DNA of 62,581 bases, counting the filler, from Nemertoderma westbladi (taxonomy: Eukaryota; Animalia; Xenacoelomorpha), in NCBI GenBank assembly GCA_032718475.1. It is 3 parts of 3 records of this genome, joined end to end, with 100 filler letters (N's around TTAATTAATTAA, not from the genome) between each part and the next. Parts side by side here need not be neighbours in the genome. Positions count along the whole stretch, not along the records: positions 1 to 31,017 come from JAUCBJ010006601.1; 2 more parts are not named here. One strand, given 5' to 3'. The position numbers and the translations under genes were made by a program. This document shows, piece by piece, positions 1 through 62,581 of the stretch (positions are counted from its first letter, which is position 1; every line of letters starts with the position of its first letter). Below the pieces are notes generated by a model that saw only the letters and a list, made by a program, of their open reading frames with translations, was not told the origin of the DNA and searched no databases.

Positions 1-1453
1 GATTACCTGAATACTGTAGCAGTCTGGCAGTGTAAGTCAGTCTAATACTGGCTGACTGGGAAATACAGACAGGCAGAAATAATACGCGGTTTGCAGGTCT
101 GTCTGTCTGGCATCTGGTACCAGCCAGCCAGCAGGAGCAGACCAGGCAGCCACGGTACTGGCGACTGGTCAGCTGGTACCCTACCGTACAGCGTACTGCC
201 GTACAGCCGTACCGTCAGACCGTGGCCATTGCAGCATTGGTGTGGTACGACGTCTGTACTTAGTACAGTCAGACAGTAGTACGACTGGTACGTCTGTAGT
301 TGTGGTCTGGTGGTTGCTGCTGCCGGTCAGCCAGCATCAGGCTGGCAGGTGCAGCTGCAAACAGCTGAACAGGCATGTACGATGTACCAGTGTACCGGTA
401 CTGGCAGACTGGTACAGACTACAGACACAGACAGACACAGACTGACAGATATTTGGGGGTTTTACTTTTCAACGTATGCCGTAATGCCTGACTGCCGTAC
501 AGCCGTACGCCGTACGTATCCACGTATGTGCGTACGTATCCTGGTATCCACGTACTGACGTACCGTAAAATGGGATGGGGTTACTTTGCCCATTTTTACG
601 AAAGCATATGCTGATATGGCTGTATGGATGTTACATTGTGCAAAAACATGTCAACCACTATTACCAGCCAGACAGCACGAAATATTGTGAATTATGGTGC
701 ACTAGTAATTTTATTTTGTGAAAACATTCAGTCCAAGGGCATATAATAACATTTTTATAGTTTTTTAAAAATTTATGCTGTGCGCAAAGTAGCCCCAGGT
801 ATGGCTAACTTTGCCGACTAAATGAATTTACACTGTTTCAAGCACTTTTTGCTATAATTTGGCAATGAAAACCAGATAAAAGACCTAATTTAGCCCCATT
901 GAGGGGCTACTTTGCCCATAAAATGATTTTAAAAAATTAGCACCACCCCTTATCAAATTTCCTACATTCCTATAGAAATGCTATAAGAATTTATAAGCGA
1001 AAAAAATACATAAATCTAATTGAATAATGAGTCAATAACAGGTGAGTTTCTTTAATTGGTCTAGTATATTCTATTCTGAACCGAAAACTTTGTGGTTATA
1101 TTCTATAAAATTACATCATATAAGAATACAAGTTTATCTAACTAGATTGGCAATTTCTATTCTGAAAAATTGTAAAAGTATAAATGTTTTCAAATTAGAA
1201 TGGTAAATTTCTAATCTAAAATATTGCATAAGAATAAATTTATCTCTAACAAGACCGGCAATTTCTCAAATTAGACAGTAATTGTAAATTTCTGTTCTAA
1301 AAAATAGACAAATATACCTAACAAAACAATAGTTAATGATAAGATAATCATTATTAAGTGCCTCTAATTGGCCTAGTTCAGGTAGATATCCATATTCCAG
1401 TTGGCAATCGACCTACTTGGAGTCGCATCGTCACATACATCATTTTCCTAGTG

Positions 1454-2694
1454 TCACTTCATAGTGTCACTATAATCATCATATTCGAAGTTGTCGATAC
1501 TGATGTTGTCTGAATCCAAAATCGCAGCAATTGTGTTATCAGTCATGTCAGTGTCTGTGTCAGAGAAAGAATCCAAACTGTCGCTCTCTCCCTCAATCGC
1601 AGACTCGCTCTCTTGATGATAATTTCCGTTACGAATGATCCTTCTTCTTACTCCCATAGAGTGACCACGGCCCACTCCACGGGTATGTAAACTGTTACGG
1701 TTACACGGGTTAGGCTGGTTACGTTACGCTGGGTTAGATGGGTGCTATTGGCTGGAAGGAAGACAAACGAAATGTTATTGCGAAAACATTGATCTTTTAC
1801 CCCTTCACTAATGTGTGAACTAAGGTTATCACCAATGACCACCTTTTTCCCTTCAAGATGTTTTGCCCAGGGCAAGCAAATAGTCATAAACCACTCTTCA
1901 AATGCTATTTCATCAAACTGTCAAACCAACCACTGGCTGACTGGTAGTTCGAGCATATCGGGTCTTTGGGGGTCCTCCTTCGCACCAATTTTTCCATAAG
2001 TTTGTTGCCTTATACACTACGTAAATGGGCTGTAGTATACCATCGGCGCTTCCAGAAAACATTAGACTAATAGCTCCCTTGGAAAAGATCTGCACTCTGT
2101 CCGGATACTTAACCCCTCTCTTGAAAATTAACTTCTTCGATCCAGGATTGTCCGTGAAGTTTGTTTCATCGTAGTTAAGAATATTACTAATAGGCTAGGC
2201 ACCCCTTCCAGCTGTCCAGAGTATTCTTTAGATGTTCAACGTAAGCAATAATTTCCTCATGACCGATGGCAGCCCTGGCCCGTTTAATATTTAGGCATAG
2301 CCGCAATGACAATTGGTTTTTCTGACGTTCAATAAACAGCAATGCCCAATCCTGCAATCTTTGCCTGGCTGATTGTTCGTAAACTTATCCACAACCCTTC
2401 CACACCGATTTAGATAATTTTTAACTATTATTCATAAGTCCATTATATAGACAATGGCATGCCCCACTCGGCACATATTGCCAAGTGGTTTACTATTGCG
2501 GCCTCTTCATAATTCATCAAAATAACCGGGTGTCCCACAGTAGATTGGTGCTTTCCGCCCATTTTATTTACTAATGTTCTCCGCGGAATGTTGAATTTAG
2601 CCTCCGCTTCTCGACTGGTTAAGCCATTTTTCATCGCATCTAGAGCAATATTAAGCGTATTCTCCGAATAGTCTCGATATTTTCGACTTCCCAA
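1454..2694 (-). pseudogene. pogo-type transposase pseudogene (HTH_psq + CENP-B-type HTH + DDE_1)
   Basis: YSENTLNIALDAMKNGLTSREAEAKFNIPRRTL (psq-type HTH), LNYDETNF (first D, about 2160-2180), VVIGDNLSSH (second D), FLPANSTHLTQ followed by loss of the expected PLD motif; acidic tail; several frameshifts and stops. Confidence 0.85.
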
Positions 2695-3270
2695 TTTAGG
2701 CCACCGTTGATGAATGATTAGTAGTAAAATCTGTCAGGCGCCAGGCGGTATAGTACAGTAGTAGAACGGTGTGCGTGCCTATCCGTAAATTACAAATATT
2801 TGCTGGGATAATATATATAAGGTAAATGTGCTGGTAGACTTGTTAAATAACATAGCGAAATAGGCAGAAAAATAAGTGCCAAGTGAAAAAAAAGCTGGGC
2901 AAAGTAGCCCCCATATTTTAAGAAATGGTCCAAGCTGACAAAAATTCCCATAAATATTTAACTTGCAATATTACTTGTATGTATAACCGCTCAAATTTTG
3001 CATGAATAAATGTAGAATCAAACTAATATAGCTATTGTTAAAATAAAATGCAGAAATACTTTTCACTTTTGCAAGACGTTTGCGACATAGGCCTAGATTT
3101 TGATGGATTTTTTTAGTGTAATTTCATCAAAATATTACATTGATTATATAGGCCTAAATGAAACCATACTGCATTTTCATATCATTCTCTTCACCAGAAA
3201 AAATTCCTCCCTAAATAATCCCTAAATGGAAATTGTTATAACTTAAAAACTAAAAGAGCTATTAAATACC

Positions 3271-4228
3271 ACATGAGAGTAAAAACCCAAGCGATCATTT
3301 TGTGAACATCCAATGATATTGCCTGTTTTATAAATGCTTTAAAGTTGTTATGGGATGTTCTGTTTGATTGGTTGTTGTGTGATTTACTTGCTAATCTTGG
3401 CCAGTATTAAATGCACTAAATCAACAAGCGATCAATGTAACTTAGTAGTTTACATTTAAATATTAGCATTATGCCGGTAGCTCTACATGTACTCTCAGAC
3501 TCTAAAACACTTACCTATGACGCTATGAGTGATGTTTATTGCAGTGACTGACGTAATAATGAAAGAATGCAGGAATGTACTTAAGAATATAATACAATTG
3601 ATGGACTCTTGCTCTAGGTTCTAGGATAGAGGCCAGGCCTCTTTACAGCTTTAATCTTTGTAAAATACTGTCATATCGTACAATACAGCAGTAACTGGAC
3701 ATTTAATGTAGGTAAATAATACGTAATACAGTTATACATATGTTATGATATACAGTTATACGTAATACATTATTCTATCCATTATCCTGCCACAGCAACC
3801 TGCTCCTTTCCCCACTTAATGATTATCATTGCTAATTCGCCGGGATGTGCTTTTAATTCATCAAGATAGGTTTTCGAAAATCCCCCCCCCCCCCCCCCCC
3901 CCCTCCATCATGCCTCCTGTGAAACATATTGACTCCTACTGTATCTGTGTATATCTGTACACATTGATCAGTGCTTGTTGATTTAGTGTATTTAATACTG
4001 GCCAACATTAGCAAGTAAATCACATAACAACCAATCAAACAGAACATCCCATAACAACTTAAAGCATTTATAAAACAGGCAATATCATTGGATGTTCACA
4101 AAAGATTAGCAAGTAAATCACATAACAACCAATCAAACAGAACATCCCATAACAACTTAAAGCATTTATAAAACAGGCAATATCATTGGATGTTCACAAA
4201 ATGATCGCTTGGGTTTTTACTCTCATGT
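3271..4228. mobile_element. Non-autonomous long-TIR element (Mutator/MULE-like MITE)
   Basis: About 170-bp TIRs starting ACATGAGAGTAAAAACCCAAGCGATC; exact 9-bp TSD TTAAATACC at 3262-3270 and 4229-4237; about 96-bp tandem duplication inside the right TIR. Confidence 0.8.
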
Positions 4229-4384
4229 TTAAATACCTAGCGGTTTTCAGATTTGGAAACACCATTCAGCCATTCAATGGTGCATTATACAGTTATAATA
4301 TATCATAAAAAAAATTCGACATATTTTTGACCAAAATGGTGTACCCCCCCCCCCCCCCCCCCCCCCCCTTAACTGCTTAAAGGG

Positions 4385-4645
4385 ATAGATAGATAGATCG
4401 ATTTATTTATACATTATGTAAAAACAATAACAAATCGGCCTACACCAAACAATGTACCGGTATAAAGGTAGGCTATTGTCCAACATAACATATAGGATTA
4501 CCCCTAAAGCTTTGCAGCTTATTTCCAAGGGGGTCCTTTATGTTACTTCAGTACTTGGTTACAAATACAATATTACACTACGCTAACCTAAAACCAATAT
4601 AAAACGTTATTCAGTTATTACACTATGTACATGTGACATGTACAA
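4385..4645 (-). mobile_element. Probable CR1/L2-type LINE 3' end
   Basis: Minus strand ends AATAAATAAATCG(ATCT)n, preceded by a stem-loop GGACCCCCTTGGAAATAAGCTGCAAAGCTTTAGGGGTAATCC; no coding sequence left. Confidence 0.4.
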
Positions 4646-5240
4646 CTTTACCGAGAGCGTGACAATGTCCGACTCAACTACTAGGATCGGCATGCTGCAT
4701 TGCAGCTGCATTTTTAAGAATGCTGTGCCGGCTTGTCAACAAAATTGCACCGCCACAACTCCCTATCACCCATGACATTTGCTAGATCATCCGCATCTTT
4801 AAGGCCAGTGTCCTTTAAGATGCGTCTCAAGAAAGTCATGGGCTGTCCTCCATGCTTATTCACTCCATGAGGCTGCCAAAGTACAAGATTATGCACTGGC
4901 TGGTCCTCACGGCGAAAGCAATGTCCTGCAAAGCGGAGGCGATTTTGTTCTAGTGTCAAGCTTGGGGGAACCAATGAGACACCTCCAATGTTATATAGTG
5001 TCTGGTTGGAGATGTGTGCATTGTACTTGACACAATGAACCCGGCGTAGCATTCTTGTGAATGTGCCATCCAGAGATTTGGTGTCCTCAGCAGTTAGAGC
5101 TAGAGCCCAGCATGGACTCCCAGTAGAGGAGTACTGGAACTACTGCTGCTCTAAATAATCGGACCTTAAGTTTCCGATTAATTCTCGGTGACTTCCAAAT
5201 CCTGGAAAGCCTATTCAAGGCTGCCCATGCCTTTCCCTTA
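4646..5240 (-). mobile_element. RTE-like non-LTR retrotransposon 3' fragment
   Basis: C-terminal LINE motifs GKAWAALNRLSRIWKS..KLKVRLFRAAVVPVLLY and RLRFAGHCFRREDQP..LVLWQP (ORF 4714-5052); 5'-truncated. Confidence 0.75.
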
Positions 5241-7516
5241 AACGTATTCGAAGGTCCTCACGGGCCTCACCTGACTTCCGGATCCGTCCGACTCAACGAT
5301 AAAGATGTAATGCAGTAATGTACAGAACAATTTATTATAAAACGTAATTACAGTATAAATAGTAAATAATTAATAAACTAATAACTTACTGTCAGACAGA
5401 CTGTAGGACTATTGTACCTATTTTTACATTGCACACGGAGGATTATAGTCATTGTCTGATTGTAGTCAGGTAGTTGTAGACAGTCAATGGAAGTGGGAAG
5501 ACCAATCAAATATTACCTTTTTACCCATTTACCTTTATAATACTGTAATATGACCTTAATACTGTAATAACTGCCACATGAACAATATTTTTTCTAAAAA
5601 TTATAGTTAGGCCTAAATGAGAAGTGAAAAGTTTGGGCAAAGTAACCCCACCGGGCAAAGTAACCCCAGTTTATGGTACCGGCTGACCGGTATCTATACA
5701 TTACAGCATTACAGCATTACATTGAGCGATTTCACATACCGGCCCGGCACCGGTACGCGTATGCATGGCATACGCGTATGCATGGCATACGCTGATATGC
5801 ATAGGGTAGGCGAATACTGTTCAGCTGTTTCCTGATTGGTCCAGATGATTAGGCCTATTATGTTATTGTCAAATCAACAGTGTCTCTGTCAGTCTGTGGC
5901 TGTAGGCCTATTATTACAGTACCGTGGTGTTTTGCATTACCAGATTACAGCATTAGTCTGTGTCTGTCAGGCAGTATAATTATTGCTCAGTCAGGTAAGT
6001 CTGGTAGTAGTACAACAGTAGTAGGTCAGATGAGCTTCGTTAGGCTCACCCGTCCCTTAATTCCAACTCTTTTACGACCTTTTTTTATTCCAACCGCTTG
6101 GAGGAGTGCGGTTCATTCTTAGTTAGATGCTTGAACACACTTGAAATAATTTAAAACATATCTCCGGGTAATTAACTTATTAAATTATTTATTTGTATAT
6201 ATATATATATTAGGTAGTATTAATCATACTTAAATACGCGTTTGAGCCTTTGTTTAAATATTATTTTCTTGGACGATTGTTGCGACTCTTAGCCCACTGC
6301 CCAATTTCACACAAATTAATTAAAGCTTATATTTGTCCCGGTATTTTGCCTGTCGGTTAATGTACCGCATTTTAATATTATCCGTCCATTTGCATTTGGC
6401 TATTGTTTTGTTTGCTTTTGTTACATTGTTTTCCGTTGTTACGTCTCTTCTTGTCAGTTGCTTGTGGCTATTTACTGGTAATTTTTATCGTCAATAAACT
6501 TAATAATAATAATAAAATCAGTATTGTCAGTGTCAGTTAGTCAGCGATGTGTCATTGTTGCTTGAGAATGTACAGAGATACATGCACATAGCAGCATAGA
6601 ATGTGATGCCTTGTTGTCCAGATTCTCCTGTCTAACTGTCTGAATTTGCTGATTTGTGTTCAGTCTTTTTGTGCTAATCATTGTCATCATATAATGCTGT
6701 CTGGCTGTGCAGTGCAGCTGTGCTGCATAAAAACACATATAAATAAAAGCAGAGTGCAAGCACAAGGAAAAATAAATATTTTAAATAATTATTTAAAGCA
6801 ATTATTTTAAACGATTATTTTAATTATTTAAAATAAAAAAATAATTCGAATAGGATATTCTAATAACTACCGGTAGGAAATTCATAATTAACAGAACGAA
6901 TATAAAACTGCACCAACTTCCCACCACCTATCAGAACAATACAATTTGCAATTAAAAATATAAACAATACAATTAAATAATGTTGCGCCGGGGATTAATA
7001 TCGGTCTGCGAGGTCATTATCCCGCAGCCTATATGGAATATTGACAAAAAGCGCGCCACACGGGTTCTAGTTAAACGAAAAGCGCGCCAGCCACTGAGCC
7101 ATGATATTCAATGTGCGCCAATCCAATGCAACCATTGACCATGAAATTTTGCAATTATCAGATTATTGTAATCATTTATCAGTTGATACTGCAGTTGGCC
7201 TACAGTATTTTAACATTAAAATGCGAGCACAGCGAGCAAGAAATTTTGCAGAAATGTAAACATTAATACACGTTCGTGGGGCCTTCGCGCAGCACGAGGC
7301 CCAGTTATTAGATCAAATTAAAATTGAGCGACTGTATCACAAAATCAGGTTTTGAGAAATTTACCCACACCACCAATCAATCAAAGAAAGGCGGACAGTA
7401 CGTGTTCACCCCTTTTAATCCCCCCCCCCCCCCCACCCTTCCCAACCACCAATACATAACCGGGACATCTACCACCCACGGAAGGGTAGCACGAACTTAT
7501 TTCCAATCGCACGTTA

Positions 7517-7807
7517 AATATGCAAAGCCAGGTGGTTTATAGGAATATAATAAACGCAGTACTCGTTTTCATTATAAGCCCCTTTGCGTTCGTCCTGTTT
7601 TGTATTTAAATATATTTCTTAAACGCAGGCTAGGACGATCTTTATAATAATAATAACTAGGGATGCGATCAATATGTGAAGCCAGGTGGTTTATATAACA
7701 ATTTAGTCAACGCAGTACTCGTCTTCATTATATGCCTCGTTGCGCTCGTCGCTTGTCCTGTTTTGTCATAAAATATTTTTCCTAAACGCGGACTGACGAT
7801 CTTTATA
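7517..7807. repeat. Diverged direct duplication, about 155-bp period
   Basis: AAGCCAGGTGGTTTATA...AACGCAGTACTCGT...GACGATCTTTATA occurs at about 7525-7646 and 7679-7807. Confidence 0.6.
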
Positions 7808-9805
7808 CAGTTATAACTATGCGAAGTTTCGAAACTGTGCGAGTAACTGTTGATACATCTATGTGGAGATGTGTGATATGTGGAGATGTGTGATACAACG
7901 CCAACGCATCTTATGCCGATGTAGTAATATGGGTATTGAAATAATATTAAATCAATGTACACTCTTAAAGCTGCAGCGAAAAAATGTAGCTAATTTCCTA
8001 GGTTACATATAAAATAATAATATTATTTTTAAGAACATTAATTTTACTACTTTGCAAAAATTCAATTAAAAAATAACCAGACATATACATTGTGGAATAA
8101 ACTATTTCAGAAGCCTACACAACAGCCATGCCATGGATTGTATTTATGTTATTATATCTGTCATTTACCTGAGTTAGCAATACAACACTTATAGTAGAGT
8201 CAATACAGGAAGGATGTTGGGATGTTGGATTTCAAGAATGATGTCTGGGCTGGAATAGCAATACTGGTTGCCTATTACAGTACAATTCCTCTCTGGTTAG
8301 TCTACAGCCACAACTCCAAGCCAGCTAGCTCCACACCAGCAGAGACTTGACCAATAATCATTCCCAGCAAATAGCTGCCTTACACACACATCATTCCATC
8401 GTACCAGCATGTTAGCCAATAAATGAGCAGTATTTAATGAGAGTCAATTTTTTATGACGTTTTAATTACTTTAGATCAATTAAAAACACAATTAATAAAG
8501 CAAATCACTTGAACTAATCAAAAACTATAATAGAATGGCGTATGTGGATTACATCTGTATAATTTTTAAGTATAATTATTTAAATCTTATACTGTAAAAC
8601 AATTAATTTCCTTTAAAAGGCAGGTTGAAAATGGTGTTTTTACCGTAATCAACTTAATTAACTAATTAACTGCTATTATCTTAGCTTCTCGAAGGCCACA
8701 CGGAAATTCTACTTGGAAAATTTCTAAACTTTTGCCAAACAACATGTGTACCAAGTTTGGATAGATTTCATCAAAGATTGGCTGAGTTATTAACGTTTAA
8801 AATTGGACGCGACAGAACGACAGAACGACAGGTTGATTAATGGTACCACTACGCTAAGGCTCACTCACTTCGTGGCTCGCCCCACATGACATGTTCCACA
8901 GATCTAGTAAACCACACAATCCACTGGTTTACGGGGCGGCGACAACGTACTGCAATGGTGTTTATGTTCTACAACATGGATTAACAAGCCATATACTGTA
9001 TAACAATATATACCTACAGATTTTAATAAACAGCACTGGAGAATAACTAGAATGATAACCTGCAACAACAGCAACCGAGAAGCCAATTGGCGGGGGTTAT
9101 TACACAGTTCCAATTTTGATTACTGTTTATTGTTATGTAGTACTCCCACACCTCTGATCCGTACATAAGTATAGGTAATATTAAACATTCGAATAGTCTG
9201 TATCGCAATTCGAATGTAACATTTGGGAAACAGTTAAGGTGCCTAAAAAGTGAAAACAGTGTTTCTGCGCCTTTTCGGCAAGCACCTTTTGGGCAGTTGA
9301 GAATTTCTCTGTGGTGGTAAAATCGATTCCCATTATATTACACTAGGACTAAATGCAGAAAATGTTGAATTGCAAAGTCTAAATGCAATGCGGCACGGCA
9401 GACCGGTGACTGGAAGGGCGGTAATATCAGCAGCAGAATCAGGCGATAATAATATTAGTTTAAGTTTATAATAGTTTAATAAACAGTCGAATAGGGCATG
9501 AGCCAGAGCCATGAGGAAGGTAATTCTGCTTTTGGAGTTGCACAAACTGAACATTAAATTATGTAAACTTTAAATATGAATACTATGTAAAACTGAAAGT
9601 AAAATTTAGAACCGGTATGTAAATAAAGTAATATTAATATAATTAAATTTAATAATATAAATAGGGCATTAAAGGAAGCAACTGCTTATAAAGCCCGCAA
9701 ATTCACAAGAATTTTTTTTTTAAGTCCACTTATTAATTAATACTATTTAACACTGAAACCGGTATGTAAATTAAGTAAACATTGATATACACCATGTCCC
9801 AGAAT

Positions 9806-10646
9806 ATAGTGTCGTAATTCAGTGACACGCCCCCCCCCCCCCCTAATTTTTCTACAAATCGTTTTGAGATTACATGAAATTTGAAACAGAGATAGTTTCA
9901 CCTCCCGACCACTGACTGGGTGAGCCAGAATTTTTATTTTTGCTTTCAATCTTTAGCTACAAGCGTTTAAAAAAAGTGTCTCCAGCGATATTACACCAGT
10001 TACACCGCAGTTATTCCTCTACCTTATAGCTGTTTGTTGGTACCAATGGAATGCTGGCAATACAAGGATTCAAAATATGTAACACAATTTGAACTTCGTT
10101 GAAAAATAGCTGAGATATGAGCGTTCAAATGTTGCATGGTTTTGCAACGACGCGAGGCTATTTTATTCTATTAATAAATAAACCATATTCTGGAACATTT
10201 TTTAAATGTATGAATAGCTACGTAATAGTATGATTAAAGATGTAATGCATTGTTGCCCAGCTACGTATTTGGATAAACAAAATATTCCAGATTATGATGC
10301 ATTTATTAAATAGAATAAAATAGCCTCGCGCAGGTGCAAAACGATGCAACATTTGAACGCCCATATCTCGGCTATTTTTCAACGAAATTCAAATTGCGTT
10401 ACATATTTGTAATCCTTGCAGGGCCAGCTTTCCATGGTAGAAGAATAACTGCGGTGTAACTGGTGTAATATCGCTGGAGACACCTTGTTTAAACGCTTGT
10501 AGCTAAAGATTGACAGCAAAAATAAAAATTCTGGCTCATCCAGTCAGTGGTCGGTCGGGAGGTGAAACTATCTCTGTTTCAAATTTCATGCAATCTCATT
10601 ACGATTTGTCAAAAAATTAGGGGGGGGGGGGGGGGGCGTGTCACTG
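9806..10646. mobile_element. Foldback/palindromic MITE, right end cut by an LTR
   Basis: About 385-bp inverted arms (9820-10205 vs 10278-10646), from CAGTGACACG(C)n to (G)nCGTGTCACTG, with a short spacer; the right arm abuts the LTR end at 10647. Confidence 0.75.
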
Positions 10647-11814
10647 TGTTAGCGCTTTTAGACCTTTGGCAGTTTAACCCACCAAATTAGGATGTCTTCT
10701 AGATAATAAATCACTTTTAGTCTATGACAAGTATTTAATTCACTACACTAGTCGAAACCAATCTGTGCGCGATCATTCACCCGCTGGATATACCCGGGAG
10801 ATTGGGTTCGACGGCTTAATCTTATTGCTATGTAAGCTTAATGTATTATTCGACTGACAGTATTATATAATCTCTGACAATATTATTCACCTTCGGGGAA
10901 TATTAACAGTTCCTTTAGGACGTGGCGCTCTATCTATATACACAGAGTTATGACTTAAACTACTCACAACGATATGGCTTAGTTATAATTTACATATATG
11001 GCGCATTCTTTAGGAAATGCTTCGTTATCAGGCTCACTCATACACAATGCTGCACACTGATCTGCCGATCTTCACTGATTTTAGTTATATATAAAAGGAA
11101 CACGGACCGACTCATGTAGGGTTTATCAAATAACATTAGATTCACTTCAAACCACTTTAACATAAGTCACAATCGTTATATGTAACCTTTCTCTCTTACC
11201 TTCGGTATATCAAGAATATTGGGTTTCGGGGTTATTTATCGTTATTTCAAATATAATAATTCATCAACCATATTATGAAGAACTGACAGTAAATAGCAGT
11301 ATAACAATATAAAAGTATACACAGTGATTCAGTGTGTGTTAAGTTCATTAGTTTGTTTTGGTTTGATAACGGATATATGCCCTTTATAATTAAGCCTACT
11401 AGTGTTAGACTAAAACAGAAAAGCACAAAATATTTACAAGCCGTTCTCTCCTGGCTCAGGACAGAAAGACCAACAACACTGAAAACTGATAAGAATAACC
11501 TTATTTACAAAGGCTTCCACCCAACACAGAGAAAGAGCATACAGATAGGAAAATTCAGTTCAGTAGATCTGTGATAGGTCGAAATCAAAATCAACTCAAA
11601 TCCTATTGGCAGATACAGAAGCAGGGCTGTGGGGCAACTTTCCCAAGCTGGTTGGACAATCAAACGTAGCCCAGATCCCTTCGCACAGCGAATCAGCCAA
11701 TCAGCCGGTAGCTTGCGCTATTCGAGTTATAGATCCCCTTTTAGAGTATTCAGCGCCTGGGGGGGAACTGGTTAACAAGGCAAACGAATCAGTTATCCCA
11801 CAAAAGCTTTTACA
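10647..11814 (-). repeat. LTR of copy B
   Basis: Minus strand starts TGTAAAAGC after GGGAGCGG and ends GCGCTAACA; homologous to 27991-29174. End could be 10645. Confidence 0.7.
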
Positions 11815-14022
11815 CCGCTCCCAGAAAATGGGATTTAAGTCTATAAAATATACAAAATCACAATTTCTAATATACATAAATACTCTAAACAGTTAGTCTT
11901 TCTTGCGCGGACGGCGTTTACGCAGTTTTTTAAAGTTAGCCAGAGTCTTTTTCTCTTTGGGGGGAGCCACTTTACTAGGAGGGCCATAACTCCTGGGTGA
12001 AGGGTGCAATATGATTGCATTAGAAGGTTTGGGTTTACGGTCGGTGTCTCGTCCATTTCGATATGCTTCTCCTCGAGCTGATTTTCCTCCGCTTGTCATG
12101 GGATACGTTCGTCCAAAACTCTCGCAGAGAATAGGGTTTTCTAAGCTTGATATCTTCTTTGAGATTCGAGATTTCCCAATCGAACTGAGATAAGGCCAAT
12201 TCGTTTATCGATTGGACTTACTGTTATAACTTACGTTTATCTGAACAAACGCAGGTTTCTTTTTTGATCTTTATAGAATAGCGTTTAACTCGTTTCGTAC
12301 AACGCTTTCCTTCACCTTGATGAAGGGTTGTATCGCGTTAAACGGGACGACCATACGGTTGGATAGTGATATTAGGTGTCTGCGTCATAATCCGGCTAGG
12401 TAAGATGGGCGGCTAGCTAGAAATCACTGTCGGAGTGTTACCGATTAATTGTTAGGGTAGCACTAGATCTTGAACAGTGAATACCGTCCGCAAGGATCCG
12501 CGACACCACCAGGATCGCAGGTCTGAGGTCCAACTAAGGAATGAGGAGGTTTGACCGAGTATTCCGGGACTCTGATCGTAGGTTTACTCTAGGATCGTTA
12601 GAGCCGAGTGAGCATAGGTGATACGTCAAACAAGTTTCGCTCGAAACTCCAGTAAATATAACGAACACAACTGTGTTTAACACAACGTTTCCGTGGATGT
12701 TTATGTCTTTCCGTTTATTGGCTGGGTCTAGGGCATTTACCGTAATAATACCAAAGACGCACGTCTGGTAGGGGAAACGCGGATGATATTTATTTGTTGT
12801 TACAATGCTTCTATCAAGAATTCCAAATATATGTTGGAGTTACCGCGTTTATTTGTTTCTTTAATGTCTTTTCTTTCGAGCCGATTTCGAATAGAATTTT
12901 CGCATTCGAATTTCAGTTTATGGTTCCGACTCCGCTAGGCAGGATATATAGTCGACATAGTCCGTATTGTGTAAATCGATAGGATGATCAGTAGTTAAGA
13001 AGCCCATATACGTACCATTACGCTGCGTATATCGAGCAGCGAATTTTCTATAGTCCAACTCGCGCGAGCTGCTCTTGGGACATTGGCGGTTCGATATAAC
13101 GACCATCGTCCTCCGCAGCAGTTGGACTAACGTCGCCGCGTATTCAACAAACGCTTGTAAAGTAGAGTATATCGCTCCCCGATACCAAGACCATCTTCTA
13201 TCAACTCCGTCATATCTGCTATATATGAGTTTATCCATATTATAATGAGTTTATATTTAGGCGAGCGGGCGTCGCTGCCTACCCAATCAACCCCCGGACA
13301 GTACGAGATCCTCAGCGCCGATGTGTCGTCGCCGCTGTACTTTCGCCAACGACGTAGCCGCACAACGACAACGACAACCGGCACAAGTCACTCGACTGTC
13401 CGTCCCAAAGGCTTAGATACACCTCAGGTTCTTACTGGAGAGTTAGGGTTACTTTCACAATTGCGACTCGCTACTGTAAACACACCTTAGTAGTAACATT
13501 CGCCTATAAACTCACAAATACCACACACACAACTTGTCACAAATTACACACACTCGGGTCACTTGTCCGTTAGTCAATGCCTTCCAGAATGTCACTGTAT
13601 TATTATGTATCCTTGGATACTATCAGTACACTATTTATTCCCTATGCTATTCAATGGGACAAGCTTTCTATTGTTCTCTTAACTCAATTCTAATTCTAGC
13701 GTGGTTGTTGCTATGGTGACATTATGTAAAGCTAGCGGTAGAATTAGGGTAATTCCAATGCATACAGATCTGGGATGTTATTTAATAGTAATTCTTTAAT
13801 GGTCAATGTCCTGTTTTATACATGACTTTATGAATTTTATCGGCTATTGACTATGTTTGGGAGACTTTCGCACACTCATACGCATAATAAGATAAATCTC
13901 CGCTCCCTTGATCTATTAATTAATGGAATTTTGGGAATGTTATAAATTGCATAAAAATGGCAATTTATTAAATTCATTAAGCGACATGAATTTAAATTTA
14001 TTCCCTGAAATTTTATTATTTG
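10647..14022 (-). mobile_element. BEL family copy B: inverted 3' half (spacer, internally deleted extra ORF, 3' LTR)
   Basis: Reverse complement aligns by eye with 22885-29174, except for a 2.7-kb deletion (junction about 12047) and a divergent LTR U3; peptides WYY.KCPRP and KKLRKRRPRKKD match ORF 24214-27912. Confidence 0.9.
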
Positions 14023-14289
14023 TCAGTTACATTAAAGAGTATATCCAACTAATGCAGCTTTTTCTCAACCGCAACCCTGCATCTCAGAAATATTCCCTCC
14101 CCACAATCAATATCCGGTGACTGGCTGGGGCTCGGTGGTCTGTTAAGTCACGTCTCCAGCATCGGCGTTTTTCCCCCCTGGTGTTGGGATAACGGCAACA
14201 AAGAGGCAGTTGTTAAACAGCAGCAACACCCGAACCGAGAACTTATTTCTCAACAGCCCGGTAGCTCCAGTAGTTCAGATACTGTAGAG

Positions 14290-17200
14290 TTGACACCCGA
14301 AATCGGAGCAAGGATGGCAGAAGCGGTTTATTCGGATCCACTTCTAATTCTTCCTGAGGCCGTACTCACTAGAGTATTGATCGCGGTAGAGGGACATCAA
14401 ATCGATTGGGCGAGAAGTAAGCGATCGACCAGGGACAGTTATGCGGGATACACGATGGAGGAACTGAGGTCTATTGTCGAGGCGCAATGGAACTTCCCCG
14501 GACCTGGACTCCCGTTTAACTTATCGGAAGCTGCCTGGGAGGACTTATACAGGATGGGAGTCGTAAAGGATACTCAAGATCCAGCTGTGTGGAAGAGGTC
14601 GGCAGCAGGATATGTCCAGGGATTCTTCAGCTCTTTGGAGCGATTAGAGGAACACCTGTTTCAACAACCTCAAGGACCTCAAGAGCAGGGAGAGCTGCTT
14701 TATCAAGTTCGAGAATGAATTTTACGGATCAGACTAATCCTTTCGGCCTTTGAAGAAGCTTCGAAGAGAAGCCAAGACACGTCGTTGCAAGTAGCCGTAA
14801 AGACTTGGTTCCAACGGGTGAGTCTTAAAGTCCAGGGAACGACACAATGGAAAGCTCAGCTAACCGAGCGCATGACCCATGGAGAGTCAACAGACACTAC
14901 CTTTTCTCAGGTGGAAAGCGAAGTGATATCAGAGAAACCTCAGAAGAAGGATGCTATTGACATCTATCTGTCGGACTATCAACAATTCATAGGTGACAAA
15001 GAGCTAAGGAGAAGGCTAGCTGGACTTCACCCTAATAGTGAAGGGGCCAAATTTGTGTTGGACTCGTTAGATGCAGAAATATTAGCCGCTGAGCAGGCTA
15101 AATTTGACGAAAGTATCCTCATCGCTAGAGAACATGAAGAACAATTAAAGAAAAAACGGATAGAAGACCGAAAGGCAGCAGCAGCGGCAGCGGCAGAAGT
15201 TGAAAGAAAAGCGGCAGCGGCAGCGGCAGCGGCAGAAGCGGAAAGAAAAGCAGCAGAGGCAGAAAGAAAAGCGGCAGCGGCAGAAGCGGAAAGAAAAGCG
15301 GCAGAGGCAGAAAGAAAAGCGGCAGCGGCAGAAGCGGAAAGAAAAGCGGCAGAGGCAGTGGTAGAAGCAGAACGGAAGGCATCTGAAGAGACAGCCCAAT
15401 TAGAGTTGGAAAATCTTCAAGTGAAGCAAGATTACTTAAATAAACAGAGAACAGCTACTCATATGCAGCTGCTAAGTCGATCTACTCCCAAGAGACAGGG
15501 ATTTACATCCTCTGATGAAGGAGATACAACAGATCCTGAAGGTAGAGCAAATAAATCTCGTTCCAGCGGACGTAGAAGGGTATTGCACCGGCAGAAATTG
15601 CCTAATTTGCCCCCAGCTGTGAGAAGGCAACTAGCCAGTGTAGATTTAAGTAATCCTGAGCCCACAAATCAAATTACTAGAGTAGAAAGACTCCCTACTA
15701 TAGTGGATGAGCCTGAAATAATTAGGCCTGTTCTCGAAGCCACCCCCTCCGTGATAGAGACCCCTGTACTTCCAGAACCTAACTCTAAATTCCCTTTGCA
15801 CAGTACTAAACTACCTGTGCCCAGTAGAATAGCCCCTGAATCAATCCCGGTCCTGGATGCCGAGTAAGACATCAAAGATTTGTCGCCCGTCGTCCCTCGT
15901 CTACCCGCTACTATGTTGGCGGCTCCCGCTTCGGCGGTAGAGTGGGTGGATGAGCGACGGCGGGGGATGGATCTCCTGCTCGGGCAGATGGAGGAAAATC
16001 ATGTACGTTCCTCCCAACAGGTCCGAGAGTTGGAGGGGACTGTTCAGCAGTTAAAGGGAACAGTAAGAGAGGGTAGGTTAGAGTTGCAAGAAGTGCAGCA
16101 GAGTATCGCGTTAGAACGCGATAAATTGGTAAATATACAAAGGGGATACCACCAACCCCTGTAACAATGTGTCAACCTGTTAGGTCTGAAGTATTTCATG
16201 CTCAAGGTGTGGAGCCTACACGCATCTATACTGCTAGTGAAGTAGAAACTCATATAGTAAACCCTATTAAAGGTAATTATAAACCTGTTGATAATGATAT
16301 TCCATATAGACCTGATCATAATCCGAGAAATTTATATACCGATAACTCGATATTAAATAATACGATGGCCCAAGAAAGTTTTACGCATCAAATGGCTAGA
16401 ACCGAAGCCCATCAAGCGGTAAAGGTGGGAGAGATCGTCAAGTTCAACGGAGTTGAGATGAAATGGTTACCTTTTAATGAATATTATAAAGATAACATAC
16501 AGAACTCTGTACTATCCAACGGAGATAAACTTAGATTCCTCATCGAGTGCTTAGAAGGACCTCCCAAGTTAATGGCGTTAAAGTTTATTGGACATCCAAA
16601 TGGATTAAGACAAGTTTGGGATACACTAAACATCAGGTATGGTAATAGGACTAATAGGGTAATAGTATTTGTATGCGAAATTAGTAGCGCCCCGAAAGTT
16701 TCTTAGCAGCGGGATTATAGAATTTTCCGATGAGATCCAGGAGATCTGTAGACAGTTAGATTGGCTAGGTAAGTCTCATGAATATCAGAGTTCCATGGTT
16801 GTTGGAGCCATAGCATCTACTTTGCCGAAGGGTGGAGTATGTACGCGTTGGGATAAGAGAGTTCTTTATATGATGGACCAGCAACAAAGAGACCCTACCA
16901 TGGCTGATCTCATGTCATTCTTAAATGGAGAGGTAAGATTGCAGCTCCTAAAGCAGTCCCGAGAGAAGACACCGGTGGGTGAAGTGAAAGGTGAGTGAAA
17001 AACCCGTCTCTAAGAGAAAGGTAACGCCAGTGTGTTATACAGACGACGGCGAAATCCAAACCTCTCAAGAGGAGAACAGCGGGAAAGACACTGAAAGATC
17101 TTACTATGTCAACAAAACACCGAAAGACGTAAGTAAATCTAAGTCTCGAACCAGTGACAGGAGAGAACAGGTAACAAAAACTCCTCCTACGTCTCCTAAG

Positions 17201-20200
17201 AGAATTCATGGAAGAAAGCCCGAGGAAAGAACAAGTGTGCACAACACAACACAGGTTAAAGTAAGTAACATCAAACCCAAATGTGCATTGTGCGACGGGC
17301 CCCATCGCTTGAGTTGATGTGATGAATTCTTGAAGAAATCCCTAAAGGATAGACATGATGTCATGTGGGATAAACGGTTGTATTATAATTGTCTCAGACA
17401 AGGACACCAATGGCGAACCTGTTACTCTGACGCGAGGTGTGCTAAGTGTGGCGCGAAACATCATATCTTGCTGCACACAGAATTTGAAAGAACTAGCACG
17501 AGTCAGGTAAGTGAGTCCGAACTACATGTCCAATTCAGTGATGTGAACGACATTGACCACAGCTCTGAGATGGAAGGATTTTACACAGACGAATTCTCCG
17601 ACGAAAACAAATCCTGTTATATGATAAACACCGCGGTGTATCGAGCGCTTACATATGAGACTGAAACCGATAATGAAGTCCAATCGACTATTCCGGACCG
17701 ACAACCATCTTGGAAAGCGCCAACTTCCAACGTCGGAATTCGGGAATTCCCAGTAGTTCAGCGCATTGTCCACTCCCCAGGATGAACTAGGAGAACATAG
17801 CATAAGGTCAGTAAAAATGGTGGCGATAAAGAACTTTGCTACCAGCCAAGTAGAACCTTACAACTGGGATGAAGACCATTTTACCCAGCAGCATGATATC
17901 CCTAGATTCAACACCGACTACCCAGGGGTGCAGATATTGATCGGCCAAAATGCGCATAAGGCGCTTGAGACATTAGAAAAACGGCCTGCTCAACCGCAAC
18001 CATTACAAACATATGCGGGAAGAACGAGAGTAGGTTGGTACTTCACTGGACCTTCCCGTAGAACACTCATGGAAATATTACATAAAGACAAAGTATATCA
18101 GGTGAGTGAATGGGAAGAAGAAATCAGTGAGGGAGAGACCACAACTTAGGGAACACCATACTCCTCAGATAATGATGATATTAACCAATTATTCGATGAG
18201 GAAAATACAATCACCGAAAATGAAACCTGGTGAAACCAAGTGAACCTGTGCCATCTCATCAATCATGGCGGACAATTCGACTACAACGACGAATTAATGA
18301 GGTGTTAGATCGATAACACGATAAGATTCGTGATGAACACGCCGTACAATTCTTTACTCAAGAAGCCGTAGAGCCTAATTCCTATGACAAGGCCCTATCT
18401 ATCGAGGAGGAGAGAGCCAAGCAGATTCAGGAAACGACTACCCGTTTTCTTAAAGATCAAGGTAGATATGAGATTGGTCTTCCGTTCCGACGGCGAGAAC
18501 CCAACTTTATAAATAACCGACCCTTAGCGGAGAAGAGAATCGCGCAACTACATCGGCGTCTTACGGCCAATGCTTCAGCTAAAGAGATGTATAAGACCCA
18601 GCTGAAGAAATTCATCGATAAGGGATACGCGGAGCGAGTACTGGAAGAAACACCCATAACTGAGAGAACGTATTATCTAACACATCATTACGTTCCCAAA
18701 CCCGGTAAACCCAACGAAATCCGGATAGTATTCGACGGCTCCACCCTTTACATGGGCCAATCCCTTAACTCTGAGTTGTTGCCGGGACCCAACTTACTCC
18801 AATCCTTGTTGGGAATACTCTTAAGATTACGGCAATATTCTATCACTTTCGCTTTGGATATAGAAGGCATGTTCTTACAAGTTAAGGCGCTGGATAGGGA
18901 TCGAGACAACCTACGATTTCTGTGGTGGCCTGAAGGAGACCTCAACCAAAAACTGGTGGAGTACTGGATGACCATCCATGCTTTCGGGATCATCTCGAGC
19001 CCCTCGAACGCTTGTTCAGTAGTGCATACCACTGCTGATGACAACCGAGACGCCTTCTCTAAAGCGGTTATCGACAACATCAAACGGGATATATACATGG
19101 ACGACAATTTAAAGTCCCTCCCATCGGTGGAAGAAGCCATTGATGTTGCCAAGGGAATGGTAGAGTGCTTGAAACGCGGTGGATTTCGACTAACCAAATT
19201 CACTAGTAACTCCCGTGAGTTTCTGGAATCGATCCCGGTAGAAGACCGAGGTGTTAAAGATCTGGACCTTATCAAGGACGATCTTCCGGAAACCAAGACG
19301 CTTGGTTTGAAATGGGGCACGGAGAGAGATATCCTGTTTTTCCAGCTAAAACAGCGAGATAATCCAGTTAGAACTAAACGGATTTGTCTAAGTATCCTGA
19401 GCACTTATTTCGATCCATTGGGATTTATTAGCCCAGTTATATTGGTTGCTTGGAGTTTAGTGCAACAAATGTGGCTTGAAAACCACTCGTGGGACGATCC
19501 ACTTAAGGGAGAACTCCTAAAGAAGTGGATTAAATGGGAAGATTCTCTACCATCTATCGAGAACTTTACGATTTCCCGTTCATATTTTGGTCACGTTCTC
19601 CCCACGTATTCCTATCAACTCCATGTGTTTGGAGACGCCAGCGATATGGGAATAGGTATAGTAGCCTACCTGAGGGTTGAAACTCCGGATGGAATTAAAG
19701 TTGCCTTGGTTACCTCTAAGGCCTTGATAAACAACAAACTAAGAGTTCCTCGAGCTGAGTTAAAGGCGGCTCTATACGCTACAGCCATCGGCCGGAATGT
19801 AACAGAACAGATCGACTATCCACTGGAGAAAACTGTCTATTGGACTGATGCTTTACTCGTTTTGGAGTATATAACCAATGAAGTCTGTCAGTTCAGCATC
19901 TTTGTTACCAACAGAGTAGCCATTATACTTAGTCGCACTAATGTAGATCAATGGAGACATTGCCCTGGGACGATTAATCCAGCCGACATCGACTCCAGAG
20001 GAGCAACTCCTCAAGAACTGATAGATACTCCAGACTGGTTAGGTGGACCCGACTTCCTAAGTAAAGAAGAGGATGAATGGCCTCCTCATCTTACCACGGC
20101 TGAGATTAGACAAGCCAAGGGAGCGGAGAAAGTCAAACCCAAAACCCAGACGAGTAAACCAAAGTTATTTAAACCCGTGATAGATCTGTCTGTACTACAC

Positions 20201-21976
20201 ATTTCCGGGGATAACGCTGTGAATCTAAACTCCCCCTCCACAAATAAATCTGTCGTGGAAATTAGAGAAAGAGACTGGAAATCTGGAACACCAGATGTCT
20301 AGCAGGGACTCTCACCTCTCCTGCAGAGAGCGATAAATCACTATAGCTCCTGGAACCAGCTTTGTAAGGCCGTCGTGTATTTGAAGCGATGCTTCCATCA
20401 TCACTACTCCAGGACAAAGATCGCTAGCGATACCGCTTCACCGACATCCGAGCAGGTCCATGCTATTAAAGATCTTCCCAAATACAAAGTATCGGATAGT
20501 TTTCTGACGGAAAAGATCAGTTATCAAGAGCATGAAGAAACCAATAAGCAGATACTGAGACTCCTGCAATGCTATGAAGATTCCGATAAGTATTTCCTGT
20601 TGTTGAGAAATCCACAGACGCGCTTAAGGCATCGTTTCTCTGACACAATGATAGATGGGTTAATACATGTTGGAGGGAGACTAACTAATGCTCCATTATC
20701 CTTTGACACTAAGTTTCCCATACTCATTAGAAATCTTGAAATACAAATCAGGATGATTGTAGATGTTCACAGTAAGCTTTACCATGCTGGTAGAGAACGA
20801 GTTCTTAGCAAAATTCGAACTCGCTATTATTTTCATAGACCCCGTAGAGCTCTGAACCAAGTTCTTAGGAACTGTATACCCTGTAGGAAAGCATTCAGTA
20901 GGCCTTTAACACAGCGAGAGGCAGAATTACCTAGGGAACGAGTAAGCTTCTATGAACCACCCTTTACTAATACTGGTGCGGATTTATTTGGCCCTATTGA
21001 AGTATATCGTGCTAGGACTATAGTCAAGCGATAGTGTGTCATCTTTGTCTGTATGACTTGTATAGCGATCCATCTAGATATGGTGAACGATCTATCTGCC
21101 AACAGCTTCATACTGAGTTTACGCCGACAGATCGCTCGCTTTGGAACTAGCAACACGATGAGATCTGATAAGGGAACGAACTTCATTGGCGCCAATAATG
21201 AGATCAAAGCTTACGTTAAAGATTGGAACCAAAGACAGGTGGACGATCAGCTAAGGGTAACAGCATCTAGCTGGACCTTCAACGCCGCTGACGCCCCTTG
21301 GTGGGGAGGAAGTTGGGAGAGATTAATAAGGAGTGTGAAGACTGCATTTCACTTAGTGCCGTGCCGCGCGTATCTCACCGACGAACTTTTGCGGACGTTA
21401 ATGGAAGAAATCGCCGCCTATCTTAACGAGAGACCGCTTATGCCAGTCTCATCGAGTCCTGACTCCCTAGAAGCGCTAACACCCGCGCATTTCCTACTGA
21501 AGAAACCTGTAGCCATGCTCCCACGATCGGAAATCACGGACGGAGACGAATACTGCCGACAAACTTGGCAACTTATGCAGTTATTAACCCGTCGTTTCGC
21601 TGACCATTTCGAAAAACATTATCTGCCTACGCTACAACTTCGAACCAAGTGGTTTGCGCAGCAAGAAAACGTCAGCGCCGGAGACATGGTCCTTATTGTG
21701 GAATCAGATCTTCCACGTAAGCGGTGGCAGACCGGTCGTATCATCGAGACTCATATATCCGATGATGGTTTAGTGCGATCAGTAGAACTCGTCGTCATGC
21801 GACGTAACTTTAAGAAACCTGGAATTGTATTCGAAACACAGCAACTCAATCGCCCAGTCGGTCGTTTATGTTTACTGAAAAGAGACAGAGAACTATCCGG
21901 AAACTATGGAAGGCAAGATACTCTTCCCACGACCACCTCCCTAATCCAACAAACATCTAGGGACTCCCCAACGTAA
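14290..21976 (+). pseudogene. BEL/Pao gag-pol pseudogene
   Basis: DUF1759-like KFNG..KWLPF..LSNGDKLRFLIECLEG; Cys/His knuckles CALCDGPH and CLRQGH..C..CAKCGAKHHILLH; RT IRIVFDGS, LDIEGMFLQV, YMDD; RNase H LHVFGDAS, PRAEL, WTDA, NPAD; integrase H..HAG..CIPC, DLFGP, SDKGTNF, WERLI. Roughly a dozen stops or frameshifts. Confidence 0.95.
15170..15385 (+). repeat. Coding minisatellite in gag, (A)nEAERK repeats
   Basis: GCGGCAGCGGCAGAAGCGGAAAGAAAA-type units translating RKAAAAEAERKAAEAE. Confidence 0.9.
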
Positions 21977-22499
21977 CCGCGTCTGGAGTGGGTGTGTGAC
22001 TATATTATTTTATATTTGTTTTTATTATTTTTATATTTATGTATGTATTATTACGTAATTTTATTATAATCGTTTTCTTTAATTTTATTTAGCAGAATGT
22101 TATTTTACCGATTATTTAGTAGATTAGTGCAATATATACTTATGTTTATTACTTAATTACTTATATTATATATTTAGTGCAACGGTGAGAAATAATTATT
22201 TTTCTCTTTCCTTACTGTCCGTATCATATTATAAATACGTGACTACAGTAAGATGAAATATCCGTACTTATTAAAGTACAATAAGGCTCCTACTATACTC
22301 AAGTATTATTGGTAGGTAGAGTATTAGGAATGCAAAGTTCAGATCCTCGTGTCTCGGCTAAACCAAGCTCTGGGTAGACCTTGGAAATGACTTGCCTCTT
22401 CTCACTGACATTGCTTCTTGCAATATTGCTCTCATACCGTATATTAAATAATACATATAGTAGCATGATGTCCCTTTAACAGTAGCGTAAAATGCAAAA

Positions 22500-22890
22500 T
22501 AAATCTGTTAAACCCTTTAACCATCTGCCATTCTAGTCGATTAAGATATCGCGACACCCACTGATATACTTGAAAGACAAAATTCTAGAATCAGTGGTTA
22601 ACGTCCCCAGACATGTTCTGGAATAAATCGGTGCCCATCTTAAATATTAAATATTTAATAAATAACTGTAAAATCTGTCAAAACAAATATAATAGAGTAA
22701 ATGCTTACAAGTTAACTCTAGAAAATCTATAAATCAAAATCTGTTAAAGTTTAGATCCTTTGAAATTCTTGTCGATTAAGATATCATAGCACTTACCGAT
22801 ACTCTTAAAAAGACAAATTTTCTAGAATTAAGGATCCTAGTCCCCAGACATGTTCTGGAATAAAATTGTGTCTATTTTAATATTAAATAA
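22500..22890. repeat. Diverged direct duplication (about 237-bp period) in the pol-ORF3 spacer
   Basis: GTCGATTAAGATATC and GTCCCCAGACATGTTCTGGAATAAA each occur twice. Confidence 0.7.
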
Positions 22891-23687
22891 TAAATGTTAC
22901 GGGAATAAATTTTAAATTCATATCCTCTCATGAATTTGATAAATTGTCATTTTATACAATTTATAACATTCCCAAAATTCCATTAATTAATAGATCATGG
23001 GAGCGGAGATTCACCCTATTAAGTATATTAGTGTGCGAGAATCTCCAATATATAGTCAATAGCCGATAAAATTCATAAAATCATGTATAAAGGGGAATAT
23101 TGACAATTAAAGAATTACTATTAAATAGCATCCCAGATCTGTATGCATGAGAATTACCCTAATTCTACCGCTAGCTTTCCATAATGTCACCATAGCAACA
23201 ACCACGCTAGAATTAGAAGCGAGTTAAAAGAACAATAGAAAGCTTGCCCCATTGAATAGCATACGGAATAAATAGCACACTGCTAGTATCCAGGGATACA
23301 TAATAATAACGTGGCATTCTGGAAGGCACTTGACTAACGGACAAATGGCCCGACTGTGTACAATTTGTGACAGTTGTGTGGAATTTGTGCGTTTATAGGT
23401 GAATGTTACTACTAAAGTGTGTTTACAGTAGCGAGTCGCAGTTGTGAAAGTAACCCTACCTCTGCAGTAAGAACCTGAAGTAAATCTAAGCCCTTGGAAC
23501 GGACAGTGGAATGACTCGCGCTGGTTATTGTTGTTGTTGTGTAGCTACTACGTTGGCGAGAGGCACATCGACAACAGTACATCAGCGCTGAGGATCTTGC
23601 GCTGTCCGGGGGCATTGAGGGGTAGGCAGCGACGACCGCTAGCCTAATTATAATTAATTATAATATCGATAAACTCATATAGCAGCT

Positions 23688-24213
23688 ATGACTGAGTTGA
23701 TAGAAGATGATCTTGGTATCAGGGAGCGATATACCCTACCATTGCAAGCGTTTGTTGATAGTTTAATACGCGGCGACGCTAGTCAAACTACTGCGGAGGA
23801 CGATGGCCGTTATATCGAACCGCCAATGTTTAAGGAACAACTCACGCGTGAATTGGACTATAGAAAATTCACCGCTCGCTATACGCATCGTAATGGTACG
23901 TATATAGACTGGTCATCCTATCGATTTACATGATACGGACGATGTAGACACCGAAAGGGAAATGATTCTATTTAAATATCATACCCAGCGGAGTTGGAAC
24001 GATAAACCGAGAATCGAACACGAGAATTCTATTCGAAACCGACTCGAAAGAGAAGACATTGAAGAGCCGGATAAACGCAGTGACTTCAACGAATACTTGG
24101 AATTCTTGAGAGAAACATATCTCAATGTAGCCAGTCAACAAAATGTAGAAACTCGATATCCTCAAGGTATACATCATGACCCTATGATGGAACTCAAATG
24201 ACTCTATTTCACT
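23688..24213 (+). pseudogene. Disrupted N-terminus of the extra ORF
   Basis: MTELIEDD.. start; 11-nt deletion at about 23907 relative to copies B and C; continues in the frame of 23962 and 24214 with one TGA at 24199-24201. Confidence 0.75.
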
Positions 24214-27200
24214 ATGATGTATCTTACCGCCGATCGACCTCTACCTGTTGTACCGGATAGCTTCGAACAGATGGAGGAATATTGCAAAACCGGAGAAAGA
24301 TCACCCGCGTTTCCTCTACAAGACATGCGTCTTTGGTATTATTGCGATGAATGCCCTAGACCCAACCAACAAACGGAAAGACATAAACATCCGCGGAGAC
24401 GTTGTGCTAAACACAGTTTTACTCGCTATACTTACGGGAGTTTCGAGCGAAACTTGTTCGACGTATCACCTACGCTCGCTCGACTCAAACGATCATTAAA
24501 TAAACCGATGATCAGAGTTCCGGAATACTCGGTCAGACCTCCTCATTCCCTAGTGAGACCTCAAACTCTTGATCCTAATAGTATAACGGATCCTCCTGAG
24601 CTGTACTCACTGTTCAAAGATCTCGTGTTACCCGAACAATTAATCGGTGGCACCCCGGTAGTGGGTTCTCTAGATATTCGCCCATCATACCTAGTCAGAT
24701 TGGGACGCGGACATCTAATATCGCCGTTCAACCCGTATAATCATCCCTGTTTAACCCCGATACAACCCGTCACCGAAGTCGAGGAGAGCGTTGTACGAAA
24801 CGCATTAGACGCTATTCGGCAGAAGATCGGAAAAGGAACTTACAATTGTTTGGAGAAACGTAGATTGCAGCAGCAAGTCCAAGCAGTAAAGGAATTGGCC
24901 TTACCCCAGTTCGATCGAGAAGTCCAGAACCTCAAGGAAGACATCGAACTTGGACAAACCTATTCTCTACAAGAGTTTTTAGACGAATGCTTCCAACGAC
25001 AAGCGGAGGAAAATCAGCTCGAGGAGAAACACATCGAAATGGATGAGAGAGAAGAAGCAGCTTTAGCCCAACCAGAAGCTCAAATCCTTATGACTGATCT
25101 CTATTCCAAAACCATCATTCATCCCTCGATGGTTCCCCATTTCGGAGACAAACTCTTCGCCACAGTACAACCCCAACCGGTTGATATCAACCTAAGATCT
25201 CGAGATCTTATGGCTGACGCTCCTGTGTTACAACGTCCGCCAATCGAGGCCGCTCGTGTCGACGGTATACTCATTGAACCTCCGGACAATCGAGCGGATC
25301 TTGTCCGTCGTATGGTACACGAACCTTTACCGAACTCGTTTTATGGGATCAAAGACCACCCTTATTATGTCAATCTAACTCAATATTATATGGTAAAACC
25401 GGAAGATCCTACACAAAGTCTGGGGTTTCTACCACTAATAAATCCTCTCGATCTTGTCGAACTCGAACAGCTGCAGAAACATCTGGATCAGTTAGTGAAA
25501 GTAAACTCATTCAGAAAACCCTACAATGTTTCCAGAATAGAGAAGGATATAATGCCTCCATATAATCTCGATGGATTTATTAAAACTCGATTAGTCCACT
25601 GGAATCTTGACGTATTATTCGAGGAAGAGAGAATACAACGATATGGAGATGTAGAGACGTATACTACACAGTATCTGAAGTATAGGGATCTACCTAACGC
25701 TAGCGAATGCGCCACCTTGTGGCATCCGGTGGGGATGACCTTAGAAAACGCCACTAAAGAGTGGAACGAAACTCTTAACGTTATCAAAATGTATGGAGTC
25801 GTCACTTACGATAACGAAGGTAGCGTTCCAGTTGGAGAACTGGGAACTACGCGCATGATACATATACGAGGACTAGCTGTTTCTACCCACGTGTTTACTC
25901 GAGCGTGTTCCGACGTAATTGATTATTCTTTTGAGACTCTCACCGAGATACAAAAGAAACTCCGACATGGACAATTCGAACTCACGCAGCGCTATGTCAC
26001 CGACACCGAGCGCAAACCGGCCATGGGTATAGATGGATCGATGTTACCTCAGCCAGTGCTCGAGATGTTGTTTAACGAAAGAATCCTTAAAATCGGCTCA
26101 GCTGTTTATGGAAATCTCCAAAACGACTTTAGGAACATGGAGAATATCCCATATCCTTTCGTAGACACCCAGCTGATTGCTCCCTGGGCAGAAGGCCAAG
26201 GTTTCTTCCGAACTATGTATGCCAATACACCCAGCGGCATCAATAAAGTACAACGAACCTCCATCGGACATCTTGCCTTCCAAGAATACGGATGGAATTT
26301 CAAAGTCGGAAACCCTATCAACTATCAACAAGTATATGGAGATCATTATTCTCGATTATACTTCGACGGACCATTGACAGCACCTGGTGTCGTGTATAGC
26401 TTCATGAGTGTTCCACTTCGTCCCTCATTAGCTATATACACTATCTTCGAGAACGCCGCACTTGCCGGTTGGCTAGCCGATGTGTGCAGTCGTACTATAC
26501 GCGCCCATCCCTTGATACTTGGAACCAAACTCGCCAAGCTAGATGAACACAATAAATTCATCCGCTTCGAATGCTTTAGGCGCTTTCTGACTCCGTTCCG
26601 TAACGTTGATAGTCAGTTCAAGGACCGCGCTCTGACCAAGCTCAGCCTAAGAGACTCAGCTGCTGAGAAGTTAGACAGCGCTGGATTCGCCATTTTCAAG
26701 GACGTTTGTATACAGAACTTACATTCCTCTGTTATACAAAGACCCCGAATCCCCACGGGTTATTCTATCGTAGAAGTTCAGACAGTGGGTTCGCTTGAGG
26801 AGACAGCTACACCTACCTCAGCTATGCAATTGGAAGACGAACCAATATGCTTAGAATCCGAGGAGATTCAGCCCACAGCGCCCCGGAGCAGTGACAACGA
26901 CTACGTCCTGGAATGGTATCAAGGTCCACAATGTCTCACCACGTACGATTATCGGCATGCCAATTATGTCTCTAGGAAACGTTGCCGATTATGCGCATCT
27001 CGAGACCATTTCACCCCGGTGGACTCCAACGTACCCTGTTCCTACTTCCATGAACAACCTACGATGGAGATCTATTGTGCGTATTGTAGACTCAATAACT
27101 TACACATTTTCGCAGTCTGCCCCCAATTTATTACTCAATGCCATCATTGTCAGTTAAAAGGACATGCAAGTTTTGATTGCCCTTTCAACCGAGATCTGGA

Positions 27201-27912
27201 AAGCGTAGATGAAATGATTACCCTACGCTACATTCGAGCCTGGGAAGCGAATGCAGATCTACACTGTGAGTCACGTCATCGATATTACCCTGGACGTGCC
27301 TATGAAGGAGTTTATGCGTTTCACCCGTATCTATTCGTGTCCGTTGAACAAAAATCTCGCACACCGAGTTACGAACTAATGAAGCGTGTTGGCGAGAATA
27401 TTTCGACCAAATTTGTTCGTAAATATCTCAGGAACATTAATCCCAATGATCTTAATTCCTATAACTTGATCAACTTCATCCGTCAAGATCCGGAATATGA
27501 TGACTTGTTCATCAACTCGCATCCAGAACTACAGGAAGTTCATAGACGATCCTATGAATATAGAGCCCGAGAACGCGAGTTAGAAAGAACCATCAAACCG
27601 AGGAAATTTCTCACTACTCACGGTCCACCTACTGCTCTCGTGCAGACGACTCGTCAGGGACCAGTAAGAGCTGCTGTCTTGAAACGCGCTCTGAAGGTTG
27701 TTCGACCTTGCTCCACTGAGGTTGATATCGATCAACCGGGTACCTCGACCGGCGGATACACCGACTGTAACCCTAAACCTTCCGATGCAATTGTATTGCA
27801 CTCTTCACCCAGGAGTTATAGCCCTCCTAGTAAAGTGGCTCGCCCCAAAGAGAAAAGGACTCTTGCTAGCCTCAAAAAACTGCGTAAACGCCGTTCGCGT
27901 AAGAAGGACTAA
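24214..27912 (+). CDS. Retrotransposon accessory ORF3, 1232 aa: putative DnaQ/DEDDy 3'-5' exonuclease-like domain + CCHC zinc knuckles + basic tail
   Basis: Uninterrupted ORF; GVVTYDNEG (ExoI-like), LPQPVLEMLFNERILKIGSAVYGNL (ExoII-like), FVDTQLIA, TSIGHLAFQEYGWNFK, GPLTAPGVVYSFMS (ExoIII-like); CHHCQLKGHASFDC is an exact CX2CX4HX4C; ends KKLRKRRSRKKD. The ORF itself is certain; the domain call is by eye. Confidence 0.7.
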   Translation: MMYLTADRPLPVVPDSFEQMEEYCKTGERSPAFPLQDMRLWYYCDECPRPNQQTERHKHPRRRCAKHSFTRYTYGSFERNLFDVSPTLARLKRSLNKPMIRVPEYSVRPPHSLVRPQTLDPNSITDPPELYSLFKDLVLPEQLIGGTPVVGSLDIRPSYLVRLGRGHLISPFNPYNHPCLTPIQPVTEVEESVVRNALDAIRQKIGKGTYNCLEKRRLQQQVQAVKELALPQFDREVQNLKEDIELGQTYSLQEFLDECFQRQAEENQLEEKHIEMDEREEAALAQPEAQILMTDLYSKTIIHPSMVPHFGDKLFATVQPQPVDINLRSRDLMADAPVLQRPPIEAARVDGILIEPPDNRADLVRRMVHEPLPNSFYGIKDHPYYVNLTQYYMVKPEDPTQSLGFLPLINPLDLVELEQLQKHLDQLVKVNSFRKPYNVSRIEKDIMPPYNLDGFIKTRLVHWNLDVLFEEERIQRYGDVETYTTQYLKYRDLPNASECATLWHPVGMTLENATKEWNETLNVIKMYGVVTYDNEGSVPVGELGTTRMIHIRGLAVSTHVFTRACSDVIDYSFETLTEIQKKLRHGQFELTQRYVTDTERKPAMGIDGSMLPQPVLEMLFNERILKIGSAVYGNLQNDFRNMENIPYPFVDTQLIAPWAEGQGFFRTMYANTPSGINKVQRTSIGHLAFQEYGWNFKVGNPINYQQVYGDHYSRLYFDGPLTAPGVVYSFMSVPLRPSLAIYTIFENAALAGWLADVCSRTIRAHPLILGTKLAKLDEHNKFIRFECFRRFLTPFRNVDSQFKDRALTKLSLRDSAAEKLDSAGFAIFKDVCIQNLHSSVIQRPRIPTGYSIVEVQTVGSLEETATPTSAMQLEDEPICLESEEIQPTAPRSSDNDYVLEWYQGPQCLTTYDYRHANYVSRKRCRLCASRDHFTPVDSNVPCSYFHEQPTMEIYCAYCRLNNLHIFAVCPQFITQCHHCQLKGHASFDCPFNRDLESVDEMITLRYIRAWEANADLHCESRHRYYPGRAYEGVYAFHPYLFVSVEQKSRTPSYELMKRVGENISTKFVRKYLRNINPNDLNSYNLINFIRQDPEYDDLFINSHPELQEVHRRSYEYRARERELERTIKPRKFLTTHGPPTALVQTTRQGPVRAAVLKRALKVVRPCSTEVDIDQPGTSTGGYTDCNPKPSDAIVLHSSPRSYSPPSKVARPKEKRTLASLKKLRKRRSRKKD

Positions 27913-27990
27913 CTGTTTAGAGTATTTTTATATTTTAGAAACTGTGATTTTTGATATTTTATAGAATTAAATCCCATTTTCTGGCAGCGG

Positions 27991-29174
27991 TGTAAAAGCT
28001 TTTGCGGACATAACAAGTCATTTTTCTCCGCAATATACCGTGTAGGTGCTTTAGCGGACATAACAAGTCATTTTCTCCGCAATGTACCGTGTAGGTGCTT
28101 TAGCGGACATAACAAGTCATATTTTGCCGCAATGCGCCTAATCCTCTAAACGACTGGAACTCAGATGACGAAATCTGTCAGCTGATTTACTGTAAACGTG
28201 GAACCTCTCTTTGTTCTGCTCAGCCAATCAGAGCGATTTTCATTTTATGTTGGACAAGGGCCTATGTAAAACCGCGCAATGCATTACGGTCTTTGTTTAC
28301 CTTTTTCTGAGCCTCGGAACACCGGCTTAGAATTCTTCTGTGCTTCTGTAGAAGTTTCAGACTTTGGCCAAACATTAGATGGCTTTGATTACAGGAACGT
28401 AAATCTATTATCTGGAAACATTACCTGATGCACTGGCTGCATTTACCTGACAAACTGATTGAACTCAATGCACTACGTAACACATATTGATTGTTCACCG
28501 CATTATTTTACTTCTATTATTAATTGTTGTTATATTGATGTATATTGCTGATATATTTGGAGAATACCGATGAATAATCATAAAACCCCAATCTTCTTGA
28601 TTACTGAAGGTAAGAGGGACCGGTTACCTGTAGCAATTGCGACTTACATTATAGTGGTTTTTGTGTGAATTAAATGCATTTCATAATCCCTACATGTGTC
28701 AGTTGCTATCCTCATTATATATGATCAAATTCAGTCACGGTCGGCAGATCAGTGTGCAGTAGTGTGAAGTCGTGTGAGGTAGTGTGACAGAAAATAAAGC
28801 ATCTCCTAAAGAATGCGCTACTTACGAAACTCAGTAGCCATCTAGTTGTGATTAGTATAAGTCATAACTCTGTTTTTATACTTAAAGCGCCATGTCCTAA
28901 AGGAACTGTTAATATTTCCCCGAAAGTAAATAATATTGTCAGAGATTATATAGTAACGATCAATCGAATAATACAGTAGGTCTGCACCGCAATCACTTTC
29001 AAAGCACCCGAATCCAGTCTCCCTTAACTGTGGGTGAATGATCGCGCATAGACTGGCTTCGGCTAATGTAATTTCATGTGCACTAAATAATTGTTATAGG
29101 CTAAAGTCGATTTATAAACAAGAGGACACCTAAAATTGGCAGGTTAAACTGCTAAAGGTCTGAAAGCGCGAACA
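27991..29174 (+). repeat. 3' LTR of copy A
   Basis: Starts TGTAAAAGC after GGCAGCGG, ends GCGCGAACA (or AACACA at 29176) where homology with copy B stops; about 50-bp tandem repeats at 28004-28135. Confidence 0.7.
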
Positions 29175-29179
29175 CAACT

Positions 29180-29820
29180 AGAAGTTAGATGGGAGAATAG
29201 GTCTATTATAATGTCCCTGCTTTCAGAGGATGACATTCTTGGAGCCAATGATACTGGGAGGGTGGGTCACTTCCATGTTCAAAGAAATTAATTGCGATGA
29301 AACATCCTTTTCTGCAAACAGCTTAGGTACACAGAATCGTTCAGGGAGGACCTGCCCCTTTCTAATTAAGTTTGAATGCAAGGCAAATCGAGATCAAATT
29401 CTGAAGCTGAAGCAAAGTAAAGAACCATTCAGTAAAATTTACATAAAGAAAGATGTTCACTCCACTTGTAGAACAGACTGTCTGCGGAAGTAAGTGGAAA
29501 AAGTATACTGGAAAATGCGGATGCTGATATACGCTATGATCAACGACAACGAGCCAGTAGTGTAGGCCTACTGTATGCAATGGAGTTGTTATATCACCAC
29601 CTATTTCAAATAGCACTTTCAAAATTTCACCTATTTCACATGGAGATTTTGTAAGAATTTGTTCATGTAATAGTGCAGGTATACGTGACAAGGTTAGATT
29701 GAATTGGTTTTTCGAATAATTTGTTCAGTTTGACATTATACTTAAAGATGAAATAAAGACAGAGACTGTAAGTGTAGCATTCCAGGGTTCCAGGCTATTA
29801 CTTGCCCGGATACTGCTGCT
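29180..29820 (+). mobile_element. Decayed LINE (CR1/L2-like) ORF1 and start of endonuclease
   Basis: RTCPFLIKFECKANRDQILKLK..IYIKKD resembles LINE ORF1; ICSCNSAGIRDK resembles the start of an APE endonuclease. Confidence 0.45.
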
Positions 29821-30235
29821 CCACACAGTGGGGGAACTGCACTATGTATGAAAATCTATTTGTACAAAAATATATATAAAATGGTAATCAGCATTCCAGG
29901 CGACTTCAATGCATTTAAAACATAAAGTAAAATAGTAATGGGGATGCTCTGTACCAGATTATCACTGACTCAGAGTTAGATTATGTTAAGGACTTGGGAG
30001 ATAACATCACTAATTACACATTTCGAAAGAAAAACAATTGGAACTCCCATATTGGTTATCGTTTGATTTGGTGGCCAGGTGATGTAAGACACTTTAATAA
30101 AAACCAAGATAAAAAATCCCTTCTGATCATGAATCCCTGGATCTTCTATTAAAGGTGAATGTATTGAACTCCTCCATTATATCGAATTTAAAAATTCAAT
30201 CATGTGATTTGGGAAGAGTTGTGACAAGCCATTAA

Positions 30236-31017
30236 CCCTATTAAACCCGGGGGGGGGGGGGTCAATATGACCCCCCCCCCGTGGTTTTTTTATTATAATT
30301 CTGAAACAAACGCAGTTGGGAATCTGAAATGTTATGACTTTTCCTAAAAATCTATTGTCTTCCTAGTAGTGAAAACCGTTTTCAAAAATATTGGGTACTT
30401 TTCGAGTTATAGCACCTTTTTTTAACCCTACTTTTGGCACTTTTTTTGAGACGTTTTTTGAAAATTACATTTCATTAAATATGAATTGTAACATCTCTAT
30501 TTTTGATTTACACCGGTTTTTTGGTGTTAGAAATTTGATTGAATTCATATAAATTGATTTAGAAATTTCAAACGTGTTTTTTTCGATGGGTGCCAAATTT
30601 TGGTGCCAGCACCAAATTTTGAAATAAGTCAATTTTGTAAATTGATCGTTTGAAACTTGTTTTTTACGCAATTGGGGTTTTTTGGGTTTCTAGATTCGAA
30701 GAAATATATACGAGTTGCACCAAGCGTATCAAACTTGTATTTTTCGGTGCTGTGTGCAAATTTTGGTGCTAGCACGAAATTTTGAAAATCCATTCAATAG
30801 ATAAAATTGCTTGTGACAACTTATTTCTTGCGTTTTGGAGGTTTATGGCTGTTCTGAATTCAATGGAAAATATAATTATCGAACGAGACATCTCAAACTT
30901 GTATTTTTCGGATGTGGGTGCAAAATGTGGTGCTAGCACCAAATTTTGAAAACCATCAAATATATCAATTGATTGTGTCACCTTGTTTCTTGCGTTATAC
31001 GGGTTTATGATGGTTCT
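30236..31017. mobile_element. piggyBac-like non-autonomous element end, cut by gap
   Basis: TTAA|CCCT terminus followed by (G)n-TCAATATGA-(C)n hairpin; internal repeats CAAATTTTGGTGCTAGCAC; the other end is not visible. Confidence 0.5.
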
Positions 31018-31117
31018 NNNNNNNNNNNNNNNNNNNNNNNNNNNNNNNNNNNNNNNNNNNNTTAATTAATTAANNNNNNNNNNNNNNNNNNNNNNNNNNN
31101 NNNNNNNNNNNNNNNNN
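31018..31117. other. Assembly gap with artificial linker
   Basis: N-run with TTAATTAATTAA (stops in all six frames) at 31062-31073. Confidence 0.95.
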
Positions 31118-34100
31118 AAGTGTGGCCGTTTGTTTAATTTTCCTTAGCTTCGTGGTTGCATTTCCTTTAGGAAATGCCTTTCTCGTATATTTTAATTTAA
31201 TTATGCAATCCGCAGTTTTACTATTTACCCTGTTGGGGGTGTAGACGTAGAGGCTAAATATATAATTGTACAAACCCCAATTTACCACGGTATTGGTAGT
31301 GGTAATAAATGAAAGGCACGGGGGTGTCCTTCGTTGTTCCCACAAGCATATCCCCCCACATTTGTCAACCACAAGTAGCCATCCCCTGTCTCCATCACAG
31401 CCTCCATAATTTCGGTTTATGAAGAAGTGTCGGCTAAATGAATTCAAAATATGTCAATTAATTATATTAAAAAATTGAAATAATTAGTATTTTGTCCACG
31501 AAGCTAAGGAAAATCAACTACTTTCGCTAAGAAAGATTTTCCTTAGCTGAGATGGTCTATTCATAGTGGGCTATTTTACTTGTATGAGGCAGATTTGGGG
31601 TTTTTTGATAGGTGAAAAAACTAGCCTTTAAAAGTACCCTGAAATTTTGCATGTATATACTACTCGACGAGGCGCATCTTTTGGGCCGGGTCTCATATCC
31701 AGGAAAAATCTGGTTTCCATGGCAACGGACTTCAAAAAAAGTCTATGTATTTCAAGTCAATATTTAGAACTCTATTTGTAGGAAAACTATAATAGATATA
31801 AACTTGGGGTTTCGCAACACAACTATAAGGTCCATAGCAGATCCGATTGAGGCTAAATAGAAAATCCAGTTACCTTGGCAACCGGGATAAACAGATGTTA
31901 AAATTTATAAAATGTTAATTTGAGGCCTAAGGGCAAGGTGTTATGACTTGGGACCAACCCCTACCCCCACTATATAACTTATTCTGCATCCGAATTACAT
32001 TGTTCTATTTTTCAGTTACCATGACAACCGCTGAAAACAGATGTTTTTATTCAAAACTTATTCATTTGGACATAGACTTCACGATAAAATTTTACAAAAC
32101 TGGGTATGTGTTATCTGGACCACTAGTTGGAACTTTTAGTGAAACTTAAATTATTCCAGAAATTTAGTTACCATGGTAACTGTAGTTTATTAAACTCTAT
32201 ATCATTCAAATCTATATTGATAACTCTATTTGTAGAAAAACTGTAATATATATAAACTTGGGGTTTTGCAACTCATCTATAAGATCCATATCCAAGCCGT
32301 TTGAGGTTAATTAGAAAATACAGTTACCATAGCAACAAGTCTAAACAGATGTTAAAATTTATAAAATGATAATTTGAAGCACAAGTTAATAGTATTATGA
32401 CTTGGGACTAACCCCTACCCCCACTATGTGACTTATTCTGCATCCGAATTACATTGTTCTATTTTTCAGTTTCCAGGAGAACCACTGCAAACAGATGCAT
32501 TTTGATAGACAATCGGTAATTTGGACATAAACTACAATATTTTCTGAAACTCAGTATATGTGTTATCTGAACCACAATCTGTACTGAATTTTTTTTCAAA
32601 GGTTAAAGCAACAGTTCCAGAGAACTCTAGTTTCCATGGGAATAGAAGTTAATTATTGACAATTGCTACTAAACGAGGCTAAAGCAACGAACCAAAGTGT
32701 GGCCGTTTGTTTAATTTTCCTTAGCTTCGTGGTTGCATTTCCTTTAGGAAATGCCTTTCTCGTTTATTATTCATAAGTTTTAAAAACTGCAAGTTATGAT
32801 GCAGTAAGTTCCACGAAGCTAAGGAAAATCAACTACTTTCGCTAAGAAAGATTTTCCTTAGCTGAGATGGTCTATTCATAGTGGGCTATTTTACTTGTAT
32901 GGGGCAGATTTGGGGTTTTTTGGTCGGGGAAAAAACTAGCCTTTAAAAGTACCCTGAAATTTTGCATGTATGTACTACTCATCGAGGCGCGTCGTGTGGG
33001 ATGGGTCTCATATTCAGGAAAAATCTGGTTTCCATGGCAACGGACTTAGAAAAAAGTCTATGTATTTCAAGTCAATATTTATAACTCTATTTGTAGGAAA
33101 ACTATAATACATATAAACTTGGGATTTCTCAACTCAACTATAAGGTCCATAGCAGAGCCGATTGAGGTTAAATAGAAATTCCAGTTACCTTGGCAACCGG
33201 GCTAAACAGATGTTAAAATTTATAAAATGTTAATTTGAAGCCTAAGGTTAATGTGTTATGTCTTGGGACCAACCCCTACCCCCACTATATGACTTATTCT
33301 GCGTCCGAATTTCATTGTTTAATTTTGCAGTTACCATGACAACCGCTGAAAACAGATGTTTTTATACAAAAATAACTCATTTGGACATAGACTTCGCGAT
33401 AAAATTTTACGAAATTGGATATGTGTTATCTGGACCACTAGTTGGATCTTTTAGTAAAACCTAAAACATTCCATAAATATCTTGTTACCATGGTAACTGG
33501 AGTTTATTAAAGTCGATATCATTCAAGTCTAAATTCAATACTCTATTTGCAGCAAAATAATGTAATAAATATAAATTTGGGGTTTTGCAAGTCATCTGTA
33601 AGGTCCATATCCACGAAGCTAAGGAAAATCAACTACTTTCGCTAAGAAAGATTTTCCTTAGCTGAGATGGTCTATTCATAGTGGGCTATTTTACTTGTGT
33701 GAGGCAGATTTGGGGTTTTTTGATAGGCGAAAAAACTAGCCTTTAAAAGTACCCTGAAATTTTGCATGTATATACTACTCGACGAGGCGCATCTTTTGGG
33801 CCGGGTCTCATATCCAGGAAAAATCTGGTTTCCATGGCAACGGACTTCAAAAAAAGTCTATGTATTGAAAGTCAATATTTATAACTCTATTTGTAGGAAA
33901 ACTATAATAGATATAAACTTGGGGTTTCGCAACACAACTATAAGGTCCATAGCAGATCCGATTGAGGCTAAATAGAAAATCCAGTTACCTTGGCAACCGG
34001 GATAAACAGATGTTAAAATTTATAAAATGTTAATTTGAAGCCTAAGGGCAAGGTGTTATGACTTGGGACCAACCCCTACCCCCACTATATAACTTATTCT

Positions 34101-37100
34101 GCATCCGAATTACATTGTTCTATTTTTCAGTTACCATGACAACCGCTGAAAACAGATGTTTTTATTCAAAACTTATTCATTTGGACATAGACTTCACGAT
34201 AAAATTTTACAAAACTGGGTATGTGTTATCTGGACCACTAGTTGGAACTTTTAGTGAAACTCAAAACATTCCAGAAATATCTAGTTACCGTGGTAACTGG
34301 AGTTTATTACAGATTATATCATTCAAGTCTATATTCATAACTCTATTTGTAGAAAAACCGCAATAGATATAAACTTGGGGTTTCTCAACTCAACTATAAG
34401 GTTCATATCCAAGCCGTTCGAGGTTAATTAGAAATTCCAGTCACCATAGCAACAAGACTAAACAGATATTAAAATTTATAAAATGATAATTTGAAGCACA
34501 AGTTAATAGTATTATGACTTGGGACCAACACCTACCCCCACTATATGACTTATTCTGCATCCGAATTACATTGTTCTATTTTTCAGTTTCCATGACAACC
34601 ACTACAAACAGATGCATTTTGATAGAAAATCGGTAATTTGGACATAAACTACAATATTTTCTAAAACTCAGTACATGTGTTATCTGAACCACAATCTGTA
34701 CTGAATTTTTTTTCAAAGGTTAAAGCAACAGTTCCAGCGAACTCTAGTTTCCATGGGAATAGAAGTTAATTATTGACAATTGCTACTAAACGAGGCTAAG
34801 CAAGCAACGAACCAAAGTGTGGCCGTTTGTTTAATTTTCCTTAGCTTCGTGGTTGCATTTCCTTTAGGAAATGCCTTTCTCGTACAATCCATTCGAGGTT
34901 AATTACACAATCCAATTACCATAGCAACAAGACTAAACAGATGTTAAAATTTCTAAAATGATAATTTGAAACACAAGTTAATAGTATTATGACTTGGGAC
35001 CAAGACCTACCCCCATTATATGACTTATTCTGCATCCGAATTACATTGTTCTATTTTCCAGTTTCCATGACAACCACTGCAAACAGATGCATTTTGATAG
35101 AAAATCGGTAATTTGGACATAAACTACAATATTTTCTGAAACTCAGTATGTCCACGAAGCTAAGGAAAATCAACTACTTTCGCTAAGAAAGATTTTCCTT
35201 AGCTGAGATGGTCTATTCATAGTGGGCTATTTTACTTGTGTGAGGCAGATTTGGGGTTTTTTGATAGGCGAAAAAACTAGCCTTTAAAAGTACCCTGAAA
35301 TTTTGCATGTATATACTACTCGGCGAGGCGCATCTTTTGGGCCGGGTCTCATATCCAGGAAAAATCTGGTTTCCATGGCAACGGACTTCAAAAAAAGTCT
35401 ATGTATTTCAAGTCAATATTTATAACTCTATTTGTAGGAAAACTATAATAGATTTAAACTTGGGGTTTTGCAACACAACTATAAGGTCCATAGCAGATCC
35501 GATTGAGGCTAAATAGAAAATCCAGTTACGTTGGCAACCGGGATAAACAGATGTTAAAATTTATAAAATGATAATTTGAGGCCTAAGGGCAAGGTGTTAT
35601 GACTTGAGACCAACCCCTACCCCCACTATATAACTTATTCTGCATCCGAATTACATTGTTCTATTTTTCAGTTACCATGACAACAGCCGAAAACAGATGT
35701 TTTTATACAAAAATTATTCATTTGGACATAGACTTCGCGATAAAATTTTACAAAACTGGGTATGTGTTATCTGCACCACTAGTTGGAACTTTTAGTGAAA
35801 CTTAAATCATTCCAGAAATTTAGTTACCATGGTAACTGTAGTTTATTAAACTCTATATCATTCAAGTCTATATTGATAACTCTATTTCTAGCAAAACTGT
35901 AATATATATAAACTTGGGGTTTTGTAACTCATCTATAAGGTCCATATACAAGCCGTTCGAAGTTAATTAGAAAATCCATTTACCATAGCAACAAGAGTAA
36001 ACAGATGTTAAAATTAATAAAATGATAATTTGAAGCACAATTTAATAGTATTATGACTTGGGACCAACACCTACCCCCACTATATGACTTATTCTGCATC
36101 CGAATTACATTGTTCTATTTTTCAGTTTCCATGACAACCACTGCAAACAGATGCATTTTGATAGAAAATCTGTAATTTGGACATAAACTACAATATTTTC
36201 TGAAACTCGATGTGTTATCTGAAAAACAATCTGGACTGAATCTTTTTTCAAAGGTAAAACCAACAGTTCCAGAGAACTCTAGTTTCCATGGGAATAGAAG
36301 TTATTTATTGGCAAATGCTACTAAACTAGGCTAAGCAACGAACCAAATTGTGGCCGTTTGTTTAATTTTCCTTAGCTTCGTGGTTGCATTTCCTTTAGGA
36401 AATGCCTTTCTAGTATTATTATTACCTCTGTCTGTCTGTCATGCTTATAATGGCCTTTGGTGAGACATCAGCTACTGGGTGTGGGTTCGCAGGGGATTCA
36501 TAATCAAAACGGGTTTTGGAACTACCGCTAAGGCGCTAACATGAAGGGATGAATCCACGAAGCTAAGGAAAATCAACTACTTTCGCTAAGAAAGATTTTC
36601 CTTAGCTGAGATGGTCTATTCATAGTGGGCTATTTTACTTGTGTGAGGCAGATTTGGGGTTTTTTAAGTCCAGCCAAAACTAGCCTTTAAAAGTACCCTG
36701 AAATTTTGCATGTATGTACTACTCGTCGAGGCGCATCGTGTGGGCTGGGTCTCATATCCAGGAAAAATCTGGTTTCCATGGCAACGGACATAGAAAAAAG
36801 TCTATGTATTTCAAGTCAATATTTATAACTCTATTTGTAGGAATACTATAATAGATATAAACTTGGGGTTTCACAACTCAACTATAAGGTCCATAGCAGA
36901 GCCGATTGAAGTTAAATAGAAAATCCAGTTACCTTGGCAACCAGGCTAAACAGATGTTAAAATTTATAAAATGTTAATTTGAAGCCTAAGGTTAATGTGT
37001 TATGACTTGGGACCAACCCCTACCCCCACTATATAACTTATTCTGCGTCCGAATTTGATTGTTCTATTTTGCAGTTGCCATGACAACCGCTGAAAACAGA

Positions 37101-40100
37101 TGTTTTTATACAAAAATTACTCATTTGGACATAGACTTCGCGATAAAATTTTACGAAACTGGATATGTGTTATCTGGAGCACTAGTTGGAACTTTTAGTG
37201 AAACTCAAAACATTCCAGAAATATCTTGTTACCATGGTAACTGGAGTTTATTAAAGTCTATATCATTCAAGTCTAAATGCAATACTCTATTTGTAGAAAA
37301 ATAATGTAATAAATATAAATTTGGGGTTTTGCAACTCATCTGTAAGGTCCATATACAATCCATTCGAGGTTAGTTACACAATCCAATTACCATAGCAATA
37401 AGACAAAACAGATGTTAAAATTTATAAAATGATAATTTGAAACACAAGTTAATAGTAATATGACTTGGGACCAAGACCTACCCCCATTATCCACGAAGCT
37501 AAGGAAAATCAACTACTTTCGCTAAGAAAGATTTTCCTTAGCTGAGATGGTCTATTCATAGTGGGCTATTTTACTTGTATGGGGCAGATTAGTTTTTTTT
37601 TAAGTCCAGCAAAAACTAGCCTTTAAAAGTACCCTGAAATTTTGCATGTATATACTACTCGACGAGGCGCATCTTTTGGGCCGGATCCAGGAAAAATCTG
37701 GTTTCCATGGCAACGGACTTCAAAAAAAGTCTATGTATTTCAAGTCAATATTTATAACTCTATTTGTAGGAAAACTATAATAGATATAAACTTGGGGTTT
37801 CGCAACACAACTATAAGGTCCATAGCAGATCCGATTGAGGCTAAATAGAAAATCCAGTTACCTTGGCAACCGGGATAAACAGATGTTAAAATTTATAAAA
37901 TGTTAATTTGAAGCCTAAGGTTAATGTGTTATGACTTGGGACCAACCCCTACCCTCACTATATAACTTATTCTGCATCCGAATTACATTGTTCTATTTTT
38001 CAGTTACCATGACAACCGCTGAAAACAGATGTTTTTATTCAAAACTTATTCATTTGGACATAGACTTCACGATAAAATTTTACAAAACTAGCTATGTGTT
38101 ATCTGGACCACGAGTTGGAACTTTTAGTGAAACTTAAATTATTCCAGAAATTTAGTTACCATGGTAACTGTAGTTTATTAAACTCTATATCATTCAAATC
38201 TATATTGATAACTCTATTTGTAGCAAAACTGTAATATATATAAACTTGGGGTTTTGCAACTCATCTATAAGATCCATATCCAAGCCGTTTGAGGTTAATT
38301 AGAAAATACAGTTACCATAGCAACAAGTCTAAACAGATGTTAAAATTTATAAAATGATAATTTGAAGCACAAGTTAATAGTATTATGACTTGGGACTAAC
38401 CCCTACCCCCACAATATGACTTATTCTGCATCCGAATTACATTGTTCTATTTTTCAGTTTCCATGACAACCACTGCAAACAGATGCAATTTGATAGAAAA
38501 TCGGTAATCTGGACATAAACTACAATATTTTCTGAAACTCAGTATATGTGTTATCTGAACCACAATCTGTACTGAATTTTTTTTCAAAGGTTAAAGCAAC
38601 AGTTCCAGAGAACTCTAGTTTCCATGGGAATAGAAGTTAATTATTGACAATTGCTACTAAACGAGGCTAAGCAACGAACCAAAGTGTGGCCGTTTGTTTA
38701 ATTTTCCTTAGCTTCGTGGTTGCATTTCCTTTAGGAAATGCCTTTCTCGTGTTATCTGAACCACAATCTGTACTGAATTTTTTTTCAAAGGTTAAAGCAA
38801 CAGTTCCAGAGAACTCTAGTTTCCATGGGAATAGAAGTTAATTATTGACAATTGCTACTTAACGAGGCTAAGCAACGAACCAAAGTGTGGCCGTTTGTTT
38901 AATTTTCCTTAGCTTCGTGGTTGCATTTCCTTTAGGAAATGCCTTTCTCGTATGTCCACGAAGCTAAGGAAAATCAACTACTTTCGCTAAGAAAGATTTT
39001 CCTTAGCTGAGATGGTCTATTCATAGTGGGCTATTTTACTTGTGTGGGGCAGATTTGGTTTTTTTTGGTCGGGGAAAAAACTAGCCTTTAAAAGTACCCT
39101 GAAATTTTGCATGTATATACTACTCGACGAGGCGCATCTTTTGGGCCGGGTCTCATATCCAGGAAAAATCTGGTTTCCATGGCAACGGACTTCAAAAAAA
39201 GTCTATGTATTTCAAGTCAATATTTATAACTCTATTTGTAGGAAAACTATAATACATATAAACTTGGGATTTCTCAACTCAACTATAAGGTCCATAGCAG
39301 ATCCGATTGAGGCTAAATAGAAAATCCAGTTACCTTGGCAACCGGGATAAACAGATGTTAAAATTTATAAAATGTTAATTTGAGGCCTAAGGGCAAGGTG
39401 TTATGACTTGGGACCAACCCCTACCCCCACTATATAACTTATTCTGCATCCGAATTACATTGTTCTATTTTTCAGTTACCATGACAACCGCTGAAAACAG
39501 ATGTTTTTATTCAAAACTTATTCATTTGGACATAGACTTTACGATAAAATTTTACAAAACTGGGTATGTGTTATCTGGACCACTAGTTGGAACTTTTAGT
39601 GAAACTTAAATTATTCCAGAAATTTAGTTACCATGGTAACTGTAGTTTATTAAACTCTATATCATTCAAATCTATATTGATAACTCTATTTGTAGCAAAA
39701 CTGTAATATATATAAACTTGGGGTTTTGCAACTCATCTATAAGATCCATATCCAAGCCGTTTGAGGTTAATTAGAAAATACAGTTACCATAGCAACAAGT
39801 CTAAACAGATGTTAAAATTTATAAAATGATAATTTGAAGCACAAGTTAATAGTATTATGACTTGGGACCAACACCTACCCCCACTATATGACTTATTCTG
39901 CATCCGAATTACATTGTTCTATTTTTCAGTTTCCATGATAACCACTGCAAACAGATGCATTTTGATAGAAAATCGGTAATTTGGACATAAACTACAATAT
40001 TTTCTGAAACTCAGTATATGTGTTATCTGAACCACAATCTGTACTGAATTTTTTTTCAAAGGTTAAAGCAACAGTTCCAGAGAACTCTAGTTTCCATGGG

Positions 40101-41492
40101 AATAGAAGTTAATTATTGACAATTGCTACTAAACGAGGCTAAGCAACGAACCAAAGTGTGGCCGTTTGTTTAATTTTCCTTAGCTTCGTGGTTGCATTTC
40201 CTTTAGGAAATGCCTTTCTCGTATGTCCACGAAGCTAAGGAAAATCAACTACTTTCGCTAAGAAAGATTTTCCTTAGCTGAGATGGTCTATTCATAGTGG
40301 GCTATTTTACTTGTGTGGGGCAGATTTGGTTTTTTTTGGTCGGGGAAAAAACTAGCCTTTAAAAGTACCCTGAAATTTTGCATGTATATACTACTCGACG
40401 AGGCGCATCTTTTGGGCCGGGTCTCATATCCAGGAAAAATCTGGTTTCCATGGCAACGGACTTCAAAAAAAGTCTATGTATTTCAAGTCAATATTTATAA
40501 CTCTATTTGTAGGAAAACTATAATACATATAAACTTGGGATTTCTCAACTCAACTATAAGGTCCATAGCAGATCCGATTGAGGCTAAATAGAAAATCCAG
40601 TTACCTTGGCAACCGGGATAAACAGATGTTAAAATTTATAAAATGTTAATTTGAGGCCTAAGGGCAAGGTGTTATGACTTGGGACCAACCCCTACCCCCA
40701 CTATATAACTTATTCTGCATCCGAATTACATTGTTCTATTTTTCAGTTACCATGACAACCGCTGAAAACAGATGTTTTTATTCAAAACTTATTCATTTGG
40801 ACATAGACTTTACGATAAAATTTTACAAAACTGGGTATGTGTTATCTGGACCACTAGTTGGAACTTTTAGTGAAACTTAAATTATTCCAGAAATTTAGTT
40901 ACCATGGTAACTGTAGTTTATTAAACTCTATATCATTCAAATCTATATTGATAACTCTATTTGTAGCAAAACTGTAATATATATAAACTTGGGGTTTTGC
41001 AACTCATCTATAAGATCCATATCCAAGCCGTTTGAGGTTAATTAGAAAATACAGTTACCATAGCAACAAGTCTAAACAGATGTTAAAATTTATAAAATGA
41101 TAATTTGAAGCACAAGTTAATAGTATTATGACTTGGGACCAACACCTACCCCCACTATATGACTTATTCTGCATCCGAATTACATTGTTCTATTTTTCAG
41201 TTTCCATGACAACCACTGCAAACAGATGCATTTTGATAGAAAATCGGTAATTTGGACATAAACTACAATATTTTCTGAAACTCAGTATATGTGTTATCTG
41301 AACCACAATCTGTACTGAATTTTTTTTCAAAGGTTAAAGCAACAGTTCCAGAGAACTCTAGTTTCCATGGGAATAGAAGTTAATTATTGACAATTGCTAC
41401 TAAACGAGGCTAAGCAACGAACCAAAGTGTGGCCGTTTGTTTAATTTTCCTTAGCTTCGTGGTTGCATTTCCTTTAGGAAATGCCTTTCTCG
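31118..41492 (+). mobile_element. Cluster of about 1.27-kb non-autonomous Helitron/Helentron-like elements, tandem and nested
   Basis: Starts TCCACGAAGCTAAGGAAAAT at 31495, 32810, 33610, 35151, 36554, 37490, 38955, 40226; ends ATTTTCCTTAGCTTCGTGG + hairpin GCATTTCC-TTTA-GGAAATGC + CTTTCT(C/A)G at 31185, 32762, 34882, 36413, 38749, 38950, 40221, 41492; always followed by T; no TSD; internal repeat of about 450 bp. Confidence 0.8.
31276..31433 (-). CDS. Host gene exon (uncharacterised Trp/Cys-containing invertebrate domain)
   Basis: Acceptor TTCATTTAG| at 31434; encodes (R)RHFFINRNYGGCDGDRGWLLVVDKCGGICLWEQ..VVNW; probable donor G|GTTTGT at 31275; phase matches the exon at 56507-56685. Confidence 0.75.
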
Positions 41493-41496
41493 TTAT

Positions 41497-41654
41497 TGTA
41501 GCGTCCACTCGATGGCTTACCTATGTTCGGACACTTAACTCGTTTCCTTGAGTATTACGTATTCTAGAACATATAAAACACAACAATGTTTAACAATAAT
41601 AAAATAGCTCACTAGTAGGTTAGTTATTTATATGTGGCATTTACATCCCCCACA
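41497..41654 (+). repeat. Gypsy 5' LTR
   Basis: TGTAGCGTCC...CCCCCACA; contains AATAAA. Confidence 0.95.
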
Positions 41655-41655
41655 T

Positions 41656-41670
41656 TGGTGACCCGGACGT
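41656..41670 (+). promoter_or_regulatory. Primer binding site, tRNA-Trp-like
   Basis: TGGTGACCCGGACGT, one mismatch from the complement of the eukaryotic tRNA-Trp 3' end (TGGTGACCCCGACGT). Confidence 0.7.
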
Positions 41671-41719
41671 TAGATTAATTACCTAACTTAATAATATGAT
41701 ATTAATATGATATCACATT

Positions 41720-44266
41720 AATGAGGCGGCAGCCGGTGCATTCGACTATGGACCTTTGGCACATGAGCTCCATGCCCTTCAACTCGGAAATCCACTGGTC
41801 AATGCTGCTCCTGCCATATCAACAGTCGCTGTGAAACTCCCTTCTTTCTGGACCGCGCAACCCGAGGTTTGGTTCAAGCAAGTGGAAGCTCAGTTAGATT
41901 TAAAAGGAATTACGGCAGACCTGTAATCCAGGCCCTTGATAACACCGTAGCAACTGAAATTGGTGCGTTCATCTTGAACGCACCGAAGCTAACAGATATG
42001 AAGCTCTGAAAACTATACTCCTCAAAACTTATGGGCTTACAGAACAACAAAAGGGAGCCAAGTTACTAGCAATCAATGGCCTGGGTGATCGCCACCCATC
42101 TTCTCTACTACGATACATGGCTACGTTAGTTCCTGCTGACACCTACAGGGGGTATACATTCCGTAGTCTAGTCCGCATAGCCCTGGCCAGAGACCCTCCT
42201 ACGGACATTGAAGATCTTGCATTTGCCGCTGACTCTATCATAGAGGCCCAAGGTCCAACTCATTATCATGGTATAGCTGCAGTGGAAGTTGATGCCATAG
42301 GTAGACAACAGAAACGCACCCAACAGCGTCAGAGCAAAAGGAATGCACCTCCCACTCAACTACCTCGTGTAAACCGCCGATCCACCACTCGCTGTGCCAA
42401 TCACCAGCGTTATGGCACGCATACCTGGGCTTGCTGCACTATGCTCCCTGGTTCCACTTGCGACATGGCACACATCACAGTACCCAGACCTTCGGGAAAC
42501 GCCACTGCCGACGCCCAGTAGCCGTCCAGGCCGTCGGCAACAAACCCAAACAGAAAGATGGCATGAAAACAATGACAGTCTGGGACCGCAAGACCGGACG
42601 TCAGTTTCTTGTCGACTGCGGTGCCGATGAGTCCGTCATCCCAGCATCAAGACTCGATCATTCACGTACTCAAACTACACCTCTCATTGCTGCTAATGGC
42701 TCACACATCTCAGCATGGGGTACGACAACAATTGCCCTCGAACTGGGCAACCAAACCTTCGTCTAACATTTCAACATTGCAACAACCACCAACCAATCCT
42801 TGGTGCAGATTTCTTCATAGCTAATAATCTGGCCATCGATATGGCCAATCAGCGTTTAATTGACCTAGAGACATACGCTACAATACTGGCAGGATCAACA
42901 TCAGTGATAGGAAATATCAATGGGCTCCATAAACCCAGAGAGGATAATGTCAACCTCGCTTCCATCCTCGATGAGTTCCCTGAACTCCTAATCCCACGTT
43001 TCAATGCCTCTGCTCCAAACTTAAATGGTGTTGAACACCACCTCCCCACTAATGGCCCACCCATTTTCGCCCACGCGAGACGTCTTCATGCCGACCAGCT
43101 GGAGGTAGCCCAAGCTGAATTTAAGAAAATGGAAGACTTGGGAATCATCCGTCACAGCAATTCTGCTTGGGCCACACCACTACATGTTGTACCCAAACCT
43201 GATGGTGGTTGGCACCCATGTGGCGATTACCGACGCCTCAATGCAGCCACAAAAGATGACAAATACCTGATACCACATATCGGTGACTTCAACACCAATC
43301 TGAATGAGAAAACTATATTCTCAAAGATTGACTAGGCGAAAGGCTACCATCAAATCCCTATGACTGAAGCCGATATTTGTAAGACAGCCATTATCACCCC
43401 ATTTGGCTTGTGGGAATTTCCTCGAATGCCCTTTGGTCTGAAGAATGCGGCTCAATCGTTTCAACGGCTGATGGATACCATCCTTCGAGGGATTCCATGT
43501 ATATTCATATATGTGGATGACATCCTGGTAGCTAGTAGCAACTGCACTGAACATGCTTCTCACTTGAGAGAGGTTTTCTCGGCACTGTCCTGCAACGGCA
43601 TGGTCATCCAGCGCCCCAAATGTGTATTCGATATCAATGAGCTTACCTTCCTGGGCCATAAAGTCACTTCAACTGGCATCACCCCCCTACCTGAACGTGT
43701 TGAAGCTGTTACTAATTTCCCTGTACCCATTGACAAACATCAGCTGTAAAGATTCTTAGGCATGATCAATTATTACCACCGGTTTATGCCCAACCTCGCT
43801 GCCCGCCTCCACCCACTTCACAATGCAACTAAAGGGAAAGGCAGACCCATTATCTGGACCGAAGCATGTCAATCATCATTCGAGGAAGCTAAATCTGCCC
43901 TTGCCAATGCAGCTATGCTACACCATCCCAATCATAGCTTTAAGTATTCGGTATCCGTTGATGCCTCGGACATGGCAGTAGGTGGTTCACTAGATCAGCT
44001 CCCTAATAATGTTTGGCGCCCATTGGCCTTCTTTTCTAAGAAGCTAACCAACGCTGAGAATAAGTACTCTGCCTTCGACAGGGAACTGCTTGCTGCCTAC
44101 TTAGGAATCAAACATTTCCAGAACTATATCGAAGGACGGCAGTTTACATTGTTTACAGACCATAAGCCCTTAGTTGCTGCAATGACTGGCACCGCCAATC
44201 GCACCCCCCGCCAAACTCGCCACCTTTCCTTCATTGCCGAGTTCACTACAGATGTCCAATACATTA
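41720..44266 (+). pseudogene. Gypsy gag-protease-RT-RNase H pseudogene
   Basis: VKLPSFWTAQPEVWFKQVEAQ (gag), FLVDCGADES (protease), PCGDYRRLN, MPFGLKNA, YVDD (RT), VDASD, RELLA, TDHKPL (RNase H); several stops. Confidence 0.92.
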
Positions 44267-44687
44267 GTCTGGCAGTAGGGGATTAGTTGAGTTGACTTTG
44301 ACAGATATAAAGCTCAATTCTCGGTCTGTCTGTCAGCCTTTTCTGTCTTTAGGTAGGTACTGTCAGACGGTAAGCTACCGGTACTTGTCAGCTTGTTAAT
44401 CGGTGCGGTACCTTTTATTGTGTGTATCTGCAAGCAAACCCTCTGTCAGTCTTTCGGTACCAGTATATATTTATATTACGGTGCTTTGTTTGTCTACTAA
44501 GGTAGGCTAGGCTAGGTTTAGGCTTGAGACTAAGACTAACCAACTAGCTGCTAGCAGACTAGCCCTAAAGCTGTAAAGTACCAGTAACAAAACCTTTTTT
44601 TGTATAATTTTAATACTGTAACAAGTACTTATACCCTGATACCTGTCTGCCTGTTGCCTGTGGGCCTACTACTTATAGTCAATCATA

Positions 44688-47600
44688 ATGGCTACAGGAA
44701 CCGGTAGTAGTGATTTTACCAGTTCCACAAATCCTAATGAAGTAGATAAAAATAATTATGTAGCCTTTCCCTCACGGGAAGGGAATGATTCTATAGACAT
44801 AGAATCTCAAAGGCCTACTTCGCCATCCACTCCAGACAGTCCTAGTGATAGGCTCAACCTGGCTGGAGCTGGATCTATTCAGAATGTTGAAAATCATCCG
44901 TCTGCTCCCATAAATAGTGGAGCTTTTAGGGCCACCATTGGTGGACACAGGGCTCATTTCACCCGAAATTACAACTTGTTTTGGAAGGATTCCAACGAAA
45001 GAAATGTTACATTTTCATTGATTTTAGAAAGACACAAAAAAGCAGTGGCAATAATAGAAACAATTCACAGTTTATATATTAAGGTGATAGATGAAGTTGA
45101 GAGAATGGGCGATTTTCAACAATCCGAGAAATTTAAATCGGAATTTAAAATAGTATATAGCGATTTAAAAGGAAAGTTAAACAAAATAGAAATGGCTTTA
45201 GAACAATTTAAACAGGCCAATTTAGGCTTTAATTCCGATGACCTGCCATTAAATGAAGGCAGTTCGGAAGGAAAATCAATTTCTCATAAAGATTCCTTAA
45301 CCACAACATCCAGGGAAACAATCATACCAAAAGCGCAAAAGGCTATTGCTGAAAAAAGGCGCAAAGAGTTACAATACAAGCAACTTGAAAATGTATCAGG
45401 ACTTGAATTAAAACAGGCTGTCCTGGACCGTCAATTGAAGTTAGAACGGGCAAAAAACGAGGTGGAATCGGCAGATTTGGATAGTCAAATTGCAATAGAA
45501 GATGACACCTGGTTACAAGAACAGCGCGGCTCTAACAGAGGTTCAGGCAGTGAGGTAGGATCTTGGTTGCTAGGAAAAGATAATGTATTCCTGCAACAGC
45601 AACAACACTCACACACTGACACTGCCCTTGGACTAGGTGAAGGTGATATACCGGAAGCAAGACTTGAAAGGGGTATAAATGAAAATACTTCCACCTTTAT
45701 AGATAACGTTAGGCCTGATCCATTATGGGATGTCAATGTTTGTAGGCCAAGAAATGTCAATTTTAATTTACCTATATGTACCGGTATTAGTGACATTTTT
45801 GAGGAACCTGCACCAGAGTTAGGTTTAAATACTAATGATGTGCATAGGGTTAGGCAATCAAACTACGATAGGCCTATTTTAAGCCCTAATGCAGAAGAGT
45901 ATATCCCTCATTCGCAGATACGCCATACTAATACATATACTAGTACCAGTACTTCCAATTATACTGGAGATAATAATTACTTTCCTCATGTTCAGGTCTC
46001 TAGTGCTGTTAATTCCTTTAGACCAATACCATCTGTAACTCATTCTTTATATACAAATCATTATACTGATACCAGTAGGCCTATATATTCAGATATTAAT
46101 GTGAATTTGAATCATGGATCTGGATATAATGATCTACCTGTACCTAGGTCTTTATTAGATCACCTAAATGAACCATTACGCAGCAGTATAATGAGTGTTA
46201 AATGTTCTGAGGCACCTTTATACAGTCCTAGAAACTCAAATTCAATATTTAACGCATTACACAGTACTCCTCATTCAGATAAGGGAGTACTGCCAATAAA
46301 TTCAAGTAATAATTTAGAGCAGTCATTGCCTCCAAATGGTGAAAGAGCTACAACATCACAATATAATGTCTATAAGCAAACCTATAATTTGGGTTATGGT
46401 TATAATACAACACAGACTCAAATTAGTACTGATGCGGCTCGTCTCTGCAATAATCCTCTAGTGCAGGGTCAATATGGTATTAACAGAGGTCCTACCCATG
46501 CAGTATCTGAAAATAATGCTGGAGGCGTAGATAGATTGCTGCAGAATAACAGTATGTACTATCATGATTTGTATAGAAACAGTTCTGTTCACAGAATGGA
46601 TGGTTTAGTAAATCCGCCATTTATTCCTCAGACAGCAAGTCAAAGTGTGTCAGACGGATTTATTAATAGAACACCAAACCATTCTGGAACAGCTAGTAAT
46701 CAAAATTCTGAACTTATATCAGCCTTTCAAATGTGTAATGCATTAAATATTTCTGCTATTGAGCGACTAAATACAATGATGTCATTACCAAAAATGGAAC
46801 CACAAAAGTTTAATGGGGAAACCGGTTTATATATAAATTTTGTTTCTTCATTTATATCTTATATCGAATCAAAACGGCTATCAGAAATGGAGAAAATGAT
46901 GGCTTTAACAACGTATCTGGGACCCGAGCCTCTTGAATTAGTCAAATTTTTTGTGGGAATACCAGGAGGTTATGAAGCAGCATGGAATGTGCTTCATGAT
47001 CGTTACGGTCATCCCAATGTGATAATCCAACAAATAATAAATGAATTAACTGAAAAGGTTGATTTGCACTCTAATAACTACACAATTAAAAAAGAGAAAC
47101 TGCGAGCATATTCTGATAAAATAACCCAAAAGGTATTAGTACTACGTTACTTTAAGTCTGCTTCAGAAATTAACTCTTCGGAAAATTTAAAGAGAATTGC
47201 AGTAAATTTTGAAGCTTGGATGTATGATAAATGGAAACGCACAGCTCGATCAATTCGTCAGAGGTTTGGTAGAGAGCCAACATTATTCGAACTGACTGTG
47301 TTCATAAAAGAAGAGTCGGATATTATGAATGATGCTGTATTCAATGAGAGACCTGGAGGCAATCAACAACAACAGTCCTCCAGCCAACAATCCAGATTGA
47401 AATCAGGAAGTCAAACTCAACCTATATCTAAATCAGGCGAACATTCAACTAATCCAATGCATCCTCTTCGCATAACAACTATGAATACAGCAGTTGAAGA
47501 TGTGGCCCTTAATCATACTTCGAAAGTGACGCCATCTGTGATAAATATTGGTGTTCCTAATTCTACAACACATCAGAGAAATCAGCCACCTGGTGGACAA

Positions 47601-50600
47601 AATAAACCAAATAGCATGCAGAATGACAAGGTGAGAGACAAAGCAAATGTAACCTCTCAACCACATCCGAGCAATTCTAATATTACTAGTGCTAATCGTA
47701 ATAATACATGTGCTCCGGTTAGTAGTAAAACTGATTCGGGTTCAGCCAGAACAAACACGACTAAATTCACTTGTTCTTATTGCCAAGAGGGACATACATT
47801 ATATCATTGTCCTAGTTATAATACCTTGGATGTAAAAAAAACAATCAAATTGGCTATTAAATAAGCAGTTATGTCTAAATTGTACGAGCTCAGGTCATGA
47901 GACTGATCAATGTCCAATTAAAACTTATAAGTGCAGGATAAATGGGTGTGCAGAAGCACATAATAGAGTTTTACATTGGGCCATAGACCATCTCAAGACT
48001 TCTGGTTCGATCGGTTTGCATTTCTCTTCTGTCAGTAAAAAAAACGAATATGAATCACAAACAATTGAAAGTAACAAATGTAATTCTAATTCTACTGTCT
48101 GGCTTTCAGTCGTACCAGTTTGCATTTCTATAGATAATAAATGTGTAGAAACATATGCACTACTTGATACTGGTTCAACAACTACGTTGATTGATAGAAG
48201 TATTATTGACCAGTTGGATATTGCTGTAAATTTAGAAGTAGATATTAAAGCAAAGGGTGTATTTTCAACTACCTTTCAGAAGGTTGGCTCTATTAATTGT
48301 ATAATAACTCCGGTTTCAGATCAAAATGTTAGCGATCCTGCATTTAAAATTACTGCTAAGGATGTATTAGTTGTTAATAACTTCAAATATAAATTTACAA
48401 ATGATTTGAAGAAGGTTGATTTAAGATCAATACCTGAACTGCAACCATATGTGCCACAATTAAATAGACAACCGACTGATTACCCCTATGTATCAATGCT
48501 TATTGGACGAAATTTCCAGGAAGCTCTTTGTGAGACCCCAATTATTGTGGGAGGTCCTGAAGAACCCTCCTTGATTAGAACACCTTTTGGTCTTTGCCTA
48601 GTGGGAAAAATTCCTTTAATCTCTACTTTAACTGATAACTCTGGTCTACAAACGCAAGTATCTTTACATCATATCAAACATACTTTCTTAGATTACGACA
48701 CAGTATCTATGATTAAACAGTCTCTCGGTATAGAGACTGTAATAAATCCATTGGATAGTGAAGAGGTTGTTATGTCTAGAGATGACCACGAGGCTCTAAA
48801 AATCCTCCATGAAACAACTATCTTAAAAAATGGTCGCTATTGTGTATCAAAACTATGGAAAAAGCGACCACCAACTCTTATTAATAATTTACATTTGGCT
48901 AAGAGAAGACTCGAACAGTTGCTTAAACGTTTAAATAAGGATGAAGGTAAGTATCATATGTACCATAATCAAATAATGGAGTGGGTTCAGAAAGGTTATG
49001 CGATCAAGATGGATCCAAATGCATTGACATTTACAACAGGACAAACTTATTATTTAATCCATCATTTTGTAGTAAATGAAAAAAAGCCAGGATGCATCCG
49101 CATTGTAACCGATGCCACAGCTGATTTCAAAGGCATGTCTATGAATTCGCAACTGTATGCAGGTCCTTCTCTCATTAACTTATTAACGGGTGTATTGTTC
49201 AGGTTTCGTCGTGGCAGCATTGCATTTGCATGTGACATTGAAGCAATGTTTTTGCAGATAGAAGTCACAGAAGAAGACAAGGATAGCCTGAGACTACTAT
49301 GGAAATCTCCTGAATCACCTGAATTACTTGAAGTTTACAAGATGGTCAGACACCCTTTTGGCCCTAAGGATTCTCCATGCATTGCCAACTATGTGGTTAA
49401 ACAAACAGGCATAGATAACCAAGATAAATACGGTGAAGAGGTAGCAACTGTCATTGATGAATCATTTTACGTAGATGATGGATTACCTTCCGTGAATTCA
49501 ACCAGTGAAGCCATTATCCTGGCAGATAACTTGAAAGAAGTTTTAGCTGCAGGTGGGTTTACTCTAAAGAAGTTTATTTCTAATGATAAAGGTTTATTGC
49601 GTCATCTTAATGAGGATGAACTGAGTCCAATTTTAAACCTAGATTTAGATGAATTACCAGTTACTAGGGCGCTTGGCGTAATCTGGGATACCAATAGAGA
49701 TGTGTTTACCTATCAATATAATATCAAGCCTAGGCCACTAACTAAGGCCGGCTGCTTAAGTCAGTTAGCATCAATATACGACCCTCAGAATTATTTAACT
49801 CCTTATTTACTGAAGGGTAAGCTTTTATTACGAGAAATGTGGGTTGCAGGTTATGATTGGAATACTATATTTTCCAATGACCTAGAGGTCAAGTGGAAAC
49901 ATTGGTTAATGCAAGTGTCCGAATTAACTAGAATAGCAGTTCCACGAGTCCTGAGACAAGATTTATCTCCCACTTGTACCTATCAGCTACACCTTTTCTG
50001 TGATGCTTCTGAGATAGCCTATGGCACAGTAGCATATGTCCGCAGCGCTGATTCTGAAGATATAAGAACTACCATTCTATTCAGCAAAGGTAAGATAATT
50101 GGTATATCTGAGAATTCATCCAGAATGCCGAGACTGGAACTCAATGCTGCAGACTTACTGGTTGATATGCTACTACTTATACGAAAGGAACTACGATTGG
50201 ATATTATATCTGAAACACACTGTTGGACTGATTCTAAAGTAGTCCTTGGATATATTACAAATACCAGTCGAACCTTCAAACGTTATATTACAAATCGTGT
50301 GACACGAATTATAGCTAGTACTGAAACTTCTATGTGGCATCATATAAAGGGAAAATTAAATCCGGCTGATGATATCAGCAGAGGGTTGAGTGCTGAGGCC
50401 TTGATCAATGCGAAACGATGGTGGGAAGGGCCAGAGTTTCTCAAGCTGCCTCAGACAAACTGGCCATTACATTCAATTCCTGAAATATATGAAATTTCAG
50501 ATGATGATCCAGAAATTAAGATTAAGGTATCAACATTAGAGTTGAATAGCCCCAATGGGGGGGCTATTGCTACTGAATCTTGTGACGACGATTACTACAC

Positions 50601-52257
50601 ATTTATGCTTGAACAATATGTTAATGACGTTAAATATGATGAACATTTACCAGTTCAACCCATTAATACATTGTGTTCTCAACTTCAAACAAGGACTAAA
50701 AGAGTGCCAATGTTTCAACGCGTTAAAGCTTTGACAATCGATCAGCGTTTAGATTACTTGATTGATACGGAATCCAACCTAACTAAACTCAAGATTAAGA
50801 TAGTCTGGCTCATTAGATTATCCAAGTTTGCTGTGAAAGGTACTGCTAAACCTCATATTATTATGGCAGAAGAACTAAGACATGCAGAAGTGTGTCTGGT
50901 ACGATATGCACAGAGGCGGGAATTTCTTCAGGATATTGATAGAATTTCTAGTGGCAAACCAGTCACGCGTAAAAGCAAGCTTAAGAACTTAACACCTTTT
51001 CTCGATGGCGATCACATCCTTCGTGTTGGGAGTAGAATAGAACGTGCCTTGGTTCCCTATAGTACAGCATATCCAACTATTCTCCCAGCACAGAGTTCTA
51101 TAACCAGGGCAATAATCAGGCAAACTCATATAAAGTGTGGCCATATGGGATTCTCTGTAGTAGCTAGTGAGATTCGCAAATCCTTTTGGATTCTAACAGC
51201 TCAACGAACTATTAAGACTTTACTTACAAAGTGTTTCACTTGTAGGAAAGTGCGTGGTCGATTTCTTGAACAAATAGAAGCTCCACTACCAGTAACTCGT
51301 TTGACAGCATATCTACCTCCGTTTACATTTGTAGGTGTCGACATGTTTGGCCCAATGAATGTGAAATATGCTAGAGGTACTATTAAAAGATATGGGATAT
51401 TATACACTTGTCAAAATTGTCGAGCTATACACTTAGAGTTGGCTGTAGATAAATCAGCTGATGCCTTCTTAAATACATTGCATCGCTTTTGTAGCCGACG
51501 TGGCAAACCTCAACAAATAATAAGTGACAAAGGAACAAATTTTGTTGGTTCTGACTCGACAATCAAGTTGCTTGAGCAATTTGCCAAAGAGGAGAGTGTT
51601 AATGCATTTTTAAATAAAAATAGCATTGATTGTAAGTTTGTCGATACTGATTCGGATGTAGATTGGTTATTTCTCACTCCATACGCCCCTCATACTGGAG
51701 GTTTTTATGAGCGTTTAATTCAGTCAACCAAATGTATATTACTTGCTTCGTTAGAAGATAACTTAGTTACCGAAGATACTTTAAACACTTACTTAGTAAT
51801 AGCTGAAGGCATAATGAATAGTCGACCATTGACTGCCATTAGCAGCGACCCTACCTCGCCCGAACCACTGACTCCCCAACACTTACTACTCCAGAGAGAA
51901 GCAAGAAACATCCCTGTCGGTGAGTCTGATGATACGGATATCTATAGTTCATTGACATGGAAACAAGGACAGTTCCTAGCCTAGATATTTTGGGAACGTT
52001 GGGTTAATGAATATATTACCTTATTACATGAACGCTCTAAATGGAATAGACAACGGGATAACTTAAAACTTAATGATGTCGTTCTCCTACAACCTGAGGT
52101 TGATACGTTAATACCTCGTTCTCAATGGCCTTGGGGGCGCATTATAGAAACATACCCTGATGAACAGGGAAATGTGAGATCTGTATTACTAAGAACTAAG
52201 GATGGGAGTGAATATAAACGCCCCATACAACGGTTATGCTTGCTGGAACAAGATTAA
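44688..52257 (+). CDS. BEL/Pao gag-pol polyprotein with one +1 frameshift (A-run about 47834-47841) and one stop (51982-51984)
   Basis: KFNG DUF1759-like region; CSYCQEGH..C and CLNC..GH..C..CRINGCAEAH; protease ALLDTGS; RT YVDD; RNase H LHLFCDAS, PRLEL, WTDS; integrase DMFGP, SDKGTNF, YERLI; ends LCLLEQD*. Confidence 0.92.
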
Positions 52258-52719
52258 CAGATAACTCAAATCACACAAACAAACTCAAATTTATTCTGTA
52301 CATGAGCTATATTTACTTATTAGTAAATTATTATGTTATGTCAATTGTGACTGTGAGCATAACTAAGTTGGCTGTTTTGCCTATATTTTGGCTTAATATT
52401 ATACTTATTAGTAAATTATTATGTTATGATTAATTGAGCATAATAATTTTGGTAATAAAAAAATTAAAATGTACTACAAATTTAAACCCTTATTACAATA
52501 TAATGTACTGTAAGTACTGGTAATATACAACCCTACTGTACGGTACAGTAGTACTGTGTGTTTGATTATAATATTTTCTACAATGGTTGGTGGTGATTGG
52601 TTGTGCTAAGAGAAGATAGCACAACCGAAGATTATGTATATTATCCAAAGTACTATTACGTGGTAAACTCTGTAAAAAGAACTGCAATGATTTATAGACT
52701 GACATACAGCACACAAAGA

Positions 52720-53125
52720 CATAAAGTTCTTCCAGTTAGGACGGTTGAAATACAAAGTTCTTCTGGTTGGGACGGTTGAAAGACAAAGTTCTTCTGGTTG
52801 GGACGGTTGAAATACAAAGTTCTTCTGGTTGGGACGGTTGAAAGACAAAGTTCTTCTGGTTGGGACGGTTGAAAGACAAAGTTCTTCTGGTTGGGACGGT
52901 TGAAATACAAAGTTCTTCTGGTTGGGACGGTTGAAATACAAAGTTCTTCTGGTTGGGATGGTTGAAATACAAAGTTCTTCTGGTTGGGACGGTTGAAATA
53001 CAAAGTTCTTCTGGTTGGGACGGTTGAAAGACAAAGTTCTTCTGGTTGGGACGGTTGAAATACAAAGTTCTTCTGGTTGGGACGGTTGAAAGACAAAGTT
53101 ATTCTGGTTGGGACGCTTAAAAGAC
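52720..53125. repeat. 31-bp minisatellite, about 13 copies, in BEL 3' UTR
   Basis: Unit CAAAGTTCTTCTGGTTGGGACGGTTGAAA(T/G)A, no spacers. Confidence 0.95.
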
Positions 53126-54155
53126 ATTTTACATTAAATTTATACACAACAATTTTCTTTATATTTTAAATCATAAAGTGAAATGGTGGTGGGTATCTTA
53201 ATTTAAATTGAAAGTTATTTTTTGTTTATAAACTATGTCGAGATTAGATGCATATCTGTATTTTTTGATATGATGGAACCTGTTGACAAAAAAATATTTT
53301 TGCTTATATTATTTGTTACGACAAGAGTAAACTGAGTTATGTTGAAGATATTAACATGATTGTGTTCTTTCCTTATATTATGGTGCTGTAGGAATTGGAA
53401 TTATTATATTTTTTTGACACCATATTAGTTGTACTGTACGTACTTAGAGTATTTTCTCGAGTTATTTTCTATAATTGAGACTTATATTTGTGCCTTTTTA
53501 TGATTCTTTTTTGGTATCTCATGGAACTGGTTCCTTCTGTCTTGTTTGTCTTTTACGTCTGTCTGTCCGCTGATTGGGGTGTGTTAGAAAATAAAATCTA
53601 AATGGATAATAAATCCAATAACAAAACGTAGCCACCTAGGCAACCCTTTGCTGGGCTCTGTACCTAGGGGGTGAAATTTTGAGAACATTTGGTAGCACTT
53701 AAATTTGAGCGTAATAGCACTGTGAGTGTCGCTCTTCCTCCCAATTAAACCTGGCTAGAAAGGCTAAGGTTGGAGGTCGTGATACCTTCCATGAACCACG
53801 GTAAACGTCTCATTCGTGGAATTGTTCTGTAAAATTAATATCATCAGCGTTCCTGCGCTATCTAACTTCCTCATTTCAGTCTTTATGTGTTTAATGTTGT
53901 ATGTCAGACAGATATCGAACCACTCCATTCGTTTATCAAAATTATGTCGAAAACATATATAACTATAGTTGTGGCAGTTCATTAAAGTTCATAATGAAAA
54001 AGTCAATATAAATTATAATGGTAGTATTGCAATTATAATAGTAAAAAAATATTATGTGCAATATTTACTACGGGCTACAGCTTCTTTCACCTCCCTTTAT
54101 TTTTTAGATTTCGGACATATTGTTATATAACCTGACCCGAAAATCTAGGGGGGGC

Positions 54156-54663
54156 TGTGAAATTGTTGCCCTTCGTTTAGAGATTTATATAGTATTATTA
54201 TTCATACAGTCATATATACAGTATACATATTCTGATAGCTTCGAGAACATTGCAATCTGTTGTCTGATGATTGGTTTCAGAGTTTAGTATACAACCCTAT
54301 GTGATTACTATACTGCAGTACTGACGTGCATATTATACTGACTGGAATTATTGTCCAGTCTGCATGTCTGCCTATGTGGTGTAAACGCTAGTATTTTTTG
54401 CACCACACGGACTATATATTTTTGGTAGATATCAATGTCAATCAGTCACAGGTTCTGTCAGTCGACAATTAATAGTTAGGTTGTTTGTATTACTGTTTAT
54501 ATTAACCTGTGCCTGTACCGTCTGATATAATAAAGTCCAGAGGAGTTCTTGTGCGTATGAACAAAGTACTATAGTTTTCATCACCTGCATAGGTTTACCC
54601 AGACTACCGCAAGTTGGCATACGTCAGTATGTGAATGGACGATGACACCGTGCGGTATTCACA
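54156..54663 (+). repeat. 3' LTR of second BEL element
   Basis: After PPT 54147-54154; TGTGAA...TTCACA inverted termini; AATAAA at about 54529. Confidence 0.8.
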
Positions 54664-56144
54664 TTAAGGGAACCTCCAATGTGGTAGCAGACACACTATC
54701 ACGTGCCCTTGTTGAGTCCAATGAGCCCAACACCAGATCAGGTACAACAGTGTCAGCTATTCTAACTCCTACAATCGAATACGCACAGTTGGCTTCAGAC
54801 CAGGCTACATCCAAAGAAATCGAAGCTTATCGCACAAGCACTGCTGTCACTTCACTCAATCTCGAAGACCTTGCCTATAATGGCTACTCTATCTTATGTG
54901 ACACTGCCACTGGAAAGGCCAGACCAGTCATACCTGCCAATTGGACAAAACTAATATTTGAGGCTATCCATGGCCTTTCTCACACTGGTTACAGTTCCAC
55001 ATACTGTGCAATAGCGAAACGATTTGTTTGGCATGGGATGAAATCAGATATCCGCAACTGGTGTCGCTCCTGTCACCCGTGTCAAGTCTCTAAGGTCAGC
55101 CAACACATACACACCCCCTTAGAATCACGCCCCCCATCGGAACGGCGCTTTGGATCTCTTCATGTAGACCTTGTGGGGCCCCTTCCCATCTCCTTGAAAA
55201 TGTGATACCTGTTTACAATAGTAGATCGCTATACCAGGTGGCCAGAAGCTATTCCAATTCCAGACTCCACAACTGAAAGTTGCATTCGTGGCTTTCTAAG
55301 CACATGGGTGGCACGGTTCAGTATCCCAGGGGATCTCACATCCGACAGAGGCCCACAGTTCACATCACACCTTTGGGCCGAGTTACAACGTCTCTTGGGA
55401 GTATCAGCCAACAACACTACCGCATATCACCCACAAGCCAACAGTATGGTTGAACGATTTCACCGTCAACTAAAGGCGTTACTTAAGGCGCGCATGACAG
55501 GACCCAACTGGATGGACCACCTACCCATGGTTATGCTCGGCATCCGCACAGCCTAGAAGGAAGACGCAGACTGTTCTCCAGCTGATTTAGTATATGGGAC
55601 TTCCCTACACATTCCAGGTGAATTCTTCAAGACTGATAGGAACTCAGACCTCCAACCAAGTTTCTTAAGCGGTCTACAAGATGCCATGCGCTTAGCAAAG
55701 CCTCCACCAACTAATTACCACGGCCAACGTGCAGCATCAGTTCCAGAGAACTTAGCATAAACTGGTTTCGTTTATATACGAGTCGATAGCTACAAACACC
55801 CACTTCAGCAACCCTACACTGGCCCCTACCGCATTCTTGGGGTCAACGCCAAGCATTACACAATAGACTGCAATGGTAAAGCTGTAAATGTATCTATAGA
55901 CCGGTTAAAAACTGCATACACTGACACTGGTCGCGCAAGCACGACAACCCAACGATTGGTTCCATCGACAACACAACAAGCATCACCAACAACAATGCGC
56001 ACTTCTACAACACAAGCGATGGGATCACCTCCTCTTGTTGACTACTCATTGGAACCAGAACCCGACCCCATGTCGTACATACCCCCCATGTGCCGAACCA
56101 GAAGTGGAAGATTAAGTAAACCTCCAACTCGTTTGATCTTGTAA
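54664..56144 (+). pseudogene. Gypsy integrase remainder
   Basis: NVVADTLSR, HGLSH..CRSCHPC, HVDLVGP, TSDRGPQF, TAYHPQANSMVERFHR, GPY motif; stops and frameshifts. Confidence 0.92.
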
Positions 56145-56239
56145 CTCGACTCACTGTTAATTCTCAACTAGAACACATCAATGATCTTAAACTTTCGTGC
56201 CCTCACTGGGGGGGGGGGGGGGGGAGGGGGGGGGAGTGA

Positions 56240-56398
56240 TGTAGCGTCCACTCGATGGCTTACCTATCGTTCGGACACTTAACTCGTTTCCTTGAGTATT
56301 ACGTATTCTAGAACATATAAAACACAACAATGTTTAACAATAATAAAATAGCTCACTAGTACGTTAGTTATTTATATGTGGCATTTACATCCCCCATA
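56240..56398 (+). repeat. Gypsy 3' LTR
   Basis: Copy of 41497-41654 after poly-G PPT; followed by TSD TTAT. Confidence 0.95.
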
Positions 56399-56506
56399 TT
56401 ATGATGTAAGTTATGTAAACCTGTATGTATGTTATATAAGTGTAAGGTGTATCCAAGGATATGGAATTGATTATCTATAGAGGAGAAATGTCAATTCCTT
56501 ACTCAC

Positions 56507-56685
56507 CGTGCAATGTGATCTCCACGAACAGAAAAGTAATTTGTTATCGAGTCGCTTGAGAAGTCTGTAAAAGAACTTTCAATGATGTTTGTTTTGTCAA
56601 AGAAGGAAATCTTGTTCTTTCCGATTCCATTGAATGTAATATGAGATAATTCATTACCTCCGTCGTCATAAAGGACAATCTTCAC
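56507..56685 (-). CDS. Host gene exon (same gene as 31276-31433)
   Basis: Acceptor TTTAAATAG|GTG, donor CG|GTGAGT; encodes VKIVLYDDGGNELSHITFNG..FFDKTNIIESSFTD..NYFSVRGDHIA(R). Confidence 0.75.
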
Positions 56686-57539
56686 CTATTTAAATTTATA
56701 TAATTTGTTTATAAAAAGGACACTGAATCCTGTGAACTGAAAGATAGTATATTTGTTAACTTAATTTGTATGTGTTTGTATCTGGGGATCTCTACAACTT
56801 GAAGATCAAAGGACCGTAAGTTTTACGACTCATGTCGATTAAACTTAGAGCACAGTATTACTCAAAATGTGTGGGTTCCACTGTCTAATTTATACATTTT
56901 GTTTGATATTTTTTCCCCTATTCATTGCTGTTTGTCTTATTATTTGTAATTGTTGATCTATTTTGATAGCGTATACCACTAAGTAGGCTAAATTATTAAT
57001 TTTATTATATACTACTTTAGAGATATTATTTGTACCGGTTCGGGTATATATATATAGATGTACCAAGGTAAGTTTGACATTTTGATATTTGACATTTAAT
57101 TATTATTACTATCTATACTTGACGTATAGGCCTATAATTACTGACATGAGTGACATACAACACTGTACTAGAAACCCACCTACTGATACTGACTATGACT
57201 CTTGTGACACAGACAGATCACCAGTAGACAAACCCAGAAGGAGGATTCTCAATATCCTAACCTCAATCTAATCACAATATCTGTATGTCAGTCCGTCTCT
57301 CAGTTTGTCTATCTGTCTGTCTGTTTATATGTCTGTCTGTCTGGCAACGTGTCCGTCAAATTTTTATTAATATATATTTAATAGATATTTGTGAGTTTTG
57401 TATTACATTTGAACAGTTGTCTAATGGACTAGTAAATAACAAATGTGAACCATCATATAACAATAGCTGGTAATAATAATTTTGGGTAACAACCATAAAC
57501 TTATATTTTTTTAAATTTCGCCGGTAATTTCGCAATAAT

Positions 57540-57740
57540 TCATGTGCTGCGCTAAGTCTTCATGTGCTGCATGAACATTTCATGTACCACGTGAAGACGT
57601 CTCATTCTGATCAAAAAGCTTTCTGAGGTGCTCAATTAATTAACGTGCTTCGTGAAGAATTTAAGTGCTACGTGAAACCTTCAAGTACTGCGCGAATGTC
57701 TCACGTGCTGCGTGAAGGTTTCACATGCTGCACAAAGCTT
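57540..57740. repeat. Degenerate minisatellite, about 20-bp period
   Basis: Recurrent CA(T/C)GTGCTGCGTGAA-like units. Confidence 0.55.
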
Positions 57741-58471
57741 AATGTTCTGTGTAAAGGCTTATTATAAAAGTATGTGGAAATCTGTATATATTTTTGAATG
57801 TTTGTTAAGGTTGTCTCATTATTCCATGACTATTTATTACTAAATGACGAAACAGTATGCGATCAAATCAATACGCCAAAATGAAATTTGTTCACGTGCT
57901 GCGCGAAGTGTTTTTTTTGGCAAGCACTCTAAAATTATTTTAACAGGTTGTTAAAAGTGGGTAGGCGTTTTTTTTTAACCAAATTTCATGAAATCCATTG
58001 AGAAATCACAAAATATGGATAGGGGATAACCAATGGGAAAAGAAAAGGAGATACCAGTATGTGAAAATAGCGGGAACATTTGAAATATATTATTCTTAAA
58101 CTTTAAATGCGTTTTTCTCGGAATTGTATTTTACACATTCAAAATACTACTATACGGCCATTTCCTAACCAATTTTCGAAATTTTTTTTTTTGTTTGATT
58201 TCTTTTCAGGTTTTGATCAGAAGTTATAGGTTAGAATTTTGAATTGTGCCATATTAATTTCTTGAAATTAGTTAATATATATTAAATAATAATTAATATT
58301 AGTTAATAATATTTAAAAAATATTTAAGACCTAAATAAAAAATGTAACCAATAAGTTTAGTGGAGCCGAGGATGCTGATTCAGAAAAACCAAGTTTCGAA
58401 AATTTTCGCCCAAAATTGAGAGACTAGTAGTGTTTTTAGTGAAATTAACAATTTTGCTGGTGGCAACTAGA

Positions 58472-58571
58472 NNNNNNNNNNNNNNNNNNNNNNNNNNNNN
58501 NNNNNNNNNNNNNNNTTAATTAATTAANNNNNNNNNNNNNNNNNNNNNNNNNNNNNNNNNNNNNNNNNNNN
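58472..58571. other. Assembly gap with artificial linker
   Basis: N-run with TTAATTAATTAA at 58516-58527. Confidence 0.95.
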
Positions 58572-59690
58572 CTAGTCGCAATCGTAAAAGTAACCTAACT
58601 CTCCAAGGAAAACCTGAAGTACATCTAAGCCTTTGGGACGGACAGTTGAGTGACTTGTGCCGGTTGTCGTTGTGCGGCTACGTCGTTGGCGAAAGTACAG
58701 CGGCGACGACACATCGGCGCTGAGGATCTCGTACTGTCCGGGGTTGATTGGGGTAGGCAGCGACGCCCGCTCGCCTAAATATAAACTCATTATAATATGG
58801 ATAAACTCATATATAGCAGATATGACGGAGTTGATAGAAGATGGTCTTGGTATCGGGGAGCGATATACTCTACTTTTACAAGCGTTTGTTGATAGCTTAA
58901 TACGCGGCGACGTTAGTCCAACTGCTGCGGAGGACGATGGTCGTTATATCGAACCGCCAATGTCCCAAGAGCAGCTCACGCGTGAGTTGGACTATAGAAA
59001 ATTCGCTGCTCGATATACGCAGCGTAATGGTATGTATATGGGCTTCTTAACTACTGGTCATCCTATCGATTTACACAATACGGACTATGTCGACTATATA
59101 TCCTGCCCAGCGGAGTCGGAACCATAAACGGAAATTCGAATGCGAAAATTCTATTCGAAATCGACTCGAAAGAAAAGACACTTAAGAAACAAATGGACGC
59201 GGTAACTCCAACGTATATTTGGAATTCTTGATAGAAGCATTGTAACAACAAATAAATATCACCCGCGTTTACCCTACCAGACGTGCGTCTTTGGTATTAT
59301 TACGATAAATGCCCTAGACCCAACTAATAAACGGAAAGACATAAACATCCACGTAAACCGAAACTTGTTGACGTATCACCCATGCTCACTCGGCTCGAAC
59401 GATCCTGGAGTAAACCTACGATCAGAGTCCCGGAATACTCGGTCAAACCTCCTCATTCCTTAGTTGGACCTCAGACCTGCGATCTTGGTGGTGTCGCGGA
59501 TCCTCGCGGACTGTATTCACTGTTCAAAGATCTAGTGCTACCCTAACAATTAATCGGTAACACTCCAACAGTGATTTCTAGCTAGCCGCCCATCTTACCT
59601 AGCCGGATTGTGACGCGGACACCTAATATCACTATCCAACCGTATGGTCGTCCACGTTTAACGCGATACAACCCCTCATCAAGGTGAAGG
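58572..59690 (+). mobile_element. BEL family copy C: spacer and 5' part of extra ORF (same deleted subfamily as copy B)
   Basis: Very close to the reverse complement of about 12310-13470; shares B's deletions relative to A; bounded by the gap and by an LTR at 59691. Confidence 0.9.
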
Positions 59691-60798
59691 TGAATAATTG
59701 TGAAGTTGGCAGGTTGGGTAATAGCAATAGGTCATGAATAAATTTACAGGTAGGTCTGTAGGTTTTAGGTATTCACACGGGCAGCGGGTAAAGTAACGAA
59801 CTATGTAAGGCCCTAGTCGCGATTTCAGTATTACTGGCCTGACTCTCCGGCCTAGGGAGAATACAGACCAGAAGATAAGAACGTGTTTAATTACCGTACT
59901 CGTATTTGGAAACAATTTCCCACGCTCGATTCTCTGTGATAAATTGTATGAATTGAAAATGTATGTTTGTATGTGTTACTAAAATAATCACTAAATAATA
60001 TTCTTATTTACAATACAGCAATAGGGTAGTTAATAATTAATAATATTGAACATTGTAACGGGAATATAAATGACTGAATTACACCTTAATAAATGACTGA
60101 ATTACACCGTAATAATTATTGAAATATTGCAATGAAACAATTTGTATACGTACTGTGTACTGGTATCAGATTTTACTTTACTTTACTCTGTTACTTTTAA
60201 TTTTAATTTTTTAGTTTTTTGGTTCTTTGTTTATACAGAAATAATCTCGCGACTATACTATAATTGTATCCAGACACGAGGTACGGTAGCTACTGTTGTA
60301 CTGATTGTAGAGATATAAGGCATGTCAAAGTACAAAACTGACTAATAGAACCGGCCAGCCTCCTATGAAATTGCAATGAACAAACACTAGCTTGACCTTT
60401 CATTTCCACTTAATCAACTCAACTGTAAAGTGCTATTATTTACTGATAAAGCAACATACAATAATTAATGATTGACTATCACTGATTGGTCGAGATGGTA
60501 GCTAGCTAGGTGATATTAGTTTGCACAGTTGAGATAACTAATAACTAACTAAAATATACTTAATGAGTAAATAGAGTTTGGATAGTGAGGCGAACAGACT
60601 CCTCCGTAAGACTGAAACAAGTCTTAAAAAATAAACATTGTTCGGTGCTATCCAATTAGTACACACAAAAATTGTCTTTATCTTTACCTAAATTACTAAA
60701 TATACAAGTAACCACTGGCTTAATTATGAATTGTTAATGAGAAGTAATAAATGAAAATAATGTTTTACTAATAATATATACAAATACCTAATATAATA

Positions 60799-61400
60799 CA
60801 CACTTAAATCTTAATTCACTTTAAATTAAATCTTAGTTCAAATTTTTACTTTAGTAGAAGTAAAATTAGAGATGTAATAAACAATAAACAAACACTAATC
60901 ACACTTAAATCTTAATTCACTTTAAATCAAATCTTAGTTCATTTTTTACTTTAGTAGAAGTAAAATTAGAGATGTAATAAACAATAAACAAACACTAATC
61001 ACACTTAAATCTTAATTCACTTTAAATCAAATCTTAGTTCATTTTTTTTTTTTTTTTTTTTTTGAGTTCCATCACCAAATTGCAAAGCTGAAGATTCGTT
61101 ATCAGTTTGTAGAAGTAGATCCGTCATCAGTTTGTAGAAGTAGATCCGTCGTCAGTTTGTAGAGGTAGATCCTTCGTCAGTTTGTAGAGGTAGATCCTTC
61201 ATCAATTTGTAGAGGTAGATCCTTCGTCAATTTGTAGAGGTAGATCCTTCGTCATCCCAGCCTGTAGAGTTAGAGTGAACGTAAGCCCAGACTGTATTGT
61301 AGAACCATTATCAGTCCAGACTGCATAGGTAGAACAATCATTAGCCCAGACTGTAGAGTAGATCCAACATTAGCCTAGACTGGTAGAAGTAGATCCAACA
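60799..61400. repeat. Tandem repeats in third BEL 3' UTR (about 100-bp x2.4; 25-bp x6 grading into about 30-bp units)
   Basis: CACACTTAAATCTTAATTCAC at about 60799, 60900, 61000; CAGTTTGTAGA(A/G)GTAGATCC(G/T)TC(A/G)T from 61103. Confidence 0.85.
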
Positions 61401-62015
61401 TATTATCCAAGATTAATCATTGTTTATTCAAACATTCATTCATATCGACATAATATTTATATCATATCATTTCATATAATATCATCATATTTATATCAAA
61501 TTATTAGTATATAATCCATAATAACCAATTATTAGTATAATAATAATTGTTCTTTGTTCATCATCGAAATATTAATATCTTTTTATCATTTCCATCATCA
61601 ATCATATTCATCTTGGTATCATCAACATCAATTGTATTCGTATCAGATGGCCAACATCAAATCCAAACCCGGGTAAGTAAACAGCTTGAGTACTTTTGGA
61701 GCGATTCACCATAAACACACTCCGCTGCAGCATGCTTTACCCTGACCCAACCCCCCTTGCGCAACCCAAAATAGTCAAAGTAGGTCAAAGGTAAAGTCAT
61801 AAAATAATAATAAATAATAATAATTGTAAAATGTCTGTCTGTTCTTACTGTACTGGCTGTTACCACCAACAGCCGAGACAATAAAAGATATAAAGTTACT
61901 CCTATATAAGTAAAATATGTTATAGGAGTTTAAAATCCTATCCTACGAGATTGAGAAATCTAAAAATGCTTAGTCATTTAAACCTTCTCAATAACGAAGT
62001 GATCAAGAAACCAAA

Positions 62016-62581
62016 TTAGGTCAGATGTGTTAATAAACTTTCTTCTAACAAACACAACTTATGGACACCTCTGACTTGTAGCCCTGAAGATGTTCTGACT
62101 TCAGCTGATCGAACTGTTCCATCCTTACCAGGAAAAATCTGGGTAATCCTGGCCATGTGCCATTTGTTTCTAGCAAGAGGATTTCCTTCCTTAACTAATA
62201 CAAGATCTCCTACGATCACATCTCTACAAGGCTTTTGCCACTTTGGCCGCTTGTGTAAAGTTGGCAAGTAGTGCTTTTGCCATAGATCCCAAAATTCGTT
62301 AGCAGCCTGTTGGCTGCGCCTCCAGACCTTCCTGGAGCTAGAGTTGGATGGGTCTGAGGGCTCTATAATTAACCCTAGTGGTTCGCCTATACCTAAGATC
62401 ATGTTTGGGGTGATTGGTGTAATACCACTGGGATCCTCAGTGGGTGAGAATAGTGGCCTAGAATTAATGGCATATTCAACCTCAGCCAAAGTTGTTCGGA
62501 AAGAATCAAATGTATCATTCTTAAATTGTATAGCTTTCAACCCTTGTTTGACTGATTTGACCATACGTTCCCAAGTACCAC
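62016..62581 (-). CDS. BEL/Pao integrase C-terminus (partial, runs off window)
   Basis: WERMVKSVK, INSRPL, ITPNMIL, FWDLWQKHYLPTL, VGDLVLV, GKDGTVRSAEV, KLCLLE. Confidence 0.92.
   Translation of the reverse strand, partial: GTWERMVKSVKQGLKAIQFKNDTFDSFRTTLAEVEYAINSRPLFSPTEDPSGITPITPNMILGIGEPLGLIIEPSDPSNSSSRKVWRRSQQAANEFWDLWQKHYLPTLHKRPKWQKPCRDVIVGDLVLVKEGNPLARNKWHMARITQIFPGKDGTVRSAEVRTSSGLQVRGVHKLCLLEESLLTHLT

What the first reader, a model, noticed from the sequence alone, without database searches (positions are those of the whole stretch)
24214..27912. BEL/Pao retrotransposon carries a large non-envelope ORF3: exonuclease-like domain plus zinc knuckles
Seen: a 1232-aa open ORF between pol and the 3' LTR, where env would sit, with no evident signal peptide or transmembrane run. 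Residues about 528-740 follow the motif order of DnaQ/DEDDy exonucleases of the WRN/EXD2/Mut-7/RNase D group: VVTYDNEG, LP..VLEMLFNERILKIG, FVDTQLIA, SIGHLAFQEYG..FK, PLT....VY. Residues 924-989 hold three Cys/His knuckles, there is an N-terminal CDEC..H..C..H cluster, and the C-terminus is KKLRKRRSRKKD. Established: host members of this family (Mut-7/Nibbler, EXD1) act in small-RNA pathways. From memory and unverified, extra DEDDy ORFs have been reported in rotifer LTR elements, so the capture may have precedent; I do not recognise this domain combination. Inference: an element-encoded RNA-binding or RNA-processing accessory factor, possibly anti-silencing.
Basis: partly seen in the sequence, partly recalled or inferred. 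Interest (0 to 1): 0.92.

Follow-up and report, generated by a model that had tools for sequence, protein, structure and literature searches.

The report
BEL retrotransposon carries exonuclease accessory gene
A very abundant jumping gene of the BEL/Pao type carries, where a viral coat gene would sit, a large extra gene that likely encodes an RNA-trimming enzyme joined to zinc-knuckle modules predicted to bind RNA, and it may help the element evade the host's small-RNA defences; similar cargo was described in rotifer elements of another group.

Summary
Confirmed with corrections. The 1232-codon frame (24214-27912) lies between a broken BEL/Pao gag-pol and a 3' LTR (27991-29176). Contigs of four public runs tile pol, spacer and the ORF3 side as one high-copy unit. 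There is no transmembrane segment. Residues ~520-760 are very likely a DEDDy exonuclease domain: the ESM atlas scores PF01612 clusters at 0.93, a reciprocal genome scan lands mostly in PF01612 genes, and a distant relative (P0001) shows all three Exo motifs. AlphaFold could not settle the fold. Exo II is non-acidic in this copy only. The gene starts further upstream (~23688) and is broken twice there. Only two of three knuckles are regular CCHC. Two unnamed relatives share the exonuclease-like domain plus a triple-knuckle module with a conserved tail, so the combination is a small family. DEDDy ORF3s are published for rotifer Ty3/gypsy elements; my searches found none for BEL/Pao or with this knuckle module. 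The function is untested. Counter-silencing is my best guess (~0.4), with a replication helper or a non-catalytic RNA binder as rivals. Verdict: new variant of a known kind.

The parts
14022..21976 (+). 5'-truncated, broken BEL/Pao gag-pol (about 9-10 stops or frame changes)
   Evidence: Pfam DUF1759, RVT_1 (weak), Peptidase_A17, Integrase_H2C2, DUF5641; frame map; 35-38% identity to the pol of a second BEL element in the window
21977..23687 (+). Spacer between pol and ORF3, AT-rich in its first ~1 kb, with two ~236-bp-spaced repeat units (22501-22659, 22737-22895); likely holds the signals for separate ORF3 expression (inferred)
   Evidence: GC 0.17-0.38 over 22000-23200; self-BLAST; contigs tile across it and joints skip one repeat unit
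23688..24213 (+). Broken 5' part of ORF3: pieces 23688-23930 and 23908-24198, a frame change between them and a stop at 24199-24201
   Evidence: 97.7-100% of summed contig depth in each of four runs differs from the window at the stop codon (table 3)
24214..27912 (+). Open remainder of ORF3, 1232 aa, no transmembrane run
25771..26493 (+). [quoted passage not shown]
26983..27321 (+). Triple Cys/His knuckle module (aa 924-989) plus conserved tail to aa ~1036
   Evidence: Pfam zf-CCHC_3 E 9e-4, under the cut-off; 18 invariant columns with the three modules of P0001 and P0002
27820..27909 (+). Basic C-terminus, predicted nuclear localisation signal (14 K/R in the last 30 aa)
   Evidence: the corresponding DNA is kept in the sister copy at 89% identity
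27983..29176 (+). Purine-rich primer-like tract (27983-27990) and 3' LTR 27991-29176 (1186 bp, TG..CA, AATAAA at 28793)
   Evidence: a low-depth contig of another sample crosses the LTR end into the flank with no difference (record 24)
10645..14021 (-). Inverted sister copy B: spacer end, 5' part of ORF3, deletion equal to 25049-27754 (removes exonuclease and knuckles), ORF3 end, LTR 11814-10645
58574..59690 (+). Third fragment C, matching 23434-24772, decayed

Best explanation
ORF3 is an extra gene of a high-copy BEL/Pao retrotransposon family, lying between pol and the 3' LTR, and it likely encodes a soluble DEDDy 3'-5' exonuclease joined to a triple zinc-knuckle module predicted to bind RNA, which would act in the nucleus on RNA 3' ends to weaken the host's small-RNA silencing of the element. 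Shown: position, open frame, no transmembrane run, linkage by contig tiling, and a family of relatives with the same two modules. Strongly inferred (~0.85): DEDDy fold with a D-E-D-E-type site. Inferred and untested: separate expression from the spacer, knuckles holding single-stranded RNA and feeding its 3' end to the nuclease, nuclear import, action in trans, and small RNAs or their precursors as substrate (about even odds once the fold is granted).
For: Fold: ESM atlas on aa 490-800, 25 of 30 hits carry PF01612, score 0.93, 173 of 256 features. An RNase D profile from 80 enterobacterial proteins scores ORF3 5.9 bits against at most 3.3 in 1000 shuffles. A profile of ORF3 plus P0001 run over 201 bacterial genomes gave 69 weak hits; 16 of the 21 that could be cross-checked lie inside PF01612 matches, and 19 of the 20 best loci hold an RNase D-like domain. 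P0001 matches aa 611-757 (pairwise E 1e-12) and aligns to RNase D proteins at all three Exo motifs. Exo II and III registers held in 56 of 56 alignments. Linkage. Accessory and dispensable in cis: copy B lacks the middle 2.7 kb, and run X4 shows a joint skipping 24046-26831. Host DEDDy enzymes trim pre-piRNA 3' ends (Nibbler; PMC11347159 passages).
Against: No Pfam, NCBIfam or PDB match passes a cut-off for the domain. AlphaFold gave pLDDT 32 alone and 52.5 with seeding, confident only in the seeded core, and fold searches found nothing significant. The Exo I register appeared in only 2 of 5 alignment modes and 0 of 56 default runs. The atlas thresholds were not measured for protein parts. P0002 has lost most catalytic positions, so catalysis is dispensable in a relative. 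There is no selection signal: sister copies differ evenly across codon positions (48/44/52 and 26/25/27). Nothing here bears directly on substrate or on silencing. Rodriguez et al. found no unambiguous link between ORF3 and copy number.
Confidence: 0.42

Rival explanations
1. The same DEDDy plus knuckle protein is a replication helper: it trims the 3' ends of the element's own RNA or cDNA, or proofreads them, inside the particle or before integration, with no role against host silencing.
For: This is the first role proposed for rotifer DEDDy ORF3s (PMC5408684) and for the DEDDy domain in Dada transposases (PMC3706591). The P0001 knuckles match retroviral nucleocapsids in the PDB (E 1e-4).
Against: Known belpaovirids have only gag, pol and sometimes env (PMC8742986), so replication does not need it. 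ORF3 is separated from pol by 1.7 kb of spacer rather than made as part of the polyprotein.
Confidence: 0.25
2. The nuclease fold works mainly as a non-catalytic RNA-binding or decoy surface (as recalled for EXD1 and Maelstrom), and the knuckle module carries the function.
For: P0002 keeps only the first acidic residue and has duplicated the knuckle module. Exo III is Glu rather than Asp in both ORF3 and P0001. Exo II is Asn in this copy.
Against: P0001 has four acidic positions plus the Tyr. At the Exo II codon at least 99.9% of summed contig depth in each of four runs differs from the window, so the window's residue is private to this copy.
Confidence: 0.18
3. ORF3 and the LTR belong to a separate element or chimera that only sits next to the BEL pol; the purine tract plus TG right after the pol stop (~21984-21996) would be the true start of the BEL 3' LTR.
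For: There is no 5' LTR in the window. The tract after pol resembles a primer tract followed by TG. Contig depth is lower over 25112-27687 than over most of pol and dips at 22669-22719. No single contig spans pol to ORF3.
Against: Diverged, deep contigs bridge 21814-22007, 21863-22121, 22302-22640, 22812-22996 and 22886-23066, and joints 22643>22900, 22644>22888 and 22650>22862 cross the dip. The share of contigs running on into unlike DNA is 0 in three runs and 0.1 in the fourth. Copy B links 22885 to ORF3 and the LTR.
Confidence: 0.08
4. The exonuclease likeness is chance, and ORF3 is an unrelated or highly diverged envelope-like protein.
For: No curated family passes its cut-off, and structure prediction was inconclusive.
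Against: Several sequence tests point to PF01612. There is no transmembrane run. The C-terminus is basic, and the cysteines are in knuckle spacing.
Confidence: 0.05

Closest known systems
DEDDy-type ORF3 of bdelloid rotifer LTR retrotransposons Juno and Vesta, and of Athena/Terminon elements (PMC5408684)
   Same: A separate non-envelope ORF3 downstream of pol, RNase D-like DEDDy domain, no TM domain, function untested.
   Different: Those are retrovirus-like (Ty3/gypsy group, my classification from recall) and Penelope-like elements at low copy number, with motif DEED. Here the host is BEL/Pao and high copy, the pattern is D-E-D-E, the protein is over 1200 aa, and it carries a triple-knuckle module that the text I read does not describe for ORF3.
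Belpaoviridae / BEL-Pao elements (PMC8742986)
   Same: Pao-type gag and pol domains in the order RT, RNase H region, integrase; LTR of 1.19 kb; primer tract before the 3' LTR.
   Different: At least 15.2 kb without its 5' LTR, against 4.2-10 kb in the ICTV profile; the third gene is not env-like.
Host DEDDy exonucleases Nibbler/MUT-7, RNase D, EXD2, WRN-exo (PF01612)
   Same: Motif order Exo I, II, III and the core segment aa 611-660.
   Different: No MUT7-C or other host-domain Pfam match. Insertions of about 30 aa before the core and about 45 aa before Exo III. Fused knuckles. Which host subfamily is nearest was not resolved.
DEDDy domain inside Dada DNA transposases (PMC3706591)
   Same: A transposon-borne DEDDy domain.
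   Different: It is inserted in a DDE transposase of a DNA transposon, not a separate ORF of an LTR element.
Unnamed proteins P0001 (648 aa) and P0002 (633 aa)
   Same: Exonuclease-like domain plus triple knuckle with the conserved E..A....R.R....W/Y.G...F tail. P0002 sits in an ORF-purine tract-TG..CA-TGG layout like an LTR element's 3' end.
   Different: About 18-29% identity and half the length. P0002 has a degenerate nuclease and two modules. The element class is unknown for both.

Membership tests
Belpaoviridae (BEL/Pao) | Pao-type gag and pol with RT, RNase H region and integrase in that order | tested here: met
   DUF1759, RVT_1 (weak), Peptidase_A17 E 2e-36, Integrase_H2C2, DUF5641; YMDD in RT. 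The protease was not detected by Pfam in this broken copy.
Belpaoviridae (BEL/Pao) | 3' LTR of 0.2-1.2 kb preceded by a polypurine tract | tested here: met
   27991-29176, TG..CA, ends shared with copy B; the tract is purine-rich but not pure.
Belpaoviridae (BEL/Pao) | 5' LTR, tRNA primer-binding site and target-site duplication | tested here: inconclusive
   The copy is 5'-truncated at 14022 against an inverted sister copy; no genome is held.
Belpaoviridae (BEL/Pao) | Genome 4.2-10 kb, third gene env-like if present (typical range in the ICTV profile, not a strict criterion) | tested here: not met
   At least 15.2 kb; ORF3 has no TM run.
DEDDy 3'-5' exonucleases (PF01612 group) | Exo I DxE at the end of the first strand | tested here: inconclusive
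   D533/E535 align with the P0001 DxE in 2 of 5 MAFFT modes (both E-INS-i) and in 0 of 56 default runs.
DEDDy 3'-5' exonucleases (PF01612 group) | Exo II acidic residue after the K-h-G strand | tested here: inconclusive
   The position is placed in 56 of 56 runs; it is Asn in this copy and acidic in P0001. The window's codon is private to this copy.
DEDDy 3'-5' exonucleases (PF01612 group) | Exo III Y-x3-D on a helix | tested here: met
   Y742-x3-E746 (Glu for Asp, as in P0001); a helix is predicted over aa 737-764 at moderate confidence.
DEDDy 3'-5' exonucleases (PF01612 group) | DnaQ/RNase H-like fold | tested here: inconclusive
   Models had pLDDT 32 and 52.5; Foldseek best E 4.1 (EXD2), VIA best Z 4.0. 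Sequence-level support.
DEDDy 3'-5' exonucleases (PF01612 group) | Two-metal 3'-5' exonuclease activity | not testable with these tools
   Needs an assay.
Rotifer DEDDy ORF3 pool (Juno/Vesta/Terminon) | DEED variant of the motif | tested here: not met
   The pattern is D-E-D-E in P0001, and ORF3 matches it at three of the four positions.
Rotifer DEDDy ORF3 pool (Juno/Vesta/Terminon) | Groups with the rotifer ORFs in a tree | not tested
MUT-7/Nibbler | HEAT-like N-terminal domain and/or MUT7-C domain (PMC11347159) | tested here: inconclusive
   No Pfam match to such domains in the whole ORF or its parts; the N-terminal 500 aa were not folded.
Envelope/fusion glycoprotein ORF3 | C-terminal transmembrane anchor and hydrophobic fusion peptide | tested here: not met
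   Highest 19-residue hydropathy is 1.19 and the C-terminus is basic.

The most novel reading that the evidence does not exclude
A lineage of animal LTR retrotransposons encodes its own active RNA-trimming machine, a DEDDy nuclease fused to a dedicated triple-knuckle RNA adaptor, which enters the nucleus and destroys or mis-trims piRNA/siRNA precursors: a transposon-encoded suppressor of small-RNA silencing that explains the family's very high abundance and moves between element families as a cassette.
Probability: 0.25. Interest if true: 0.85.

Novelty: new variant of a known kind. Interest (0 to 1): 0.55.

Why it matters
It extends enzymatic, non-envelope ORF3 cargo from rotifer retrovirus-like elements to BEL/Pao, in an element of at least 15 kb that exceeds the published size range of the family. 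It also defines a recurring exonuclease-plus-triple-knuckle protein with a conserved tail that no Pfam family covers above its cut-off. Whether animal transposons encode proteins that counter small-RNA silencing is an open question (my own knowledge of the field), and this protein gives a concrete, testable candidate. If it proves to be a replication helper or a non-catalytic binder, it is a useful annotation rather than a surprise.

Tried and rejected
Word-index homologue searches: three, none with a hit; they also missed P0001 and P0002, so they say little. PDB sequence searches with the domain and with profile A3: nothing meaningful. Phage tblastn, PHROGs, and viral and metagenome scans with ORF3 or A2: nothing. 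P0003 was dropped as a low-complexity match, so 2 of 3 hits were kept. Single-sequence AlphaFold failed. The seeded model (31 RNase D core fragments plus P0001, whose first strands the aligner put in the register I consider wrong) was confident only where seeded, so I do not count it or its weak EXD2/NrnC Foldseek rows as evidence. The 46-sequence RNase D profile (11.4 bits against at most 4.0 in shuffles) is biased, as some members were found with ORF3. The atlas search of the knuckle region gave leads only, best 0.86. No RNA holder was listed, which is no evidence on expression. Selection: sister copies decay neutrally. ORF3 staying open while gag-pol is broken gives P 0.015 for the 3.7 kb chosen afterwards, but P 0.14 for the whole gene with its two breaks, so domestication of this copy is not supported. 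Contig depth was not used as copy number. Look-ups of earlier findings by sequence, place and BEL words were empty.
Full report
OBSERVATION. The frame 24214-27912 (+) is open for 1232 codons from ATG; 500 shuffles of the same bases gave at most 207. Upstream, 14053-21976 holds a BEL/Pao gag-pol (DUF1759, weak RVT_1, Peptidase_A17 at E 2e-36, Integrase_H2C2, DUF5641), broken by about 9-10 stops or frame changes (frame map). Downstream, 27991-29176 is an LTR: it starts with TG after a purine-rich tract and ends in CA. An inverted sister copy B (14021 to 10645) has the same two ends, a 1170-bp LTR and a different flank. No 5' LTR is present: the element is cut at 14022, head to head with B. No whole genome is held.

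THE GENE IS LONGER THAN REPORTED. Two coding-like pieces precede the ATG: 23688-23930 and 23908-24198. The second is in the ORF3 frame and ends at a stop at 24199-24201. In four public runs, 97.7-100% of summed contig depth differs from the window at that stop codon (table 3, which shows 40 of 2825 differences). The 1232-aa frame is therefore the surviving part of a gene of roughly 1400 codons, broken twice at its 5' end in this copy.

LINKAGE TO POL. Contigs of four runs (at most three samples) cover all 30 bins of 10300-29600, mostly at 90-99% likeness and at depths far above a low-depth contig that crosses the LTR end into the flank. This points to an old, abundant family; depth is not a copy number. 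Over 21700-23200, diverged and deep contigs bridge 21814-22007, 21863-22121, 22302-22640, 22812-22996 and 22886-23066. Joints 22643>22900, 22644>22888 and 22650>22862 cross a dip between two internal repeat units, and the share running on into unlike DNA is 0, 0, 0 and 0.1 (32 pieces, 11 joints and 24 of 487 loose ends were shown). Copy B independently links 22885 to the 5' part of ORF3, its end and the LTR. The limits: this is a tiling path of short contigs, no single record spans pol to ORF3, and a purine tract plus TG right after the pol stop may be a relic of an older 3' end. B lacks the equivalent of 25049-27754, and run X4 has a joint skipping 24046-26831, so copies without the nuclease and knuckles exist.

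THE DOMAIN. No Pfam, NCBIfam or PDB entry passes its cut-off; the best NCBIfam match to the domain is RNase D at E 0.048. Four further lines point to DEDDy. (a) ESM atlas on aa 490-800: the top cluster is unnamed (0.94), then come PF01612 clusters at 0.93 with 173 of 256 features, 25 of 30 hits in that set; the tool's thresholds were not measured for parts of proteins. (b) A profile of 80 enterobacterial RNase D proteins scores ORF3 5.9 bits, against at most 3.3 for 1000 shuffles; profile-profile comparison gives probability 75.8 over 48 columns. (c) A full HMMER scan of 1.84 billion proteins with aa 300-1110 gave 3 hits. P0003 is low-complexity and was dropped. P0001 matches aa 611-757 at pairwise E 1e-12 and aligns with RNase D proteins at Exo I, II and III. 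(d) The ORF3+P0001 profile over 201 bacterial genomes gave 69 weak hits (best E 0.002 per genome). Of the 21 in genomes also scanned with PF01612, 16 lie inside PF01612 matches, and 19 of the 20 best loci hold an RNase D-like domain. Against: AlphaFold alone gave pLDDT 32. A model seeded with 31 RNase D core fragments and P0001 gave 52.5, high only over the seeded core. Foldseek found nothing at E <= 0.001 (best E 4.1, EXD2) and VIA nothing at Z >= 5. The fold is therefore supported by sequence evidence and not confirmed by structure prediction.

ACTIVE SITE. Alignment with P0001 places Exo III 14 residues later, at Y742-x3-E746, in 56 of 56 runs, on a predicted helix. Exo II falls at 634, also in 56 of 56; it is Asn here and acidic in P0001. 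At least 99.9% of summed contig depth in each run differs from the window at this codon, so this residue is private to the window's copy and cannot be read as the family's state. Exo I is most likely D533/E535, but this register appeared only in the two E-INS-i modes of five tried, and in none of 56 default runs. The family state at the Exo I and III codons was not among the rows shown. P0002 keeps only the first acidic residue.

KNUCKLE MODULE. Knuckles 2 and 3 are CX2CX5HX4C and CX2CX4HX4C; the first is irregular. P0001 has one triple module and P0002 two. The four modules share 18 invariant columns, including a tail beyond the knuckles. A profile of the three foreign modules scores ORF3 19.8 bits against 5.8 for shuffles, which is partly circular as they were found with ORF3. 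P0001's knuckles match retroviral nucleocapsids in the PDB. P0002 lies on a 3685-base contig, L082, followed by a purine run and TG (2064-2074), CA plus TGG (2959-2965) and another ORF from 3390. I read this as ORF3, LTR, primer site and gag from motifs only; no pol is on the contig. The context of P0001 could not be fetched. The N-terminal Cys/His cluster has no homologue, and its first Cys is Tyr in both decayed sister copies.

SELECTION. Differences to B and C are even across codon positions (48/44/52 and 26/25/27) and include stops, as expected for dead copies. The open state of ORF3 is not significant once its two 5' breaks are counted (P 0.14). No RNA holder was listed.

MECHANISM. Shown: a soluble, separately encoded accessory gene that is lost in some copies. 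Inferred: a DEDDy nuclease fed by RNA-binding knuckles, with a basic nuclear signal, supplied in trans. I commit to counter-silencing (0.42), because host DEDDy enzymes set piRNA 3' ends (PMC11347159, passages) and known belpaovirids replicate without such a gene. Replication helper (0.25), non-catalytic binder (0.18), separate element (0.08) and chance likeness (0.05) remain. No result here tests substrate or silencing.

COMPARISON AND NOVELTY. PMC5408684 (parts 1-3 of 5 read: the main text up to the reference list) reports DEDDy ORF3s with a DEED motif in rotifer Juno and Vesta elements and in Terminons, function untested. PMC3706591 (passages) reports DEDDy domains in Dada transposases. PMC8742986 (whole text) gives Belpaoviridae as 4.2-10 kb with gag, pol and env; this copy spans 15.2 kb without its 5' LTR. 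In PMC3118150 the word exonuclease does not occur in the main text (passages); its sequence supplements, which I did not search, may hold such elements. PMC6338049, PMC6431247 and PMC5718144 (passages) cite the rotifer case for this kind of cargo and show no BEL/Pao case in the passages seen. Searches: Belpaoviridae + DEDD, 0 papers; retrotransposon + DEDD exonuclease + zinc knuckle + BEL, 0; the listings (15 of 16; 20 of 37; 8 of 10; 2 of 2) showed no BEL/Pao case by title or abstract start. The library lacks most subscription journals, and I had no access to Repbase. Unchecked notes of this scan report DEDD-type extra ORFs in other LTR elements of other genomes, which suggests a recurring theme; I did not test them.

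VERDICT. A real feature and a new variant of a known kind: enzymatic ORF3 cargo in a BEL/Pao family, with an apparently undescribed exonuclease-plus-triple-knuckle architecture. Interest 0.55; 0.85 if counter-silencing is shown.

Noticed in passing
window 41497-56400: A Ty3/gypsy-like element with 161-bp LTRs 98% identical (41497-41656, 56240-56400) is split by a second BEL/Pao element (gag 44679-47864, pol from 47836, one stop at 51982) inserted between its RNase H and integrase.
   Followed up: partly
window 52259-54160: The second BEL element also has about 1.9 kb between the end of pol and a purine tract plus TG (~54150). It holds a 31-bp minisatellite (52630-53218) but no long + strand ORF, and no LTR pair was found for it by self-BLAST.
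   Followed up: partly
window 21984-21996: A purine-rich tract followed by TG directly after the pol stop resembles a primer tract and LTR start; it may be a relic of the element's 3' end from before ORF3 was gained.
   Followed up: partly
window 14021/14022: Head-to-head junction of two 5'-truncated family members on opposite strands; either a deletion between two back-to-back insertions or an assembly join.
   Followed up: no
window 10645-11814 and 27991-29176: The two sister LTRs share both ends and their 3' halves (about 75%) but are nearly unalignable over about 500 bases of the 5' half, while the neighbouring internal regions are 80-89% alike.
   Followed up: no
window 18185-19940 and 20133-21835: Joints in all four runs skip these parts of pol, so the family has recurring internally deleted derivatives.
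   Followed up: no
window 31118-41500: Tandem array of units about 0.8-1.5 kb apart with an internal 454-bp-spaced repeat.
   Followed up: no
window 9820-10646 and 3252-4247: Fold-back (inverted repeat) elements; sister copy B ends next to the first.
   Followed up: no
window 31018-31117 and 58472-58571: Scaffold gaps (N runs around a short linker); fragment C starts at the second gap, so its truncation may come from the assembly.
   Followed up: no
window 15183-15377: Ala/Glu/Arg/Lys-rich short repeats in the N-terminal part of the gag region, a likely coiled coil.
   Followed up: no
L082 2064-3685: After the P0002 gene: a purine run plus TG, about 890 bases ending in CA, then TGG and a new acidic ORF open at the contig end; this looks like a collapsed or circular LTR element.
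   Followed up: partly
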